A stretch of DNA of 64,000 nucleotides from a virus: IMG/VR virus record IMGVR_UViG_3300006735_000027, positions 9,143 to 73,142 of that record; one strand, 5' to 3'. This document shows positions 1-64,000 of the stretch, in pieces; within the stretch, counting starts at the first letter, position 1, and each line of letters begins with the position of its first letter. A program made the translations under genes and the position numbers. The notes beneath the pieces are model-generated. The model was not told the origin of the DNA and made no database searches. It was given only the letters and a program-made list of their open reading frames with translations.

Positions 1-2
1 AG

Positions 3-173
3 CGGAAGATTCGACGCCTCATGGAAGCGCTCTTTACGGCCTACCTGACCGAGCAATGGGAGACCAAGCCCAGCCAAAATAAATGCGCTTGGTGCAACTT
101 CAAGTCGATTTGCCCCTCATGGGAGGGTAGCGACAACCCACAAGAATACCGAGACAACTACGCGGAGGCCTGA
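3..173 (+). CDS. C-terminal fragment of a Cas4-like/PD-(D/E)XK Fe-S nuclease (5' truncated by window edge; not in ORF track)
   Basis: Manual translation gives RKIRRLMEALFTAYLTEQWETKPSQNKCAWCNFKSICPSW...*. The P-x4-CxxC-x5-C motif matches the C-terminal Fe-S ligands of Cas4/AddB nucleases. Confidence 0.7.
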   Translation, partial: RKIRRLMEALFTAYLTEQWETKPSQNKCAWCNFKSICPSWEGSDNPQEYRDNYAEA

Positions 174-175
174 AG

Positions 176-445
176 ATGCAAACACCCACCAAACAAGACA
201 TGAGAACGCTGACCATGGTCATGGAGCGACTGCTACATCCCATCATTGGTCGACCCGTCCACGTGTCGTTCGCCTTGCTCGGAGATGTCCCTTTCACCAC
301 TGCGGTGCAGACTTCACTGTATGAATTCGACGAGAGTCAGACCGGTCCCAAGGGGCCGATGTACATCACCCTGAACGCCTTGCTCGTCCACGATGTTGAG
401 GAACTGCTGGAAGTGCTGGAGAGAATCATCGACGCAGGACAGTGA
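176..445 (+). CDS. Hypothetical protein (89 aa)
   Basis: The ORF fills the gap between the Cas4-like stop (173) and the primase start (450). Confidence 0.7.
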   Translation: MQTPTKQDMRTLTMVMERLLHPIIGRPVHVSFALLGDVPFTTAVQTSLYEFDESQTGPKGPMYITLNALLVHDVEELLEVLERIIDAGQ

Positions 446-449
446 ACGC

Positions 450-1565
450 ATGCAACTGGTCTTCGATTATCCGAGAGAGGTCATGGAACTCGGGGCAGAG
501 AAGGGTAGAGGTTATCGTAAAATTGTGCGTAGCAATACGGACTTGGAGCGATATTGGGAAGGGAAGAATGGTGTGTCCAACGCTTACATGACTGTGTACG
601 GCTATCGGGCTACCGTTCCGCCGTTCAACAAGCGCGTGGACCTGATAACGCCGATTGTCCGACATTTCGTCATGGACTTCGACCCGAAGGATTTCCGTCA
701 AAGGGGCTCACCTGACGTCAGCCCTGAGAAGGCTCTGCATCAGACGCAGCGCCTTCACCATCATCTGCTGTCTGAAGACATCTCTCACGGCGTCTGGTAC
801 AGTGGCGGAGGCTTCCACGTCTGGGTGGCCCTCGACAAGCCCTACATGCCGTCGAGCGGCGGTCACCTGTCCGACGTCAAGGAAGCAGGGATGCGCGTGG
901 TCAACGAATGGATTCACGACATGAACTTGTTCTGCTCTGACCCTGCTGTTCCGTTCGATACCAGCGGTATGATTCGCATTCCAAACTCGTACAACTCCAA
1001 GCGCGGGCTGTGGTCTATTCCCCTGAGTTCCAAGGACTTGGAGGAAGGTCTCGACTACATCATGCTCAAGGCGCTTGATGCCCACTCTGGTATGATTCCC
1101 TATGGTTCAAAGGGCCTCGCGCTGGACGTCAAGCGCACCAAAGCCAAGCGTGCTGTCTTCGACCCCAACGCCGCTCCTATCGACTTGCCCACGGCCTCGA
1201 TGGATGGCGTCATCATTCTCCCCTGCCTTAACTCGGCCGCGTGTCGTGTCGGCAGCAACCCCAGCCATGACGCTCGCGTCCAGTTGGTCAAATACCTCTC
1301 CAAGCGCTTGCGCAATTTCATTCCCGTTCAGCGTATCGACCGCGAAAAGTTGGAAGAACATACCGAAACCATTGTCGACTACATCCAACGGCTCGACTGG
1401 GCTGACTTCAACGAGCGAACTACTCGATACCAAGTAGGTACTATCGTAGGTACGGAATATCCTCAAACGTGCTCAATGCTTCACAAGAAGGGTATGTGCC
1501 TTGGGAAGTGCAGGTATTGGGACAAGACTGGTGCGATTGACGAAGAGGTGACCGCTGATGAGTGA
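450..1565 (+). CDS. priS: Archaeo-eukaryotic primase: PriS catalytic domain fused to a PriL-like Fe-S C-terminal domain
   Basis: AEP motifs are VMDFD (I), SGGGFHVW (II) and DTSGMIRIPNSYNSK (III). The C-terminal LPCL...HDARVQL...YPQTC..LHKKGMCLGKC has four Cys as in the PriL C-terminal domain. The start is placed at ATG 450, after the upstream stop. Confidence 0.88.
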   Translation: MQLVFDYPREVMELGAEKGRGYRKIVRSNTDLERYWEGKNGVSNAYMTVYGYRATVPPFNKRVDLITPIVRHFVMDFDPKDFRQRGSPDVSPEKALHQTQRLHHHLLSEDISHGVWYSGGGFHVWVALDKPYMPSSGGHLSDVKEAGMRVVNEWIHDMNLFCSDPAVPFDTSGMIRIPNSYNSKRGLWSIPLSSKDLEEGLDYIMLKALDAHSGMIPYGSKGLALDVKRTKAKRAVFDPNAAPIDLPTASMDGVIILPCLNSAACRVGSNPSHDARVQLVKYLSKRLRNFIPVQRIDREKLEEHTETIVDYIQRLDWADFNERTTRYQVGTIVGTEYPQTCSMLHKKGMCLGKCRYWDKTGAIDEEVTADE

Positions 1566-1800
1566 GAGTTACGCGATGGTCGAGTGGACTGGTCGACGTA
1601 AGGGCACCAAGCCCCATCATCTCGTTCCTAAGCGTAGGGATGGCTCAGTCCGAAAGGGCGATATGTCGTTCTGCGGCATGGTCGGCGTTGGCGACAGCGA
1701 CTGGACTGTCGTTAATAATCCAGAAAACCGAGCATGTCGAAGATGCGTCCGGTTCTCCAAGCGGTACGAGAGTATGAAATCGAGGAGGAAGATGAAGTGA
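1558..1800 (+). CDS. Small basic putative Zn-binding protein
   Basis: It has an H...FCG...CRRC pattern, a GAGGTGA RBS, and overlaps both neighbours. Confidence 0.65.
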   Translation: MSESYAMVEWTGRRKGTKPHHLVPKRRDGSVRKGDMSFCGMVGVGDSDWTVVNNPENRACRRCVRFSKRYESMKSRRKMK

Positions 1801-2528
1801 AGCGAGGTCCTCTGGTCATCGACTCTAACGAGCGTGGCCCTCTCCACGATGCCGTGGTGCGTGCCGCAGCACGTGAGGGCTTCGATGTCGTCAAAGAGCA
1901 CCTTCAGGGTATGGGCGACTATAAGGCAGGTAACGCCAACATCGAATGCAAGAGCCTGCCCGACCTACTCTCTTCATCCTACAGCGGCCACCTGATGCGT
2001 CAAATCGAAAACCTCGATGCCAACTGCGAGCGCGTGTTCCTCGTCGTCCACGGCGACGTAGCCAAATACGTGGCCATGTCCAAGCGACAGGGCCGCAAGA
2101 CTTCATTTTCCAAGGTGATGAACCAGATGCTGGGCCTATTCGCACGCCTCTCGGCAGACTTTGACTGCCACATCTACCGCGCCAAAGACCACACTGAGGC
2201 AGCCATGTTCATTGCCAAACTGCACAGCAAGATGCACAAGCCCGCCAGTCGACACGGCGCGCGGGCCGTCACAAGGACCAGCACGAACGACGTGCGGGCC
2301 GATATGCTCATTACCGTCCCCGGTTTCGGACCGGAGTTGGTCAACAAGACTCTGGAGGCATGCGGGTCAATTGAAGAGATGCTGTACCCGGAGTCATTGA
2401 AGCAAGTAAGAGGAATGGGAACCACGCTACGCAAGCGATTGCTCGACGTTTTGACGTCAGAAGAGCCTGTGCGCGTCCAGAAAACTTACGGGAGAGGAGG
2501 AAACGAACATGATGGAGCACAGGGCTGA
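1797..2528 (+). CDS. ERCC4/XPF-family structure-specific endonuclease with tandem HhH motifs
   Basis: Motifs are VIDSNE, GDY and IECKSLPDL (GDxnERKx3D-like), with HhH motifs VPGFGP and VRGMG. The GTG start at 1797 overlaps the upstream TGA and follows GAGGAGG. Confidence 0.88.
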   Translation: MKRGPLVIDSNERGPLHDAVVRAAAREGFDVVKEHLQGMGDYKAGNANIECKSLPDLLSSSYSGHLMRQIENLDANCERVFLVVHGDVAKYVAMSKRQGRKTSFSKVMNQMLGLFARLSADFDCHIYRAKDHTEAAMFIAKLHSKMHKPASRHGARAVTRTSTNDVRADMLITVPGFGPELVNKTLEACGSIEEMLYPESLKQVRGMGTTLRKRLLDVLTSEEPVRVQKTYGRGGNEHDGAQG

Positions 2529-3933
2529 AAACTACGAATGCGTGAAACAATACCCGGTGCTGCGAGGCTACTTGGAACACTTCAATCAGTACAGCCGGAA
2601 CAATGAGATTCCGGGCTTGCTGTCGTTCTTTTTCATCCTCGGGCAAGCGGCTGTACCCTACGTCCGCATCCCCGTGGGTGGAAGCAACCTCGACCCCCGC
2701 GTCAGCATGTTCTGGATTCAAGACACGCGGACAGGAAAGTCAGCCGCATATCAGGTCATTGAGCAGGTCCTCAACGAGGCAAACATGCGCAGTGAGGACT
2801 ACAACTCCGGCAACGACGCTGCTTTGGTCGGTACACTCGTACCTGACCCAGACTCAGAAGACCGTCGCAACCCGGACATGATTGTTCGTCCCGGCCTCCT
2901 CGCAGGTCGCAAGGGACTGAACTTCGACGAAGGGAGCGTCGTACTCAAGACCGGGCAGCACAACGAGAACACTACGCTGTTCCTTCAGTCTGCTCTCAAC
3001 GCGGCAGGGACCGGTCGGAACATCCTGACCAAGCACATGGCCCGCGACACCTTCAGCGTCAAGTCTGAGGTGTCTCTGTGGATTACGACTTACCCGCCAA
3101 AGGGTATCAAAGAACACGTCCTCGACAAGGGCATTTTCCAGCGCGTGCTGACCTACTGGCGCCATTGGACGCTGGATATGAAGCGCACCATCAACCACGA
3201 ACTGGCCGAAGCCGTGCACCATAAGCCTGAGTTTGAGGTGCCGTTCGACAACGTGGTCGACTTCTTCAAAGAGGCTCAGAAGCGGCTCAAGCGACGCGTG
3301 CAAGAACTGGCAGATATCCCTCCGATGGAGTGGGACGACATGCGCGAGGACGACCAAGAAGCCGTTGTGATGAGTCTCATGCACCGCATGTTCACGGTTG
3401 ACGAGTCCTACATCCCGGCCCTGATGTCGGCAATTGACGAATACTATTCCATCGTCGAGCCACTGGGGCCAGACAAGCAGGGCATCTGTTCGTCCTTTAT
3501 CATGGGGCTTCAGAACTACACCAACGTACTGGCTCACCACATGGCCATGGTCGAAGGTGTCTGGGTAGTCACCGGAGACCACATCGACATGGCACGAGAA
3601 ATCCTGTTTGACCTGTATGGCAACTTGATTCAGTGGCTTGAGTCGGAAATCAACATTGGGGCGGGTAACGCTGAGAAGAAGAAGATGCAGGGTCTATGGC
3701 GCAAAGCATTCAACCAGTGCGAAGTGTTTGACTTCGACGACGCGCGTGGGCAAGGATGGGCGAAAAAGAAGGACATGCTGTCTACTTTTGGCCGATTGGC
3801 GAACTACGCCAGCCGTGGCACCATCAACTCCAAGTTCAACGAGTACGCAGGTCCGATGTTCCAAGATACGCGCGAAGGTGTCGGCATTTACGTCCGCCTG
3901 CGCGCAGAACACCGAAAGGGGAAGGAGGCATGA
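2509..3933 (+). CDS. Divergent MCM-like AAA+ ATPase, probable replicative helicase
   Basis: It has Walker A-like QDTRTGKS, AALVG, RPGLL, Walker B LNFDEG, sensor ITTYP and Arg finger FQRVL. The layout follows the MCM AAA+ core. Confidence 0.72.
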   Translation: MMEHRAENYECVKQYPVLRGYLEHFNQYSRNNEIPGLLSFFFILGQAAVPYVRIPVGGSNLDPRVSMFWIQDTRTGKSAAYQVIEQVLNEANMRSEDYNSGNDAALVGTLVPDPDSEDRRNPDMIVRPGLLAGRKGLNFDEGSVVLKTGQHNENTTLFLQSALNAAGTGRNILTKHMARDTFSVKSEVSLWITTYPPKGIKEHVLDKGIFQRVLTYWRHWTLDMKRTINHELAEAVHHKPEFEVPFDNVVDFFKEAQKRLKRRVQELADIPPMEWDDMREDDQEAVVMSLMHRMFTVDESYIPALMSAIDEYYSIVEPLGPDKQGICSSFIMGLQNYTNVLAHHMAMVEGVWVVTGDHIDMAREILFDLYGNLIQWLESEINIGAGNAEKKKMQGLWRKAFNQCEVFDFDDARGQGWAKKKDMLSTFGRLANYASRGTINSKFNEYAGPMFQDTREGVGIYVRLRAEHRKGKEA

Positions 3934-4091
3934 CGTTTTGGTGTACCGAATGCGTTATGTGCGACACGCCCGTGGGTGCGGATATAGGTGGCTGGATTCT
4001 CGGCAAACACCACGGAAAGGAGGTTGCGTTGTGCGATTGGTGCCATCACTGCATGGAGGTATGCTTCAATGAGAAAAATGCTGGCTCTTGA
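3930..4091 (+). CDS. Small Cys-rich Zn-finger protein (53 aa)
   Basis: The sequence reads MTFWCTECVMCD...CDWCHHC. It has an ATGA overlap with the helicase stop and a GGAGG RBS. Confidence 0.65.
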   Translation: MTFWCTECVMCDTPVGADIGGWILGKHHGKEVALCDWCHHCMEVCFNEKNAGS

Positions 4092-4677
4092 TATCGAGAC
4101 TGGAAACTACTCGCATGAAATCGGTGGCTGGGGGCAAACGCACCTGTTCGAGCCCACTGTCGTTGCGACGTGGGACGGCGACAATGGCGTAGTCTACACC
4201 AACGAAGCGGTGTCCAAGCATTTGCCCGAGGGCACGGTCGTCAAGAAGTTGCACCCCAAGGTCATTGGCGAGGACCTCGCCAAGCACGTGTCCGAGGGCG
4301 GTCTCGTCTTGGGTCACAACCTAAAGAAGTTCGACCTTCCCATCATCCGCGACGCACTGGACTGCTGGACGGCAGGCGAAATTCTCACCAAGTCAGACGA
4401 GCAGGTGTTCGATACGTCTGCGCTCTTGCGTTCCATAACAGGGCACGCTGTGCCGCTGTCCGACGCCTGTCTGCACACGCTGCAGAAGGGGAAACTGATG
4501 ACCAGTCACGACGCGCCCATCGAATGGCGCAAGGGTAACTATGGCAAGGTCGCCGAATACTGCCTGAAAGACGCTGAACTCACCTACGAACTGTGGAAGC
4601 ACGGGATGGAAGAGGGCTTCGTAAAGGCCCGCTGCCGTCACACCGGCGAAGTGAAGGAGTTCGAGGTTGACTGGTGA
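4069..4677 (+). CDS. DEDD 3'-5' exonuclease (RNase H-like, YprB/RNase_H_2-type)
   Basis: Motifs are ExoI LDIET, ExoII GHNLKKFD and ExoIII YCLKD. A GGAGG precedes ATG 4069. Confidence 0.85.
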   Translation: MRKMLALDIETGNYSHEIGGWGQTHLFEPTVVATWDGDNGVVYTNEAVSKHLPEGTVVKKLHPKVIGEDLAKHVSEGGLVLGHNLKKFDLPIIRDALDCWTAGEILTKSDEQVFDTSALLRSITGHAVPLSDACLHTLQKGKLMTSHDAPIEWRKGNYGKVAEYCLKDAELTYELWKHGMEEGFVKARCRHTGEVKEFEVDW

Positions 4678-4692
4678 TGAAGAGGGAATGCC

Positions 4693-6183
4693 ATGAATGA
4701 AAACGAAGCAAACACAAGTGCAGTTGTCCACAACATCCGAGCCGCAAAACGCGCGGTCTCGACCGTCAAGACGACGTTGGGGCCGATGGGAATGGACAAG
4801 ATGATGGTCGACGGCGGCGGAAACGTCATCGTCACCAACGACGGAGCCACCATCCTCCAGCAACTGGACATCACACATCCGGCAGCCAAGATGGTCGTCG
4901 AGGCGGCCAACACGCAGGAAGACATGTGCTACGACGGAACGACAAGCACGGTCGTGCTTGCAGGTGAACTGTTGGGCAACAGCGAACTGCTGTTCAGCAA
5001 GGGTCTGCACGCCAACATCATTTGTCGTGGCTACCGTAAGGCAGCCAAGTGGGCCACAGAGCACTTCGAGACTCTGACCGTCGACGCTCCTCTGTCCAAA
5101 GTGGCACGCACGTCCATCACCGGTAAGGCGTTGGAGTCCAGCATGGAGCACGTCAGCGAACTGTGCGTGACTGCTGCAGAGAACGCCAATGGTGATTACT
5201 CGCGCGTTCGCGTGCTGTCCCAGCCGGGCGGCTCACTCGATGACTCGTACTGTTTCCCCGGCGTCGTACTCCACAAGGAGTTCATGCTCCCGGCGATGCC
5301 TGATGAGCCTGCGCCCAAGGTGCTGCTCATCAACACTGGGCTCGGTGAGGGTAAGAAGGACGACAACGTCCAACTCAGCCTGTCCTCAGCGCAGGAATAC
5401 ACCCAGTATCGCAAGCAGTCCAGCCGCGATGAGTGGGTCGAAAAGGCCCAAGCCATCGTGAGCGTGTTGCCCGACGGCGGCACCGTGTTCTGCAGGGACA
5501 CCGTGAACGAGGTCGTAGCGGCCAGTCTGGCCCGTCACAACATCGCCGTGGTCCACCGTGTCCCAGAGAGCGACATGACTGCCCTGTCCCGCCTTCTCGA
5601 CGCCAGCGTCGGTCACAGCGTCGAAGACATCACCGTGGCGTCGGACGGCGACGTGACGTGCCAGACCATTGGCGACATGCGCTACGTGGTCGTCAAGGGC
5701 GAAGGCGAAGTGACCACACTCGTTCTTCGCGGTGCAACGCGACAGACCCTCGACGAGACTGAGCGCGGCTTCGAGGACGCCCTCGGTGTCGTTTGTCTCG
5801 CTCACAACAGCGGTCAATCCGTGGCCGGGGGTGGCTCAGCCTACCTCAACGCAGCGCTTCATCTCCGCTCTCGTGCGGCCGAAGCCGGTGGACGTGAGCA
5901 GATGGCCATCGAAGCCTTTGCGGAGGCGCTGGAAAGCATCCCTTCCACCATTGCGGAGAACGCGGGTCACAACCCACTCGACACCGTTCTGGCACTGCGC
6001 AACGAGCACATGCAAGGCAACAGCGACGCTGGACCCGACATCGAAGGTGGCGGTGCCTGCTCCATGGTCGAGCAAGGCGTGTTCGAGCCGCTCGACTTGG
6101 TCCGCCAAGCCGTTCAGTCGGCCAGCGAGGTCACCATCAGCATCCTGCGCATCGACGACATCATCGGCAAGCGTGGCGAGTGA
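4693..6183 (+). CDS. ths: Group II chaperonin (thermosome subunit)
   Basis: Motifs are TLGPMGMDKM, VTNDGATIL, YDGTTS (GDGTT variant), TLVLRG, GGGSA, IAENAG and ILRIDD. Confidence 0.97.
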   Translation: MNENEANTSAVVHNIRAAKRAVSTVKTTLGPMGMDKMMVDGGGNVIVTNDGATILQQLDITHPAAKMVVEAANTQEDMCYDGTTSTVVLAGELLGNSELLFSKGLHANIICRGYRKAAKWATEHFETLTVDAPLSKVARTSITGKALESSMEHVSELCVTAAENANGDYSRVRVLSQPGGSLDDSYCFPGVVLHKEFMLPAMPDEPAPKVLLINTGLGEGKKDDNVQLSLSSAQEYTQYRKQSSRDEWVEKAQAIVSVLPDGGTVFCRDTVNEVVAASLARHNIAVVHRVPESDMTALSRLLDASVGHSVEDITVASDGDVTCQTIGDMRYVVVKGEGEVTTLVLRGATRQTLDETERGFEDALGVVCLAHNSGQSVAGGGSAYLNAALHLRSRAAEAGGREQMAIEAFAEALESIPSTIAENAGHNPLDTVLALRNEHMQGNSDAGPDIEGGGACSMVEQGVFEPLDLVRQAVQSASEVTISILRIDDIIGKRGE

Positions 6184-6190
6184 CGCATAA

Positions 6191-6445
6191 TCATCGCATT
6201 TTCTCAGCCCTACGCTTGAGAAAGGTGGAGAATCGGCCACCGGCTCGCCTTGAGACAGGCTCAGCCCTACGCTTGCGGACGCCCTTGAAGCCCAACTGAC
6301 CGTGAAATCGGGTGTAGGAGCAGAAAGGACACTCGTGCAGCACGACAGGCTCACCACTGATGTAGCGCCCTGAGATGCTGCGCGGGAGCATAATGCGGTT
6401 GCAGTTCTCGCACTGCTCTTTCAGCAGGTCGATGAAGCGGCCCAT
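6191..6445 (-). CDS. Small basic Zn-ribbon protein (84 aa)
   Basis: It has CENC...CPFC and a basic C-terminus. The start at 6445 is coupled by TAATG to the upstream 58-aa ORF. Confidence 0.7.
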   Translation of the reverse strand: MGRFIDLLKEQCENCNRIMLPRSISGRYISGEPVVLHECPFCSYTRFHGQLGFKGVRKRRAEPVSRRAGGRFSTFLKRRAEKMR

Positions 6446-6621
6446 TAAGCAGCCATCCAAGTCTGCACCTGCGCAAGCGTGGGTGCGGAGCCAAAGCCCG
6501 ACGGAGGCCATTGGTCGGCATGATATGTCTGCCCTGATGAGGACGATGTGACTACCGCGTACTCAGCAAAGTCAAGCGTAGGGTATTGACCTTGAATGGC
6601 CTCTTGCATCGTTTTGCTCAT
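6445..6621 (-). CDS. 58-aa XkdW-like tail-fibre accessory/chaperone protein (not in ORF track)
   Basis: Manual translation gives MSKTMQEAIQGQYPTLDFAEYAVVTSSSSGQTYHADQWPPSGFGSAPTLAQVQTWMAA*. It overlaps the fibre stop by TGATG and the next gene by TAATG, and shows an AI..YP...W...PT..Q pattern. Confidence 0.65.
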   Translation of the reverse strand: MSKTMQEAIQGQYPTLDFAEYAVVTSSSSGQTYHADQWPPSGFGSAPTLAQVQTWMAA

Positions 6622-9236
6622 CAGGAATCACCAATCCTTCGCACGGCCCATCGACAGTATTCTCCACCGCGTAGTTGCTGAGTACCACTATTACCAGTAT
6701 CATCTTCTTTGCGAACGAAGAAGTAAATTTCAACGTAGTCTGAATCAGCCAAGACAATTTCCGTCGAAACCGGCGCGGTCTTCGCGGAAGGGCTTCCAAC
6801 AGTCGCAGTTCCTTGCCTCACCACAACAGAACCATTGACGTAAATGGCAACGTGAAGTTGATATGGGCTTGTGGCGACTGATGGAAGCGTCGAGTTTGAA
6901 GCCACCCAGCCAACCTGTGCGTGAATGGAGTACAACCCGCCTTGTCCTGAACCCACAGTGAACTTTTCACCGTCCGTGGCGCTGTCCAACGTAAGCGTCT
7001 CGTTGTTGATGATGTCCCAATACTCGACTTTATGCCACGTTCCTGCCGTGTGACCTGAATCGTTGGTATTGGAGCCGACCTTAGCGGTGAAGTAGAGGGG
7101 GTCGGGGCTGCCAAGGTCGGCGATGGCTTGGGTGGTCACCGTCTTCAGATTGTCTGAGTCGTTGGTGTCTTGAATGAGCACTTTGTCGTCCGTAGCAACA
7201 GTTGCTCCAGTCAGCGATGCCCCGCTGATTGCTGACGCGACGTTGGTTGCGTCCGTCACGTCCGCGCTTGCTTCGATGGCGTCGAGTTTGGTCTTGTCCG
7301 CGCCGGACATCGAGCCTGCTGCACTCGTTGTGGCCGCGCTGATGCCGATTGTGCCTGACCCTGTGATGGTGCCGCCGGTGATGGGTGCCGTCGTAGCGAC
7401 ACTCGTGACTGTACCTGCGTTTGCAGTCGCACCATCCGCTACGTTCAAATCACCCCTCATCTCAGCAGCAGTTCGACCTTCGACGGATGTTCCGTCGATT
7501 TTCAAGAAGTCATTGTCTGCTACTGCTGCGTTGGCGACCAGCACATTCCCGTTGGAAACGCCACCAGTCAGCCCCTTCACAAACGCAAGATTGGTCACCT
7601 CGCTGTCCATCAGCGCACCTGCGGCGGTCACATTGGTTGCATCAGTTACATCTGCATTTGCCTCAATGCCGCTCAATTTGCTGCGCTCGGAACCAGTGAT
7701 GATGGCACCAGAGCCAACGTTGCTCACGTCGCTCAGTTCAGTGACGCTGTCCGTGGCATGAATGACCTTCTTGTCGGTCCCTGCATCGTCTGTGAAATAC
7801 AGTCGGTTCGGAGCGTCGTTCTTGACCCAGAGCAGGCCCTTTCCAGCAGCAGTGCTGTGACCAGTGCCCGCTACGTTCGCTTTCTCGTCAATGACCAGTC
7901 CAGTAGGGTCAATGAGTCCAGTGACGGTAAGTTTGCCATCTACCGTCAGCGTTGAAGAGCCGCTGGCCCATGCTAACTTCGTGTCGCTCGTGAAGCCACC
8001 AGAGCCATTCGATAACTGCACAAGGCCAGTCGCGCCGCTGGAAGAAGGGAAACTGGACGGAGCGGCGATAACCTGATGCCAGTTGTCCCCATCGTACACA
8101 AATCGAGCAGATTCCCCTGATGCAATGTTGACGTTGATGGGCGTGCTGCTGTGCCCTCCACTGGTGGAGTCGAAATGTAGGTTGTGCGCACCTGCCTTGT
8201 GGAAGATGTCCACGACGTGACCGGCGGAGAAAACTCCTGTCGGATTGATGGTTCGCGCGGCATCGGTCGTGATGACCCAGATATTGGCTTCGTCGAACGT
8301 GAACGTGACGTTGCCTGATGTAGTGATGACTTCCAACCTGTCTGGACCAAGCACGTAGGTGCCAGTCACAGGCGTGGTGTTGAGATTCTTCGGTAAGGCC
8401 GTTAGGATGACTCCGTGCTTGGCACCAGCAACGTCCTCCCGGTGCGTCTGCCAGATGGCTCCGAACGTGCTTCCAGTAAGGTCGCCTTCTTCTGGCGATG
8501 CAAAGAAAGAGTCTGGGTTAGTCAGTGCATTGGCGGCATCGACGTTCCCAATGGCACCCTTGGTCATCGGCGTCAGATAAAGCGGCGACTTGCGCAAGAA
8601 CGTGCGTCGGTCGTGGATGACTGGGCTGCCGAGGCTGGCAGTCACGTTGGCCGCTCCTCCCGACATCGTGTAGCGAATGACTCCGAGCACGGTGGTCTGA
8701 TGATTCAAGTCAGTATTACCTGTGACGCTCGGGCTGGAAAGGAACCGGTTGGGGAGCAGCGGTGTTCCACTCGTCGCCGCAGCAGGCGTACCCATCTCGT
8801 ACATCAGATGTGCTTCTGGGGTGCTCCTACCGACAAGGTACACGACGACAAAGACGTCGCTGTTACTGCCCGGAACGCTGGGCAAATCACCGCTGTGACT
8901 TGCGCCGCCTCCAGTGGTGCCAACGATGAACGTCTCGTGCGAGCCCGGACCGTTGGCGAACTTATACAGGACGCCGTCGAGGGTGCAAAAGCCACCGTAG
9001 ACCTTGACCTCGCCCTGAGACGAGCCAATCTGGATGAAACCGGGCGTGTTGGCGACCACGCTGTTGCGCAGCGAGTCACCTTTGGCACCGTCGCCGAGGC
9101 GCATGATACCGTTACCGTGCAGGCCTTCGTACAGATTCGTCAGGCTCGGACTGGTCAGTCCGTCGCCATCTCGTAGACCCTGTGCATCAGAGCCCATGCC
9201 AGTTGCGCTGGTGTGTCCTGCTGTTGGATTGGTCAA
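6621..9236 (-). CDS. Tail fibre / receptor-binding protein with C-terminal C1q/TNF-like domain
   Basis: It has a Gly/Thr/Ser-rich shaft, repeated KLxxIEAxADVTDATNV units and a C-terminal C1q-like pattern (FTV...GLYSIHAQV...IYVNG...LADSDYVEIY). It is the last large gene of the tail module. Confidence 0.8.
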   Translation of the reverse strand: MTNPTAGHTSATGMGSDAQGLRDGDGLTSPSLTNLYEGLHGNGIMRLGDGAKGDSLRNSVVANTPGFIQIGSSQGEVKVYGGFCTLDGVLYKFANGPGSHETFIVGTTGGGASHSGDLPSVPGSNSDVFVVVYLVGRSTPEAHLMYEMGTPAAATSGTPLLPNRFLSSPSVTGNTDLNHQTTVLGVIRYTMSGGAANVTASLGSPVIHDRRTFLRKSPLYLTPMTKGAIGNVDAANALTNPDSFFASPEEGDLTGSTFGAIWQTHREDVAGAKHGVILTALPKNLNTTPVTGTYVLGPDRLEVITTSGNVTFTFDEANIWVITTDAARTINPTGVFSAGHVVDIFHKAGAHNLHFDSTSGGHSSTPINVNIASGESARFVYDGDNWHQVIAAPSSFPSSSGATGLVQLSNGSGGFTSDTKLAWASGSSTLTVDGKLTVTGLIDPTGLVIDEKANVAGTGHSTAAGKGLLWVKNDAPNRLYFTDDAGTDKKVIHATDSVTELSDVSNVGSGAIITGSERSKLSGIEANADVTDATNVTAAGALMDSEVTNLAFVKGLTGGVSNGNVLVANAAVADNDFLKIDGTSVEGRTAAEMRGDLNVADGATANAGTVTSVATTAPITGGTITGSGTIGISAATTSAAGSMSGADKTKLDAIEASADVTDATNVASAISGASLTGATVATDDKVLIQDTNDSDNLKTVTTQAIADLGSPDPLYFTAKVGSNTNDSGHTAGTWHKVEYWDIINNETLTLDSATDGEKFTVGSGQGGLYSIHAQVGWVASNSTLPSVATSPYQLHVAIYVNGSVVVRQGTATVGSPSAKTAPVSTEIVLADSDYVEIYFFVRKEDDTGNSGTQQLRGGEYCRWAVRRIGDS

Positions 9237-9589
9237 ATGCCCACCTCGATGAGTGCTGAAAACTGAATCTCGTTGTTACTGGTCTTCTCAATTGCGTTAT
9301 AGGTGTAGCGCATGAAGTCCGTCGTGTCTGTCGAATCACTCGGATTTTTATAGCGAATGACGACCTCTCGCAAAGGCCGCGTGAACGCCGTGCTTAGAGG
9401 CACGCTGGCCTCAACCATCAAGGTGTTGTCGTCAATGACCTTCACACTCGGCGTAACAACCACTGCTGGGTTGCCAATGCCGCCGTCTTGCTGCGTAGCC
9501 AACGTGCCGTCAAATCCGAAAACAACCTCGTTGATGCGGTCCTTCAGCGTGTCGACCAAAAATCGAGTCCCTTCGTTCAACAATGGCAT
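9233..9589 (-). CDS. Small tail-tip/fibre-attachment protein
   Basis: It lies between the hub and fibre genes and has a beta-rich pattern (VVFGFDGT...LREVVI...RYTYNAIEK) resembling fibre N-terminal or baseplate domains. Confidence 0.5.
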   Translation of the reverse strand: MPLLNEGTRFLVDTLKDRINEVVFGFDGTLATQQDGGIGNPAVVVTPSVKVIDDNTLMVEASVPLSTAFTRPLREVVIRYKNPSDSTDTTDFMRYTYNAIEKTSNNEIQFSALIEVGI

Positions 9590-9590
9590 A

Positions 9591-11246
9591 TCATCCTCTC
9601 CTATTCTTCAGGTAGCGACTGTGCACAGCGCCCAGTTTGAGATGGTTGCTACGCGCCTCTGGGTTGGAAGCGGTAGACAACACGAACAATTCCTCGTCGT
9701 CGACGACGGCGTGGACGCTGGCTGACTTGATGACGACAGTGGTCGCACCGACAGACGCAGCGTGAATGTGACCTAATTTGTTTCCGTTGCGCTTGTACAC
9801 GGCTTGGTTGTCGGTTCCAAAGATTGTGGTCGCATTGACCCCATCCACCGTGTACGACGTCGTCCCTGCAGCATAACCAGCACCGTTGTTGATGAGCACG
9901 CCAGTGCTTTGGAGCAGTAGTGCTCCGTTGATGTTGTTTCGATGCACGGAGCCAAGCGTGTAGCCTACACCCCGGTTCATGTCCACGCGCTCAGCGATTT
10001 GCCACGACACGCGGAATTTGAACCCGAACGAGGTAGAGAACTCTTCTACGGCAAACTGTCGATTGCGTTCCTCGTTTGCCTCAACGCTGCCGCTAACGTC
10101 AATCTCTTGGAAGCGCTGAAGCACATCTTCGAGCGCAACATCGACCGAATTGACGTGCAGTTCAGTTCTGCGGGAGTTCAAGTCAAGCCGACTACCGAGG
10201 ATGATGTAGCGTTCGTTGTCGACGCGAGTCTGGTGAGAAATCATGTCGCCGGGGTGCATGTTGCCAGCACCAATAACGTCGAGCAACTTCTTGGAGCCAG
10301 TGGCGTTCTTCGCCATCCGAAGCATACGCCTACCAATGGCTCGTGCACTGGCTTTGGTTACAGCCGTCGGAGCGTGAATACCTCCCGGCACCTCGACAAT
10401 ACCAGTCTCCTGACGCCCGAAGTCATCGACTTGCACCACGTTCGAGTGGTTGTTTGCTCGTGGCTGGCCGCGGACAACTACGCGATTCGGCGCACTTTCG
10501 CTGTCGTCATCGAGGGTGCCACCCATGACTCGGCTTTCATTGACCAAGTATTCGCGCTCGATGTTGGACTGCGGGAAGTAGCACACGTTGCCAAATCGGT
10601 CACTGCGTGGGCTGTAGCCATCATGCTTGGCCAAGAAGCGTAGTGCTGTGAACGCTTCAACCCCGTAGAAATCTTGAGCCAAAAACGTCGAAGAAGGCTG
10701 CTTGGCTCGCACACCGTTGATGCTGCTCGTGTTGGCTTTGGCTACACGCCCAGCGAGGTCAGAAGTCCGCATCCCCACTCCAACTTTCTGAGCAAAACGA
10801 ATCGTTTTATCGGTGAAACCGATTTCGGATAGCGACCTGCCTTTCAGATTTTCCAGCCTGTAACGCGTTCCCTTCACCGCATCTTGGATTTGCGAGGTCA
10901 CCAGCGCCTGCGTGTGGTCTTCGGCGCCAACCACAAGAGCAGGTAACTGCGTAGACGTAGTGACTTTGTCCACGTCGTAAAACAGTGCACCCTCGTAGCG
11001 CACGCTTTCCGTTGGGTTGTGAAGCAAACGAATGGTGTCCTCCTCTTCGATGAGGCGATACTTGCGCTCAGCCGTAGGCACGAAGTCTGTTGCAGTTGGC
11101 TTTTCGACAGTGAAGCCCGCCTGCTTGCGCGTGTATTCACCATGGCGGACGGCGTTGTCGACGAATCGTGGCTTACGCACGCGCTTCATCACGGTGCTCT
11201 GGGCTGCATCAGCGCGCCCAGTCACGGTGTTCTTGCCAAGCGCCAT
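9591..11246 (-). CDS. Baseplate hub / tail-tip protein
   Basis: It has a hub-like pattern (LRFLAKHDGY..RSDRFGNVCYF; NRVVVRG; ARAIGRRML; HPGDMI) and lies in the tail module. Confidence 0.6.
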   Translation of the reverse strand: MALGKNTVTGRADAAQSTVMKRVRKPRFVDNAVRHGEYTRKQAGFTVEKPTATDFVPTAERKYRLIEEEDTIRLLHNPTESVRYEGALFYDVDKVTTSTQLPALVVGAEDHTQALVTSQIQDAVKGTRYRLENLKGRSLSEIGFTDKTIRFAQKVGVGMRTSDLAGRVAKANTSSINGVRAKQPSSTFLAQDFYGVEAFTALRFLAKHDGYSPRSDRFGNVCYFPQSNIEREYLVNESRVMGGTLDDDSESAPNRVVVRGQPRANNHSNVVQVDDFGRQETGIVEVPGGIHAPTAVTKASARAIGRRMLRMAKNATGSKKLLDVIGAGNMHPGDMISHQTRVDNERYIILGSRLDLNSRRTELHVNSVDVALEDVLQRFQEIDVSGSVEANEERNRQFAVEEFSTSFGFKFRVSWQIAERVDMNRGVGYTLGSVHRNNINGALLLQSTGVLINNGAGYAAGTTSYTVDGVNATTIFGTDNQAVYKRNGNKLGHIHAASVGATTVVIKSASVHAVVDDEELFVLSTASNPEARSNHLKLGAVHSRYLKNRRG

Positions 11247-11252
11247 GATACC

Positions 11253-14200
11253 TCACTCTCCGCTGTGGTCTCCGGTGTTGAAGGAGGTGTCGCCTTTGCT
11301 GCCTTTGGGGTGCAGAGTTTGACTGTGCCGCGGCTGCACGCTGAAGTCGCCCTCGTCGTCATCAGCAGAGCGACGACTCGCGTCGGCGCGGAAATGCTCC
11401 AACGTGTTCTCGGACATCACCATGCGGGCGACCGGAGAGCGAACGTCGGTCTTGTCGAAGCCGGCGACATCGGCGCCCTGAATCTTCGGACCGTTGCTGT
11501 CGGCAGTGGTCGGAGAAGCAGGGTCTACGTCGTACACGGGGGCGTAAGGAGGGCTGCTCGGAGTGCCAGTGCGAGCGCTGGGCGCGTCGCTGGTGAACAG
11601 CCCATACTTGCCGCCAGCCGTGGCACGATAGAAGTTTGAACCAGCCTGTCGTCCGCCTGTGTTGAGGAAGGCTCGGAACAGTTGACTGTGCTTGGCGTCG
11701 AGTGTATGCGCTGGTCGATACAGGAACTCGATGGTGCTGTCTGTATAGTTCACGTTCTCCTTGATGGGGTCGTGGTTGCTGTCTTGATACGGGTTGGATG
11801 AGGTCGAAGCGCCAGCCTTGCCCCAACCCTTGACGTCGAGGACGCCCGCGTGCTTGCTCCATTCCATGACGTAAGTGCCGCCAAGCGGCCACATGGCATG
11901 AGCATCAGAGTGCTTGACGACACCAGACACAGGCTTGTCTGACCAGTTGAGAGCAGTCATGTCGAGGTCCTTGAGAGTGCGACTACCCACGTCGTAGGCA
12001 CCGCGGATGTTTGTCCGTTGCCCCACTGCACGGTCCGTGTGCAGGCTGGATGCCTCTGTGGACATGACGACGTACTCCCGGCTCACGCCATCGTTGAGTT
12101 CAGCAATAGTGTCCACGTCAAGACCCAGACGCACGTCGTTGCGACTGACTGGCTCTGCACCTCGCGTGTCGGCGTTGACCGTCTCGACACCCTCGCCCAC
12201 GTGCGCGGAAGGCTTGAGCAAGCCGTCATCGCTGTTGAGGTCCACGCGGTCGCTGATGCCGCGCTCAATCTCACCGACCTGCAGCGTTGCGTTGCTTGGT
12301 CGCACAAGTCCTTGGCCAAACGCAGGCTCGGCGGTGCTATGGCTGAGGACCAGTCCAGTTGCATCGTGCGGCTCACTCACAGCCATCAGCAGGCTTTCGT
12401 TGAACACGGTGGGCCAGCGAACACCACGGCCATCTCCACGGTCGCCCACACGCAGCGCACTGGCTGGGTTGAACCAATCAGCCGTGCCCATGTTGCTGGC
12501 AGCGTTGTTACCGCTGTTGTCGTTGCCGCTATAGCGGTCGTTTCCGTCGCCACCGAATAGACCGTTGACCGCAGGGCGGTGCGTGACGTTGGTGTCTGCG
12601 TATGCGTCTTCAGGGTCCCACGATGGCCGCAACCCGAATCCACGCACAGGGAAACGCCTGACTTCTTCGCCACGCGTGTTGCCCCACCAGTCGACCATGT
12701 AGTGGCGATGAGCGCGAGCCAAGTCTTCAGTGCCTTGCCCTGCCTCATCGTTGGGGAACAGACGCGTGGTCGTGGATGCGTTGCGCATGGTGCGGACCGG
12801 GCATCCGAACGGCCCAGTCATGCGGCGCCCGTCACTGTAACGCACCTGCCGACCAATCTGGTCCTGACCAAGCAGACTGGAGACTTGCGTGATGCGTTCA
12901 AGGATGCCGACGTAGAGCGCGTCGAATGTCCGGTCACTTTGTCCAGAATCCGAGCCAACGTAGTCCCATCCATTTGTCTTGGAATCTTGCTGAATGAGTG
13001 GTCCGTGGTAGTAGCCAAGCATCGCGTTACTGTTCGCCACCTCAAGCCAGCCGCGCACATACGGCGACCAGCGAGGACGATTGAACAATTGGCGCACTGC
13101 CATTCGGTAACCGAAGCAACGATTGCGGTCATTGGGTAGTGAGAGCGTAGCGATGCCTGTCGAGTCTTGGTACGTCTCGCAATCCATGCCAAAGGTGTCG
13201 CTTCCCCATCCAATCAGCGCGTGGCCATAAGATTCCATCCGGCTTACTGCACCGCCGCCGTGGCTGCCGCCGGGCCAGAAGCCAGAGAAGTTGTACTTGT
13301 TGGAGCCAACCGTACCGCCCTGATGATTCAGTGTACCTGCCCCGTCAACCTTAGCGTCGATGTCGGAGGCGGTGGTCAGTGTGCCGTCGTGACTGAGTGC
13401 AGTACCCGCGTTGTTGTCGTGGTCATGAGGCGGAACAACCCACTTCATCGCCAGACCGAACGGCCCCTTGCTGGCAACGTAGTTGAAATCGTGGTAGTGA
13501 ATGGTCTCGAAGTGCTCTGGTACGTGGTTGAGCGGTTTCTGGTCAACCGGCGTGTCCGCGGTCCCGGCGTTGGTGTAGAACGCTCGGCTGCTGTCGTCAC
13601 TGTACCACGTGAATGGACGCCCGAGGTTCGGATGCCACATGCACAGGAACGCATCAGGTGCGTGCAGTGAGTTGGTGTCCCGACTACCGTTGGCGTATTG
13701 TGGCAGGTTGCGCGTCATGATGCTGACTTCGGAGCGGGTGAACAAGTCGTCAGACGGACCGTTGTCGTAGGGTCGGCTGAGGCGGAGAATCGTATTCGCA
13801 CCGATGTTGGCCCAGAATGCAGCACTGCCAGATACGCCAGAGAACGTGTCGCTTTCGCCCAGCGTAGCGTGGGCAAGCGTTCCCGTGCGGTTGGTGTAGG
13901 TAGCCGTGTACCGCACACCGTTCTTCGTGTATTCCAACACCTCACCAAAGTAGGGCTTGACGGGGAACATTGCGTTGTCGTCGACCGTGATGGTGGACGA
14001 GCCGTTGTCGCTGATGACGACGCAGTTTGGATTGAGGCTGCGCAGCCGCTTGTGCGGCTCATACAGGTCCAAGAATGACGTTGGGTAGCCTGCCAGCGTC
14101 ATTTGTGCGCCGACAGCACCATAACCCACTCGACAGAACTCGTAGTAGTTATCTGGCCTATGCCACTCCAGATGTCGGAACTTGGCTGCGCCTGCTGCGT

Positions 14201-17200
14201 CAGCACCGTCTTTGTGCAAGATACCCCACCACGGGATAGTCAGCGTTCGACCCGGCGTTGCACTTTGGAACATGCCCGGTCGATAAGGTAGGCTTCTACG
14301 GGTGAAGGCTGGACTGCTGCTCTCTTGCACGCCCAGTGGGTTATAGAGCGCCAGTGGAGGCAAGTTCGTGAACTGACTACTCGCGTCCGGCTCGATGTCG
14401 AGTATAACTTCGTTGAGAATCACCTCGCATCCACGCACGTCAGCCATCATTGCCTCGGCAAGGATGAGGGCGTAAGCCCCACGAGTGGACACGTTCTTCT
14501 CGATGGCAATGACGGTGTTGACTTGCTGCCCCGTCAACTCGGTGACCTTGGTTCCCGACTCACTGGGTGCCTTGTTCTCAGTCGCGTGGTTTTGATGAAA
14601 GCCCTGCAATTGCTGCTTGAACACGTTAGGCTGGATGATGATTTGGTATGCGCCGACCTCCAGCGGGTCAGGGAAGTGGTTGTTCATCGTGTAGGTGTTG
14701 GCTGCCTCTAAGACGAGCGTGTGCCCACCTTGAGCGTTGATGGTGCCTGCGTTCGCACCTGCACTCGCCGCAATGCCGTAGCCTTCGTACTTCAGTTTGG
14801 TTTCAGTCAGGAGTGTGAACGCTCCGCCGTGAATGTCGCTCGGTCCGAATGGAGCCGTTGGTGTTGAAAACCAAACAAGCGGGTCACGTCCGTTGCCGTG
14901 CGTGAGCACCGTTGACGTCACGCTGGTGCGTGTACCCTCTCTGTTCCCAATCAGCGAATCTTCGTAAGGTGCATGGTTAGAACTGGCGCAAGCCCGGTTC
15001 AGGCTATAGAGTCGCTGATATGCAGGATGCGCGTAGTGTCCGGGCATCATCGCCATGGTAGGTGTGACGTAGTGATGGCCCATGCGAGGAATAGGCATAG
15101 GCGTCATTTTTGGCGTCGTCATTCGCGTGTAAGGCGCAGACGGATTGGCCATCGCTCCCGTGCTTCCGGGCAGGTCACTATAGATGTCGAACCAGTCGAG
15201 TTTGACCATGTCGGGGCTGGCACCGCTGTATTCACTGTGGTCACGCAAGCGACGGGCTGCGAACATGCGCGTGCTACCAGCAGGCATGTAGTACGATGGG
15301 ACGACCTTCAGACCTGTCTTACCCAAGACAAAGGATGCGAAGTCTGGGCTATAGACCACGCCAGTGAATTTGTTTGTGGACACGCCCGTGTAGGAGGCGA
15401 GCACGCCCTTGTCCGTGGCGGGGTCATAAACGCGCAGGAAGTAGCGACCACCGCTCTGCTCTGTAGTGTCGGTCCAGACCGCGGCCTCAGGTGTAGAGGT
15501 AACGTTGATTTCTGTGCCACTATGACTCGAATAGGTAAGTTCGTCGAGGTCAAAGCGGTGCGTCATGCTTACGCCCATACGGGTAATGTGGAAAAACAGA
15601 TTACGGTCATGAGGCTCGTAAGCCGATTCCAGCGGCGCGTTACTTGTGTGGTCCGTCCAACCTTCACTGGTGGATGCAGGGAACTTGAGGCGAGAGTCGC
15701 TCTTAGTAGTCGAAATGTCGACGGCGTCTTGGCTAAGGTGCTCCCAGCCGTTGTTTTCCCACGTCGGCCAGAGACGCGGGCCACTGTATTCGTTGTTGAA
15801 CATCTGCCGAATCTGGGTGATATTTTGGGCGGGGTGCTGCAATCCACCCGAGCCAATGGTCTCGGTCTGGTACGCCTGAATCCGGTCAAATCCACTACGA
15901 ATAATGATGTTCCCCGGAATCTCATCGGCATCTGGGAGGCGAATGCGGAGGTTGGGATTTACGCCTGCACCCGCAAGAGCAGGAGCAAGTCCCTCGATTT
16001 CACGGTCGCTGATATGGCGGAAGTCGAGAATGACTGTGCCGAGCGGAGAGCCGCCGTCCAAGTGGTGTTCCTGACCCGTGTCGTCAACAACTTGCATGCT
16101 CTTGAACTGCTGGTCTTCGTTAGGGATGAGCAGTGCGTTCCTCACTTCAAGCGGGTGTTGTTCAGCCAGTTGGGGGTGACCCAGTTCCTGTGCTTGGATG
16201 ATAGGGAACATTGCAGCGTTGGTCGTCTCGAAGGAGAAGCGCACGTTGCCCAGCACCTTTTCGCCCACCGTCTTGAAGTCGGTATCACTGCTGTCCTTAC
16301 GCTGGACCCACGGAATCATGCCGAGGCCACGCGCGTTGACGGCCGGCATCGTCAGGCTACCGCCATCCATACGCTTCCAAACGACGTGTTCAGGTAGGAA
16401 GTTCCGTGCTGCATGTCGGTTGCTGAAGTAACCGAACAGCCCGTTGTGAGGCATGTCTGTTGCGGCAGCATTGATGTTGAGGTAGTGGTCGTGGCTGCTG
16501 ACGCCAATGCACTCTACACCGAGCGTGCTTGCGGACTCGTGAGCACCTGACTGAATCACGACACTCTCATCCCAGAACAAGTCACCTGTTGGGTAGCGAC
16601 AGGCGTTGGCCCTCACCATGTCCCCACTCTGAATGGTGCGATGCCACTGCGCATCGCTGGGAGCAGACCCAACGGCAGGGTAGTCGCTCTCCTCAATTGG
16701 GACGGAAAGCGAACTGTGAATCTGTGCCTCAACGTGCGGTCCAGCCGTAGCAGGGCCGACGTAGCGGCTTCGGTTGTGCACTTTACCCGTGTTCCATGCA
16801 GTCGTTCCTGCATGAGCAATGTTGGTGCTTTGCACCATGTGCAACCAGTCACCTGTGCAGGAAATGCCGTCACGGTCAGCCTTAGCGATGATGGGTAGTT
16901 CGGCCTCGTGCGCAACGGCCACGAGGTGGCGTGTTGCCAGCCCGGTCACGCAGTAGTCTTGGACAAAGGTAGCCGCTGGGTTCTCTGTAGCCCCCGTAGG
17001 CGCACCTCCAGTAAGACAAGTTTCTGCAGCACCGTACGGACTGAAACCCAGCAACGGATGCCATGCACCTAATCCTGCGAAGTGAACATCAGCGCCAACG
17101 CTGGTTTCAGCCTCATATGAGTTAAGGTAGGAATACGCTTCCCCGTGCCAGCCGACAGCACCGACAGGTTTGGTGCGGTCTACTGCGTCATGATAACCAG

Positions 17201-20200
17201 AAAAGTGCACCTGAGTCATGTGGTCACGCGAAGCAGTGCCTGTGTTGTTGTGACGATGCGTTCCAGCCTTAGTCCAGATATAAGCCTTGAAATCGGCTCC
17301 GGGTGCAATTGGATTGAGTCCAGAATCGACGATGTTTGTGGCAGTCGTGCCCGGAGAAACAGCGAGTGTAAATGTGGTGTTGGGCGAGCCGACGCTATGT
17401 GATATGTAAGGGGCTGAGCCCGCAGACGTGCCATCGGAAACACGTAGCCAACCATACTCGGGATAGGTAGTCGCCGTACTGGTGACGACCAATGAAGCAG
17501 GTGTAGAACCGCTTTCTGCGGCGTATGAGACGACCGGCAACTCAACCCAGCCGTAGCGGTCTTGGTTGTGTGCGTTCTGCATGCTCGGCATGAACGTGCC
17601 ACCAATGGCTTTCAGCGGGTCGTTGCCGGGGAACGTGTTGATGGCTCCGCTGAGCACTGCGCCCAGTTCCTCTGCATTTTGGCAACGCGTCGCGTCAACG
17701 ATGACGACGTTCTCATCAACGACTTGGTCACCCTCAGACCCCGCGGATGCGTAAAAGGAGCGGTATGCCTTAGCCAGTAGACCGGCTGGCCGGAACGAAG
17801 TACCGTTGTGCTTGTTCCCGCTTCCAGTGGAAATGCGAGCACTGGCCACAGGGTTCTTTGGGTTCTTGGACACGTGGTCATCGAGGAAGTGGCCTCCGGG
17901 GTGATAGCCGCCGTCCATGTGCCATATGACTGAAGACTTGCGAGTGGTTGTGTGAGTGGCGCTCCCGATTGAAGCGCCAGCAAGGTCTGAGAACACGAAG
18001 TTGAACGGGTGGTAGTGTTTGGGTAGGTTACTGGTCGTAGCGACCGAACCCTCGAAGTAAAACGCCTTCGCAAGTGTTTGAGAATACGTTTTGCTTCCCG
18101 TTGCGTTTGTGTTAGGGAAGCCTTTGGCGGGTTGCCAGTTCATCGGGTAGTTGAAGCCCCGCGTGTTGTTCTGCTGGAAGAACGTCGTCATCGGCAAGTG
18201 TGCGGCGGCGCTGCTGGTCCTGTTTAGACCTGAGTGCTCCGTTGCATCACCGTTGGCTAATTGATTGGGGAGGAAGGAATCTTTGGCTGTGTTGCCACCA
18301 ATGTAGATGGGCACTGCACTGTAGCCGTTACCAGTCGTAACGATGTTCGCGCCCTGCGGTTCGTGTGCGGCCGTGTTGTGAGGGAACGCCTGCCCCGGTC
18401 CGAAAATCATGTAGATGGTTTGGTCGGCAGAGTCGCCTGTCGCACTGTAGCGTGCGTGAGGATGTGCAAAGCGAAGGATGAGTGGCGTCGGGACGTTGAT
18501 GGCAACGCTACGGCTGCCGTCGGTATAGGTCAGCCCTGTTGCCTTGGTGTTGGCGCCTTTGGCCATATCGTAAGACAGCAGTGCATCTTGGTTGAAGAAC
18601 GGCGGGTGGTTCTGCCCACGATGCTGGTCAAGATACGGCGTGCCGGGGAACATAGCGAGCATCGCATTCGTGTCGATGAGTGCGTGAGAGCCAGCCATCT
18701 CACCGATGTTCTGGAAGCCCGCCGAGCCTGTCGGGCCAGAGGCGTAGGGATGAGTGTAGAAGTCAGCGTAGTCGTTCTGCGTGCCGTCGTTGATGTCGAC
18801 CACTGCACCAGAGAAGCCACCGCCAAAGTAGAGCGGCACCCAGTGGTCAGGACTGTCGCGCCCACCACGGAAGTACAGGAAGGGGCTTGCGTTCTTGCTA
18901 CCGGCTCGGCGCACGCCATCTGTACGAACGGCGTCGGATGCACGCGTCGTACCCTTGAACAACGTGTCTCCGGCCACTACTGCAAAGTTGGCTGAGTGAG
19001 TTACCACGTCTAATTGAGTGACGCTACTGGCACCGGGCTTGCTGCGCACTTCGGCGTATTCAGTGGTGCTGTACCACACAATGAGCGGCTCTCCCCACGT
19101 GTCCGCATCGTCAGAGGCAAGTTTGCCCAAAAGTGCGAGTGATTCGTTCGATGCGACCTCGATAGTGGAAAGTGCGCCTCCGCCTCCGCCGTTGAAGGTA
19201 TGGACCTCGATGATGGGTGAATCAACGCGTGGAATGACGAGGTCACCGGGCACGTCAATGAAGTTCTCGCCGCGCAAGTTACGCTGCCATGTCGTGACGT
19301 CCACGATGTTGTTCTGACTGTCGACGAGCACAGGCGTCGCCGTGTTTGCATTCGAGCCACGATACTTCGTCGTGATGTGGAGAACGGTCTCAGGGATGTA
19401 GCCAACATCGAGTCGCGTCCCCGCATCGACCTCAGCGTTGCTCAGCCCACCAGTATGCTTGCTGGACACAACTGCGTCACTGGTAGCACCGTCCATCAGA
19501 CCGAAGTCCTTGGTCCGCCGCACGTCGAACAAGCGCCCGAGCCGTACCCTGTCGGTGTTCCGAGCAACAACGTGGATGGCGTCTGCACTGACGCCCCACT
19601 CGCCCAGTGTGCGACCATCAGGCGCGAACATGTCTCGGCAGTCGAACGTCTCAGTCGTACCACTGATGGCGTGCTCAACTGCTGCAGCCATGACCTCGTC
19701 GGTCAGAAGACAGGTGAAGTTGATGCGTGGACTCAGATACCAGTCGCCGTTGCTGTGACTGGACGAGCCGCCAATGACGCCGAAGAACTTGTGCGGTCCA
19801 GCGTGACCATTGTGCGTTCGGCTGGTGTAGTAGAACGTGAGTCCTTGCGCCCCACTGGAGGCCTTGGACAACTGAAACATACCGCTTTCGGGGAATCCAA
19901 GGTAGCCAAGGAGGTCGGGGTGAGTCTGGAGGACGGCAGGTGCACTGGTGTCGTAGGATGCCCCAAGCGTGATGGTCATGGTCCCAGAGGACAACGACGT
20001 CGTCGCTTTCGCACCGACGATTGGCGAGGGATAGTTGTTCCAAAGGTTACCCTTGAACTTCTTGGCGGTGCCGCCTGTCTTTTCACCGCACACTTCGCCT
20101 GTGCCCACCATGTGTGCGCCGACGGTGAAGCCACCCTGCGACACGTCGCGGTCATCGAAATGGATGAGAATCTCTTCGTCGAGCGTGGGCGGCAGGTATG

Positions 20201-23200
20201 TGTTGTCGCTGGCGAACTTCTGCTCGTTCTGCCGGTAGACAAAGCGGATGGTGTGGTTATCGCCGCGGTGGTCGACGAAGCGCAAGCCGTAGAGCGGTGA
20301 CTTGCCGATATTCTCAGCCTTGAGGTCTGCTTGAGGAATGTAACCGTCAGCGCTACCCTCGGTGGTCACCGTCATGGCGTCAGCAACGTTGGACGCTGTA
20401 CCATAACGCGACTGTAGATTCGACTCGGTGCCATCGTTGCCAAAGCCCCACTTACCTACGTCAGGTGCCCAACCGGGAATACCAGCCTGCGTCAAGCCAC
20501 CAAAGTTGATGCGAGCCCGTGCCTGCGTGCCCACTCGCAGACCGTCGACCAGCACTGACGCAGGGCTCTTTGTCTCAAACGATTCGTTGAGAGCCGTGTT
20601 AGCGTTGCGACCACTCCCACCTTCGCGCGAAGCATCGGTAAGGGCCGTAGTGCTGTCGACACGGTCAGGTCCGAAATCGAGGTTGTTGAGGAAAGCGTCG
20701 TTCGGATTCTCCGGCGGCAGGTGCTCTTTGAGCGTCGTGATGGGTGCGAATGGTCTTCCAAATCGGTTGATAGGCATCGGTGCAGGGTGCATGTTTTCAC
20801 CCGTAACCTCGTCAGGTTGGCACCAGTAATTGCGGAAGCGACCGCCATGCCCAATAAGGAACTGCGGTCGATACGGGCTCTGGGCTTTGCTGCTGTCCAA
20901 CCACGTACAGAAATTTCGACCGGCTGCACCCGGAACCGTCGAGTGGATGACGATTGAGAAGCCGGGCCGTCCGTCAGAATCGAGAACAACTCGGCCGAGG
21001 TGTGCGCGCACGTAGCCCATGTGCGTACCACGGTCATGGCTGGAGAATGCCTTGGAGGGGTCCCAGAACGGCGCAGGGTCGTGAGTCGAGGCTGTTGCGG
21101 CAAAGTCTGCGTGCAGGTGAGTAGCCGCCGGGTCGATGTTGGTACCAAAGGCACTGCTCTTTGGTCCGGGGCTGGCAAGGTTGAATTTGCTGCTTTCTCC
21201 AAGGAACTGGTCGTTCGGTCGCCGAGCATGCGTTTTGCCGTTCTTTGCTCCCGCTTGATTGATGAGGCGGACGACTTCCAGTGCAGCAGATTCAATGCTG
21301 GTCACGCCGTCTCGCAAAGCAACTTCGCCCAAGTCAACCGTCAAGCGGCGAACAAAGTCCATCTTGGTCCAGTGTTCGAGGTATTTCAGACGCGTTTCAT
21401 CATGACTGGTCAGGTCAAGCGTGCCCGCACGAATACCTTTCATGCCGAGGAATGCAGGAACAACACGCGTCCCGTCAGGTGTATCGAAGAACGTAGACCG
21501 TTCTCGTGTGTCCGCATCAATTTTCTGATGCTTCGCCAATGCGTCATCTGCAGCCGTTTTGACCGTAGCGCTGTTTGTTCGGTCAGAGAAGCCGTCGGTG
21601 GCCAAATCATCAGCGCCGCCAACGTAATGCGTGGACAGCCCATCAGTCACGCTTTCGTTCCAGTCGCTGTTATGAGCATAGGCTGATTCGATGAAGTCTG
21701 ACTTGTGAGTCGAAATGATGTTCTTATTCTGCGAAGGGAAACCTGCGGCTACGTCCAATCCAGAACCGGATGTTGCGGCACTGTGAATAGGTGTCTTGAA
21801 CGAGGTTTCGTTGCCGATAGTCGAAGCAGCAGCGCTTGTCTGAACCTGCATGTGTAGGTCTTGGAATGCGATGAACTCGCGGTCATGCGCGACGTCGTAG
21901 AGGAGGATTCGGGCAAAGTCTTCAGTGCATTGGTACGGGTCAATGTAAGCCACGACGGGTGCAGTGGCTGAAGTCTTCAGTGCTTCGTAGTTCAACTGAA
22001 TGGTCTTGTTGATGTGCTGCACGAGGTTCTGAGCCGTTTCAGTACACGTGTTTCCAATCAAGAAATTCTCCATCGGAATGCTGTCGCGGGGGCTAACGTT
22101 GGGACCAGAGACACCACCGTTGAAGCCAGACCAAACCTCTGCTTCGTTGAGAGTGCCGCGGCTTTTGCAGAACAATCCCTCAATGGCGTGAGGGTTGGTG
22201 TAGTGCATGTTCATCCAGACAGTGTCGCCCTGCCGCAGCCCACCGCCGCAGAAGGGATGAGCCCATGCACGATTGAGGAAGGTCTCCAGTGTCTGAGGGA
22301 ATTGGTTTCCTGTAGTGTCGTGCAAGTCTTCGACGAAGATTTCGTCACCCACAGCAGGCGTAAAGCCTGAGTCTGGACTGACGATGGTTAGCACGTTGCC
22401 TACGCGGTTATCGTAGAAGCCACGATACGTCGTCCCAGCAGCGTCTTTCCAACCGACTCGGAATTTATAGTTGGAGTCGTGACTTGCGATAGGGAACAAT
22501 GTTGCATCATCAAGTGTGATTGAGGTTGCGGGGCTACCAGTCACAGACACAGCCTTAGCACGCGGCCTCTTGTTGACGATGCGGGGTAAGTGCGGGTTGG
22601 ATGTCGGTCCGGCGCGAAGTTCAATGGCGCTCACGTATTGCCGCAGGCCGTAGTCCACGTTGCCACCCTGCGTCATCACATTCGCACGGTCAAAGTAGAA
22701 CGGTCGACGACTTTCATGACCGGCGCTGATGAGGCTCGGGTTGTCCGCAATGCCCGGATGAGACATGTCTTGATAGCCCGGAGACGGGAAGATATGTGCA
22801 CCCACTTTGATGTCGCGCAGGAAGTGCTCACTGAATGCGTGGTCATCACCGCTGTCGACGACCGTCAAGTAGTGGTCGGTGGTGTTCCGAGCGCTGTAAG
22901 TGACCCACTCGCCGCTGGCAAGGAAAGCACGTCGGTAGCGAGCACTACCTCCTAATTCGGCAACCTCGACCGGTGGTGCAGACGGAATTGGGAACAGGTT
23001 GGCATCTTCAACATACACGCGAGAGTTGCCCGAGTCGTATGGACGAGTGACCTTGGTCCCGCTACGATGGCTCTGATTTTGCACCGTGAAAGAGAACGGG
23101 CCAAAGAGTTCAGGGTCACGTGGAGCGACGGCCTCTGGTCGACGGCCAACGGGGCTGGGGTTCCAAGAGTGAGCCGTGTGCGTTGCGTCGATGTGCAACT

Positions 23201-26200
23201 TCATGCTGTTGTCTGGGCCGGGGAAGATGCCGCGCTCCGCGTTGTCGAAGAAGAAATCCTCAAAGAGCGGAATCTCGACCAGTGCGCGTGTACTTGCGTA
23301 TTGCGTGCCCAACTGATAGTCGTGTTGGACTGTGTCGAGAGTCTGGAACAAGCGGTCATTGATGGTCGTCCCATCGTTGCACATGGTCTCTTCGCTGAAC
23401 TTGTCGTCGAGGTGAATGACGCTCCCTGCGGTAATTGACGTCGCCGTAATCCACGCTGCCAGAGAATCGGCTTCAGACCCATCCGCAAGAACGAATTTAT
23501 CTGTTCCAAGGTGCCCGGTGCCGGAAGCAAACGTGAACGTCGTCCCGGTCTTGCTGGTGTATTCAGCACTGGCAAACTCAATGCCTTCACCTTGGTTTGT
23601 CGCCAACTGCAGGTAAATCCGACCAACCTTCGGGAAGCAGTAAGTTCCCCATGATTGCAGGTCATCCGCCTTGTTGTTGAGGGGGAGCACCACGACAGTC
23701 GTACTGCTCGTCGAACTGACCACGGCTTGGCAATCGCGTCGCGTGTTCCAAGCGAGGCGACCCAGAGGGCTGGGGTCCCACGTCTCCTTGGTGTTGACCG
23801 CACCTTGTCCGCCACCCCCAAGCATCATGGTGATGACCGGCGCCCCCGGCATGATTTCCTTCACGATGTGTGAGTCGGGTGCCGCTGAACCCTTGACGCT
23901 CACACTGGATGATGCGAGGTCACCGATGACGCCATGCGCACGCATAACGGTTTGACCATCATCATCGTCAGAGAAAGAAACAACTCGTCCACGTGCCACG
24001 AGACTTTCAATGGTCACCGTGTTACTGCTGTCTGTACCCGTGAGCATTTTGCTCAACATGTTGAGACGTGCTCGGTCGCTGGGCTGGACAATCAAACGGG
24101 TCTTCTTACCCTTCGTTGTGTGCTCGATGATGTCGAAAAACTCGTGCACGCACGAACTCTGATTGACTGTGCCGCGCCCAACCATCTGCGGTTGGGTGAA
24201 CAGTTCGTCGTTGTCGACCAGAGCATCGCTGGTTCCGCCACCAATCGTCACAGAGGTGGACGTGACGGCGGTGACTTTGCCCAAGTTCTTGCCGTTTGAC
24301 TTGTACAGAATGTCGTTGACGGCAATGACTGTGGTCGCATCTACACCATCAACAGTCATGGCAGAGGAAGTCGAAGAAGAGTAGCCTGAGCCGTTGTTAA
24401 TGCGTACACCCGTGCGGGGGCGAGCACCGTTGGTCGCTTTCCTGACGCTGAAGCCGCCCGTGTCCTCAAAGCCAACGCTGTCGGTCTCATCTGCTCGAAC
24501 GAGTAACCGGTGGAAGATAGAGCCGCGCGATTGCAGGTCGGCGTTGGCTACAGCGATGGCCTGCGGCGTGGTCTGCACGGGGTCGCTGGACGTCAGAGGT
24601 AGGTAGTTCTCTGGGCAAAGAGAGCGGTCCAGAACGCTCTCTGCCACGGTGCCTTCCGCGTGCTCGCCCTCCAGTTCGCCGTCTTCGAACACAAACATGT
24701 CTGGAGTCTCAAACTCGATGATGCCGCCGGGTGCAACGAGTTCCAAGTCTTCGATGGCCATGGAATCACGGATGAGGTCAAGAATCGAGTAGCCACTTGC
24801 CAACTCTGTAGCGACATCAGGCAGCGTTTTCGTCACCATCAACTTTGGAGAGTTGTCTGCTTTTTGCACGATGGCGCCGGTCACGGCCAACGTGACGAAA
24901 CTGGATTGCGCTGCTGCTGAAAGCGTGAGCGTCTTCGCTGAATGGTTGATGATTGCAGTGACGCCTGCAGTCGTAGAGGCGACGACACCGCCGATGCTGA
25001 TGCCCGACGCCGGAATGCTTTGTCCGTCGTAGCCGAACGACTTGGCGCTCTGAAGCGTCAAGACCTTGTTCGCCCCGCTGATGCCTGTGGTCAGTCGACT
25101 CGTAGCCCCAACAGTGAACTGAGAGCCCTCGAAGTCAATAGCGTCGTAGTGAATCTGTACGAAGGGGGCGTAACTGTACGACCTTAGGCGTGGCAGGGAG
25201 AGCGTGGCGATGCGAGCCTCGGACGAGGGCACCATGAACTTGGTATCGCCGGTCTCTTGATTGCCGGAAACCGCCTTGAGCATGAACGGTGCTGGGTCAA
25301 AATTTGAGCCACCAATGGCGAGAATTGCACGCTTCGAGTCCGCAATGTCGGACATGCCGTTTTCAACAAGAGTGTTGACTCCCCCTGCAGCGACTACCGA
25401 CCGAACGGTCATTGGCCCATGCGTGTCGAAAGAGGACACAACGCTGTTCATCGGGACCGTCGAGCGGATGTCTGAGAACTGACTGGGGAAGGAAGCCGAA
25501 ATCACATCGCTGCTGATGTCCAACTTTTTCTCGACTTCGTGGGTGCTGGTAGGTGGCAGCGTGCCCATGAACGGATGACTGACCACATGGTTGAGCGTGT
25601 GCCTTCCACTGTGCCCCGCGACAAACTTGGAACCCATGTTGGTCGTGCTGGCAGAGAACTTGTTGTACTCATGGTCGTCAATCGCCATGCTCTGAGAGAA
25701 CATGATGCCGCTGTGCTCGAAGTCACTTTCGTCAATGATGACCTGACTCTGTCTTTGGGAAAACTGCGTGCCGCTACCGTAGGGCTGGAACTCGTTGCCC
25801 TCACCTGTGTCGACAATGCAGTCACCAGTGATGATGACGAAGCGACCTGCGTCGTGAGCCATGAGCGCTCCACGACGACCAGTGCTGGCGTTGGACGCGA
25901 AGTCGAGATGGATGGACTCGACGGTGATAGTTCCCGCACTGGCGTCAATCGCCATCAGGCGCAGACGCTCAGGTGCCTTGTTCGTGGGCTTCCCTGTCGT
26001 CTGGCTGTAAGCCAATGGGTTGACCAAGATGTTGTACGGCACCTTTGGGATTGAAACATCCGAAGAAGAGGAAGCGGAGTAGACAGTGACTTTGTACGAG
26101 CCACCGCTGTAAGGGCTGGCTGTGAAGTCCAGCGACGTCAGCCCGCTCTGACCGCTCAGTTCATCGACCAGTGTCTGCGCAGCCGTCGCTCCAATGTTGA

Positions 26201-26978
26201 TGCTCGAAGTAGCGCTCGTTGAAGCCGAGATTGACGGCGAGGTGGTGATGGTCGTAATCGGGCTGACGGGCTCTTCAAACCGCCACAAGCCAAGCGTGTT
26301 GTCGCTCTTGACTGGGGCATACTGCTGGTGACCGGAGGGCATCGCTCCACTGGACCAGTGAATGGCTTCCAGTGTCCCACGGAAATCACCGCCGCGACCT
26401 CCGAGGTACATGCTGTTCTGCTGTGGCACCAGTTCATGCACTTCATCAAGCGTCTTCGACACCGCCAAATCGCCATTGATGAGCAGGCTGAGAATGCGCC
26501 CGTCAAACATTGCAGTCACGTTGAGCAACTCTCTGTGCCCTTCGTTGAACGCCGTCACGTCGTCTCGCTCAACGTCGGTGGCGAGGTAAGCGTCGTTGAC
26601 CTCATCGCTATGCGGGAACAGCACCCCGTCCCAGTATGCGAGCCGACCGTTGGCCTTCGTGACCGGCTTGGCCGTGGACAGTGAGAAAACTGCATCTCGT
26701 CCACTGGCTTGGTTGCGCAGACGAATCTCAAACGTTGCTGGGGCCGGACTGCTGGGACTGCCGACTGTGAGTCGCATAACGTTCTCTTGCTCAAAGATGG
26801 TGCCTCCTGAGTCAGGGATGAACCACGTCTCAAGGGTGAACGCCGACAGTGCATTCGGCAGAGACTTACGCTCTTCTTGCTGAAGACCATGAACAAAGTT
26901 CTGGTTCACCGGAACCAGAACGCTGTCGCTTACGCCGTTGAAGCGCAAGCCGAATCCGGGGTCTATGGTCAGCGTCAT
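11253..26978 (-). CDS. Giant 5241-aa virion/tail protein with N-terminal LamG (ConA-like) domain
   Basis: This is one uninterrupted 15.7-kb ORF. The LamG signature is GLRFNGVSDSV...FTLETWF...LLING...MYLGG...FRGTLEAI...LGLWRFEE. It also has repeated beta-rich T/S/G modules and tail-module context. Confidence 0.8.
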   Translation of the reverse strand: MTLTIDPGFGLRFNGVSDSVLVPVNQNFVHGLQQEERKSLPNALSAFTLETWFIPDSGGTIFEQENVMRLTVGSPSSPAPATFEIRLRNQASGRDAVFSLSTAKPVTKANGRLAYWDGVLFPHSDEVNDAYLATDVERDDVTAFNEGHRELLNVTAMFDGRILSLLINGDLAVSKTLDEVHELVPQQNSMYLGGRGGDFRGTLEAIHWSSGAMPSGHQQYAPVKSDNTLGLWRFEEPVSPITTITTSPSISASTSATSSINIGATAAQTLVDELSGQSGLTSLDFTASPYSGGSYKVTVYSASSSSDVSIPKVPYNILVNPLAYSQTTGKPTNKAPERLRLMAIDASAGTITVESIHLDFASNASTGRRGALMAHDAGRFVIITGDCIVDTGEGNEFQPYGSGTQFSQRQSQVIIDESDFEHSGIMFSQSMAIDDHEYNKFSASTTNMGSKFVAGHSGRHTLNHVVSHPFMGTLPPTSTHEVEKKLDISSDVISASFPSQFSDIRSTVPMNSVVSSFDTHGPMTVRSVVAAGGVNTLVENGMSDIADSKRAILAIGGSNFDPAPFMLKAVSGNQETGDTKFMVPSSEARIATLSLPRLRSYSYAPFVQIHYDAIDFEGSQFTVGATSRLTTGISGANKVLTLQSAKSFGYDGQSIPASGISIGGVVASTTAGVTAIINHSAKTLTLSAAAQSSFVTLAVTGAIVQKADNSPKLMVTKTLPDVATELASGYSILDLIRDSMAIEDLELVAPGGIIEFETPDMFVFEDGELEGEHAEGTVAESVLDRSLCPENYLPLTSSDPVQTTPQAIAVANADLQSRGSIFHRLLVRADETDSVGFEDTGGFSVRKATNGARPRTGVRINNGSGYSSSTSSAMTVDGVDATTVIAVNDILYKSNGKNLGKVTAVTSTSVTIGGGTSDALVDNDELFTQPQMVGRGTVNQSSCVHEFFDIIEHTTKGKKTRLIVQPSDRARLNMLSKMLTGTDSSNTVTIESLVARGRVVSFSDDDDGQTVMRAHGVIGDLASSSVSVKGSAAPDSHIVKEIMPGAPVITMMLGGGGQGAVNTKETWDPSPLGRLAWNTRRDCQAVVSSTSSTTVVVLPLNNKADDLQSWGTYCFPKVGRIYLQLATNQGEGIEFASAEYTSKTGTTFTFASGTGHLGTDKFVLADGSEADSLAAWITATSITAGSVIHLDDKFSEETMCNDGTTINDRLFQTLDTVQHDYQLGTQYASTRALVEIPLFEDFFFDNAERGIFPGPDNSMKLHIDATHTAHSWNPSPVGRRPEAVAPRDPELFGPFSFTVQNQSHRSGTKVTRPYDSGNSRVYVEDANLFPIPSAPPVEVAELGGSARYRRAFLASGEWVTYSARNTTDHYLTVVDSGDDHAFSEHFLRDIKVGAHIFPSPGYQDMSHPGIADNPSLISAGHESRRPFYFDRANVMTQGGNVDYGLRQYVSAIELRAGPTSNPHLPRIVNKRPRAKAVSVTGSPATSITLDDATLFPIASHDSNYKFRVGWKDAAGTTYRGFYDNRVGNVLTIVSPDSGFTPAVGDEIFVEDLHDTTGNQFPQTLETFLNRAWAHPFCGGGLRQGDTVWMNMHYTNPHAIEGLFCKSRGTLNEAEVWSGFNGGVSGPNVSPRDSIPMENFLIGNTCTETAQNLVQHINKTIQLNYEALKTSATAPVVAYIDPYQCTEDFARILLYDVAHDREFIAFQDLHMQVQTSAAASTIGNETSFKTPIHSAATSGSGLDVAAGFPSQNKNIISTHKSDFIESAYAHNSDWNESVTDGLSTHYVGGADDLATDGFSDRTNSATVKTAADDALAKHQKIDADTRERSTFFDTPDGTRVVPAFLGMKGIRAGTLDLTSHDETRLKYLEHWTKMDFVRRLTVDLGEVALRDGVTSIESAALEVVRLINQAGAKNGKTHARRPNDQFLGESSKFNLASPGPKSSAFGTNIDPAATHLHADFAATASTHDPAPFWDPSKAFSSHDRGTHMGYVRAHLGRVVLDSDGRPGFSIVIHSTVPGAAGRNFCTWLDSSKAQSPYRPQFLIGHGGRFRNYWCQPDEVTGENMHPAPMPINRFGRPFAPITTLKEHLPPENPNDAFLNNLDFGPDRVDSTTALTDASREGGSGRNANTALNESFETKSPASVLVDGLRVGTQARARINFGGLTQAGIPGWAPDVGKWGFGNDGTESNLQSRYGTASNVADAMTVTTEGSADGYIPQADLKAENIGKSPLYGLRFVDHRGDNHTIRFVYRQNEQKFASDNTYLPPTLDEEILIHFDDRDVSQGGFTVGAHMVGTGEVCGEKTGGTAKKFKGNLWNNYPSPIVGAKATTSLSSGTMTITLGASYDTSAPAVLQTHPDLLGYLGFPESGMFQLSKASSGAQGLTFYYTSRTHNGHAGPHKFFGVIGGSSSHSNGDWYLSPRINFTCLLTDEVMAAAVEHAISGTTETFDCRDMFAPDGRTLGEWGVSADAIHVVARNTDRVRLGRLFDVRRTKDFGLMDGATSDAVVSSKHTGGLSNAEVDAGTRLDVGYIPETVLHITTKYRGSNANTATPVLVDSQNNIVDVTTWQRNLRGENFIDVPGDLVIPRVDSPIIEVHTFNGGGGGALSTIEVASNESLALLGKLASDDADTWGEPLIVWYSTTEYAEVRSKPGASSVTQLDVVTHSANFAVVAGDTLFKGTTRASDAVRTDGVRRAGSKNASPFLYFRGGRDSPDHWVPLYFGGGFSGAVVDINDGTQNDYADFYTHPYASGPTGSAGFQNIGEMAGSHALIDTNAMLAMFPGTPYLDQHRGQNHPPFFNQDALLSYDMAKGANTKATGLTYTDGSRSVAINVPTPLILRFAHPHARYSATGDSADQTIYMIFGPGQAFPHNTAAHEPQGANIVTTGNGYSAVPIYIGGNTAKDSFLPNQLANGDATEHSGLNRTSSAAAHLPMTTFFQQNNTRGFNYPMNWQPAKGFPNTNATGSKTYSQTLAKAFYFEGSVATTSNLPKHYHPFNFVFSDLAGASIGSATHTTTRKSSVIWHMDGGYHPGGHFLDDHVSKNPKNPVASARISTGSGNKHNGTSFRPAGLLAKAYRSFYASAGSEGDQVVDENVVIVDATRCQNAEELGAVLSGAINTFPGNDPLKAIGGTFMPSMQNAHNQDRYGWVELPVVSYAAESGSTPASLVVTSTATTYPEYGWLRVSDGTSAGSAPYISHSVGSPNTTFTLAVSPGTTATNIVDSGLNPIAPGADFKAYIWTKAGTHRHNNTGTASRDHMTQVHFSGYHDAVDRTKPVGAVGWHGEAYSYLNSYEAETSVGADVHFAGLGAWHPLLGFSPYGAAETCLTGGAPTGATENPAATFVQDYCVTGLATRHLVAVAHEAELPIIAKADRDGISCTGDWLHMVQSTNIAHAGTTAWNTGKVHNRSRYVGPATAGPHVEAQIHSSLSVPIEESDYPAVGSAPSDAQWHRTIQSGDMVRANACRYPTGDLFWDESVVIQSGAHESASTLGVECIGVSSHDHYLNINAAATDMPHNGLFGYFSNRHAARNFLPEHVVWKRMDGGSLTMPAVNARGLGMIPWVQRKDSSDTDFKTVGEKVLGNVRFSFETTNAAMFPIIQAQELGHPQLAEQHPLEVRNALLIPNEDQQFKSMQVVDDTGQEHHLDGGSPLGTVILDFRHISDREIEGLAPALAGAGVNPNLRIRLPDADEIPGNIIIRSGFDRIQAYQTETIGSGGLQHPAQNITQIRQMFNNEYSGPRLWPTWENNGWEHLSQDAVDISTTKSDSRLKFPASTSEGWTDHTSNAPLESAYEPHDRNLFFHITRMGVSMTHRFDLDELTYSSHSGTEINVTSTPEAAVWTDTTEQSGGRYFLRVYDPATDKGVLASYTGVSTNKFTGVVYSPDFASFVLGKTGLKVVPSYYMPAGSTRMFAARRLRDHSEYSGASPDMVKLDWFDIYSDLPGSTGAMANPSAPYTRMTTPKMTPMPIPRMGHHYVTPTMAMMPGHYAHPAYQRLYSLNRACASSNHAPYEDSLIGNREGTRTSVTSTVLTHGNGRDPLVWFSTPTAPFGPSDIHGGAFTLLTETKLKYEGYGIAASAGANAGTINAQGGHTLVLEAANTYTMNNHFPDPLEVGAYQIIIQPNVFKQQLQGFHQNHATENKAPSESGTKVTELTGQQVNTVIAIEKNVSTRGAYALILAEAMMADVRGCEVILNEVILDIEPDASSQFTNLPPLALYNPLGVQESSSPAFTRRSLPYRPGMFQSATPGRTLTIPWWGILHKDGADAAGAAKFRHLEWHRPDNYYEFCRVGYGAVGAQMTLAGYPTSFLDLYEPHKRLRSLNPNCVVISDNGSSTITVDDNAMFPVKPYFGEVLEYTKNGVRYTATYTNRTGTLAHATLGESDTFSGVSGSAAFWANIGANTILRLSRPYDNGPSDDLFTRSEVSIMTRNLPQYANGSRDTNSLHAPDAFLCMWHPNLGRPFTWYSDDSSRAFYTNAGTADTPVDQKPLNHVPEHFETIHYHDFNYVASKGPFGLAMKWVVPPHDHDNNAGTALSHDGTLTTASDIDAKVDGAGTLNHQGGTVGSNKYNFSGFWPGGSHGGGAVSRMESYGHALIGWGSDTFGMDCETYQDSTGIATLSLPNDRNRCFGYRMAVRQLFNRPRWSPYVRGWLEVANSNAMLGYYHGPLIQQDSKTNGWDYVGSDSGQSDRTFDALYVGILERITQVSSLLGQDQIGRQVRYSDGRRMTGPFGCPVRTMRNASTTTRLFPNDEAGQGTEDLARAHRHYMVDWWGNTRGEEVRRFPVRGFGLRPSWDPEDAYADTNVTHRPAVNGLFGGDGNDRYSGNDNSGNNAASNMGTADWFNPASALRVGDRGDGRGVRWPTVFNESLLMAVSEPHDATGLVLSHSTAEPAFGQGLVRPSNATLQVGEIERGISDRVDLNSDDGLLKPSAHVGEGVETVNADTRGAEPVSRNDVRLGLDVDTIAELNDGVSREYVVMSTEASSLHTDRAVGQRTNIRGAYDVGSRTLKDLDMTALNWSDKPVSGVVKHSDAHAMWPLGGTYVMEWSKHAGVLDVKGWGKAGASTSSNPYQDSNHDPIKENVNYTDSTIEFLYRPAHTLDAKHSQLFRAFLNTGGRQAGSNFYRATAGGKYGLFTSDAPSARTGTPSSPPYAPVYDVDPASPTTADSNGPKIQGADVAGFDKTDVRSPVARMVMSENTLEHFRADASRRSADDDEGDFSVQPRHSQTLHPKGSKGDTSFNTGDHSGE

Positions 26979-26980
26979 CG

Positions 26981-28981
26981 TTACACCCCCAGCACGAAGT
27001 CCGTGGCGACAAGCACCATGTGGAACGTGTAGTAGTTCTTGCCAGCATCATATCGCACATGAACCTTCTCTGGAATAATACGAATGCCGCCGTCGTTGCC
27101 CCGTGAAATGCTGCGGTCGACTGTGACCCACAGCGACTGCACGTTATCGACAAGGAAGCCCGTCAATGACTGGAGGTCGTCTCCGAAATCTCCCATCTTG
27201 TCTGCGAAGCGGCTCAACAAGCCGCCCTCTCTGCCCCCCTCGTCAGCCTTGTTGCCCCCAACGACGTCATCCAGAAGCAGACCCTGCATGGGAAGCGAGG
27301 CCGACCGCTCATTGGCAAGCGACCCTTTCTCTGATGCGGGGACATTCCCAAACGTCAGGAAAAAGTTTCGAGCAACTCCCGTCACACCAGAACTGGTGAT
27401 GAGGCTGTCGTATGGAATCTGTACGCCTCGGAAAAGGTCGGAGTGGCGACCTGCGTTAGAAACGAGACCTATCAGGTCCTGCGCTTTGTCTCCCGCGGAC
27501 TTCTTTGCAGCCGAGTCAAACTGCGTTGACGACATAAGCACCTGAGGCGAGAAGTCGGCTTGCAGCGACAGGTCCATGGACGGAGGATGCTCGATGGGTG
27601 AGTCAGGCTGGTATTTCTGTTCGATAAGGACCATCGCCCCTTGTCGCGTGACCGTGAATACGTCAGTCAGTGTTTTGTCGTTGCCCGGTGCCAGTATGAC
27701 GTTGCTGATGTTGGCTGATGTAACAGCCGCGTTGGTCAAAGCGTCTTGAACAATCTGTGCCATCAGCACGGCTGGATTGGTGTTGACCGTATCTGTAAGA
27801 CCGCCGATAGGTACGTCAATGACCGCGTCGTAGTGCATAGCATCTTTTGGAGCAAACGAAACCCCTCGACTCACGCGGGTCGCGGTATGCAGGACGCTCG
27901 GTTGGTCCGAACCACCCAAGAGTGGAGGAGTCTTGTTCGCATTGAATCTCAGCCGAATCCCAATGTTTCGCCCGGAAGGGAAGTCACGGTCACTGAGGGC
28001 GAAGCCGCCTTTGGGATTCCGAGTCCTGTCTTCCAGCCAATACATCGGAACGAGTTTGATGGAGCGCTCGTGCAACCGACCGACTACGTCGTTTTCACTC
28101 TGATTGATGGTGATGTTGGTTCCGGGGACAACGTCGATGAGAGAGGTGGCTGTGAGTGCGACGTCGTAGTTGTCGTCACTCGCGTTGTAGGTGAACGTGT
28201 CGACATAACCGATGAACTCGGCTCGGTCAGTGAAGCATTTGGGAGTCACGTAGACTTCGTCGTTGGCGGAGATTGCATTTGGCAAGGCCGAGGTGAACGT
28301 GATGGTCGTCGACGTCAACGCCGAAACGAGCCCAAGAAGTGTGCCATCGGACTTGGTAACGCGGTCTCCGATGTTCAGCAGGGCGGCTGCCCCAAGGCGG
28401 TCAGGGTCGTCCGAAATGCTGAGTGTGGTGCCCTGCACTTTCAACGTAGATGCAACCGTCAGAGCGCCTGTTGCACCTGCAGAATGGGCACCTGAAAACT
28501 TCAGGTTGACTTGAACCCGACCGTTGAAATCTGGAATGACGTTGTCCGTCGCCTCAAGATTTTCAAGCGTCGTAGTAGAACCCTTGACGGCTGCACGTGT
28601 AGCGACCAGTTTTGGAAACCGAACGCTGCGGTTCGACACGAAGCGATTGCTACCGGACGAAACCACTGCGAGGTTGCGGATGGGAGCGAAAGGTGAGTTG
28701 GGCTCTGCCGGTAGCATGCTGCCGAAGTTGAAGAGCATGCGTGACGGAAGGGTGCGCTGTACGCCAGTGGGCGTGTCGATACCTGCGTCGTCGTCAAGAA
28801 TGCCGTCAATCTCGACGGTGATGCGAGGGATGTTCGTGTCGGAAGCATACCGCTTCAAGAGGTTGTTGGGTGTCGGAAAAGCGCTGATGTTTCGGTCAAC
28901 TCCGATGTCGATGCTCTGTGCGTTCAAATCCACTTGAATGTCGCCGTTTGTACCAGCGAGAAGTCGGATTGGAATGGCCAT
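26981..28981 (-). CDS. Distal-tail-like protein, paralog 2 (666 aa)
   Basis: Its N- and C-terminal blocks align by eye with the 844-aa neighbour (IPIRLL, KSAGDKAQDL, GVQIPY, ARNFFLT). It lies downstream of the tape-measure slot. Confidence 0.55.
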   Translation of the reverse strand: MAIPIRLLAGTNGDIQVDLNAQSIDIGVDRNISAFPTPNNLLKRYASDTNIPRITVEIDGILDDDAGIDTPTGVQRTLPSRMLFNFGSMLPAEPNSPFAPIRNLAVVSSGSNRFVSNRSVRFPKLVATRAAVKGSTTTLENLEATDNVIPDFNGRVQVNLKFSGAHSAGATGALTVASTLKVQGTTLSISDDPDRLGAAALLNIGDRVTKSDGTLLGLVSALTSTTITFTSALPNAISANDEVYVTPKCFTDRAEFIGYVDTFTYNASDDNYDVALTATSLIDVVPGTNITINQSENDVVGRLHERSIKLVPMYWLEDRTRNPKGGFALSDRDFPSGRNIGIRLRFNANKTPPLLGGSDQPSVLHTATRVSRGVSFAPKDAMHYDAVIDVPIGGLTDTVNTNPAVLMAQIVQDALTNAAVTSANISNVILAPGNDKTLTDVFTVTRQGAMVLIEQKYQPDSPIEHPPSMDLSLQADFSPQVLMSSTQFDSAAKKSAGDKAQDLIGLVSNAGRHSDLFRGVQIPYDSLITSSGVTGVARNFFLTFGNVPASEKGSLANERSASLPMQGLLLDDVVGGNKADEGGREGGLLSRFADKMGDFGDDLQSLTGFLVDNVQSLWVTVDRSISRGNDGGIRIIPEKVHVRYDAGKNYYTFHMVLVATDFVLGV

Positions 28982-28990
28982 GGTTTCACC

Positions 28991-31525
28991 TCAGAGAATA
29001 ATGTCGGCAGGCATGAAGACAAGCGAAAATTCGTAGGCCTTCATCTCGGCATCTCGGTTGACGCTGAAGCCAGCAACCAGCCCGCTGATGCCATTTTTCA
29101 GGTGGCCTTGGAAGCCCGGTGCAAAAGTACGAGAGGCGTGAATGTCGTTGACGCTGGACAACTTGCCAGAGGTGCCGCCTTCTGTCGTCAAGAAGAAATT
29201 GCGCTGGGCTACTTCTGCGTCAAGCGCGTTTTCACCCTTGGTGATTGACGTGCTGTAGGGAATCTGAATACCACTGATGTAGTCACTCGGGCCTTGTGAA
29301 GCATATACCTGAGACTGGACAAAGTCCAGTCCGACATTGAGCGCTTCGACCACCTCGTTGAAGCCGTTGATGGTGCTGAAGTTGTTGCTGTTGGCCAAGA
29401 CGCCGAGAACGTCTTGCACCTTGTCGCCTGCGCTCTTCACGCGCTTTCCACTGCGACCACCTGAGAAGCCCTCGGTGACGGGCATTTGGCCGACTCCCAG
29501 CGTCGTGTTGATGCTGTCCGACAGGCGACCCAGTGACGACGGGAAGACTTGCGTAATGGTCAGCCGAGAGTTGTGCTCGCTGTAGGATTGGCCGATGGAC
29601 GTCGTGAACACCTTGTCCATGGTCTTGTCCCCTGCAGCGTTGACGGCTCGGCCCACGTCGAGGTAGGAACTGGTCAGCGCCTTCGACAACAGGTAGGCGA
29701 TGTACTCATCGGTGCGTGTGATTCCTCCGCCTGTGTCTCGTGCCGTAGAGCCGTCTGCGTGTGTTGGGAACTCAGGCCCAACGGCTTTCTCAGGAAGAGC
29801 AGTCTCGTTGAACGTGTCGGCGTTCTTGATAGGGATGATGATGACGGGTACGTTTTCGCTACCCGTCAAATCAAACGTGCGATACACTACGGGCTCGATG
29901 TGAAGAACGTCGTTTTGAGCGATGGTTACGCCTGATTGAAGCGGCTCGATGGTGATGTTGCTCGATGTGGCCGCAATCACTTTTGCGGTGAAAATTTGAA
30001 ATGACGAAGTGCGGCGAAAAGAGGCGCCCGCCTCTTTGAAGGAGACCAAGTACTCTCGGTTGGATTCGGATAATTCAAACCATTGGAGCGGGTTATTCCC
30101 AGCATCATCAGCGTCGTCCAGCGTAATCTGGTTCCCGCTAACGCTCTGAACCACCAGACCGGTTGTTCGGCGCTTGTTGAGGAAGCCGTGCTCTTCTCGC
30201 TTGCTGGCCACCATGTCCTTGTCGAAGGCGATGCGTACATGGACGTTGTCGAAGTTGTAACGCATGTCGTCATATGGGTGGCCGGATGGCAAGTCAATGT
30301 TGTACTTGCGGGACAGGTAACCTTCGACTTCCTCACGCTCGGTCTGAGTCAGCACTCGGTTGTAGTAGAGCACCTCATAGATGCCGCCGTTGAAGTGGTC
30401 GCCAGCACCAGAGGTGGCGCCGATGAAAAGGTCTGTCCCGCTCGGCTGATACGTTGTGCTGCTGGTCGTGGCTTCCAACTTACCGTTCACGTAGAGTTTG
30501 ACTTGGTCGGATTGTGCATCTGAGCCAGTGTCCTCCATAGTGTAGCCGACAAGGCTGAGCCCCGTCAATTTCACAGAAGACGTGCTGCTGGTTGCGTTGA
30601 TGCTCGAACTACCGTTGTACCAGTAGACCTTCGCCCGCGTATCATCCATGTCGGCGACGACCCTGTAGCCGTTGTTCGTGTCGACCACAGTGTTCTCGTT
30701 GGCTCCGACGTCAGGCTTGAACACCGTGAAAATGGTGAACTCCTCTGAGTTGAAGAACGCTGTATTGGACACCGTCATGCGGTCATCGCTGCCATCGAAC
30801 TGGACAAAGGGTCGTGGACCCGCGTCTCTGAATACAGGCCTCTGAGAGCCGGTCGCTGTCGCGTTTCGACCAGCACTGCTTTCAGTCCACGTATCGACAA
30901 CATCGCCATCACTGAGCGTGGTGAGCGAGTCGGCCTTGAGCCAGACCTGAAGACCGGTCTGCACTGGGTTTTCCAATCGAATGGTGTTCTCGACCCAATA
31001 GGCCACTGGGAAGTCAATGTACTTCTCATTCCAGTATTGCAGAATGTAGTTGCCCAAGTCACGTACATTGACGGGCGGGTTGCCGATAGAGCCGCCCAGT
31101 CCACCACCAAAGTCACCAGTATGGCCTATGGTTCCGCCGATACCAGTTGTGCCGACGCCGCCAATGGAATTTGCCAAGTTGAATTGCGATGAAATCGGAC
31201 TGGTGTTCACGCCGCCCGTTGCGCCGCCGAAAGGCTGACCCCACGTCACGAGTTGCTGAGGCTGATAAAAGTCAAGCGTAGCGATTGCTTGCGCAGTCTG
31301 CTCTTGTCCGAGGTCATCCGCAAAGATGCCTTGCACTTCAATGGACACTTGCGCTTGATTGAGGTCAATGCCCATCTTACGGGCGTCGAAGAAGGGAATG
31401 CCGAAGTTGCTTTGCTGTCGCTCGACAACAATGTCGACGCTGGTCGCATCGAGGGAGATAGTGCCTCCGTCCTCTTGCACGAGGCGAATGGGGAACCGTT
31501 CTCCCGCGTCAACCAACTTAGCCAC
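28991..31525 (-). CDS. Distal-tail-like protein, paralog 1, with internal LamG domain (844 aa)
   Basis: The LamG insert reads GLQVWLKADS...FDGSDD...FTIFTVF...LYVNG...FNGGIYEVLYYNRVL...VEGYLSRKY. The gene directly follows the tape-measure-like gene. Confidence 0.65.
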   Translation of the reverse strand: MAKLVDAGERFPIRLVQEDGGTISLDATSVDIVVERQQSNFGIPFFDARKMGIDLNQAQVSIEVQGIFADDLGQEQTAQAIATLDFYQPQQLVTWGQPFGGATGGVNTSPISSQFNLANSIGGVGTTGIGGTIGHTGDFGGGLGGSIGNPPVNVRDLGNYILQYWNEKYIDFPVAYWVENTIRLENPVQTGLQVWLKADSLTTLSDGDVVDTWTESSAGRNATATGSQRPVFRDAGPRPFVQFDGSDDRMTVSNTAFFNSEEFTIFTVFKPDVGANENTVVDTNNGYRVVADMDDTRAKVYWYNGSSSINATSSTSSVKLTGLSLVGYTMEDTGSDAQSDQVKLYVNGKLEATTSSTTYQPSGTDLFIGATSGAGDHFNGGIYEVLYYNRVLTQTEREEVEGYLSRKYNIDLPSGHPYDDMRYNFDNVHVRIAFDKDMVASKREEHGFLNKRRTTGLVVQSVSGNQITLDDADDAGNNPLQWFELSESNREYLVSFKEAGASFRRTSSFQIFTAKVIAATSSNITIEPLQSGVTIAQNDVLHIEPVVYRTFDLTGSENVPVIIIPIKNADTFNETALPEKAVGPEFPTHADGSTARDTGGGITRTDEYIAYLLSKALTSSYLDVGRAVNAAGDKTMDKVFTTSIGQSYSEHNSRLTITQVFPSSLGRLSDSINTTLGVGQMPVTEGFSGGRSGKRVKSAGDKVQDVLGVLANSNNFSTINGFNEVVEALNVGLDFVQSQVYASQGPSDYISGIQIPYSTSITKGENALDAEVAQRNFFLTTEGGTSGKLSSVNDIHASRTFAPGFQGHLKNGISGLVAGFSVNRDAEMKAYEFSLVFMPADIIL

Positions 31526-31943
31526 TCCTGTTGAAGCCGCTCTGCGTTAGCGAGCCGCCCATCTTGGCACGCAGTTCCTTAGTGACCATGGCACCAATTT
31601 CCTTGGCCAGTGCTTTCTTGTCGGTCTTATCCGTGACCCCACTGACGTCAATCTTCAGGTTGACCGTGACGTTGGTGGTGGGAGAAGCAGCCGCTGCAGC
31701 GCCAGCCGCAGCGCCTACAGGTGAAGCACCTGTCGTTTGCTGGAGCGCAGGCGTGTTGCCCATTGTGCGAAGTGATTCAGTCAAGTCACGCGTCTCAGCC
31801 TTGGTCATGGCCATGGACTTGGTGAAGCGGTCCATTTGCTGCTGAAGCGCCTGCATGTTGTCCTTGGCGCCCTTGCTGTACTCTCGGAACTTCTCCATCG
31901 CTTCGACAGAGCGGGGGTCAATATTGCCATCCATATGCTTCAC
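31518..31943 (-). CDS. Miniature tape-measure-like protein (141 aa)
   Basis: It sits in the TMP slot between the chaperones and the Dit-like genes. It has a helical coiled-coil N-half and a TMP-like C-terminus (TNVTVNLKIDVSG...LAKEIGAMVTKEL). Confidence 0.55.
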   Translation of the reverse strand: MKHMDGNIDPRSVEAMEKFREYSKGAKDNMQALQQQMDRFTKSMAMTKAETRDLTESLRTMGNTPALQQTTGASPVGAAAGAAAAASPTTNVTVNLKIDVSGVTDKTDKKALAKEIGAMVTKELRAKMGGSLTQSGFNRSG

Positions 31944-32203
31944 TCCAATTCTGGGATAACGTCATACCCCAAGTAGACTGCTTCTTGCACAGCCTGCTCT
32001 TCGCCCTGCATAGCCTGTGCCCAGTATAGCAACTGCTTGGCGTCGTTGATGCTCAATGTTCTCACGTCCTGTAGAGTCATCCGGTAATGCGTCATCAGAA
32101 GGTACTCCATCCCTTCTCGTTGGTAGCGAAGTCGCTCGACCACACTGCGCCCGTGAACGAAGTGTTTGATGCGACCGACTTCGCCTCCCGAAAAACCAAC
32201 CAC
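31940..32203 (-). CDS. Tail assembly chaperone, -1 frameshift extension (gpT-like portion of gpGT)
   Basis: It overlaps the upstream chaperone in the -1 frame from the G_GTT_TTT site. The segment YLLMTHYRMTLQDVRTLS is gpT-like. Confidence 0.7.
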   Translation of the reverse strand: MVGFSGGEVGRIKHFVHGRSVVERLRYQREGMEYLLMTHYRMTLQDVRTLSINDAKQLLYWAQAMQGEEQAVQEAVYLGYDVIPELE

Positions 32204-32481
32204 TCCATCACCTGAGCAGGTTCAGGGAGAAGTGTAGCGAGTCGCTGCCCTGCTTCAGGGCTGAGATTATCAATGTCCGGGTGCTCGACACGCTGGTCTT
32301 TGGCATCGTAAAAGTCCAACCAGTTGGTGAACGCGTGCTTCCAGTAGATGGAAAAGTCGAGTGAGCCTTGAGCCAGCAAAGGTGCGACAGCCTGCACGTC
32401 AAAGAAGGTCAACTTCTTCACTTCGATGATGTAGGCTTTTCCGTCAATGTCCATTTCATTCCTGTTCTGTGGCATACTCAC
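32095..32481 (-). CDS. Tail assembly chaperone (gpG-like)
   Basis: It lies between the tail tube and the TMP slot, starts with IDGKAYIIEVKKLTF, and contains a slippery site. Confidence 0.7.
   Translation of the reverse strand: MSMPQNRNEMDIDGKAYIIEVKKLTFFDVQAVAPLLAQGSLDFSIYWKHAFTNWLDFYDAKDQRVEHPDIDNLSPEAGQRLATLLPEPAQVMEWLVFREAKSVASNTSFTGAVWSSDFATNEKGWSTF
32126..32197 (-). promoter_or_regulatory. Programmed -1 ribosomal frameshift signal (slippery heptamer plus stem-loop)
   Basis: On the minus strand G GTT TTT (32197-32191) is followed by a 6-nt spacer. Then GCGAAGTCG (32184-32176) pairs perfectly with CGACTTCGC (32134-32126). Confidence 0.72.
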
Positions 32482-32674
32482 TCACACTCGCGTCGGAAGC
32501 CGCCTCTGTCGAGGGGGCATCCTCCAGATGCAGGTGGGCGAACGGGTCTTCGCTGGCCCTCCCGGCTTCTGGGTCGAAGAGGTACTCTCCGCCCTCTTCT
32601 TCTTCGTCGGCCTCAAGGACCGCTGGAATGTAGGCAGCCGACGGGTGAAGGGAAATCCAGTGTCGCATTGGCAT
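32456..32674 (-). CDS. Small acidic hypothetical protein (72 aa)
   Basis: It fills the gap between the tail tube and chaperone genes, follows a GAGGGA RBS, and is very Glu/Asp-rich. Confidence 0.55.
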   Translation of the reverse strand: MPMRHWISLHPSAAYIPAVLEADEEEEGGEYLFDPEAGRASEDPFAHLHLEDAPSTEAASDASVSEYATEQE

Positions 32675-32683
32675 CTGAATCCC

Positions 32684-34744
32684 TCACAGGTGGTAGTCGG
32701 CGTCGGTGCTAATGACCTTGATGTTCTGAGGCTTCAGTTTCAGGGTGGTGAACAGTAGCCCTTTGTCGTCAGGTACTGGGACGGGGAGGGCGGTAATCAA
32801 GTAATCGTCGATGACGATGCGGAGGTTGGGCGATTCGCCTGAGCCACCACTGGACACTTGCTTGGTGAAGTTGAGCATGATAGTGCCCCCAGTTGACCCC
32901 ACCGTCCCACCTCGTTGGATGTGTGTACGAATTTCGTGAATCAGCGTCGCATCCTCAAGCGCAAGCGTCACTTCCATCTCGAACTCTTCGCGGCCTTCGC
33001 GGATGACGGAGGGGTTCCGCGTGCCGCCGTATGGCACCTGCTTCAGACTCAGCGAAGTGGACGAATCGACAGACTCAGCGACAGGGTTACTCTGAATGGT
33101 GTGAAACAGTTCGACGCCCGTTTTGCCTCGCAACTCGAACGCGCTGATGTAGGTCATGTTCTGGTCGAACATCGAGATGGTGCCGTTATAGAACATGAAG
33201 GGCTTCTCGCCGTTCTTCGGAATGCCGGCCACCTTACGGTTCTTCTTGGTGTCTGCCGTGTTCTGGAACATGCGGTGCGCAGTGTAGCGGTCACCCTTGT
33301 TCGATGATTCGAGTCGACCGGTGTCCGTGTAGGTGGACAGTGCGTCGAAGACGCAGCGGTACTTGAGTTCAGCATCGACCGTGCTGCTCAGTTCCCACTC
33401 AACCACCTTGCAGCCGCGGAAGATGCGCGTCAATTGCTTGCTGTCGCCTGTGCTACCGGGAGCCGTCGTTGACTCACCAGTCGCGTTGAATGAACCAATG
33501 TCGCGCGTGCGGACGCTGTGCTCCATGCAGAACGACGGGATGGTGTCTGAGGAGAACAGGAGGCGGTGGACTGGGTTGCGAATGTCCTTGGCATCGTCAG
33601 TGATGTTCGGACTGTTGTTGCCAAGGTCGTCTTCGTACTCACGCAGTTCGATGGTGTCGGATGTTGTGTGCGTGAACTGCCACGGGTCGTCGACGTAAAG
33701 TCGGAAGCGGCTGCTGCCAAGTGATTCAATGGCGGAGATGCGACGGCACTCGCTGGTCTCAGCCCATTCAAAATGAACGGCATCGCTGGACAAGGAGGAA
33801 CTACTTGACTCGTTGGGCCAATATTGCGTGCTTCCGGTTTCTGGAGTTTTATACGTGGTCGTAGGAGCGAGCGTCGTGTCCTTGATGAGAACGTAGTCAC
33901 CAACGGCAGCATCTGTGCTTGAGCCGAAACGAACGCTACCGCTCTGGCTGCTGGTTACATCGAGGTAGGTCTGGCCCGGCGAAATGTTGGCGTAAATGGT
34001 TGGCACTGGGCTGGCGGCATGCGCACGCGTGCCGCACTTGTCTTTGCTGACGACCTCGCGTCCAAGGCTATAGTAGAGCCACTTGGCACTGTGCATCGGC
34101 AATTCGATAGCGCCGCCGCTGTGATGCACCTTGCCTGTCTGCTGAACGGCAACCTGTCGACCAAGACCGACGACGTGGTACGAGTGCAAGTCAACCGTTG
34201 TGTCGGGCAACGTCATGAAACTGGCCAGACCGACGAACTGGTCGATGAGACTGACTTCCTTGGAACTGGCTGCAGCCGTGTTTTGCACGTTGTTGCCGTC
34301 ACCCTGCAACGTCGGCATGCCGAGAGAGTGGATGAACATCGCATCTCCTGTCGCGCTGCTCAGACCACTACCGATGTTCTGAAGCGCCGGTACGACCTTG
34401 ATGACGGTCGCGTTCGACTCGAACGTGTGGTCTACGATGGTGAAGATACGACTCTGGAATGCGCTGACGTAGTGTGAGCCATACGCACCAGTTCCAGTGC
34501 CAGTGTTGTGGAAGGTCAACTTCTGACCAATGAGCATTCCAATAGGCACCTTGAGCACGGGCTTGGAGGGCTCGAAGATGCTGCTGGCGCTAACGGTCGT
34601 CGTGCCTGTGAACGTGATGGTCGTGAAGTCGGTGTTGTCGGTAGACGTCCATTCACGAGGCAGGCCATGCTCAATGTAGACGCCCGTCTCATGACCCATC
34701 ACGACTTCAGAGACGTCGCCCTTGAAGTGGCCGCCGAAACTCAC
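32684..34744 (-). CDS. Major tail tube protein with large insertions (686 aa)
   Basis: Tube-like blocks are PSFCMEHS...RIFRGCKVVEWELS...ELKYRCVF, PFMFYNG, ISAFELRG and IREGREEFEMEVTL. It follows the terminator gene, and no sheath gene is seen. Confidence 0.7.
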   Translation of the reverse strand: MSFGGHFKGDVSEVVMGHETGVYIEHGLPREWTSTDNTDFTTITFTGTTTVSASSIFEPSKPVLKVPIGMLIGQKLTFHNTGTGTGAYGSHYVSAFQSRIFTIVDHTFESNATVIKVVPALQNIGSGLSSATGDAMFIHSLGMPTLQGDGNNVQNTAAASSKEVSLIDQFVGLASFMTLPDTTVDLHSYHVVGLGRQVAVQQTGKVHHSGGAIELPMHSAKWLYYSLGREVVSKDKCGTRAHAASPVPTIYANISPGQTYLDVTSSQSGSVRFGSSTDAAVGDYVLIKDTTLAPTTTYKTPETGSTQYWPNESSSSSLSSDAVHFEWAETSECRRISAIESLGSSRFRLYVDDPWQFTHTTSDTIELREYEDDLGNNSPNITDDAKDIRNPVHRLLFSSDTIPSFCMEHSVRTRDIGSFNATGESTTAPGSTGDSKQLTRIFRGCKVVEWELSSTVDAELKYRCVFDALSTYTDTGRLESSNKGDRYTAHRMFQNTADTKKNRKVAGIPKNGEKPFMFYNGTISMFDQNMTYISAFELRGKTGVELFHTIQSNPVAESVDSSTSLSLKQVPYGGTRNPSVIREGREEFEMEVTLALEDATLIHEIRTHIQRGGTVGSTGGTIMLNFTKQVSSGGSGESPNLRIVIDDYLITALPVPVPDDKGLLFTTLKLKPQNIKVISTDADYHL

Positions 34745-35214
34745 GGAATCAACTCCGCAAGGATGACGACTTCGACTTGGAAGGTATGTCGGAACAACTT
34801 CTTCGTGCGGTCAGACAGGTCCGTGCGCGTCTTCAGAATCATCCTGTCGAAGTTGACCCCGTCTCCCTTGCGCGACACGTGAATGATGCGACGCATCTCG
34901 TCCTCCATCTTACGCAAACGAGAACGCCCACGAGCCGTGCGCATGTCCACCGTGATGTTGACGCGCGTCGTCACGAAGTTATACAGAAGGTCAGGGACCT
35001 CTTCATTGAGGGCTGTCTCGTAGCACACGATGTAGTCGTGACGTTGCAGGTCCAGTCGCTTGCCGCGCTCAGGCCCTTCACTGGCCACGTCGATAATGAT
35101 GGGCTTTACGTTGTCCGTGTTGCCTCTGTTCCAACCTGTTTTGGTCACAGCGTTGTGGTCAGCCTTGAGCAGGTCAATGACCGTCTGCAGCGGCTCCTTA
35201 TACGTCGCCGTCAT
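34741..35214 (-). CDS. Tail terminator / neck protein
   Basis: It is 157 aa and lies between the adaptor and tube genes. The pattern ITVDMRT...EMRRII...RHTFQVEV is terminator-like. Confidence 0.55.
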   Translation of the reverse strand: MTATYKEPLQTVIDLLKADHNAVTKTGWNRGNTDNVKPIIIDVASEGPERGKRLDLQRHDYIVCYETALNEEVPDLLYNFVTTRVNITVDMRTARGRSRLRKMEDEMRRIIHVSRKGDGVNFDRMILKTRTDLSDRTKKLFRHTFQVEVVILAELIP

Positions 35215-36779
35215 GCGAAGACCACCACTTCCTTGTAGCGAGCAAGGATGTCCATGGCCTCCCTACGGAACAACTGTGCCTTGGAGCCGAGGTCAATGTT
35301 CTGACTCCCCTCGGGAATCAGCACGCTTCGGTCGTCCGACATCAGCAGTTCGCTCGCCACAAGTTTGGTGGCTGCCTCCTCAATCGCCTTTTCCAGATAC
35401 CGCTCTCCGTAGATGTAGGACACCTTGATGGCGTTATACTCGAAGAAAGGGTACGAGTTGTTGAAGTAAATGATGCCCATTTCGTGGTCAAGCCACCAGT
35501 CGCGCAGACGAGCGCTGTCTCCGCTGGCACTGCCACCCTGCAAATCAAGAAGCAGAGATTGCTGGGTGATAGTACCGCTGACTGCCGTGTGGTCACCAAC
35601 TACGTCGGCGCACCCAGTGAACGATGTGCCCGTCTTTCCAGTGTAGCGAAACACGATGGCTCCGTTAATAGCCACACCTGCATCCACGAACCCTGTCGTA
35701 GAGTCCACGTTGATAGTCCCCGAAGAAGCCGAGGACACGGTCGCTGAGTTCCCTTGAGTCTGGTCAATGGTGATGTCGCTGGAGTTGGTTACGATACTGC
35801 ACTTCTCGCCTCCTTTGACGGCGCGCATGCTCGTAAGTTTCACCACGCCCGTACCGTAGTCACTGTTGGCTGATGCCAAGAACTCGTTGTGGACTGCCAC
35901 GTTTGAGGTCGAGCCCTCAAGAGTGAACGCGGGTGAGAAGTCGACAACGGCTTTGCTGACGCGGTCCTCTTTGTTGATGAGGTCAGCAAAGTTCTGAGCG
36001 ACAGTGGTAGAATCAAAGTCGTCACGCCACTGAGTCGCACCGGTGCCTTGAGCGAGCGTGGCAACGCTGCCGTTGCCGGGTGAGATGAAGATGGATGAAG
36101 AGGCAAGGTTGCTCACGTCGTTGAACTCGATGCGGGCCTCTGCACCGCAAATCTCTCGGTAGTCGTCACCTTGCCAAAGTTCGATGCGCAGAATCTGCTG
36201 AACGTTTCGGAAGAGCAGTGGGGCTGTGCCCACGTAATCTGTGAAGTATCGGCGTCGGTAGGGCTTGTACGTGTCGAAGTTGATGTACTCTGCCGCAACG
36301 AGGTAGGGCCTCCACGCGTTGTGCGTGTAGTTGTCGATGCGGTCCTGAATGCGGCGAATGTGGTCTTCGACAATACTCTTCTTGACGCCGCGACTCTTGC
36401 CGTTGGTGAAGATGGTCAGGTTCTGAATCTCCGTGTTGGCCGTCGTCGTGTAGTTGGAATGGGTGCTGACGGTGGTGGGCAACTTCACGTATTTCGTACC
36501 GCTAACGTCCTCGACTACAGGCGTCGTAATGGTGAACTCTGTACCCAGAGGGTCGAGGTCGCTGAAAACGAGAATGGTATCGCCGCTTTCAAAGCCGTGC
36601 TCACGGAAATCCGTACCTGTGATGTAGAAACCGGTCGATGCTGAGTTTGCAGCAGCAATCACAGGCTCTCCCGCTGCGATGCCGAGTAGTTCGCCCACCT
36701 TGTTACCCGTCGTGTAGACGACAGCCGAGGGTTCGAGTGGACGAGTTTCTGGCTCACCGGGGCTGAAGACGACAGGCAT
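35211..36779 (-). CDS. Head-tail adaptor/connector protein with inserted beta domains
   Basis: Adaptor-like ends are IRRIQDRIDNYT and IKVSYIYG...AIEEAATKLVA...AMDILARYK. Confidence 0.65.
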   Translation of the reverse strand: MPVVFSPGEPETRPLEPSAVVYTTGNKVGELLGIAAGEPVIAAANSASTGFYITGTDFREHGFESGDTILVFSDLDPLGTEFTITTPVVEDVSGTKYVKLPTTVSTHSNYTTTANTEIQNLTIFTNGKSRGVKKSIVEDHIRRIQDRIDNYTHNAWRPYLVAAEYINFDTYKPYRRRYFTDYVGTAPLLFRNVQQILRIELWQGDDYREICGAEARIEFNDVSNLASSSIFISPGNGSVATLAQGTGATQWRDDFDSTTVAQNFADLINKEDRVSKAVVDFSPAFTLEGSTSNVAVHNEFLASANSDYGTGVVKLTSMRAVKGGEKCSIVTNSSDITIDQTQGNSATVSSASSGTINVDSTTGFVDAGVAINGAIVFRYTGKTGTSFTGCADVVGDHTAVSGTITQQSLLLDLQGGSASGDSARLRDWWLDHEMGIIYFNNSYPFFEYNAIKVSYIYGERYLEKAIEEAATKLVASELLMSDDRSVLIPEGSQNIDLGSKAQLFRREAMDILARYKEVVVFA

Positions 36780-36788
36780 GTTTTCACC

Positions 36789-37079
36789 TCAGTGCTGCTT
36801 CACTCCCAGATTGAAGTCCATGGCTTTCCCGCACGTGCGACAGGTGTCGACCCAGCAGAAGTACAGCATCCCGCAGTGTTTGCAGCGAGTACCAGAACCG
36901 ATGTTGAGAACGTCCCCTGCAGCACGGTTGCGGTTGCGCTGCTTCAAGGTAACGCCCTCAAGGGGCTTGTCCTCGTTGGTTCGGACTGAAGCGCCGTAGC
37001 CTTCGTTGAGGCGAATGCCTCGCTTCTGCATCCGCTCGATGTCGTCGAGGCCGAGGCTACCGAAGTCGTCCATTCGCAC
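36789..37079 (-). CDS. Zn-ribbon protein
   Basis: It has a C-terminal CKHC...CRTC. Confidence 0.65.
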   Translation of the reverse strand: MRMDDFGSLGLDDIERMQKRGIRLNEGYGASVRTNEDKPLEGVTLKQRNRNRAAGDVLNIGSGTRCKHCGMLYFCWVDTCRTCGKAMDFNLGVKQH

Positions 37080-37091
37080 ACCCCCTATGAA

Positions 37092-37265
37092 TCAGGAGGT
37101 GACGACCACAACGTAAAGATTGCCGAGCATGAGGTAGGACGTAACACCTTCCACGGTCTTGCCGTTGGTGTAATCGTCCAGTACCTTTTGGACACCGCCA
37201 GCCACAGATGCCCCAGTCTCCTTCGCATCGGAAGGCTTGAACTCGAACACTTTGGTGTCGGACAC
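37092..37265 (-). CDS. 57-aa hypothetical protein (not in ORF track)
   Basis: A GTG start after a GAGGTGA RBS gives MSDTKVFEFKPSDAKETGASVAGGVQKVLDDYTNGKTVEGVTSYLMLGNLYVVVVTS*. It fills the gap with virus-typical codons. Confidence 0.7.
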   Translation of the reverse strand: MSDTKVFEFKPSDAKETGASVAGGVQKVLDDYTNGKTVEGVTSYLMLGNLYVVVVTS

Positions 37266-37274
37266 TCAGTCACC

Positions 37275-37595
37275 TCAGGAGCGGCGACCGATGGCCATGA
37301 ACGTGCCACCAATGGTAGCCTGAGCCGCACCGGGGGTGTTGACGGTAATCGTCGTTCCACTAACGGTGGCAAACTCACCAAAAGTGAAGGGAGCGGCATC
37401 AGATTGGTCAGCCGCAGTTCCGGGTTCAAGAGTCTGAGGAGCCAAAGCACCGGTGGGGGTGACGACAGCCATGTCCACACTGATGAGAAGGCTGCCCAGT
37501 TCAATCGTAGTATCGGACGCAGCGTAGGAGCCGGTCACAACCATGCGGTCGCCAAAGTAGGTTGGTCGGGGGTCAATCGTTACTGCCATTTTCAT
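37275..37595 (-). CDS. Small beta-rich virion protein (putative head decoration/fibre)
   Basis: It is Thr/Ala/Gly-rich and lies in the head module downstream of the MCP. Confidence 0.55.
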   Translation of the reverse strand: MKMAVTIDPRPTYFGDRMVVTGSYAASDTTIELGSLLISVDMAVVTPTGALAPQTLEPGTAADQSDAAPFTFGEFATVSGTTITVNTPGAAQATIGGTFMAIGRRS

Positions 37596-37993
37596 TCACT
37601 CTCCGTGGTAAGTTCTTCCGAAGCCTCTTCGACTTCAGGAGTAGGTGCTGCTTCGGGCTCAGGAGCCGGAGCGGGGTTGAGGACGCCTTCGACCGCGGCG
37701 AGCAGTTTGCTCTTGGTGGCGTAGCCGCCAACGGTCTGACCGCGCTCAACGAGCCATGCGGTAATGTCCTTCTTGGTCCAGCCAGCGTCAGGAAGGCCGT
37801 CAGAGCCTTCGTCCACCGTCACGCCCTCGTCGCCTTCAACGAGGAAGGCGGTTGGGTTAGTGCAGATGGCGACACGATGCTCGTCCAGATACGCCTGCGA
37901 AACCTCAACAGGTTCGCCGCGTGGCCAGAGTACTCCGGTGCCGTCAGGCTTCTTCCGGTAGACCCGGCTGCCAATGTAGGTCACGGTGGGCAC
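37592..37993 (-). CDS. Head-module protein with HeH/LEM-like domain
   Basis: WTKKDITAWLVERG...ATKSKLLAAV resembles the HeH/LEM/Rho-N motif common after MCP genes. Confidence 0.6.
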   Translation of the reverse strand: MPTVTYIGSRVYRKKPDGTGVLWPRGEPVEVSQAYLDEHRVAICTNPTAFLVEGDEGVTVDEGSDGLPDAGWTKKDITAWLVERGQTVGGYATKSKLLAAVEGVLNPAPAPEPEAAPTPEVEEASEELTTESE

Positions 37994-38004
37994 GAAGGCT
38001 CACC

Positions 38005-38469
38005 TCAGTTCAGCATGACGACAGTCACAGTTCCTGCGCCAGCCGCTTCGCCGTGAAGGACGATGGCCGGGAGAGAACCCCCAGTCTTGGTCGCTGGGGC
38101 GGTACCGGTGTTGGTGAACGTGGCGGACAGAGTCTTGTCTGCCACTGCGAACGTCTGTCCGAGGACACCAATGATTTTCGAGGCGCCTGCGCTGATGGTC
38201 ATCGTTTGCTCAGCAGCGTCGGCCAAGGTGAACGCGATGGTCACCAAGCGCATGCTGCCGACAGCGTTTCCGTCAGCGTTGCTGGCGGTAAAGCCCGTCA
38301 GGCTTCCGGGGTAGGAACCTCCGGTGTTGCCGCTGAGCCAACCAGTCTCATCGACAGGTGTGCCCGTTCGCATGTCGAGGTCCAAGAGAACCGAAACCGT
38401 ACCGTTGGTGAAATCACCGTCATCGTAAGAAATCGTCAGTTGCTTGTTTTCTGCCGTTCGTGTAGTCAT
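38005..38469 (-). CDS. Putative capsid cement/decoration protein
   Basis: It lies immediately after the MCP, is beta-rich, has strongly biased codons, and shares an identical 19-nt initiation region with the MCP gene. Confidence 0.6.
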   Translation of the reverse strand: MTTRTAENKQLTISYDDGDFTNGTVSVLLDLDMRTGTPVDETGWLSGNTGGSYPGSLTGFTASNADGNAVGSMRLVTIAFTLADAAEQTMTISAGASKIIGVLGQTFAVADKTLSATFTNTGTAPATKTGGSLPAIVLHGEAAGAGTVTVVMLN

Positions 38470-39648
38470 GATTCATTCCTCCATGTGTTCTCTTCAGCAC
38501 GCCCTCACTTGAGGTCGCGGATGCTCCCCTGTCCACCGAAGAAGGTGGTCCAGACTTCGCCCATGGTGCGGTACAGGCCTTCCTGACCGAGCCGGTTGAT
38601 GGCGAAGGGGTCGCCCGTCTCAATGCCGGACTCGAAGTACTGAGTCGGCTTGGCGGTGCTGAAGTAGAGGTAGTCCGTGTCCATCATGTAGATGCGGCTG
38701 ATGCCGTCACTGGCCATTTCCTTGGTGGGGATGATGGGGACACCGTTGTAGGTCGCCACGATGAACCCGGCTTCGATACCGGGGACACCCTTGACGCCGT
38801 TGTAGGTGGGAACCACACGCTTCTCTTCCATGAAGCGCTGTTGCGCCTGCAGGAGTTGCTGGATGCGCATGAGGGTGTCGTACCCGGTCAGCATGACCTT
38901 GGGGTTGCCACCGCGCTCCCAAATGAGGCGGAAGAGTTCGTCAAGGTGGTCGAGGCTCAGAGTCCGGTTGGTGGAACTTGAGTCAGCGGAGTCCTCGGCG
39001 AAGGACCACGTGTTGGCGCTGCGGTCGATGGAGTAGAGGTCCTCGTCGTTGGTGTCGTAGTGCGTACCGGAGGTCATCGAGTTGTTGCCCGTGGTGATGC
39101 GGTCGAGCGACTCAATGTCGTTGCCCGCAACCGTGGTGACGTCCTCGGTGAGCATGTCGTTGATGTGCTCTGCGTGGTGCTTGCCCATTTCCTCCTTGAG
39201 GACTGAGCGGATGTCGCCCAGACCGTCGTCCTTGTCGTTGAGGAAGATGGCCGTCTCCGACATGTCGAAGGAGTGAGCCACAGTCTTGGGCTTTGCAGCC
39301 ACGTTCTGGAACGTTGGCTTGGTGGTGTCCGGCAGAGTGCCGTTCTCAGCGATGCCGCCGCCAACAACCTTGGAAGGCTTAGCGGTGACGACGCGCCATC
39401 CACTGCGGTCCCAAGGCTTCTTGGGAAGGATGGAGAAGGCGTTGAACTCTTGGTTCAACTGGCTCCAGACCTTGCGGCCGTAGATGGCTTGGTAGGTACC
39501 AGCCGTGGTGCTGAGGAGCGGAGCGTCCGCCTTCAGCAACTCACTGCCGGAGTAGGAGTAGCCCATCGAGGACCCTGCCCCGTAGTAGTACCGCTCCATG
39601 TCGTTGACTGTTCGCATGTAGTTTCGTGCCATGATTCATTCCTCCATG
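38467..39648 (-). repeat. Exact 19-bp direct repeat covering the RBS and ATG of the MCP and cement genes (38467-38485 and 39630-39648)
   Basis: CATGGAGGAATGAATCATG occurs on the minus strand at both sites. Confidence 0.9.
38505..39632 (-). CDS. Major capsid protein (HK97 fold)
   Basis: It is 375 aa and follows the protease. It has an E-loop/backbone-helix pattern (GGIAENGTLP...KPKTVAHSF...LKEEMGKHHAEHINDML) and P-domain TYNGVPII, with strong codon bias. Confidence 0.9.
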   Translation of the reverse strand: MARNYMRTVNDMERYYYGAGSSMGYSYSGSELLKADAPLLSTTAGTYQAIYGRKVWSQLNQEFNAFSILPKKPWDRSGWRVVTAKPSKVVGGGIAENGTLPDTTKPTFQNVAAKPKTVAHSFDMSETAIFLNDKDDGLGDIRSVLKEEMGKHHAEHINDMLTEDVTTVAGNDIESLDRITTGNNSMTSGTHYDTNDEDLYSIDRSANTWSFAEDSADSSSTNRTLSLDHLDELFRLIWERGGNPKVMLTGYDTLMRIQQLLQAQQRFMEEKRVVPTYNGVKGVPGIEAGFIVATYNGVPIIPTKEMASDGISRIYMMDTDYLYFSTAKPTQYFESGIETGDPFAINRLGQEGLYRTMGEVWTTFFGGQGSIRDLK

Positions 39649-39667
39649 ATTTCTGTTTGTCCGAGGC

Positions 39668-41068
39668 TCAAGCCTCGAAGACGCTCCCGGCGAGGCGGTG
39701 AACCTCGTCCCAACCCATGTTGGCGAGGTCCTGAGTAGACGGGACCTCGACCGTGGTAACCGACTTGCGGATGGCCGGAGCCTCAGCAGCGGTGGAGCCG
39801 ATGTTGTCGATGCGGGTGCTGAGGTCGCTCAGCGCCTTTTCGATGTTTGCCAGTGGGGTGCGAGCGTCGAAGGAAGATGCGGCGCGCGCCTCAGCCTCAG
39901 CGTTCATTTCCTTGGCGAGGCGGTCAGCGAAGACCTGTCCGAGGTTGCCCTTGAACTGCTCTTCGATGGCCGCAGCCTTGTAGACTTCGTAAGCGGCTTC
40001 GAGGTCAGAAGCGCTGACGTCAGCCGGAGCGAGGTAGCCCTTGGAGACTTCGCCGCTACCGCCGGAGTTCAACTTTCCAACGGCGTTGGTGGAAGGGGAG
40101 CCGCTTTCTTGGGCACGTCCCTTGACCTGACCAGCGAAGTATTCGGCACCGTCACCAATGGCCTCGGGCGTGGAGCCGAGGTTGGCCTTGGAGATGTCGT
40201 CAAAGTGAGCGCGAGCCGCCATGGTGTCGACGCCCTGAGACTTCAGAGTGTCCTCCATCCACGAGAGGTACTCGCTGGAGATGACGTCACTGTATTCGCC
40301 CTTGGCCATATCGCCGTGAGCCATCTTGTGAGCGCCGCCGTACATGCCTTCCTTCTTGTCCTCGCTCGCCATTTCCTTGCCTTCGTCTTCTTCGGACTCA
40401 GGCTTGTCCTTTTTCTTGCCTTCCATGTGCTCTTTCAAGCCTTCAGGCATTCCCTTTTCCATGGCATCAAGTCGCCCGTTCAGCCGGTCAAGCACGCCGG
40501 AAAGGTCGTTCAGTACGTTGTCTTCGTTCGTCATTGTGGTGTCCTCCTTCAAAATTCGGAATGTGGCCTCAGGATTGATGCCTTTCTCGCAAATGGTCAC
40601 TTCGTGTAGTTCCAACTTCGAGATTTCGGTGTAATCACCGTGACTGGCGTCGCTCTTGCGCATGCGCTTGAACGCCTGTCCCCCGATGCTGAAGCCACGA
40701 AGAGCCCCCTTGCGAATTTCAGACGCGACTTCGCGCGCCTTCTCAATGTCGTCGCGCAACTGAATGACGACAAACATGCCGGCGTCGTCGACACCGGACT
40801 TCCAAACACGGCCATCTGAGTCCACGTAGGAGGGGATGACCTTTCCAACTTGAATGTTGGAGTGAGCGAGTTGCACGTTGCGGAAACCATCCGCCTTCAT
40901 GAAGCCGTCAAAGGCGTCACGGAGAGCGCCGCGGGTGATGAGGTCACCCTGCTTGTCCACCATTTCGACAGACGCGTAGCCAGCGATGACGAGGTCATCG
41001 GCCGCCTTGAGGATGCTGATGCTCCCGCCGTGGTTGACGGCGGAGGTCCTCAGCGCGGCGGTGGCCAT
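39668..41068 (-). CDS. Prohead protease fused to scaffold domain
   Basis: HK97-type protease motifs are IAGYASVEMVDKQGD, LAHS, GFSIGG and LHEVTICEKGINPEATF. The C-terminal half is charged and helical like a scaffold. Confidence 0.9.
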   Translation of the reverse strand: MATAALRTSAVNHGGSISILKAADDLVIAGYASVEMVDKQGDLITRGALRDAFDGFMKADGFRNVQLAHSNIQVGKVIPSYVDSDGRVWKSGVDDAGMFVVIQLRDDIEKAREVASEIRKGALRGFSIGGQAFKRMRKSDASHGDYTEISKLELHEVTICEKGINPEATFRILKEDTTMTNEDNVLNDLSGVLDRLNGRLDAMEKGMPEGLKEHMEGKKKDKPESEEDEGKEMASEDKKEGMYGGAHKMAHGDMAKGEYSDVISSEYLSWMEDTLKSQGVDTMAARAHFDDISKANLGSTPEAIGDGAEYFAGQVKGRAQESGSPSTNAVGKLNSGGSGEVSKGYLAPADVSASDLEAAYEVYKAAAIEEQFKGNLGQVFADRLAKEMNAEAEARAASSFDARTPLANIEKALSDLSTRIDNIGSTAAEAPAIRKSVTTVEVPSTQDLANMGWDEVHRLAGSVFEA

Positions 41069-41092
41069 TGTCTTCAGAACCTGTCGTCATTC

Positions 41093-41100
41093 TACTTAAC
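41093..41100 (-). promoter_or_regulatory. Putative TATA box of a leaderless late promoter for protease/MCP
   Basis: GTTAAGTA ends 25 nt upstream of ATG 41068, which has no obvious RBS. Confidence 0.5.
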
Positions 41101-44100
41101 TACCTACGAAGGACGGCCTTGTCTTCTGTGATGTCCAAAACACCTGCTTCTGTAGGCACGCTCATGCGCTTGGGAGGCTCGGAGTCTTCCGATTCTTCTT
41201 CAATGTCTTCGTCTTCTCCGGGGCGCTTTCGGTTGTCGTAGTCGGGCATGGTCTTCTCATCGTGGAGATTGGTCGGACCCATGGGTGATTCGATGGGTGT
41301 TGCGTAGTCAAAGCCCAGACCCTTCGCACCTGCGTTGGCTGCGCCTACAGCACCAATGCTACTCTTGAGAAAGCGGTCGACAAGTTCCAGACCTTTGACG
41401 AGCACCTTGGCCTTCTGACGATTGTCCCACCAAGAAGTGTCCTTGACCTTCTTGGGTTCAATGAGAGGTTCAGCCTCCTCTTCGGATTCATGCACCTCCT
41501 CTTTGATTTCAAGGTTAGCCTTGAGCAAAGCGCCTGCTACCGGTCCCCAGTAAGGTCGCTGACTTTCAGACAGGCGAATGATGTAGCGGTTGTCGGCCAA
41601 GGGACTATGCAGCGTCCACATGCCACCAGATTCTGTCGCCTTATAGAGCACGTCGCCTTGCGGCATGACGACACGAACGCCTGTGCTGGCTCGCTCGACT
41701 TCGCAAAGCCACTGCGGTCCGACTGACTTCGCCAGAAGACCCAGCGTTTCGCGGCTGACCAGAGGCTCGCCCTCGGCCTCACCTTCAATCTCAGAGCCCA
41801 TGATGGTGAACACTGGGTCTTCGACTGAGTTCTCAACACGACTGACGTTGGCGACGTTGACGCGAACGTGGTCACCTTCGTTGAACTTCTCAGGACTGTT
41901 GAACGCTGCGCCCACATCCATGTAGGTGTCGCCGTCGGCCTCGACCGCGCGGCTGCCAATGGCCTCTTCACGTGTAATAGGGCCAGTGCCGAGACGGTAC
42001 GTGTAGGGACCTACACCCCGTCGCTCAAGCACACGGAGCACCACGTCTTGGCCGGGACGTAGCATGACCCACTTGGGATGACGCATCTCACCAGCCATGT
42101 AGACCGACTTCGCGTCTCGGAGCAGAATGTTCTCATGGTCTTTCTGCAACGACTCAACGGCCAACTTCAGACCCTCGTCGTCGGTTAGGCGTGTGTCGCT
42201 GGCGCTCGGCGTGTGAATGTTGTCGATACCTTCCATGCCGCCACGTAGAATTTTGATGCGGTCGTTGAGGGGTACGTCGTGAACTTCCTTGCCGGCAAAC
42301 TCAAGCACGTCGAAGATGTAGTAGCCGTCTTCCAACTTGACGACGTCCGCTTTGTACTCGTGGTCGGTGACCTTCTGAAAGTTCTCTTTGTCCTCGTCGG
42401 ACAGCGAGAACGTCGACGTGATGTCGTCGTCATCGTCCTTCTCAACAAAGCCTCGCTCGCCTTCCGGCATGTGCGAAACAATCCAGTCACCTGTGAAACC
42501 GCGCAGATGCTCCAAGTCTTCCAACTTGAAAATGCGGTGCATCGGCTGGAGCAAGGGGACTTTCGGACCCAACTCTTTGCGGATGATGTCTGGGTTGGTC
42601 AGGTCGGCCAGCCCCAACTCAGACTTCACCGAGTTCGTGCTCCCCTGATTGCGTGCAAGCCCTGTCGACGTCGGCTTCGTGTGAGCAGCCTGTCGCTCAA
42701 GCGTGTTGAGTGCTGTACGAGCACCGGCGTGGTCAGGATGCTTCAGCATGTGCATCCATGCGGCAGGGGCGACGGCATTCCAAATGGTTTCCGTGGGTTG
42801 GACAAGACGCATGGGGATGCCCTGCGCACTCGGCATAATGCTGACCTCGCCGTCGAATCCGATGCGGAAATTGAAGTTCGGATGGAACAGGTCGCCGTAT
42901 TCGTGCGCCAAGCCCGAGGAGTTGTACAGACTGTGGACTGAGTGCCCATGCGGACCCGCTGCATCGACCGGCACGGGTGCTCTACCGCGCTTCGTTTCCG
43001 TGACCGACGAAGCCGCCTCGACTTCGGGCAGGAAGGTGACGAGGCTGTCGAGATGCTGCTTGGTGTTCCAATACTTGCGCTCGCGCTGGTTGCCGCCGCC
43101 AGCAGGCTTCTTGGTCAGAGGTTCGTATTCACTGCGCCGTGAGTCCGCGTTATACGCTTGCGTGAACTGCATACCCAATTGCTGGTTGCGCTCATCTGCC
43201 TGATAGCCGATGGTGCGGTGAACGCGACCGACATCCAGTTGCACGTCCATAGCAGCGCGCTGCTTCTTCATCTTCTCAGCCTCGGCAGCGATGTCGCGGT
43301 CAGGGTGCAGTTTCTCCATCAACTGGCGCACGGACATCACAGGCGCAGGCGGCAGACCCGCACTCATTCGTGGAATGATGACCTCTTGCAGGTAGTCGCT
43401 TGCCAACTTCGTATCGTGAGGAGAGTTGGCGTCGAGACCAAGATGCTGGAGCATATTGTTGAACGTCTCTCCTACGTCTGCCATGGGGTCAAACTCGAAC
43501 GGCTCTCCGTGCTCATGCCCAAGGCTCTTGATTTCATGACCAAGGCCAGCGTGACGCTTCTGTCCCACCTCATGCTCGGTCGTACCCATGGTGTGGATGC
43601 CGTGCGTTCCGTGAGGAGCGGCGTGAAGGAACTCGTTGCCCATGCGAGCCAGCATGCGCATGTTGGCCTCGACCGTTTCGTGAGGCAAGTTGGGGTTGAG
43701 GATGTGGTCCCGCGTTTCGGGGTCCATGCGGTCAACAATGTGCCGCACGGCTTGACCGATGGCGTGGTCGTCAGCACGGAGCCGGTCGGCGAGGACGTTG
43801 CGTTTTCGATGAGCCTGACCTGCTTTGGGACTGAGTGTAGCAGTCACCTGAGAACCAGTCTCAGACAGCCCTGTTTCGAGGCGAGCCAACTCCTCGTTGA
43901 GTTCGGACATCTGGTCGCGGTAAGCCTGAAGTTGACTTCGCGTCGCACCTTCGCTCTGAGCCTGAGCCATCTCATTCTGCAGCGCTCCGACACGCTCAGC
44001 GAGCATGAAGTAACGCTCTTGGTCTTCGGTCGCAGGCTGAGCCTCGCTGATGCGTGGCTCCAACTCACCGGAAGGAGCGGTGCCTGCAGGGAAATTGACG

Positions 44101-46847
44101 CCGTAGTTGACCATCACGTTAGTATCGGGGTCGTCGTCCAGAGGCGCCTCGCCAAAGCGGTACATGCGGCGCTCGTGAGTCGAGTGCAATCGCTCTTTGC
44201 GACGAGCGTATTCTTCTTCCAACTCTTGCTGGCGACCTTCAGGAGCGACGCGCATGCGCTGCTCAAACTCAGCGTCCAGTGCCGCCAATTCGCGTGCAAG
44301 GTCTGCGGAGGCAGGTGGCTCATCCCGATGCTGCAACTCCTCCATCTGCGCGTCGTGGTCCGCCAGACTGGACGTAAGGCGACCGCGGTCATCGGTCAAA
44401 TGAAAGACGTGCTGCTGCGGGTCCATGGGGGCACGAGCAAAGCCCATCATGGTCGCAATGGCATGATGATGCTGACTGTGATGCTTGTCGAACGTCTCCT
44501 CGTTGTAGGCACCACCTGCAACACCGAAGGGGTTCTGCCCAGTCAAGTGCTCTGATTCTTTCCCAGTTCTGCGTTGATGAGCCAATTCCGCAGCCTCCCT
44601 GTCGCCAGATTCACGGGCATCATGGTATTCACGCGCCAACGTGTTGTGGTATGCACCGTCAACCGTGGTCGCGTGGCGGTTATAGTGTGCGTTTTGGCCA
44701 CCTGAGCCCTTGATGCGCGACGACACGGACACGTTGTGCGGGTTCATGGTCGAGCCCGCGTCAGCATAAGTCGGCTCCCCTCTTGGGTCTGAATCTGCGG
44801 TACCTTGCCCTACATTTTGAACAGTGACCAACTTTTTACCCTGCATCATGCGGAACAGTTGCGCTTCGCGCTGACCAAACGGCCCGATGAAGGGGACCAT
44901 CGAGGCCCCGTCATCTTCGTGACGTGTCCTAATACCAGTGCGTGTGCGTGAAAACATCAGGCTGTCTTCTTGCTTTCCGCGAAGCCCAGCAACGCCAGTT
45001 CGCGCTTCGACAGGGTTGAACTGTGTCGTGGTCTGAGGCACCAACTCTTCACCATAGAACTCGGCCAGCGCCTTCGCCTCTTCGTCGGGAGGGAGTTCAA
45101 CTTCTTCTGAATCGAACAACTTCGTGTGATGGTGAAGCAGGTTGAACAGTTCGTTGGGGCGCTTACCCATACCGCCACGCATCCATGGCTTTTTCCAGAA
45201 CGTGGCCAACGTCGTGTGGTCGCCGTTCGCATAGCCGTAGTGTTCCGGGTCAACATGCGTGCCGAAATGGAAGATACCGTGGTTAGTCGCCATGCGAGAG
45301 GCAGCCGCGACCTCCTTGGCTGATTCTTCACGAGTGCGGAAGATTTCGTCAATCTCGTCTTGCGTGAACACCTTGTCGGGTCGACTGTGAAACATACCGC
45401 CGCCCAGTCCCAAGTAATGTGGTGCGCCGGCCGGCAAAAGTTTCCGAGTTTCTGGGTCCACACCCAACATCGCAGCCATCACCAAGTAGGAAGGTGCAAC
45501 GCCCGGCTCCATGCTTCCATCGGCTCTTTTTCGAGGTTCCGTCGAGCGGTGAGTGACGCTGACGGTGCCATCAGTATGCTGTGTGATGTGAGGTGTTTGA
45601 CTGGTAAGAAGCAGGTCCTTAGGTTGCAGTTGATAGCCGTTCAATCGAGCATCCTCCTGCAAACGCAAGTTGTACTCCTTGACGGCACGCTCCCAAGCAT
45701 TACCTTCCTTACCTGCTGTGCTATGGTTCCTCATGGCGCTGAGCCCGTGCACCTTCTCGACGTACTCAGCCTTCTCAGGTAGGCGGATGGGTCGATTCAT
45801 CACAGGCTCAGTTGGCATGCCGACCGGACGCACCCAGTGGTCGTAAAGTCCAGAAAAGCGTTGGTGAAAGTTGCGAACAAAGCGAGGTATCAGATTGGCC
45901 CCGTTGGCTATACCGGGGACACTGAACGGCTTCTGTGATTTGGAAGCACCGTGTTCGCGCAAGTGCTCGTAGAAATCGTGCCGCTGCTCAGGCGTCAGCC
46001 ACTCAAGCCCCATGAGGTAGTCCATCAGACCAAAATCCTGTGACCACTCAGCCTTGCGCTGATTCATGTGAGCATCACGCTTCGCTTGCTCGCCCTGCTG
46101 CACCGTGAGTTCGCCACGACCGACAGCGTCGTCAATTTGACTGGACGCTTCTTGCCCTTGACCTCTCGACCATTTCAGGTAGTTCTCGTCGTAGAGACCA
46201 TGGTTGGTTGCGTATTCAGTGTCCAGTTCACCGTAGTGGTGAGGCTTGAGCATGAAGCGGTGGTCACCTTCACGGGCATGCGTTTCCCAATCGGCCTCAC
46301 GCGCACTGTCGTGTTCGCTTTGACCGCTGCTGTAAAAGTCCGCGACATGCTCGTGGTAGCGGTCGTGCAGTGGGTTGAACTGTGCGGAGCCCAACGGGTC
46401 GTGCGTTCGGTAGGGGTCCTCGGCGTTGCCGTCGACCATCTCAAACCCACGACCAGTAAGCGATTGACCGGGCTCAGGAGGGACGACGCGCATTTCGTCA
46501 TAGGACGGGTTGTCGGCCAAGCCCATGCCGGCACCGTGACTCAGCGCATAACCGACTTGCGACTGCGCAAGGCCAGAGCCCACCATGGGACCTGCTTCAG
46601 CCTCAGCCTCCAGACTCACCGCGCCCTGTGTGCCAGTGGTCTGGGATTCGTCTTCCTTGCGGATGACGGCGTGGAACATCTTGACGAGTGCATCATCGCC
46701 AGCGTCGAGGAGGTAGCCGTGGCGCTCTGCGTTCACGACTGCGAGGAAGAAGTCTGCGCCGGCATCGGCCTTCCCAATGCCGTCGAGCAGTGAGGCGGTG
46801 AAGGTCTGCCTTGCCCTGTCGAGGGAATCGAGGGGACCGTCTCGCAT
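41100..46847 (-). CDS. 1915-aa head-module protein with C-terminal degenerate ATP-dependent DNA ligase (NTase + OB) domain
   Basis: Ligase-like motifs are WIVSHMPEGER (I, Lys absent), YYIFDVL...PLNDRIKIL (IIIa) and ENILLRDAKSVY..G..RHPKWVMLR (IV/V). I do not recognise the N-terminal ~1400 aa. Confidence 0.7.
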   Translation of the reverse strand: MRDGPLDSLDRARQTFTASLLDGIGKADAGADFFLAVVNAERHGYLLDAGDDALVKMFHAVIRKEDESQTTGTQGAVSLEAEAEAGPMVGSGLAQSQVGYALSHGAGMGLADNPSYDEMRVVPPEPGQSLTGRGFEMVDGNAEDPYRTHDPLGSAQFNPLHDRYHEHVADFYSSGQSEHDSAREADWETHAREGDHRFMLKPHHYGELDTEYATNHGLYDENYLKWSRGQGQEASSQIDDAVGRGELTVQQGEQAKRDAHMNQRKAEWSQDFGLMDYLMGLEWLTPEQRHDFYEHLREHGASKSQKPFSVPGIANGANLIPRFVRNFHQRFSGLYDHWVRPVGMPTEPVMNRPIRLPEKAEYVEKVHGLSAMRNHSTAGKEGNAWERAVKEYNLRLQEDARLNGYQLQPKDLLLTSQTPHITQHTDGTVSVTHRSTEPRKRADGSMEPGVAPSYLVMAAMLGVDPETRKLLPAGAPHYLGLGGGMFHSRPDKVFTQDEIDEIFRTREESAKEVAAASRMATNHGIFHFGTHVDPEHYGYANGDHTTLATFWKKPWMRGGMGKRPNELFNLLHHHTKLFDSEEVELPPDEEAKALAEFYGEELVPQTTTQFNPVEARTGVAGLRGKQEDSLMFSRTRTGIRTRHEDDGASMVPFIGPFGQREAQLFRMMQGKKLVTVQNVGQGTADSDPRGEPTYADAGSTMNPHNVSVSSRIKGSGGQNAHYNRHATTVDGAYHNTLAREYHDARESGDREAAELAHQRRTGKESEHLTGQNPFGVAGGAYNEETFDKHHSQHHHAIATMMGFARAPMDPQQHVFHLTDDRGRLTSSLADHDAQMEELQHRDEPPASADLARELAALDAEFEQRMRVAPEGRQQELEEEYARRKERLHSTHERRMYRFGEAPLDDDPDTNVMVNYGVNFPAGTAPSGELEPRISEAQPATEDQERYFMLAERVGALQNEMAQAQSEGATRSQLQAYRDQMSELNEELARLETGLSETGSQVTATLSPKAGQAHRKRNVLADRLRADDHAIGQAVRHIVDRMDPETRDHILNPNLPHETVEANMRMLARMGNEFLHAAPHGTHGIHTMGTTEHEVGQKRHAGLGHEIKSLGHEHGEPFEFDPMADVGETFNNMLQHLGLDANSPHDTKLASDYLQEVIIPRMSAGLPPAPVMSVRQLMEKLHPDRDIAAEAEKMKKQRAAMDVQLDVGRVHRTIGYQADERNQQLGMQFTQAYNADSRRSEYEPLTKKPAGGGNQRERKYWNTKQHLDSLVTFLPEVEAASSVTETKRGRAPVPVDAAGPHGHSVHSLYNSSGLAHEYGDLFHPNFNFRIGFDGEVSIMPSAQGIPMRLVQPTETIWNAVAPAAWMHMLKHPDHAGARTALNTLERQAAHTKPTSTGLARNQGSTNSVKSELGLADLTNPDIIRKELGPKVPLLQPMHRIFKLEDLEHLRGFTGDWIVSHMPEGERGFVEKDDDDDITSTFSLSDEDKENFQKVTDHEYKADVVKLEDGYYIFDVLEFAGKEVHDVPLNDRIKILRGGMEGIDNIHTPSASDTRLTDDEGLKLAVESLQKDHENILLRDAKSVYMAGEMRHPKWVMLRPGQDVVLRVLERRGVGPYTYRLGTGPITREEAIGSRAVEADGDTYMDVGAAFNSPEKFNEGDHVRVNVANVSRVENSVEDPVFTIMGSEIEGEAEGEPLVSRETLGLLAKSVGPQWLCEVERASTGVRVVMPQGDVLYKATESGGMWTLHSPLADNRYIIRLSESQRPYWGPVAGALLKANLEIKEEVHESEEEAEPLIEPKKVKDTSWWDNRQKAKVLVKGLELVDRFLKSSIGAVGAANAGAKGLGFDYATPIESPMGPTNLHDEKTMPDYDNRKRPGEDEDIEEESEDSEPPKRMSVPTEAGVLDITEDKAVLRR

Positions 46848-46864
46848 CCGTCATCACCAGCCGC

Positions 46865-47272
46865 TCAGTTCAGACGGCTGGACAAACGGTCCACGGACTT
46901 CTTCACGTCGGTCATGGTTGGACCGTCACCGCCTTTGAAGTTCTCAAGAGCACCTGTCGTGCTGAATGCAGTTGGGTAGTAAGGCGACTCTCTGGTCAAG
47001 ACGTCGCTGTTCTCGGAGATGGCGCCCTTGTTGGCCACGTCTTCAACCTCAGGGACTGAGTTGTTGGTGTAGTAATGTGCAGATTGCACGTTGTCTTTCC
47101 CACCGCTCTGCGTCATGAATTGAGTCTGGCCAATCGTAGAGCCCTCTTTCTGTTCGTAGGCGGGCATGCTTCCTTCCTTCTTGGCGATACGGTCTTCAAG
47201 GGCCTTGGCTGCCTTGAGTAGTTCGGTGGCTTTGTCGCTTCCGGCTTCGTATCGTGGACGCATTTTTCTCAC
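46865..47272 (-). CDS. Hypothetical head-module protein (135 aa)
   Basis: It is tightly packed between the portal and the ligase-like gene and contains an ELLKAA motif. Confidence 0.7.
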   Translation of the reverse strand: MRKMRPRYEAGSDKATELLKAAKALEDRIAKKEGSMPAYEQKEGSTIGQTQFMTQSGGKDNVQSAHYYTNNSVPEVEDVANKGAISENSDVLTRESPYYPTAFSTTGALENFKGGDGPTMTDVKKSVDRLSSRLN

Positions 47273-47640
47273 TCCATTCCCATTGGTTGGCCGATGGCCC
47301 CAGACTCCTTGGCTTGGTCAGCAAGAGCGTGAATGTCGGACCAGTCCATCTTGTGGAAATCTGCGTTGGTAGTTGGCACATCAATGTCTGAGCCGTCCTG
47401 ACCCTTGAGGATGAAGTCATCAACTTCTCCTCGGAACCCATCTTGAAGCACGTCTTCAGGGCGCTGCGTTGCTGCCGACACGAAGCCAGCCTTGCGAAGC
47501 ATTGCAGACGGATTGCGCATCATACGCTTGAGTTCTTCATTCTCAGCCTTGAGGACCTGCATGTTGTTGTCCATGCTTTCCATCTTGCTGATGAGGGCGC
47601 CCATGAGGCGCTCAGCGGTGTTTCCCTCTCCCTCAGTCAC
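47269..47640 (-). CDS. Scaffold-like protein (123 aa)
   Basis: It has a coiled-coil N-half. Its C-terminal IDVPTTNADFHKMDWSDIHALA resembles the protease-scaffold C-terminus. Confidence 0.6.
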   Translation of the reverse strand: MTEGEGNTAERLMGALISKMESMDNNMQVLKAENEELKRMMRNPSAMLRKAGFVSAATQRPEDVLQDGFRGEVDDFILKGQDGSDIDVPTTNADFHKMDWSDIHALADQAKESGAIGQPMGME

Positions 47641-47649
47641 GCGCTCACC

Positions 47650-47991
47650 TCAGATGGTGCGGTTGGACAAACGTCGGTTGACCATGCCCACGCGGTTGGT
47701 ACGAACCATGCCGGGGAGAATGTTCTCGGTGGGCGCGTGTACGTTGTGCACCTCACTGGTCATCTTGCGGACGGGGACGCCGCCAGCGTAAATGTCGTTG
47801 ATGCCGATGCGGCGGTCATTGGCTTTGACGATGGAACTGTCGATGTCCCTTCCAAGGTAGTCCGCGAACTTCAGCACCTCGTTGATGTGGTCGCGTGCCG
47901 AAACGGTGTCTTGCTCTTCAAGCGCCTTATAGAAACCATCAACGTGAGTGCGCATCTTGCGCGCCATTGGGTCCAACTTCTTCAGGTCCAT
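47650..47991 (-). CDS. Hypothetical protein (113 aa)
   Basis: The start is reassigned to ATG 47991 (MDLKKLD), 25 nt below a TTTAAG box, which avoids overlap with the portal. Confidence 0.7.
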   Translation of the reverse strand: MDLKKLDPMARKMRTHVDGFYKALEEQDTVSARDHINEVLKFADYLGRDIDSSIVKANDRRIGINDIYAGGVPVRKMTSEVHNVHAPTENILPGMVRTNRVGMVNRRLSNRTI

Positions 47992-48015
47992 GCGAATCCC
48001 CACCACCGCTGTCGG

Positions 48016-48021
48016 CTTAAA
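48016..48021 (-). promoter_or_regulatory. Putative TATA box (TTTAAG)
   Basis: It lies in the intergenic gap after the portal stop, 25 nt upstream of ATG 47991. Confidence 0.5.
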
Positions 48022-48031
48022 TGCTCCTGCG

Positions 48032-49768
48032 TCAAGCCCCCCGAGGACGGCGAGCGTCAAGGATGCTCTGGCCAGCCTGTTCGACGCCTCCCATAGGGGC
48101 GCCTCGTTGCTGAACACTGGAGAAGGGAGCGCCCGCACCCATGCTGGTGCGGTTCTGTGGACTGGCGGGACCGCGGTTCCTCAGACCGAAGCCCTCGCCG
48201 CCGGGGTTAGCCGCGCCGGGGACCTGTGCTTGACGACCCATCTGAGCAGCGAGTTGCGGCGGAATGTTCCGACCGGGCAAGGCTCCGGGCGTGCCCATGC
48301 CTCCACCCATTTGCATACCACCCATGGGCTGACCCTGCGGCGGTGGCTGTGCGCCCGGCTCAGGTTGCTTGTAGATGAAGCGAATGTCTCGGCTGGCATC
48401 TTCGACCAGCGTGGGCTGATAACCCATCATCATCATGCGCTGCGCGATGTTGACTTCCATCTCATCGCGCCGTAGGCGTGTGACCTCGTCCTCTTCTTCG
48501 TTGGGATAGAGGCTCAACTTCCAATCGCTGACGTCCATCTGTTCAACCATGCGCGGGAAAAGATGCTCGGTGTAGACCTTGTGACCAAACTCAACTGCAC
48601 GGTTGGTCACCAGAATCTGCATACCTTCGTTGTTCAGGCCGCCGGACTTGCCGGTGTCCATCATGAACACGTTCGACACACCGTAGAATGCGGCGATGCG
48701 CTGGCGCATCTCATCGCGTGCAGGGATGTACTGCATCTCCTCCAGAGAATCCATCAACTTGACCCAGTTCACGCCACCCTTACCATTACCTTCCGTAGCA
48801 ATCTTAGGGATGTAGTGCGGGTCGCGCTCCAACTTCTCATCCGTCGCCTTCCAAAACGACTTCATGGATTCAAGGTTTTCCGTGGTGATGCTCAAGATTC
48901 CACGAGGAATGCGACGCTTCGAGTAGGCCGTGTACATGTAATTGTCCATGGCGGTCAACGTCATGGCTTGTCGCCAGAGCGTTGAGACAGGGCTTCGGCC
49001 GTAGAGTTTCGACGGCTGGTACTTGCTGACGTGGATGACTTCGCCTTTGAGGTAGTATTGCGTTTTGCCACTCCCAGCCGTGTTGACGTGATGCACGTCT
49101 TCCATCTCAGTGCCACACGTCGGGCAGAATTTGTCGTTCTCGGAATACGCCTTGACCTCGGTGCGGTGAATGGGGCAAACCCGGAAACGCCCGCCACGAA
49201 CACCGCGCTTGTCGGCGATGATACGCATGAAGATAGGGTCGCCACGCACGACTTCTTTGATGCGATAGAAGGCCATTTCTTTCGTCTCAGGGTCCATGAA
49301 GTATTCTTTGATGAGGACGAGGAAAGCATCGTCGGTGATGTTGAGGTCGTACTCAATCTCACGCAGAACATCCATGAAAGTCTGTTCCATAGAGTTGCGT
49401 TGCTCAAGAAGCCAGCGAGCATAAACGAGTTGGTCGGGCTCAGGGTCACGCACTTCTCCACCACATTCGTTGCAGAGTTCAACGTCGTGCTGGTATTCTT
49501 TGTCGCATTCCGTACACTTCTTGTGAAACTTCTTCTCCCAACGGTAGCCACGGCGAAAGATTTCCTGCTGAAGCGTGCTAAGCACAGTGCGCAGGATGAG
49601 GTTTTCACTGGCCACGGCATACAGTGCAGGGATAGTGATACCTTGCACGAGGACAGGTTCTTGGATGCCTGTGGTCCACAGGGGCATCTGAGGCTCAGGC
49701 GTCGTCCTGCGACGGAACGGAGCACTCACAGATTCGAGCAAACGTCCGACACGACTCTTCTCCGCCAT
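48032..49768 (-). CDS. Portal protein with two Zn-ribbon insertions
   Basis: Portal motifs are DLNITDDAFL, EVIHV...LYGRSPV, IPRGIL and RQRIAAFYGVS. Inserts are CTEC/CNEC and CPIH/CPTC. The start at 49768 is coupled by TGATG to the upstream gene. Confidence 0.9.
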   Translation of the reverse strand: MAEKSRVGRLLESVSAPFRRRTTPEPQMPLWTTGIQEPVLVQGITIPALYAVASENLILRTVLSTLQQEIFRRGYRWEKKFHKKCTECDKEYQHDVELCNECGGEVRDPEPDQLVYARWLLEQRNSMEQTFMDVLREIEYDLNITDDAFLVLIKEYFMDPETKEMAFYRIKEVVRGDPIFMRIIADKRGVRGGRFRVCPIHRTEVKAYSENDKFCPTCGTEMEDVHHVNTAGSGKTQYYLKGEVIHVSKYQPSKLYGRSPVSTLWRQAMTLTAMDNYMYTAYSKRRIPRGILSITTENLESMKSFWKATDEKLERDPHYIPKIATEGNGKGGVNWVKLMDSLEEMQYIPARDEMRQRIAAFYGVSNVFMMDTGKSGGLNNEGMQILVTNRAVEFGHKVYTEHLFPRMVEQMDVSDWKLSLYPNEEEDEVTRLRRDEMEVNIAQRMMMMGYQPTLVEDASRDIRFIYKQPEPGAQPPPQGQPMGGMQMGGGMGTPGALPGRNIPPQLAAQMGRQAQVPGAANPGGEGFGLRNRGPASPQNRTSMGAGAPFSSVQQRGAPMGGVEQAGQSILDARRPRGA

Positions 49769-51075
49769 CACAGACCCTCCGCCCAACTCATGACCGTATC
49801 GCGGTCGACTCCCCATTCTCGCAACGAGTCCTCACCTTTGGCAGTTCCGTCTCGGTTCGAGAACTGCACAAGTCGCTTCAACTGCGTCTTTCGTACAGGG
49901 TTCTCTTCACGGATGTAAGCCTTCACTGCCTTCGCCTGCATGTCTTTCATACGCAGATGAGGGGTGATGCCGTCCAACAACTTGTGCAAGTCGTCCTTTG
50001 CGTAGAACGACACGCGGTGCTGACTCCGTTGAGTGTCCGAGTAGACCTTCTGGTCCAGTTGCAGAATGCCGGCTCCAATGTTCTTGTGCAACTGTTCGCA
50101 GTGCATGCGCCCTCGGTCGCCCGTAGCGATGAAGCCAGCGCGCGGCTCACCGCGCTCGGTAATGGTGATGTAACCGTCAGCGTCGAGGAAGCCCGCAGCG
50201 TAGGCCCAAGGGTCCTTCAGAATGAGGCCCTCTCGCGTCATGGAGATGAACTCTCCTCGGCGATGACCCTTGACGATGTTGACTTCCTCACCATACATGT
50301 TGAGCAACTTGGACAAGCGACCGGCCGTGATGCGACTGACGCCCTTCTCGACGAGGTTGCTGGTAATGGCACGAGCCGTCATAGCACCTTTCTCGTCAAT
50401 CTCAGCCTTAGCCATCTGCATCCACTTCTGCTGCTCTTTGGTCAAGGAGTCAAACTGGTGCAGCGCTGTGCGCCACATTTTGCGAGCGTCCTGCTTTTGC
50501 TGCATAGCGCCGACCCACGCCTGCCGCTCTTCTTCACCCCAAACGTCAGCGAACTCGTCCAATTTTTCTAACGCATCCTCAGCCGCTTCCCAAACGTTGC
50601 AGGCTCGCACGAGACTGGACTTACGGGTGTTGCCGAACAAGCGCAGCGAGCGCAAGTCCTTGTTGGACAGCCCCATCTTACGCATGGTATCTGCGTGCGG
50701 TCCAGCCCAGTCGAAGAGGCTCAGCGTCGCTTCGACCTCCGTTCCTTTGAGAGTGCGAATCCCGTGAATCAGTGCATCAATCTCTTCCTTGTCGTCTTTC
50801 AACACGCGACGCGCTTTACGCAAATCTCGGATAATGGACGACGCACTCTTACCGATGCGGTCCTCGAACCAACCTTCGCCAGTTGGTGAAAAGGGAGCAT
50901 ACTGCGGCGCTGGTGCGGGCTCTCCTGTGACGATGACGGTCTCAGATGCAATCGACTTGGCGATGTCGCCGTCGACCAGAGGGTGCGCGGTCAAACTGGA
51001 TGCGATGGTCGACAAGAGGTCATGGCCCATGTCGATGTGCTGGGTTGGACCCCCTACGCTCAGACTTGGCCACAT
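49768..51075 (-). CDS. Free-standing single-motif LAGLIDADG endonuclease-domain protein with long N-terminal extension
   Basis: YAAGFLDADGYI...ITPHLRMK occupies the C-terminal ~145 aa. The N-terminal ~290 aa are helical and include an HTH-like segment (MTARAIT...TAGRLSKLL). Confidence 0.8.
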   Translation of the reverse strand: MWPSLSVGGPTQHIDMGHDLLSTIASSLTAHPLVDGDIAKSIASETVIVTGEPAPAPQYAPFSPTGEGWFEDRIGKSASSIIRDLRKARRVLKDDKEEIDALIHGIRTLKGTEVEATLSLFDWAGPHADTMRKMGLSNKDLRSLRLFGNTRKSSLVRACNVWEAAEDALEKLDEFADVWGEEERQAWVGAMQQKQDARKMWRTALHQFDSLTKEQQKWMQMAKAEIDEKGAMTARAITSNLVEKGVSRITAGRLSKLLNMYGEEVNIVKGHRRGEFISMTREGLILKDPWAYAAGFLDADGYITITERGEPRAGFIATGDRGRMHCEQLHKNIGAGILQLDQKVYSDTQRSQHRVSFYAKDDLHKLLDGITPHLRMKDMQAKAVKAYIREENPVRKTQLKRLVQFSNRDGTAKGEDSLREWGVDRDTVMSWAEGL

Positions 51076-51103
51076 GGTGTTCCCTCATTTTGGTGCACTA
51101 TAG

Positions 51104-52582
51104 TCATACCGTGAACCACGCACCCGCAACCCTGCGAGAAGGAGCATCGCCGAACCAGTCGTCAACTCCGTCGAGGTAATCGTCGAGCATCACGATGCTA
51201 CCCTTGAACTCCTTGGTCGCCCAGTTGGCCAGTGCGAGGCTGACGGCCAAGTCGTCGTGCGAGCCCACGGACTCCATGCGCCCGTTCTTCTGCATGCCGA
51301 ATCGGCTCAGTTCTGTTTCAAGCGTGCGCGTGAATTCTTTGCTTCGCTCGTCACCCCACGGGGTCTTGATGTGGCCCTGCTCGAAAGCCATGAGCAGCGA
51401 CATGAACATGCTCTCTTTCTTCTGACGCGTCGTCATGAACGTCTTGACGGGAATGTCCTCGCGCATGTCGCGCAACTCTGCCTCGAACATGCGTTGGAAG
51501 TTGTTGCCTTCCAACTCGATGAGGTCGGGCTGGAAGCGGTTGTTGAGCATGATGATGTGACGCTTCTGCGCCGTGCTGTTCAGCCCCTTCTGATGAACGA
51601 CGTGCACGACTTCTTTCCGCTCGCTGCCCGGAGGCATGCGCATGACGGTCATGGCCGTGTAGTCAGCGTTCGAGTCGCTGGCGATGGCGGGGTCCCAGCC
51701 GATGAAGTGCTGACCAAACAAGCCGCTGGCTTCGCCTTCCTCGTCGTATTCGTTCTCTGCTCTGTCCATCAAGAACAGTTCTGAGTCGCGCGCCTTCTCC
51801 AGCAGCGTCATCGGGAACATGCTCGACATGTCGTGAATCGGCTCACATAGATACTCACGTGCAAACTTGATGGCAGGCATGGACTCCTCACGCTGTTTGA
51901 GGGCATCAAGCGGCCATCGGTTTGGCCAGAGCGGCTCGCCGTTGGGCATAATCGCTGGATAGGTCTCGACGGTGAACGTGTCTTTGTCCTCCAACTCAGC
52001 ATACAGGTCATTGTACGAGAACGGGGTGCCGACCATCATCAGTCGGCCTGTGTGGTGCAGCACAGGGAGCAGAACGGTGTAGAACCAGTCGGCCGCACGC
52101 TGCAGTTCAGAACTGGTCGTGCCCCACAGAATGTCGTCGCAGACGACCACGTCGGGGTGGAACCCACGGGTTGCACCGCCCACGGACTTGGCCATGATAC
52201 GGCTGCCGTTGGTGAACTCGAAGTAGGACTTGGCCCACGGCTTGCCCGCAGGCTTCAGGCCCTTGAGGATGTCCGAGGACTCAATGTTGTTGCGGATGAA
52301 CCGCATGTGTTCCAGCGTCTGCTCCAGCGAGTGGGAGAAAATCATGACGTGTGTGTTGGGCTTGAACGCCGCCAACCAGAGTGCGTAGGACATGAAGAAC
52401 ACGGACTTGCCGTGGTCACGGCTCGCTTTCACGCAGTAGTAGCGGTGTTCGTTCAAGCCCTTGAGCCAATCCTCGTGATGGTCGGACAACTCGAACTCCA
52501 GAATGTCCGTGAAGAAGTATGCGAAGGACTTCTTGGACATCTGCGTGTCCATGTCGTGAATGAGGTTGTTGACGTCAGCCAC
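51104..52582 (-). CDS. terL: Terminase large subunit
   Basis: It has the adenine-binding segment LSDHH, Walker A ASRDHGKS, Walker B VVVCDD, coupling motif VGTP, and nuclease motifs IGWDPA...DYTA...HDDLAVS. Confidence 0.95.
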   Translation of the reverse strand: MADVNNLIHDMDTQMSKKSFAYFFTDILEFELSDHHEDWLKGLNEHRYYCVKASRDHGKSVFFMSYALWLAAFKPNTHVMIFSHSLEQTLEHMRFIRNNIESSDILKGLKPAGKPWAKSYFEFTNGSRIMAKSVGGATRGFHPDVVVCDDILWGTTSSELQRAADWFYTVLLPVLHHTGRLMMVGTPFSYNDLYAELEDKDTFTVETYPAIMPNGEPLWPNRWPLDALKQREESMPAIKFAREYLCEPIHDMSSMFPMTLLEKARDSELFLMDRAENEYDEEGEASGLFGQHFIGWDPAIASDSNADYTAMTVMRMPPGSERKEVVHVVHQKGLNSTAQKRHIIMLNNRFQPDLIELEGNNFQRMFEAELRDMREDIPVKTFMTTRQKKESMFMSLLMAFEQGHIKTPWGDERSKEFTRTLETELSRFGMQKNGRMESVGSHDDLAVSLALANWATKEFKGSIVMLDDYLDGVDDWFGDAPSRRVAGAWFTV

Positions 52583-52583
52583 A

Positions 52584-53675
52584 TCAATCCACCCCTACGA
52601 GCCTACTCTGAGGATTCTGCTGCGCCCGCGCTTCACGAAATTTCTCCTCCTCTTTTCGACGCTGTTCGCTCTGGCTCATCCCACTGAATGCGCGCGTCTG
52701 CAAGTCACTGATGCCTTGCCCCTCCTCACCCATTGGTTGAGAAGGCCTCACAGCAACATCACCGGGCTCGTTCTCAGTTTGCATGTTGAATCCAGTTGCA
52801 TCCGTCACACCTTGTCCTACACGGTCGGCTGTTTCGTTGCCACTGGCCACGCTACCGGGAGGAGCAGGAAGTGGGGGTAGTTGAACAGCAACTTCCTCTC
52901 CTCTTGCATTGGTAGGCCCTTGCCTCGCGGCCATGGCTGCAGCGGTTCGATGCTCCAAGTCGTCAATGCCCATTCCTCCCACCATATTACCGAAGTTGCG
53001 AGCCACTTGCGCATAACGCGCATCTTCTGCACCGAACTCATCACCACGAGCCGCTGCACGCGCCTGTCTGAAACGTGCTCCTTCACGGCTCATTTGCGCT
53101 GCATCTGCTACGTTTTGTTGAGCCTGTTGACGGACTCCAACATTCGCCTCATTCGCGCGCCGAAGAGCCTCTTGCCGTTCAAACGCACGGCGGCGATTGT
53201 ACGCGCCCGGATTCATCACACCCGCCGCAGCCCGACCTGCGAATCGACGTACTTTACCCGAGTCATCGTTTTCAAGCATAGCGAAACTACCGAGGTTACG
53301 CCCTTCCTGATACGGCTGCTCAAGTTCAGCCGCTCTCTCAGTAGCCCTGTCCAAGCGACGCTGTTCACGAAGGTCAGCACGGGCTTGCCCAGTGCGCGTA
53401 GTGAGTCCTCGACCAATTCCGCGACCAAGTGCAGAGCCCTGAGCACCACCCGAAATGGCGCTTTGGACCAGCCCACCGAGACTACGGTGCTGGCCGGTCA
53501 GCGCACCCGCTGCACCAGCGAGCATGCCAAGTCCACCGAGCGCACGCTGCCCACGAGTGACGCCGACAGCGCCTCGTCCCCGACCGCCGCCACCACCGGT
53601 AACCAGAATTGGCGCACCGGTGACGGGGTACTGGACACCTACCGCTTTGCGAACAGCGACCTTGTCCATCACCAC
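52584..53675 (-). CDS. Gly/Ala/Arg-rich protein with glycine-zipper segments (putative internal/ejection protein)
   Basis: It has GxxxG-rich hydrophobic stretches (ALGGLGMLAGAAGALTG; SGGAQGSALGRGIGRG) and helical Q/A/R regions. Confidence 0.55.
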   Translation of the reverse strand: MVMDKVAVRKAVGVQYPVTGAPILVTGGGGGRGRGAVGVTRGQRALGGLGMLAGAAGALTGQHRSLGGLVQSAISGGAQGSALGRGIGRGLTTRTGQARADLREQRRLDRATERAAELEQPYQEGRNLGSFAMLENDDSGKVRRFAGRAAAGVMNPGAYNRRRAFERQEALRRANEANVGVRQQAQQNVADAAQMSREGARFRQARAAARGDEFGAEDARYAQVARNFGNMVGGMGIDDLEHRTAAAMAARQGPTNARGEEVAVQLPPLPAPPGSVASGNETADRVGQGVTDATGFNMQTENEPGDVAVRPSQPMGEEGQGISDLQTRAFSGMSQSEQRRKEEEKFREARAQQNPQSRLVGVD

Positions 53676-55630
53676 TCACCTCGCAAGAAGCCGTCGAAGT
53701 AGCCCATCTTCTTCCTCAACAGGTCGAGGTCGGAGGCCACATCATTTGAGCGTTGCACCAACGAGCCAGTGCCGATGTCGAAGAAGGTCTGGTCACGCGG
53801 AGTGCCGCGGAATTGCTGATACTGCTCCTCCAAAGCAGTGGCCGGGCGCATCGGATAAGGTGCGATTTGAGGAGCAGGAGCCACGCGGGGCTGAGGTACA
53901 GGCGCAGCAGGTGGAAGAGCCTGAGCCGTGGGAAGTTGAGGTGATGCGGGTGCGCCTCTTCCCTGCAAGAAATCGCCACGGAGTTCGGATAGAGGGCGTC
54001 TGATACCCACCTGCCCTTCAGATGCTTTCTCGGGAAGAGGTTGCGAAGGCTCCTTTCGGCCAATGGGCTCCACCTCGTTTGGAAAGTGCATTCTGTCCTC
54101 CCATACCACAGGCGCCTTTGAGTCGCCAAACGCAATGCGCCCGTGCGATTGGATGCCCTGTGTCGGGATGCTGCCCAAGGAAAATGATTCATGACCCGTG
54201 CGACCAAGCATGGCGTCGATGATGGACTCCGCTTTTTCGCGGAAACCGTCATGGTCCTCGTGCGGCCCAAAGCGCGTTCCCGCAGAAATGTCGGCTTCAC
54301 GCACGCGTCGCATGACTTCGACCTTGGCCTCGTCTTCGGACATGCCTTGGTCCATCAACTTCGCAGCCACGTGGCTCATGTGCGCCGCAATGTCTGCCGC
54401 GTGCTTGTTCGCTTTACGACCAAAGTCGCTGCTCGCATCTTGCACAGCCGCTGCAGCGTGTTCAGCGTGAATGCCGAACGACTCTTCGTTGTGGTCGGAG
54501 CCAATAGCCTGAAGCAACTGCTGCGTCAACTTCTTCGTTGCACCGTCGCCGCTGGGCACGCCAACACGGTGACCCCCACTTTGGAACAGCATGCGCATGA
54601 CGCGGGTGCTGGCCAACTTCTGCAACTCTTCGTCGCTCATATCGTCAGCAACGCCCATGCCACGGATGCCGCTGGCGATGCGTTCCGGCAACGTCGTGCC
54701 GTCCTTGCTCTTGCGGCCACCAACCCGAGCCGTGGTGGGATGATAGTACACGTCAGGAAGCAACTTGGCCATCTGGTGCGCGTGCACTTCTGGATGCGAG
54801 CGCTGTTCTGCGCGGGCTTGCTTCAATTCTTCACTCAGGTAGTGGGGTGGAAGCGTACCAGTACGCTCGTAGGCTCTGTAATCTCTTGGACCGACGCTCT
54901 TCACCAATCCACCAGACAACGTGCCGGGCTTGAGCGCACTGTGCTGTGCCCAGTATTCCGAGTTGACTTCCTGCGGATTCTTTCCATCCGCAATGAGGCG
55001 GTCGGCCAGTTGCTTGCCAATGTAGACCAGTCCACCGTCAATCCAGTTCCCTGTCTGACCGCCAGCCATGTTCCCCTGATTCATCGAATAGGTGATGAGA
55101 TGGCGCTTGCCGGACGCCTCGTCAATGCGTTGAGAGCGAGACTGGCGGGCGTGAACGGGCAGGTTCTTGTCGTGGTACGGTCCGACGTGCACCTTTCGCC
55201 ACTGCGGACTGTCGGCCGGAGGCAGGTAGTGGTTGCTCTGGTCTTTTCCGTGCGTGTCGTCGTGTATGGCGTTATAGTCATCAATGGCACCGTTTGCCAT
55301 CTCAAGCGCCCGTTCAGGAGTGTAGCCGAAGATGTCCTGTAATTGACCCAACATGTAGTCCATTGGGTGCATGCCGCCGGGGAGCAATTCACCGGTTTCG
55401 GGATGGTGGTTCCACGGAGGGTGGTCTGGGACGTTTGGGTCAGGGTTGACGGCGCTCTCTGGCGCCCAAGGTGGGTGAGGTACGGGCTCACCATTCGGTC
55501 CTCGAAGGTAAAGCAGACCAGCACTCTTCAGAAGCGGGGTGCCCCGCATCACGTCGAGAAAGTGGTTGGTGCCAAAGAAGGGGACCTGCTTGCGAAGGTA
55601 CGACGTCGCGGGCAAATGCACCTTGAACAT
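53669..55630 (-). CDS. Hypothetical 653-aa protein (putative internal virion protein)
   Basis: This long ORF in the packaging block is coupled to both neighbours and carries a PLLKSA motif. I recognise no domain. Confidence 0.7.
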   Translation of the reverse strand: MFKVHLPATSYLRKQVPFFGTNHFLDVMRGTPLLKSAGLLYLRGPNGEPVPHPPWAPESAVNPDPNVPDHPPWNHHPETGELLPGGMHPMDYMLGQLQDIFGYTPERALEMANGAIDDYNAIHDDTHGKDQSNHYLPPADSPQWRKVHVGPYHDKNLPVHARQSRSQRIDEASGKRHLITYSMNQGNMAGGQTGNWIDGGLVYIGKQLADRLIADGKNPQEVNSEYWAQHSALKPGTLSGGLVKSVGPRDYRAYERTGTLPPHYLSEELKQARAEQRSHPEVHAHQMAKLLPDVYYHPTTARVGGRKSKDGTTLPERIASGIRGMGVADDMSDEELQKLASTRVMRMLFQSGGHRVGVPSGDGATKKLTQQLLQAIGSDHNEESFGIHAEHAAAAVQDASSDFGRKANKHAADIAAHMSHVAAKLMDQGMSEDEAKVEVMRRVREADISAGTRFGPHEDHDGFREKAESIIDAMLGRTGHESFSLGSIPTQGIQSHGRIAFGDSKAPVVWEDRMHFPNEVEPIGRKEPSQPLPEKASEGQVGIRRPLSELRGDFLQGRGAPASPQLPTAQALPPAAPVPQPRVAPAPQIAPYPMRPATALEEQYQQFRGTPRDQTFFDIGTGSLVQRSNDVASDLDLLRKKMGYFDGFLRGEW

Positions 55631-56763
55631 CAGCCAACCCTCCCGCTTCCGCGGGCAACGAACATCGTGGACGGTGCGCCCCAGTTCTTGGGGTCATCTT
55701 CCAGATTCTCAGTCCCACCCTCAGGTTTGGTCGTGCTGTCTTGCCCTTCACGGTGACCCGCTTCGCGGTTGTTCCCCGGCCCTCCAGACACTGCCGCTTT
55801 GAGGCGACGCTCTTGTCGCTCAGCAGCCTCCTTCAATTGACGGAGGAGGCGGCGAATTTGAGTGAAGCGAAGGTAATCCTGCATCTTCTGCAAGTCTTCG
55901 ATGTCCTCTTTGATGAGGTCGAGTGACTTTCCAAAGTTGCGACCCATTTCGCGCACGGTGGTTGGCTCTCTGAGTTTGAGACCCTGTCCGCTCGCAACCT
56001 TTGGTGAGCGCGGAGAATATGACGTCTCAGGGCCGAAACCATGACCGGCAGGATTGACGGGGATGTTACCCATCAACTTACGACGAGCCTGTGTGGCCAT
56101 CTGATGACCATACTTCTGAGGAAACATACGAAGCGGCTGCTTGGTGTCGATGCCAAGATGCGTGCGATGCACACTGAGTGGAGCGCGGTCAAGGCCCCGC
56201 TTCTTGCTTCCACCCATCGCACGGGACTGTTGCTTTGCACGACGACTGGTGGCCGTCTCAATTTGAGCCCCACCGGGCTGCGTCTCAAACTGAGTCTGCC
56301 TCCAGTTCTTCGGACGAGCCTTGCCCGCATCATCGAGTCGGGACTTCATCAGCGTAGACCACGCATCTGCCATCGGCTCACCCGTCGCCAACATGCCGCC
56401 GGGGGCAGGCATGGTGCCGGTCGCATTGCCAATGCTGAGGTTGCCCATGTCGGGCATGCCCGTCATGGCGCCAAACTGCTGACCTTCACTGAACTGGTCA
56501 TCCATCATTGGAGGCTCTTCTTCCTCCTCAGGCATCATAGGAGGCATCTGTGGCTCGGGCTTGGGAATGGACAACTGAAGGTGAGGAAGGTCGTCAGCCG
56601 ACGTAGACTGCTCCTTATCCTTCATCTTCTGGTCGCGGACCTGCTCCATGACCTCGGGGTCACCGATGCCGTGGTCGTAGCCACCGTCATCTTTGGAGTA
56701 GCCAAGATTGGACTCGCTACGAGGACTGTACATCCGCGTATCAGAACCGGTCGTCATTGGCAT
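55630..56763 (-). CDS. Low-complexity 377-aa protein (putative internal virion protein)
   Basis: An acidic Pro/Met-rich N-half is followed by AWSTLMKS and a basic C-half. It has a GAGGTGA RBS. Confidence 0.7.
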   Translation of the reverse strand: MPMTTGSDTRMYSPRSESNLGYSKDDGGYDHGIGDPEVMEQVRDQKMKDKEQSTSADDLPHLQLSIPKPEPQMPPMMPEEEEEPPMMDDQFSEGQQFGAMTGMPDMGNLSIGNATGTMPAPGGMLATGEPMADAWSTLMKSRLDDAGKARPKNWRQTQFETQPGGAQIETATSRRAKQQSRAMGGSKKRGLDRAPLSVHRTHLGIDTKQPLRMFPQKYGHQMATQARRKLMGNIPVNPAGHGFGPETSYSPRSPKVASGQGLKLREPTTVREMGRNFGKSLDLIKEDIEDLQKMQDYLRFTQIRRLLRQLKEAAERQERRLKAAVSGGPGNNREAGHREGQDSTTKPEGGTENLEDDPKNWGAPSTMFVARGSGRVG

Positions 56764-56774
56764 CTCATTTCACC

Positions 56775-57476
56775 TCACAACATTTCGAGGATGTCGGCGT
56801 TCACGTCTTCGTCCCCGCTGGCCATCAGACTGGCTTTGACGCGCTTCCACACGTCCGGGCTCTCCTTACCCAGTTCCACCTTCAACACATTGATGGTATT
56901 ATTGGCGACATTTGTCGTCGGCTCAGCCCACTTCTCTTGATACATGCTCAAGTCCTTCAGCGTCTCTCGGACCTCTTTGTGCAAGCGTACCATGTCGCCG
57001 ATGACGCCGTCATCATGAACACTACTTTCCTGCATGAATTGGGACAACTTACCGTTGAGGCTCTGAACGTTCTCACGTAGAATGTTGATTTCTTGACCCG
57101 CGTTGATGGCCACAATGGCCGCAGAACTCTGCTTGACGAGTGGCTGAAAGTGCTGTTTCATGTGGCGATAGACCGCTTCTTCGCTGCACTCCAGTTCAGC
57201 CGCGATGTCCTCCGTCGTCCGCTCACCTTCAAAGTACGCGACTTCCAACATGCGCCGGTCATCATCTGTGCACACAGCGCACGAGTGATTTGCACCAACG
57301 TGGTAGTCGCCCACGTGATTGCGCATATGTCGCTCAGCCGTATTGGCTCGCCAACCCATGTCTTTGTCCATCACGCGAACGTCTGCGACGCCATCAATGA
57401 TGTTCTGTTCCAACTCTTCACGGTCTCCGTGTTGGCAAAACGGGCAGGACCGCTTGTTCTGCCGCCCAGCCCCCAT
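56775..57476 (-). CDS. Probable terminase small subunit / duplicated Zn-HTH DNA-binding protein
   Basis: Two tandem CxxC...HTH...RHMxxH units (CPFCQH...ERHMRNH; CAVC...YRHMKQH) are followed by a coiled coil. It is the first gene of the operon containing terL. Confidence 0.6.
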   Translation of the reverse strand: MGAGRQNKRSCPFCQHGDREELEQNIIDGVADVRVMDKDMGWRANTAERHMRNHVGDYHVGANHSCAVCTDDDRRMLEVAYFEGERTTEDIAAELECSEEAVYRHMKQHFQPLVKQSSAAIVAINAGQEINILRENVQSLNGKLSQFMQESSVHDDGVIGDMVRLHKEVRETLKDLSMYQEKWAEPTTNVANNTINVLKVELGKESPDVWKRVKASLMASGDEDVNADILEML

Positions 57477-57537
57477 GCGTTAGGCCACGACCTTGGCCAT
57501 CATAACGGTTTTCAAGGCAAGTGCCCTCGGTTTGACG
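57477..57537. promoter_or_regulatory. Divergent overlapping archaeal-type promoters
   Basis: On the minus strand GAAAACCG-TTATGA (TATA-like, 57505-57500) lies 24 nt above the terS ATG. On the plus strand TTTTCAAG (57509-57516) lies about 22 nt above ATG 57538. Confidence 0.45.
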
Positions 57538-57819
57538 ATGCGTCTACCCCGCGCTCAGCCTCGAATCCGAGGTGTTCCGGTGTCCATTGAAACCGCCAGA
57601 AGCCTGAGCAAGGCTGCGCGAGACGTGTTGCTGCGGCGACGTGTACCCGAAATGGTGCAAACTCAGCGCCTTGAAAAGTGCCGCTCATGCACCAGTTGGG
57701 ATGCTGTCTACAGTCGATGCACAGAGTGCGGCTGCCAGATGCGCGTCAAAGCCGCTCTATCGTCAAGCGAATGCCCGCTCAAGAAGTGGGGACCTCATAT
57801 CTCGGAAATCCGAGAGTAG
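57538..57819 (+). CDS. Cys-rich protein (DUF6171-like pattern)
   Basis: The sequence RLEKCRSC...RCTECGCQMRVKAALSSSECPLKKW matches this pattern. It is the only credible plus-strand gene in the structural block. Confidence 0.7.
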   Translation: MRLPRAQPRIRGVPVSIETARSLSKAARDVLLRRRVPEMVQTQRLEKCRSCTSWDAVYSRCTECGCQMRVKAALSSSECPLKKWGPHISEIRE

Positions 57820-58037
57820 ATGCCGCCGAGCATGAAGAACGCGCCAAAGAGACCTGCCACCAGATAAGCCATGGTGTCGCTGTCTAATTGACCCGAGGCC
57901 AGAAGTAGAATGGCTCCGAGTGCCACGATGATGGAAAGCAGTTGCACCATCACCATGTCGATGATGACGCTCTTCATAGGTGCAAAAATCTCCATGGTCG
58001 TCGAAGCAAAGCCGTACATTGAATCCTGAATCATCAT
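57795..58037 (-). CDS. Small membrane protein with 2 TM segments (GTPase operon gene 6)
   Basis: Hydrophobic segments are VIIDMVMVQLLSIIVALGAILLLA and MAYLVAGLFGAFFMLGGIY. It has an ATGA overlap with the upstream gene. Confidence 0.75.
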   Translation of the reverse strand: MMIQDSMYGFASTTMEIFAPMKSVIIDMVMVQLLSIIVALGAILLLASGQLDSDTMAYLVAGLFGAFFMLGGIYSRISEI

Positions 58038-58675
58038 CTCATCCCCATCATTTTGCCCATGAAGGTACCTGCGGCACCGCCAGCCTTGTCCATGAAACCG
58101 TCATTAGCCAGTGCGGCACTCAGAGCGCCACCCATCATGCTTTGTTGAGCAAATGTTGCGATTTGCTGTTGCTGCATTTCAGCCTGCTGAATGTTCTGCT
58201 GACTGGTCATCTTCAAAGAATTGAACTGACTGGTAACGTTCTCCGCACTCATGGTCTGCAAGTTGGATGGTAGGCTCGTGATGTCCATTTTCATGGAGCC
58301 TTCGTCTTCGTCAATCGTGAACACCGCGTTCTTGAGAATCTCAAGCACTGAGAACGACACAAGGTCATTCATCATCTGCAAGAGTGTGGCCATGCTGGCC
58401 CCTGCGATGAAGCGGTCAATAGGAGCGAGCGTGCGCATCAACGCCATTTGAATTTCCATCTCACTGGGCGGCGCCACTGGTTGTTGCATCATGCCCTGCT
58501 GCATGCCCATACCACCAGCCATACCACCCATGAATGGATGCTGCTGCGCTTGTTGCATCATACCACCTTGAGATGCGAATGGGTTTCCAAAGGATTGAGA
58601 GCCTGCTCCCGACTGAGGCATACCCCCACTGGCACCCAAATTAAGTGCCCCAGAGTTCTGCTGATTACCAAACAT
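58034..58675 (-). CDS. Gln/Met/Gly-rich protein (GTPase operon gene 5)
   Basis: The start MFGNQQ follows a GGGAGG RBS. A low-complexity N-terminus precedes a helical core. Confidence 0.7.
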   Translation of the reverse strand: MFGNQQNSGALNLGASGGMPQSGAGSQSFGNPFASQGGMMQQAQQHPFMGGMAGGMGMQQGMMQQPVAPPSEMEIQMALMRTLAPIDRFIAGASMATLLQMMNDLVSFSVLEILKNAVFTIDEDEGSMKMDITSLPSNLQTMSAENVTSQFNSLKMTSQQNIQQAEMQQQQIATFAQQSMMGGALSAALANDGFMDKAGGAAGTFMGKMMGMR

Positions 58676-58688
58676 TTCATCGCCTCCC

Positions 58689-59699
58689 TTACTGTGTGAA
58701 CAGTCCCGGCTCACTTTGAGGCAGTTCGGCCTGAGCCATAGAGGCTTCGACGACCGGATTGCTCTGCGCTACGTTGTGAGCCGGGCGCTGCATGATGCCC
58801 AAATTGGTGATGGCATCGGATAACTGCGGTCGTGTGGCCAGCACTTCTTTTTGGAACAAGCGGAGGTCAAACACAATCATGGTCACGTCATTGATACCTG
58901 TCTCTGGATTCTGATAGTGAAGGAGATTGATGCCCGGTTGCACCTTGGAATCCTTCTCCAGTTCCATGAAAAACGACTCGTACTTCTTGAGAAATTCAGG
59001 CGTGTTGTCCTTCTTCCTAACCACAGCGATTGGAACGGCCACAGTCGAAACACCTTTCTTGACCATTTCACGCATACCGGTCTTGGTCTTGTTGTGGTCC
59101 TTGTCGTTTTCAGACTCCCACTTGCAGAGCAAATGGTAGAGGTGCAAGTGCTCAGGGCAATACGTCCCCTTCATCTTGGCACCGTTGGTGACCTTTTCTC
59201 TTGCCACGAAGGGCTCAGGTGTCTGCGTCACCGGGTTGCGCCAGTAGAGTTCCCACAGACTTTTGCCTGTCTGCTCATCAGTAATCTTGGCATACAAATT
59301 GTCGTACTGAATGAGTTCTTCGCAATTGCAGCCATCGACCACGCACAAGTTGCTTTGTCGGTTATACCGATACTTGAGGCCGCCCAACCAACGAAGCGGG
59401 TTGTACCAAGGGCGCTTGGTCGGCTTGAGCAACTTCCGCGCTTGACGAATGTCTTGCTTGCGAGCCTTACGAGGGTCAGGGTGTCGGCTGGGGTAGAAGT
59501 TGACCTTTGGCACTTCGATGTTCTGCTTGCCTGCCATTTGTCGCATACCCTGCTGAGCGGCCTGCATCTCCAACAACTGTTCGTGACTGGCGTTCCCTTG
59601 CTGACTTAGAGCCACCAAATGGGCCTGACTCATTGTGGCAAGCCCTGCATCACTTTGCGGCACTTGCCCATATCCACCAAATCGCTTGCTCATCATCAT
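58689..59699 (-). CDS. Hypothetical protein with Cys/His metal-binding motifs (GTPase operon gene 4)
   Basis: It has CVVDGCNC...YCPEH and an aromatic/basic stretch KRPWYNPLRWLGGLKY. A GGTGA RBS precedes ATG 59699. Confidence 0.7.
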   Translation of the reverse strand: MMMSKRFGGYGQVPQSDAGLATMSQAHLVALSQQGNASHEQLLEMQAAQQGMRQMAGKQNIEVPKVNFYPSRHPDPRKARKQDIRQARKLLKPTKRPWYNPLRWLGGLKYRYNRQSNLCVVDGCNCEELIQYDNLYAKITDEQTGKSLWELYWRNPVTQTPEPFVAREKVTNGAKMKGTYCPEHLHLYHLLCKWESENDKDHNKTKTGMREMVKKGVSTVAVPIAVVRKKDNTPEFLKKYESFFMELEKDSKVQPGINLLHYQNPETGINDVTMIVFDLRLFQKEVLATRPQLSDAITNLGIMQRPAHNVAQSNPVVEASMAQAELPQSEPGLFTQ

Positions 59700-59707
59700 A
59701 TTCACCT

Positions 59708-60430
59708 TCAAATCGTAAGGAGGTCCATCATTGAATTTTCTACGTTCCAGCCAATGCGCGTCGCCATCATACCCCTCTTCGTAGGAATCCCCGCCTTTTG
59801 AAGACGGACGAGGTCTTCGCGGAACGGGTCGTACATCTTGTGCTCACCGAGCCGCTGTTGCTGCCAAAGAACGTTGGCTTGTTCATCCCACCAATGGTCT
59901 GCCTTATTTGCCACGAGCATGATGACCTTCGGAACGTACTTCTTCCCCTTCATCCAAGAACGTAGGTTGCGATAGCGGTACTGCCGATGAAGCAAAGCGT
60001 CGACGAGGTACTTGAACCCGCCAACGGCCTGTATTGCGGGGTCACCGCCCTTCGCACTGCGATGGTCAAAAAGAAACACGACTGACTCAACCTGACGATT
60101 GACCATGTCGTCAATCCAAAGGTTCCAGAACCGCTCTTCTCCGCCAATGTCGCTTGAGTACACAACGCGCGTATCGCCCTTATACGACACGCGTTTCCTC
60201 GTTGGGGAAGGAAGTAAAAAGCGGTTGATACCGGGCACCTTGAAGTGCTTGGTGCGTTCTTCAATGGGAATCTCCTCCATCTCTCCGGGGGTGGTCATGT
60301 ATCGGTCAAGAGTCGTTTTGCCTACCAGAGGAGGACCATAGACGCCGACGCGTCGCGGTTTCCAGTAATGCCATAATTCACGAGCAAACACCATGCCTCC
60401 GACGAGTGCTGTACCACCAATCGCCGTCAA
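59708..60430 (-). CDS. Small Ras-superfamily (Arf-like) GTPase with N-terminal hydrophobic helix
   Basis: Motifs are G1 GPPLVGKTT, G2 ERT, G3 DIGGE, VVFLFD, G4 VANKAD and G5-like MAT. The N-terminus is AIGGTALVGGMVFARELW. Confidence 0.85.
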   Translation of the reverse strand: MTAIGGTALVGGMVFARELWHYWKPRRVGVYGPPLVGKTTLDRYMTTPGEMEEIPIEERTKHFKVPGINRFLLPSPTRKRVSYKGDTRVVYSSDIGGEERFWNLWIDDMVNRQVESVVFLFDHRSAKGGDPAIQAVGGFKYLVDALLHRQYRYRNLRSWMKGKKYVPKVIMLVANKADHWWDEQANVLWQQQRLGEHKMYDPFREDLVRLQKAGIPTKRGMMATRIGWNVENSMMDLLTI

Positions 60431-60431
60431 A

Positions 60432-60689
60432 TCAGTCCCTCCACGAAAAAATACTGTCCGACCACGACTGTAGTTTCAACTTCAACCAGTCACCTGTGAC
60501 TTCCCACAGACTCCAATCACTGTAGAACTCGATGCCACTGATGGTGAAACCGGTGATGATGGAAAACACAATGGCCTTGAGCCAGCCCCAGCCACGCTCG
60601 TAAGCCACGTCAACGGTGTTGGCGATGTGCATGCTGCGCAGCGTTTCCTCAACAGCATCGTCCGACGGCGTCTTGAAGATGCGCCCCAC
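60432..60689 (-). CDS. Small membrane protein with 1 TM segment (GTPase operon gene 2)
   Basis: It has GWGWLKAIVFSIITGFTISGI and a Trp-rich amphipathic C-terminus. Confidence 0.75.
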   Translation of the reverse strand: MGRIFKTPSDDAVEETLRSMHIANTVDVAYERGWGWLKAIVFSIITGFTISGIEFYSDWSLWEVTGDWLKLKLQSWSDSIFSWRD

Positions 60690-60695
60690 GCATCA

Positions 60696-61250
60696 TCACT
60701 CCTTCTTCTTGAACTTCCCATCAGGCCCGCGCTCGCGCTTTGCTTCTTCTTCGGATGTGAAGTCCAGACCAAGGCTGAGTGGTGCCGTAGGCTTGGGTTC
60801 TTCGGGAACAAAGTCAACCGTCGAAGACGTGCGTCCAGTCAACCTTGCCTCAATCCAAGGGGGCGTCTTACCGGGATTCTTCTCCATCCACTGAAGTTCG
60901 GCCTCCAACTGAGCCTCCTGCATGCGCATCTCCATGTCTTGGCGACGACGGTCAAAGGTCATCTCCATCGAGCGGTAGCGATTTTTGCGCTGACGTTCCA
61001 TGGACGAAGCACGTGCGCGCTCGTCCATGCCCTGCTGAAAGAACATCTTGAACAGGTAATAGGCCAAGCCTTGCACAGCGAAAGCGGCCATAGCATAGGT
61101 CACACCGTTCAAACTTGGCTCATCCAATTCAAGCCAGATGCCCGCATCGAAGATGGCGATGGCCAGTCCGATGGTGACGGCTTGAGTCAGAATCAGACCC
61201 ATCAATCGAATTTCTGCTTGGTCTCCGCGAGGTGGTTCAAGGTTGCTCAC
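60696..61250 (-). CDS. Membrane protein with 2 TM segments and a coiled coil (GTPase operon gene 1)
   Basis: TM segments LMGLILTQAVTIGLAIAIF and VTYAMAAFAVQGLAYYLF are followed by a charged coiled coil. A GGGGGAG RBS precedes the GTG start. Confidence 0.78.
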   Translation of the reverse strand: MSNLEPPRGDQAEIRLMGLILTQAVTIGLAIAIFDAGIWLELDEPSLNGVTYAMAAFAVQGLAYYLFKMFFQQGMDERARASSMERQRKNRYRSMEMTFDRRRQDMEMRMQEAQLEAELQWMEKNPGKTPPWIEARLTGRTSSTVDFVPEEPKPTAPLSLGLDFTSEEEAKRERGPDGKFKKKE

Positions 61251-61287
61251 GCTGTTCTCCCCCTGATTGGCGGACGAGTACGGGCCT

Positions 61288-61293
61288 CTTAAA
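61288..61293 (-). promoter_or_regulatory. Putative TATA box (TTTAAG) for the GTPase operon
   Basis: It lies in the 142-nt intergenic gap, 38 nt above GTG 61250, leaving room for a short leader with the RBS. Confidence 0.5.
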
Positions 61294-61337
61294 CAGGCAC
61301 CCTACCCACTTAAGTACACCAAAATGGCGGAGCGGAG

Positions 61338-61371
61338 GACCGAGAGGGAGGCAAAGCCCTCCACCCCGGTC
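61338..61371 (-). terminator. GC-rich hairpin after the 338-aa gene (putative terminator/processing site)
   Basis: The minus-strand GACCGGGG-T-GGAGG-GCTTTG-CCTCC-C-TCTCGGTC forms a two-part stem. It is followed by a pyrimidine-rich stretch with only a short T run. Confidence 0.4.
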
Positions 61372-61392
61372 AAATGCAGGCAGTCATCTGCC

Positions 61393-62409
61393 TTAGTCTT
61401 CCTTCTTTTCGGAGTCCAACTTTTCCCGCTTGCCGTTCTTCGACGGTCCGGGTCCAGCCTTGGAGCCAATGACGATGACCATGCCATGCGCAGGCTTCTT
61501 GCTCTTGTCGGCCTTGGCCATGCAGTGCATCTTTCCAAGGCAGTCTTTCTTGTTGCAGGTAGCACAGACGTCCTTCTTGGTAAGGTGCATCTCGTGCATT
61601 CGCGTGTTCACTTCTTTGAGCAACTGGTCTCCAATTCGCATATTCTCACCTGTTTTGACGCCGAATCCTCCAAACTCCTGTTGCCCCTCGAATCCGGTCA
61701 GCGCCTGATTACCCCGAGCGAGCGTGGGGTCAAAAATGACTCGGTCAGCCGTGGCGTTGCTGCTGACGTTCGCAAGGTCACCCGTACCACCCTGCCCAAA
61801 GCCCGCGGTACCAAGCCGACCGGCTTCCTGTCCACCGAATGAGGATGAATCTGTTGGAGGGAGGTCAAATGGATTGAGGAGATTGGTCAGGGCAACTCCT
61901 GCAGCGGGACCATACTGGCCGAGTGCCTGAACTGCGCGTCCGCCGTGACGAACAAACTTGTTACCACCAACGGAAGAAAGACCCCGTCCCACCGCGCCAC
62001 GAGCACCACCCGTGTAGCGAACAGAAGGGCCGGCTCTCGCTGCAGCGGCCGCTCTTGCACCCTGTCCTGCACGAACACCCTTACCGGTAAGTCGAACATA
62101 TCCTCCCGGACCCACACCTTGGAGTGCACCTGTTGCCGCTCCGGCGACACGTTGCCCCGTAGTCGGGTCTTCTATGACGTGCTCTCCAGCAATGCCAGCG
62201 GTGACTGGGTCTCGGAACGTTGCACCTGCATGTATGCCGGGGTCAAGGCGACCGGTTTCTGGATTAACGAAGCGCCCACCGTAACCTTGGTATGCGCCAA
62301 CTCCTCCAAACGCGCCTGCTGCAATCAAAGCAGCGAGTGGAATTGCCTTTTCGATGTGCAAGGCTTCCCATGCCGGCTCAAACGAGGACTCCGGCATGTT
62401 GTCCCCCAC
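61393..62409 (-). CDS. Gly/Ala-rich protein with hydrophobic glycine-zipper segments (putative internal/pilot protein)
   Basis: It has AWEALHIEKA-IPLAALIAAGAFGGVGAY, many GxxxG motifs, and a C-terminal CATC...C...HC with a basic tail. Confidence 0.6.
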   Translation of the reverse strand: MGDNMPESSFEPAWEALHIEKAIPLAALIAAGAFGGVGAYQGYGGRFVNPETGRLDPGIHAGATFRDPVTAGIAGEHVIEDPTTGQRVAGAATGALQGVGPGGYVRLTGKGVRAGQGARAAAAARAGPSVRYTGGARGAVGRGLSSVGGNKFVRHGGRAVQALGQYGPAAGVALTNLLNPFDLPPTDSSSFGGQEAGRLGTAGFGQGGTGDLANVSSNATADRVIFDPTLARGNQALTGFEGQQEFGGFGVKTGENMRIGDQLLKEVNTRMHEMHLTKKDVCATCNKKDCLGKMHCMAKADKSKKPAHGMVIVIGSKAGPGPSKNGKREKLDSEKKED

Positions 62410-62587
62410 GGCACCTGTCGAAATAAGCCTGCCGAATGAATTGGTACTGCTCTGCAGCCTCCATCAGCAGACAGAGCGCCTCAGGAGAGCCGTCGCTGTA
62501 TTTCTCCATCTGATGAACGTTGAATTCCGCCACACGCAACATTTCGAGGAAGAGGTCTTCCCACCAATCGTAGACATTTTCAGCCAT
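62378..62587 (-). CDS. Hypothetical protein (69 aa)
   Basis: ATG 62587 (MAENVYDWW) overlaps the upstream gene end and fills the gap. Confidence 0.5.
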   Translation of the reverse strand: MAENVYDWWEDLFLEMLRVAEFNVHQMEKYSDGSPEALCLLMEAAEQYQFIRQAYFDRCRGGQHAGVLV

Positions 62588-63167
62588 TCTTGACGAGCAC
62601 AAGCCCAGCGGGGTCCATGAGGGTTTCGGACTTAAGCGTACCCCTCGACTTGAAATGTCGGGCTCGGTTGGCATGCGGGCTCTCTGCAACGAGCGTACCT
62701 CGCTTGGTATGGCTCATGTCGGGGCCACCCTTGCCCTCAATACCTCGCTTTCGACGCTCTCGCTTGAGGTCCGAGCGATACTTCACGCGCTCTGGCGTGG
62801 ACTCGTACTTCGTGTCGTACTCCAACTTGTGACGCTTGGCTTCAGGCGAGACTGGATTTTTCAAAACGAGCACGCTCTTGACGACGGTCGGCTTCCCACC
62901 GACACCCTGCTTCTTTGCACGCTTGCGCTTGGTCGCCGCGCGCTTCTGACCGCTGGTCATTTCACCGCTGGTCTTCGGCGTTTTGGAACTGACGCGCACA
63001 GACGGGCGGCACTTAGGGTAACCTTTGCGCCCCTTCTTGGCTTTCGAGCGACCGCAAGGCGGATGCTTACCGTCCTTACCTCGACGGCTGACGTCGACCC
63101 ACTTCTCCTTGAACCAGCGGTTCAAGTCCTTCACCACGAGGGTGTCGTAGCAGGTGCAGTGCTCCAT
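62580..63167 (-). CDS. Very basic two-domain protein with an HNH-like C-terminal part
   Basis: The N-part LNRWFKEKWVDV...CGRS...YPKCRP is a motif I recall from marine virus proteins. The C-part KYES...GPDMSH...ESPHANRAR resembles a degenerate HNH. Confidence 0.6.
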   Translation of the reverse strand: MEHCTCYDTLVVKDLNRWFKEKWVDVSRRGKDGKHPPCGRSKAKKGRKGYPKCRPSVRVSSKTPKTSGEMTSGQKRAATKRKRAKKQGVGGKPTVVKSVLVLKNPVSPEAKRHKLEYDTKYESTPERVKYRSDLKRERRKRGIEGKGGPDMSHTKRGTLVAESPHANRARHFKSRGTLKSETLMDPAGLVLVKNG

Positions 63168-63172
63168 GCGAA

Positions 63173-63583
63173 TCAGCCCCTTTTCTCCTGATTCTGCTTG
63201 GACGTTTTATCGTCCTTGATTGGGCCACCTGCTGCCCACGTATAGCAGGTCCTGTCTTTGTGGCACTTGAAATCGTGCATCCAGCAATAACCCAAGTCGC
63301 CTTCCAGCGGCATGCACTCTTGCATGCGGGGACTCACGTCGAAGGCAATGCAGTTGCTGCAGTTTGACTGCTTTGCGACGTCGACTGTGGTGTTCCAGTG
63401 CTCGGCTGCATCTTCCCAATATTGCTCGTCCGTAAGATTGAGTGGACCGTATCTGATGTGCTCGGATTTGATGGCGGCGTTCCGATTCTTGGTGTTCAAT
63501 TCCAAATCGCGCGTTGCTCGGGGGCATGTTTGCCGCTGCTTAAGTAAATCCCAAGCGATTTCGAGCATCGGCTGGGACATCAT
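63173..63583 (-). CDS. Cys-rich protein with HiPIP-like Cys spacing
   Basis: It has CSNCIAF...LGYC..HDFKC...RTCYTW. The start MMSQP has an ATGA overlap with the upstream stop. Confidence 0.6.
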   Translation of the reverse strand: MMSQPMLEIAWDLLKQRQTCPRATRDLELNTKNRNAAIKSEHIRYGPLNLTDEQYWEDAAEHWNTTVDVAKQSNCSNCIAFDVSPRMQECMPLEGDLGYCWMHDFKCHKDRTCYTWAAGGPIKDDKTSKQNQEKRG

Positions 63584-63996
63584 TTCTTCTTCCCCTTCTT
63601 CTTGCGGAACTTCCCTTTGCAGTATTGCACGGCCCAACCGTTGGCGTAGGCTGAGGGGTAGACCTTGAATTTCCGCTTGGCTGCAGCCTTGCCCGCAGGG
63701 CAGAGTTTCTTTTCCAAGAAGTCAAAGGCTGCATTGGTGCCGAGACAGTGACCGCATTCGCAACCTTTACTGACGTCTTCTGGGCGATGCGTGTAAATGT
63801 CGCCGTCTTCGTGAACGAAAAGGATGTCCCGACGAACCATGTCGTCGATTTTCGCCTTGAGTTTGCCCGCATCAGGCTCGATGCTCCTCAAGTTTTTCAT
63901 GCCCAAGGCACCACCTTCCTTCTCAATTTCACGAAGGATGGCTTGCTCGATGTCCTTTGATTGTTTGACGAGAATGAACGTGTTCAACAGTTCCAC
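63580..63996 (-). CDS. Basic protein with wHTH-like N-part and a YPSAYAN motif
   Basis: It ends in KLCPAGKAAAKRKFKVYPSAYANGWAVQYCKGK. The GTG start is at the window edge, so the ORF may extend beyond it. Confidence 0.6.
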   Translation of the reverse strand: MELLNTFILVKQSKDIEQAILREIEKEGGALGMKNLRSIEPDAGKLKAKIDDMVRRDILFVHEDGDIYTHRPEDVSKGCECGHCLGTNAAFDFLEKKLCPAGKAAAKRKFKVYPSAYANGWAVQYCKGKFRKKKGKKK

Positions 63997-64000
63997 CTCC

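Follow-up and report, generated by a model that had tools for sequence, protein, structure and literature searches.

The block of six tightly packed genes at 57795-61250, all on the minus strand of a 73 kb magrovirus-type tailed archaeal virus record, is a conserved late-type cassette of magroviruses, which are tailed and infect marine group II (Poseidoniales) archaea. At its centre is a real small GTPase, very divergent and Arf-like, as judged by a predicted model and a family profile. The reading we favour, with a probability of roughly 0.4, is that late in infection the cassette acts on the host membrane under the control of a GTP switch, most likely to let virions out. It would be a candidate, undescribed means by which tailed viruses of abundant ocean archaea affect the host membrane or exit across it. 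No description of it was found in the literature searched, and in the accessible text of one review the machinery by which tailed archaeal viruses leave the cell is termed “completely uncharacterized” (PMC10791045).

Layout of the block

The six open reading frames (ORFs) of the initial annotation all exist in place on the minus strand. Coordinates below are those of the window, the whole stretch of 64,000 nucleotides that was analysed.

60696-61250, minus strand: g1, 184 aa (ORF list)
60432-60689, minus strand: g2, 85 aa (ORF list)
59708-60430, minus strand: g3, the GTPase at the block centre, 240 aa (ORF list)
58689-59711, minus strand: g4, 340 aa as ORF (ORF list)
58034-58714, minus strand: g5 as ORF; 58034-58675, about 213 aa, by the real start that the alignment of relatives indicates
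57795-58037, minus strand: g6, 80 aa, last gene of the block
57493-57819, plus strand: convergent Cys-rich boundary gene, 108 aa, outside the cassette

The real start of g4 is likely the ATG near 59699; its Atlas record begins at residue 5 of the ORF. The convergent gene at the block end, also as annotated, overlaps the 3' end of g6 by 25 nt and is found in 52/80 GTPase-anchored loci. It matches phrog_13558 (E 1.7e-14) and, below cut-off, DUF6171 (E 3.7e-4).

The block is bounded by spacers. In the loci of relatives, median gaps are 6-9 nt for g1-g2, g2-g3 and g5-g6, whereas the spacer before g1 has a median of 157 nt and the one behind g6 a median of 299 nt. The block was first described as self-contained, which holds for its edges, although same-strand genes run on past both ends. 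Upstream lies a Gly-rich gene, g0, present in only 29/80 loci.

The central gene encodes a divergent Arf-like GTPase

The G boxes reported for g3 are as follows.

residues 32-40: G1, GPPLVGKTT
residue T60: G2 candidate
residues 94-98: G3, DIGGE
residues 175-178: G4, NKAD
residues 222-224: G5, MAT

G1, G3, G4 and G5 are thus present as claimed, with key residues invariant in an alignment of 27 relatives. R59-T60, within “ERT”, is invariant as well and is a plausible G2. Across 13 GTPase sequences, down to 22% identity, G32, G37, K38, D94, G97, N175 and K176 never change. Taken alone, g3 reached no Pfam, PHROG or NCBIfam threshold (the Pfam scan covered 29 ORFs of the window) and had no sequence match in the PDB.

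The AlphaFold2 model of g3 (pLDDT 70.9, pTM 0.71) has a small-GTPase fold. Foldseek returned at least 500 PDB matches at E <= 0.001, the best 50 of which were Rab, Ras, Rheb, Sec4 or the tubulin-cofactor complexes 9edr/9edt. With VIA-align, Arf chains came first, headed by Arl8b (Z 14.4, rmsd 2.7, 161 aligned) and followed by Arf1 (14.3), Arl1 (13.9) and a Lokiarchaeal RagA-like protein (13.6); Rab chains stood at about 12.0, ~2 Z units below the Arf chains.

A profile of 11 family members, from which the two most Arf-like ones were excluded, matched the Asgard Arf-related GerdArfR1 (8OUN) at E 2.5e-6, with further matches to Arl8A (E 2.4e-4) and Rab-33B (E 3.4e-3). The most distant family member, P0204, passes the Pfam Arf model (36.2 bits, cut-off 22.3), and JGI automatic annotation names 3 of the 120 GTPase relatives listed “GTPase SAR1 family protein”. 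In both structure and profile searches, the family leans to Arf. As for the Arf-like G3 first proposed, the family consensus DigGqerfwnlW does align with DLGGQLHFRNLW of PDB 8OUN, but a Rab-type motif fits about equally and Rab-33B was matched too.

Set against the eukaryotic Arf1, Arl1, Arl2, Arl3, Arl8 and Sar1, g3 shares the Ras-type fold (from the model), an N-terminal helix in the same place, a G4 of NKxD and a G5 of SA type. The g3 family and 8OUN also have in common a switch-II of the DxGG-x-x-F-x-N-L-W type. Unlike Arf, g3 is virus-encoded, has no Pfam Arf match at E <= 1 and is about 60 residues longer through two basic insertions, around residues 76-80 and 150-165. The Asgard relatives compared are GerdArfR1 (PDB 8OUN/8OUM) and HodArfR1 (PDB 8OUK), as given in the available text of a preprint (bioRxiv 10.1101/2024.02.28.582541).

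The catalytic Gln of switch-II is Glu in g3, which corrects the Arf comparison. Since this residue varies within the viral family (Glu, Gln, Asp, His, Ala), g3 probably hydrolyses GTP slowly or depends on a partner for it, which would make g3 a timer or switch and not a motor.

The N-terminal hydrophobic helix is borne out by the model, which places it at residues 3-23; in the profile alignments it matches the N-terminal helix of 8OUN. Its first half is plainly hydrophobic, not amphipathic as in Arf, and its second half is amphipathic, aromatic and basic (moment 0.62 over 11 residues). The hydrophobic run falls short of the length of a standard membrane span. Throughout the block, membrane segments are called from hydropathy only.

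Partner proteins

The membrane features listed initially for g1, g2 and g6 were recovered by hydropathy. The predicted membrane protein g1 combines two hydrophobic segments with an Arg/Glu/Met-rich coiled-coil-like stretch and a basic C-terminus, and has no family match above cut-off in Pfam, PHROG or NCBIfam. In g2, the N-terminal 35 residues (starting MGRIFKTP) are strongly conserved and accompany one hydrophobic segment and a Trp-rich tail. The most holin-like gene of the block is g6, with two hydrophobic segments.

The descriptions of g4 as a Cys/His protein and of g5 as Gln/Met-rich also agree with the alignments. In g4, C123 and C185 are invariant, and C128, H188, H190 and H193 nearly so. 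Its model (pLDDT 65) resembles no known fold (Foldseek best E 1.3, VIA best Z 5.9) and it belongs to no known family; none of the 120 homologues listed, out of 689, has a Pfam domain or a name beyond “hypothetical”. By composition, g5 is rich in Met (13%), Gly (12%) and Gln (12%). Its N-terminus is of low complexity and Gly/Gln/Met-rich, and the protein further has a PPS motif that is invariant, a conserved SLPxxLQTxSxEN domain, a Gln-rich stretch and a Gly-rich C-terminus; it has no family match in Pfam, PHROG or NCBIfam, and none in the Atlas. Both g4 and g5 are virus-specific, and as neither has a recognisable fold or family, nothing ties them to membranes. Beside the GTPase, no muralytic or other enzyme domain was found in the six proteins with Pfam, PHROG and NCBIfam.

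Conservation and spread of the cassette

The six genes co-occur as expected of a unit. Among 80 GTPase-anchored loci, every neighbour gene of the GTPase was found in 79 or 80, g1 and g2 each in 79, g5 and g6 in all 80; all six are in 32/32 terminase-anchored loci, a sample of loci with at least 9.9 kb upstream. All are under strong purifying selection, with dN/dS between 0.02 and 0.06 (against locus L001: g1 0.04, g2 0.06, g3 0.03, g5 0.02, g6 0.05).

Three more distant clades were found to carry the cassette. In the P0126 clade (GTPase about 39% identical, 13 loci), g1 is present in 12, g2 in 9, g3-g5 in 13 and g6 in 12. The P0127 clade has g1, g3 and g4 in 4/4 loci, and at one of its loci (L085) g2-like and g5-like genes are in place (hhalign 68% and 42%). 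In the P0145 clade, the GTPase is in 80/80 loci, two small hydrophobic proteins are encoded upstream of it, and the genes downstream match g4 and g5 (hhalign 79% and 78%, E about 2e-5).

The conserved unit is therefore five genes, g1-g5: two membrane proteins, the GTPase, the Cys/His protein and the Gln-rich protein. As this core recurs in four distant clades and in three kinds of genomic neighbourhood, it moves as one unit. The initial six-gene unit stands for g1-g5; g6 is kept in two of the four clades searched, the window clade and the P0126 clade. The other two have not retained this most holin-like gene, which speaks against an egress role.

Proposed function and alternatives

With the guanine-specific NKxD, the P-loop and DxxG all kept, g3 would bind GTP. 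Its N-terminal helix would hold it at the host cytoplasmic membrane, next to g1, g2 and, in clades that have it, g6, and in its GTP state it would recruit or release g4 and g5. Late in infection, these may then bend the membrane, form vesicles from it or breach it, most likely to set virions free.

The block sits directly upstream of the terminase genes, the place that the lysis genes take in the late operon of phage lambda. Phage lysis cassettes (holin, endolysin, spanin; lambda S-R-Rz) are likewise compact, adjoin packaging genes and include small proteins with two hydrophobic segments, as g6 and g1 have. Unlike them, the block has a GTPase at its centre and no muralytic domain; archaeal hosts of the marine group II kind are not known to have a murein wall.

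A cellular parallel is the archaeal vesiculating GTPase operon ArvA-ArvB-ArvC (OapABC) of Haloferax volcanii. In the accessible text of its description, ArvA is tied to membrane vesiculation and its N-terminal helix is said to resemble that of Arf1 (PMC10927574). Going by that text, both systems combine a small GTPase bearing an N-terminal helix with partner proteins in an operon; the partners differ, and the GTPases themselves are set side by side by description. OapC (PF09845) was found neither in the virus record nor in a sample of 101 genomes from the order to which the single-cell host genome belongs, and DUF2072/DUF2073 had no match among the six proteins at E <= 1.

The flanks of the cassette change with the clade, between a terminase block, a thermosome gene and capsid genes, and they bring up a rather unlikely alternative, that the GTPase and its partners serve virion assembly and not membrane action for release, for instance as a membrane-bound platform or as a chaperone step, timed by GTP, in building the head, neck or tail. 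In the window clade the block sits upstream of the terminase and portal genes; in the P0127 clade it follows a viral thermosome gene (Cpn60_TCP1, E 1.7e-140); in the P0145 clade it follows a prohead protease (S78, E 4.1e-9), the major capsid protein (SU10_MCP, E 1.7e-8) and a SAP-domain protein, with unannotated genes downstream. Its presence in every terminase-anchored locus is also that of a core morphogenesis gene. However, we know of no tailed-virus assembly step that uses a small GTPase or integral membrane proteins, the sole structural-family match is weak (g1 to PHROG 179, tail terminator, E 0.011), and late operons hold lysis genes too, so position alone does not decide. The P0145 placement beside capsid genes is as compatible with a role in the virion or its assembly as with egress.

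It is unlikely that the membrane-anchored GTPase instead disturbs a host membrane process (secretion or SRP targeting, cell division, surface-receptor display), for reprogramming or a superinfection block. Like g3, the SRP receptor beta subunit (SRPRB, PF09439) has an Arf-like G domain behind an N-terminal hydrophobic anchor, and three distant members of the viral family match Pfam SRPRB: P0204 (E 5.9e-6, above cut-off), P0202 (0.089) and P0145 (0.19). Moreover, no homologue of the GTPase family was found in 300 further genomes from the order to which the single-cell host genome belongs, as expected of a virus-made tool. For its part, g3 has no SRPRB match, the block has no SR-alpha-like partner, and no SRbeta chain is among the best 50 VIA matches listed for the model. 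Against this reading, genes for exclusion or takeover tend to be accessory and variable, whereas the cassette is constant across the terminase-anchored loci, kept over four distant clades and strongly constrained, in morphogenesis-type neighbourhoods and not near replication-type genes.

The small hydrophobic proteins and the Gly/Gln/Met-rich protein adjoin head and packaging genes, which would suit a role in entry: packaged g1, g2, g5 and g6, perhaps with g0, would form a host-membrane channel at genome delivery, the GTPase being accessory. We consider this improbable, as a nucleotide switch makes little sense in a particle carrying no GTP supply, g0 is missing from most loci, and PHROGs gave no ejection or pilot protein match. 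That the six genes are side by side through shared ancestry without working together is very improbable, given their tight inner spacing and a core order kept while the flanks change.

Upstream signals

Three signals, all on the minus strand, were located before g1.

61310-61324, minus strand: conserved element TTTTGGTGTACTTAA, located some 60-75 nt upstream of the g1 start, exact in the window
61287-61292, minus strand: TATA-like box TTTAAG, lying 37-42 nt upstream of the g1 start codon, a GTG
61257-61263, minus strand: GGGGGAG, a ribosome-binding-like run between the TATA-like box and g1

The TATA-like box of the initial annotation is supported by relatives: a YTTAWDD motif lies 20-60 nt before the g1 start in 45/67 of their distinct upstream regions, versus 28/201 control coding windows. 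The upstream hairpin did not hold up, being a 5-bp stem at 61376-61391 of a kind no commoner than in shuffles (3 sites found, 4.5 expected).

Finally, the TTTTGGTGTACTTAA element is possibly regulatory. Close relatives read TTTAGT(G/T)ATACTTAA at its position, and the 11-mer at its core is repeated at 3936-3946, where it precedes another gene.

Genomic setting and layout of the cassette

The virus record is linear, with 73,142 bases and an estimated completeness of 71%. Its gene content and relatives fit the magroviruses as they appear in the accessible part of PMC5434244. Relatives of the cassette genes are carried by marine viral contigs of about 90-110 kb, and one relative (L169) comes from a single-cell genome labelled Candidatus Poseidoniales, where its contig measures 106 kb.

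Main features of the window
57795-61250, minus strand: cassette of six tightly packed genes, g1 to g6, with the GTPase (240 aa) as g3
4693-6183, plus strand: group II chaperonin (Cpn60_TCP1, E 1.6e-128)
in the window: T4-type large terminase (PF17289, E 9e-9)
in the window: portal (PF04860, E 1.5e-12)
in the window: S78 prohead protease
in the window: SU10-type major capsid protein
in the window: ERCC4 nuclease

The six-gene operon proposed by the initial annotation is present as six head-to-tail ORFs on the minus strand, all within 57795-61250. Over 80 related loci, the median intergenic gaps are 9 nt (g1-g2), 6 nt (g2-g3) and 7 nt (g5-g6), and the block is bordered by a median of 157 nt before g1 (minimum 53) and 299 nt past g6. 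The convergent gene reported at its end was also recovered; its product is Cys-rich (phrog_13558, E 1.7e-14), and it occupies the gap past g6 in 52/80 loci. In comparison with the closest relative, L001, dN/dS is 0.02-0.06 for all six genes, indicating strong purifying selection, so the ORFs of 80 and 85 codons are real genes. The GTPase and g4 ORFs overlap in the window, and in more distant loci of the same clade (L037, L051, L055 and similar) they are separated by a spacer of approximately 170-270 nt.

Conservation across related viruses

The six genes had been expected to co-occur in related viruses, and they do. Among 80 loci anchored on the GTPase, where its own presence in 80/80 is by construction, g1 and g2 are found in 79/80 and g4, g5 and g6 in 80/80. 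As a check for bias, 80 loci were fetched via the large terminase; 32 of these reach at least 9.9 kb upstream, and g1 to g6 are all present in 32/32.

The cassette extends to distant virus clades. In the P0126 clade (13 loci, GTPase about 39% identical), HMMs built from the window clade detect g3, g4 and g5 in all 13 loci, g1, g6 and g8 in 12 and g2 in 9, with at least two of the misses (L178 and L180) located at contig ends. For the P0127 clade, g1, g3 and g4 are present in 4/4 loci. One of them, L085, has two further genes where they would be expected: one of 72 aa that resembles g2 (hhalign 68%, E 4.8e-5) and one of 246 aa that resembles g5 and has an MGLFGN start (hhalign 42%, E 2.7e-4). 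The block of this clade follows a viral thermosome gene (L085 4820-6481, Cpn60_TCP1 E 1.7e-140), with the cassette directly downstream; in the window the chaperonin gene and the cassette lie about 55 kb apart.

In the P0145 clade (80 loci, GTPase 29% identical), the HMMs detect the GTPase alone. Profile-profile comparison matches the two genes downstream of it to g4 and g5 (79% and 78%, E about 2e-5), and two small hydrophobic proteins precede it. This block comes directly after protease, capsid and SAP-domain genes. A five-gene core thus holds its order while its surroundings change, and this is our strongest argument that the genes work together.

Sequence and fold of the GTPase

The P-loop of g3, GPPLVGKTT, fits the pattern GxxxxGK[ST], and its residues G32, G37 and K38 are invariant across 13 sequences, down to 22% identity. 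The same is true of D94 and G97 of the G3 box (DxxG) and of N175 and K176 of the guanine-specifying G4 box (NKxD), with D178 nearly invariant. The catalytic Gln that follows DxGG is a feature of the Arf family, but g3 has Glu at this position; close relatives have Glu, Gln or Asp, and distant ones Gln, His, Ala, Phe or Asp.

Single-sequence searches with g3 gave no Pfam family at E <= 1, no significant PHROG and no PDB sequence match. Curated models (Pfam Ras/Arf/Roc, TIGR00231) were not reached, the best NCBIfam hit being TIGR00231 at E 0.054, whose 13.3 bits fall short of the cut-off of 42.5. With 27 close relatives combined in a profile, the best PDB match was at E 0.39, and small GTPases there were reached solely once the profile took in distant members.

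In a set of 5.8 billion proteins, g3 has 475 relatives at E <= 0.001. Identity is 68-93% among the 120 listed, 3 of which bear the JGI name “GTPase SAR1 family protein”. The 27-relative profile matched just 85 of 1.84 billion cluster representatives at E <= 0.001, which marks a tight, isolated family. Searching the “phages” collection by tblastn with the GTPase gave no match, and scans of viral contigs with the distant members P0128, P0157 and P0156 found no relatives.

The AlphaFold2 model of g3 (pLDDT 70.9, pTM 0.71, with residues 36-52 below 50) has a helix at residues 3-23 and, after it, strands and helices arranged as in the G-domain fold of six strands and five helices. A small-GTPase fold had been proposed, and Foldseek agrees, with at least 500 PDB matches at E <= 0.001; VIA-align, the structural re-ranking, reached Z scores of up to 14.4 over about 160 residues. 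Foldseek ranks 1-50 comprise entries for Rab, Ras, Rheb or Sec4 and the tubulin-cofactor complexes 9edr/9edt. VIA-align places Arf-family chains on top, with a lead of about 2 Z units over Rab.

Structural re-ranking of the g3 model by VIA-align
Arl8b: Z 14.4
Arf1: Z 14.3
Arl1: Z 13.9
Lokiarchaeal RagA-like: Z 13.6
9edr_G chain: Z 13.5
Arl3: Z 13.3
HodArfR1: Z 13.1
Rab and Ras rows: Z about 11.6-12.3

Profile searches of the PDB lean the same way. With distant members included, the profile matched GerdArfR1 (8OUN), an Asgard archaeal Arf-related protein, at E 5.9e-10. When the two most Arf-like members were removed, 8OUN was still first (E 2.5e-6), followed by Arl8A (2.4e-4) and Rab-33B (3.4e-3). 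The identities of 8OUN, 8OUM and 8OUK are taken from the accessible text of bioRxiv 10.1101/2024.02.28.582541. The reported resemblance of the G3 region to Arf is borne out by the profile alignment, which sets DigGqerfwnlW opposite DLGGQLHFRNLW of 8OUN; Rab-type sequence fits this region about equally well. The same alignment places the viral N-terminal helix opposite that of ArfR. The most distant family member, P0204, is the sole one passing Pfam Arf, and it also passes SRPRB.

The N-terminal helix had been likened to that of Arf and Sar1. A helix is predicted there, uniformly hydrophobic at residues 3-15 and amphipathic just at 15-25 (moment 0.62); the first 25 residues combine a hydrophobic run of small residues with an aromatic, basic amphipathic stretch. 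The available text of bioRxiv 10.1101/2024.02.28.582541 gives the interswitch toggle, in which GTP binding leads to release of the N-terminal helix, as the defining feature of the Arf family.

Its predicted fold and motifs make g3 very probably a true guanine-nucleotide switch on the Arf-like branch. Its divergence is too great for it to be filed under the Arf family.

The partner proteins

Three of the partners have hydrophobic segments. The g1 protein contains two, with a charged coiled-coil-like region, and g6 also contains two. The g2 protein has one, together with a very conserved N-terminal stretch of 35 residues and a Trp-rich tail.

The Cys/His protein g4 carries the motif GTYCPEHLHLYHLL, in which C123 and C185 are invariant and C128, H188, H190 and H193 nearly so. 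Its profile search returned 689 relatives, and the 120 listed have no Pfam domain and no name other than “hypothetical”. The g4 model (pLDDT 65) showed no recognisable fold in the PDB by Foldseek (best E 1.3), and an Atlas search gave nothing usable for g4 or g5. A connexin or ferritin helical bundle was considered for g4 and rejected, as the best VIA-align Z score over 48,161 chains, 5.9, is within background. Complex prediction of g3 with residues 60-295 of g4 (score 0.03, mark 0.32) gave no answer and bears neither way.

Finally, the N-terminus of g5 is Gly/Gln/Met-rich (with an MGLFGN start in relatives); its PPS motif is invariant and its SLPxxLQTxSxEN domain conserved. Both g2 (MGRIF..., start 60687-60689) and g5 (MGLFG... 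in relatives, start 58673-58675) begin with Met-Gly and then hydrophobic residues, a feature retained even by clades as distant as P0127 and P0145.

Distribution and host

A complete g1 to g6 plus g8 array is found on a virus-sized, 106-kb contig of the Poseidoniales single-cell genome G001 (L169 / G001:C2), which links virus and host directly for the P0126-like clade. Among the genomes of the same order searched with the family profile, the single-cell genome alone gave a match, on its virus-like contig, and 300 others gave none. Four other matches to genome contigs lie on contigs of 8 kb to 100 kb binned with unrelated bacteria or archaea, each with this viral cassette or with its core genes (g1, g3 and g4 in the case of L170).

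Comparison with known systems and possible function

The closest known proteins to g3 are Arf-family GTPases, including the Asgard ArfR, and the closest known system to the cassette is the ArvABC (OapABC) operon, as outlined in the accessible part of PMC10927574. The partners of that operon are different: neither arvB (DUF2073) nor arvC (DUF2072, OapC) was matched among the six cassette proteins at E <= 1, and the virus record contained no match to PF09845, the arvC family, with positive controls in H. volcanii and M. acetivorans. A sample of 101 genomes from the order of G001 likewise yielded no member of this family, with Haloferax and Methanosarcina controls positive. The ArvABC vesiculation system may thus be missing from these host archaea, in which case a viral cassette that vesiculates membranes would supply a function absent from the cell. 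The cassette also differs from a holin-endolysin cassette, whose cell-wall-degrading enzyme was not matched, with no enzyme domain found among the six products. The two hydrophobic segments of g6 and of g1 are a holin-like trait.

The initial annotation knew of no description of such a module, and we likewise found no paper on a virus-encoded small GTPase in tailed archaeal viruses, although supplements may list the gene. Literature on small GTPases with archaeal viruses, magroviruses and Poseidoniales describes no virus-encoded one by title or abstract. The word “GTPase” is absent from the main text of PMC5434244, PMC10160649 and PMC11706807, whose supplementary tables may list the gene.

As the candidate function we rank first a GTP-switched action of the cassette on the host membrane, release being its likeliest purpose, with a probability of roughly 40%. 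It is placed first because the cassette joins an Arf-like switch with a membrane-type helix to two or three membrane proteins, because it has core status, because it lies in morphogenesis-type neighbourhoods, and because tailed archaeal viruses are without a known egress system, their exit from hosts being described as an open question in the accessible part of PMC10791045. In a more specific and rather speculative form, the viral Arf-type switch and the virus-specific membrane and effector proteins would vesiculate or breach the host membrane, releasing tailed virions.

A role in assembly, which the place beside capsid genes in one clade fits equally well, is rather unlikely overall. Interference with the host in the manner of SRbeta appears doubtful, and a virion-borne role in entry is slightly less probable still.

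If the membrane-action reading is true, tailed viruses of archaea would have in the cassette a new egress system based on a GTPase, and viruses would possess a large pool of Arf-like GTPases, with Asgard Arf-related proteins as the nearest solved relatives in sequence. The cassette offers a concrete candidate, a strongly constrained core unit around a nucleotide switch and membrane proteins, which is open to expression, localisation and assay in model archaea although the natural host is uncultured. The family is also of evolutionary interest. Few Arf-like GTPases occur outside eukaryotes, and several hundred proteins confined to viruses, for which an Asgard Arf-related protein is the best solved match by sequence, can inform the question of how these switches diversified and spread.

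Upstream region and flanking genes

The TATA-like box reported ahead of the block was located, and its hexamer precedes the start of g1 by 37-42 nt. A YTTAWDD motif occurs at -60 to -20 in 45/67 distinct upstream regions versus 28/201 coding control windows, a difference to which intergenic AT-richness may contribute. The upstream hairpin did not hold up: its stem has just 5 bp and is no commoner than chance.

An identical 11-mer, TTTTGGTGTAC, lies in the spacer upstream of g1 (61314-61324, minus strand) and upstream of the ORF starting at 3988 (3936-3946, plus strand). It may be a promoter element common to both genes; allowing at most one mismatch it has 3 matches, a number equalled by 3/100 shuffles.

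Immediately upstream of the cassette is g0 (61393-62409, minus strand, 338 aa), whose protein is 18% Gly and 13% Ala and has a hydrophobic segment at the N-terminus and clustered Cys residues at the C-terminus. The gene is detectable in just 29/80 related loci. The structural region contains two giant ORFs, at 11253-26978 (minus strand, 5241 aa) and 41100-46847 (minus strand, 1915 aa).
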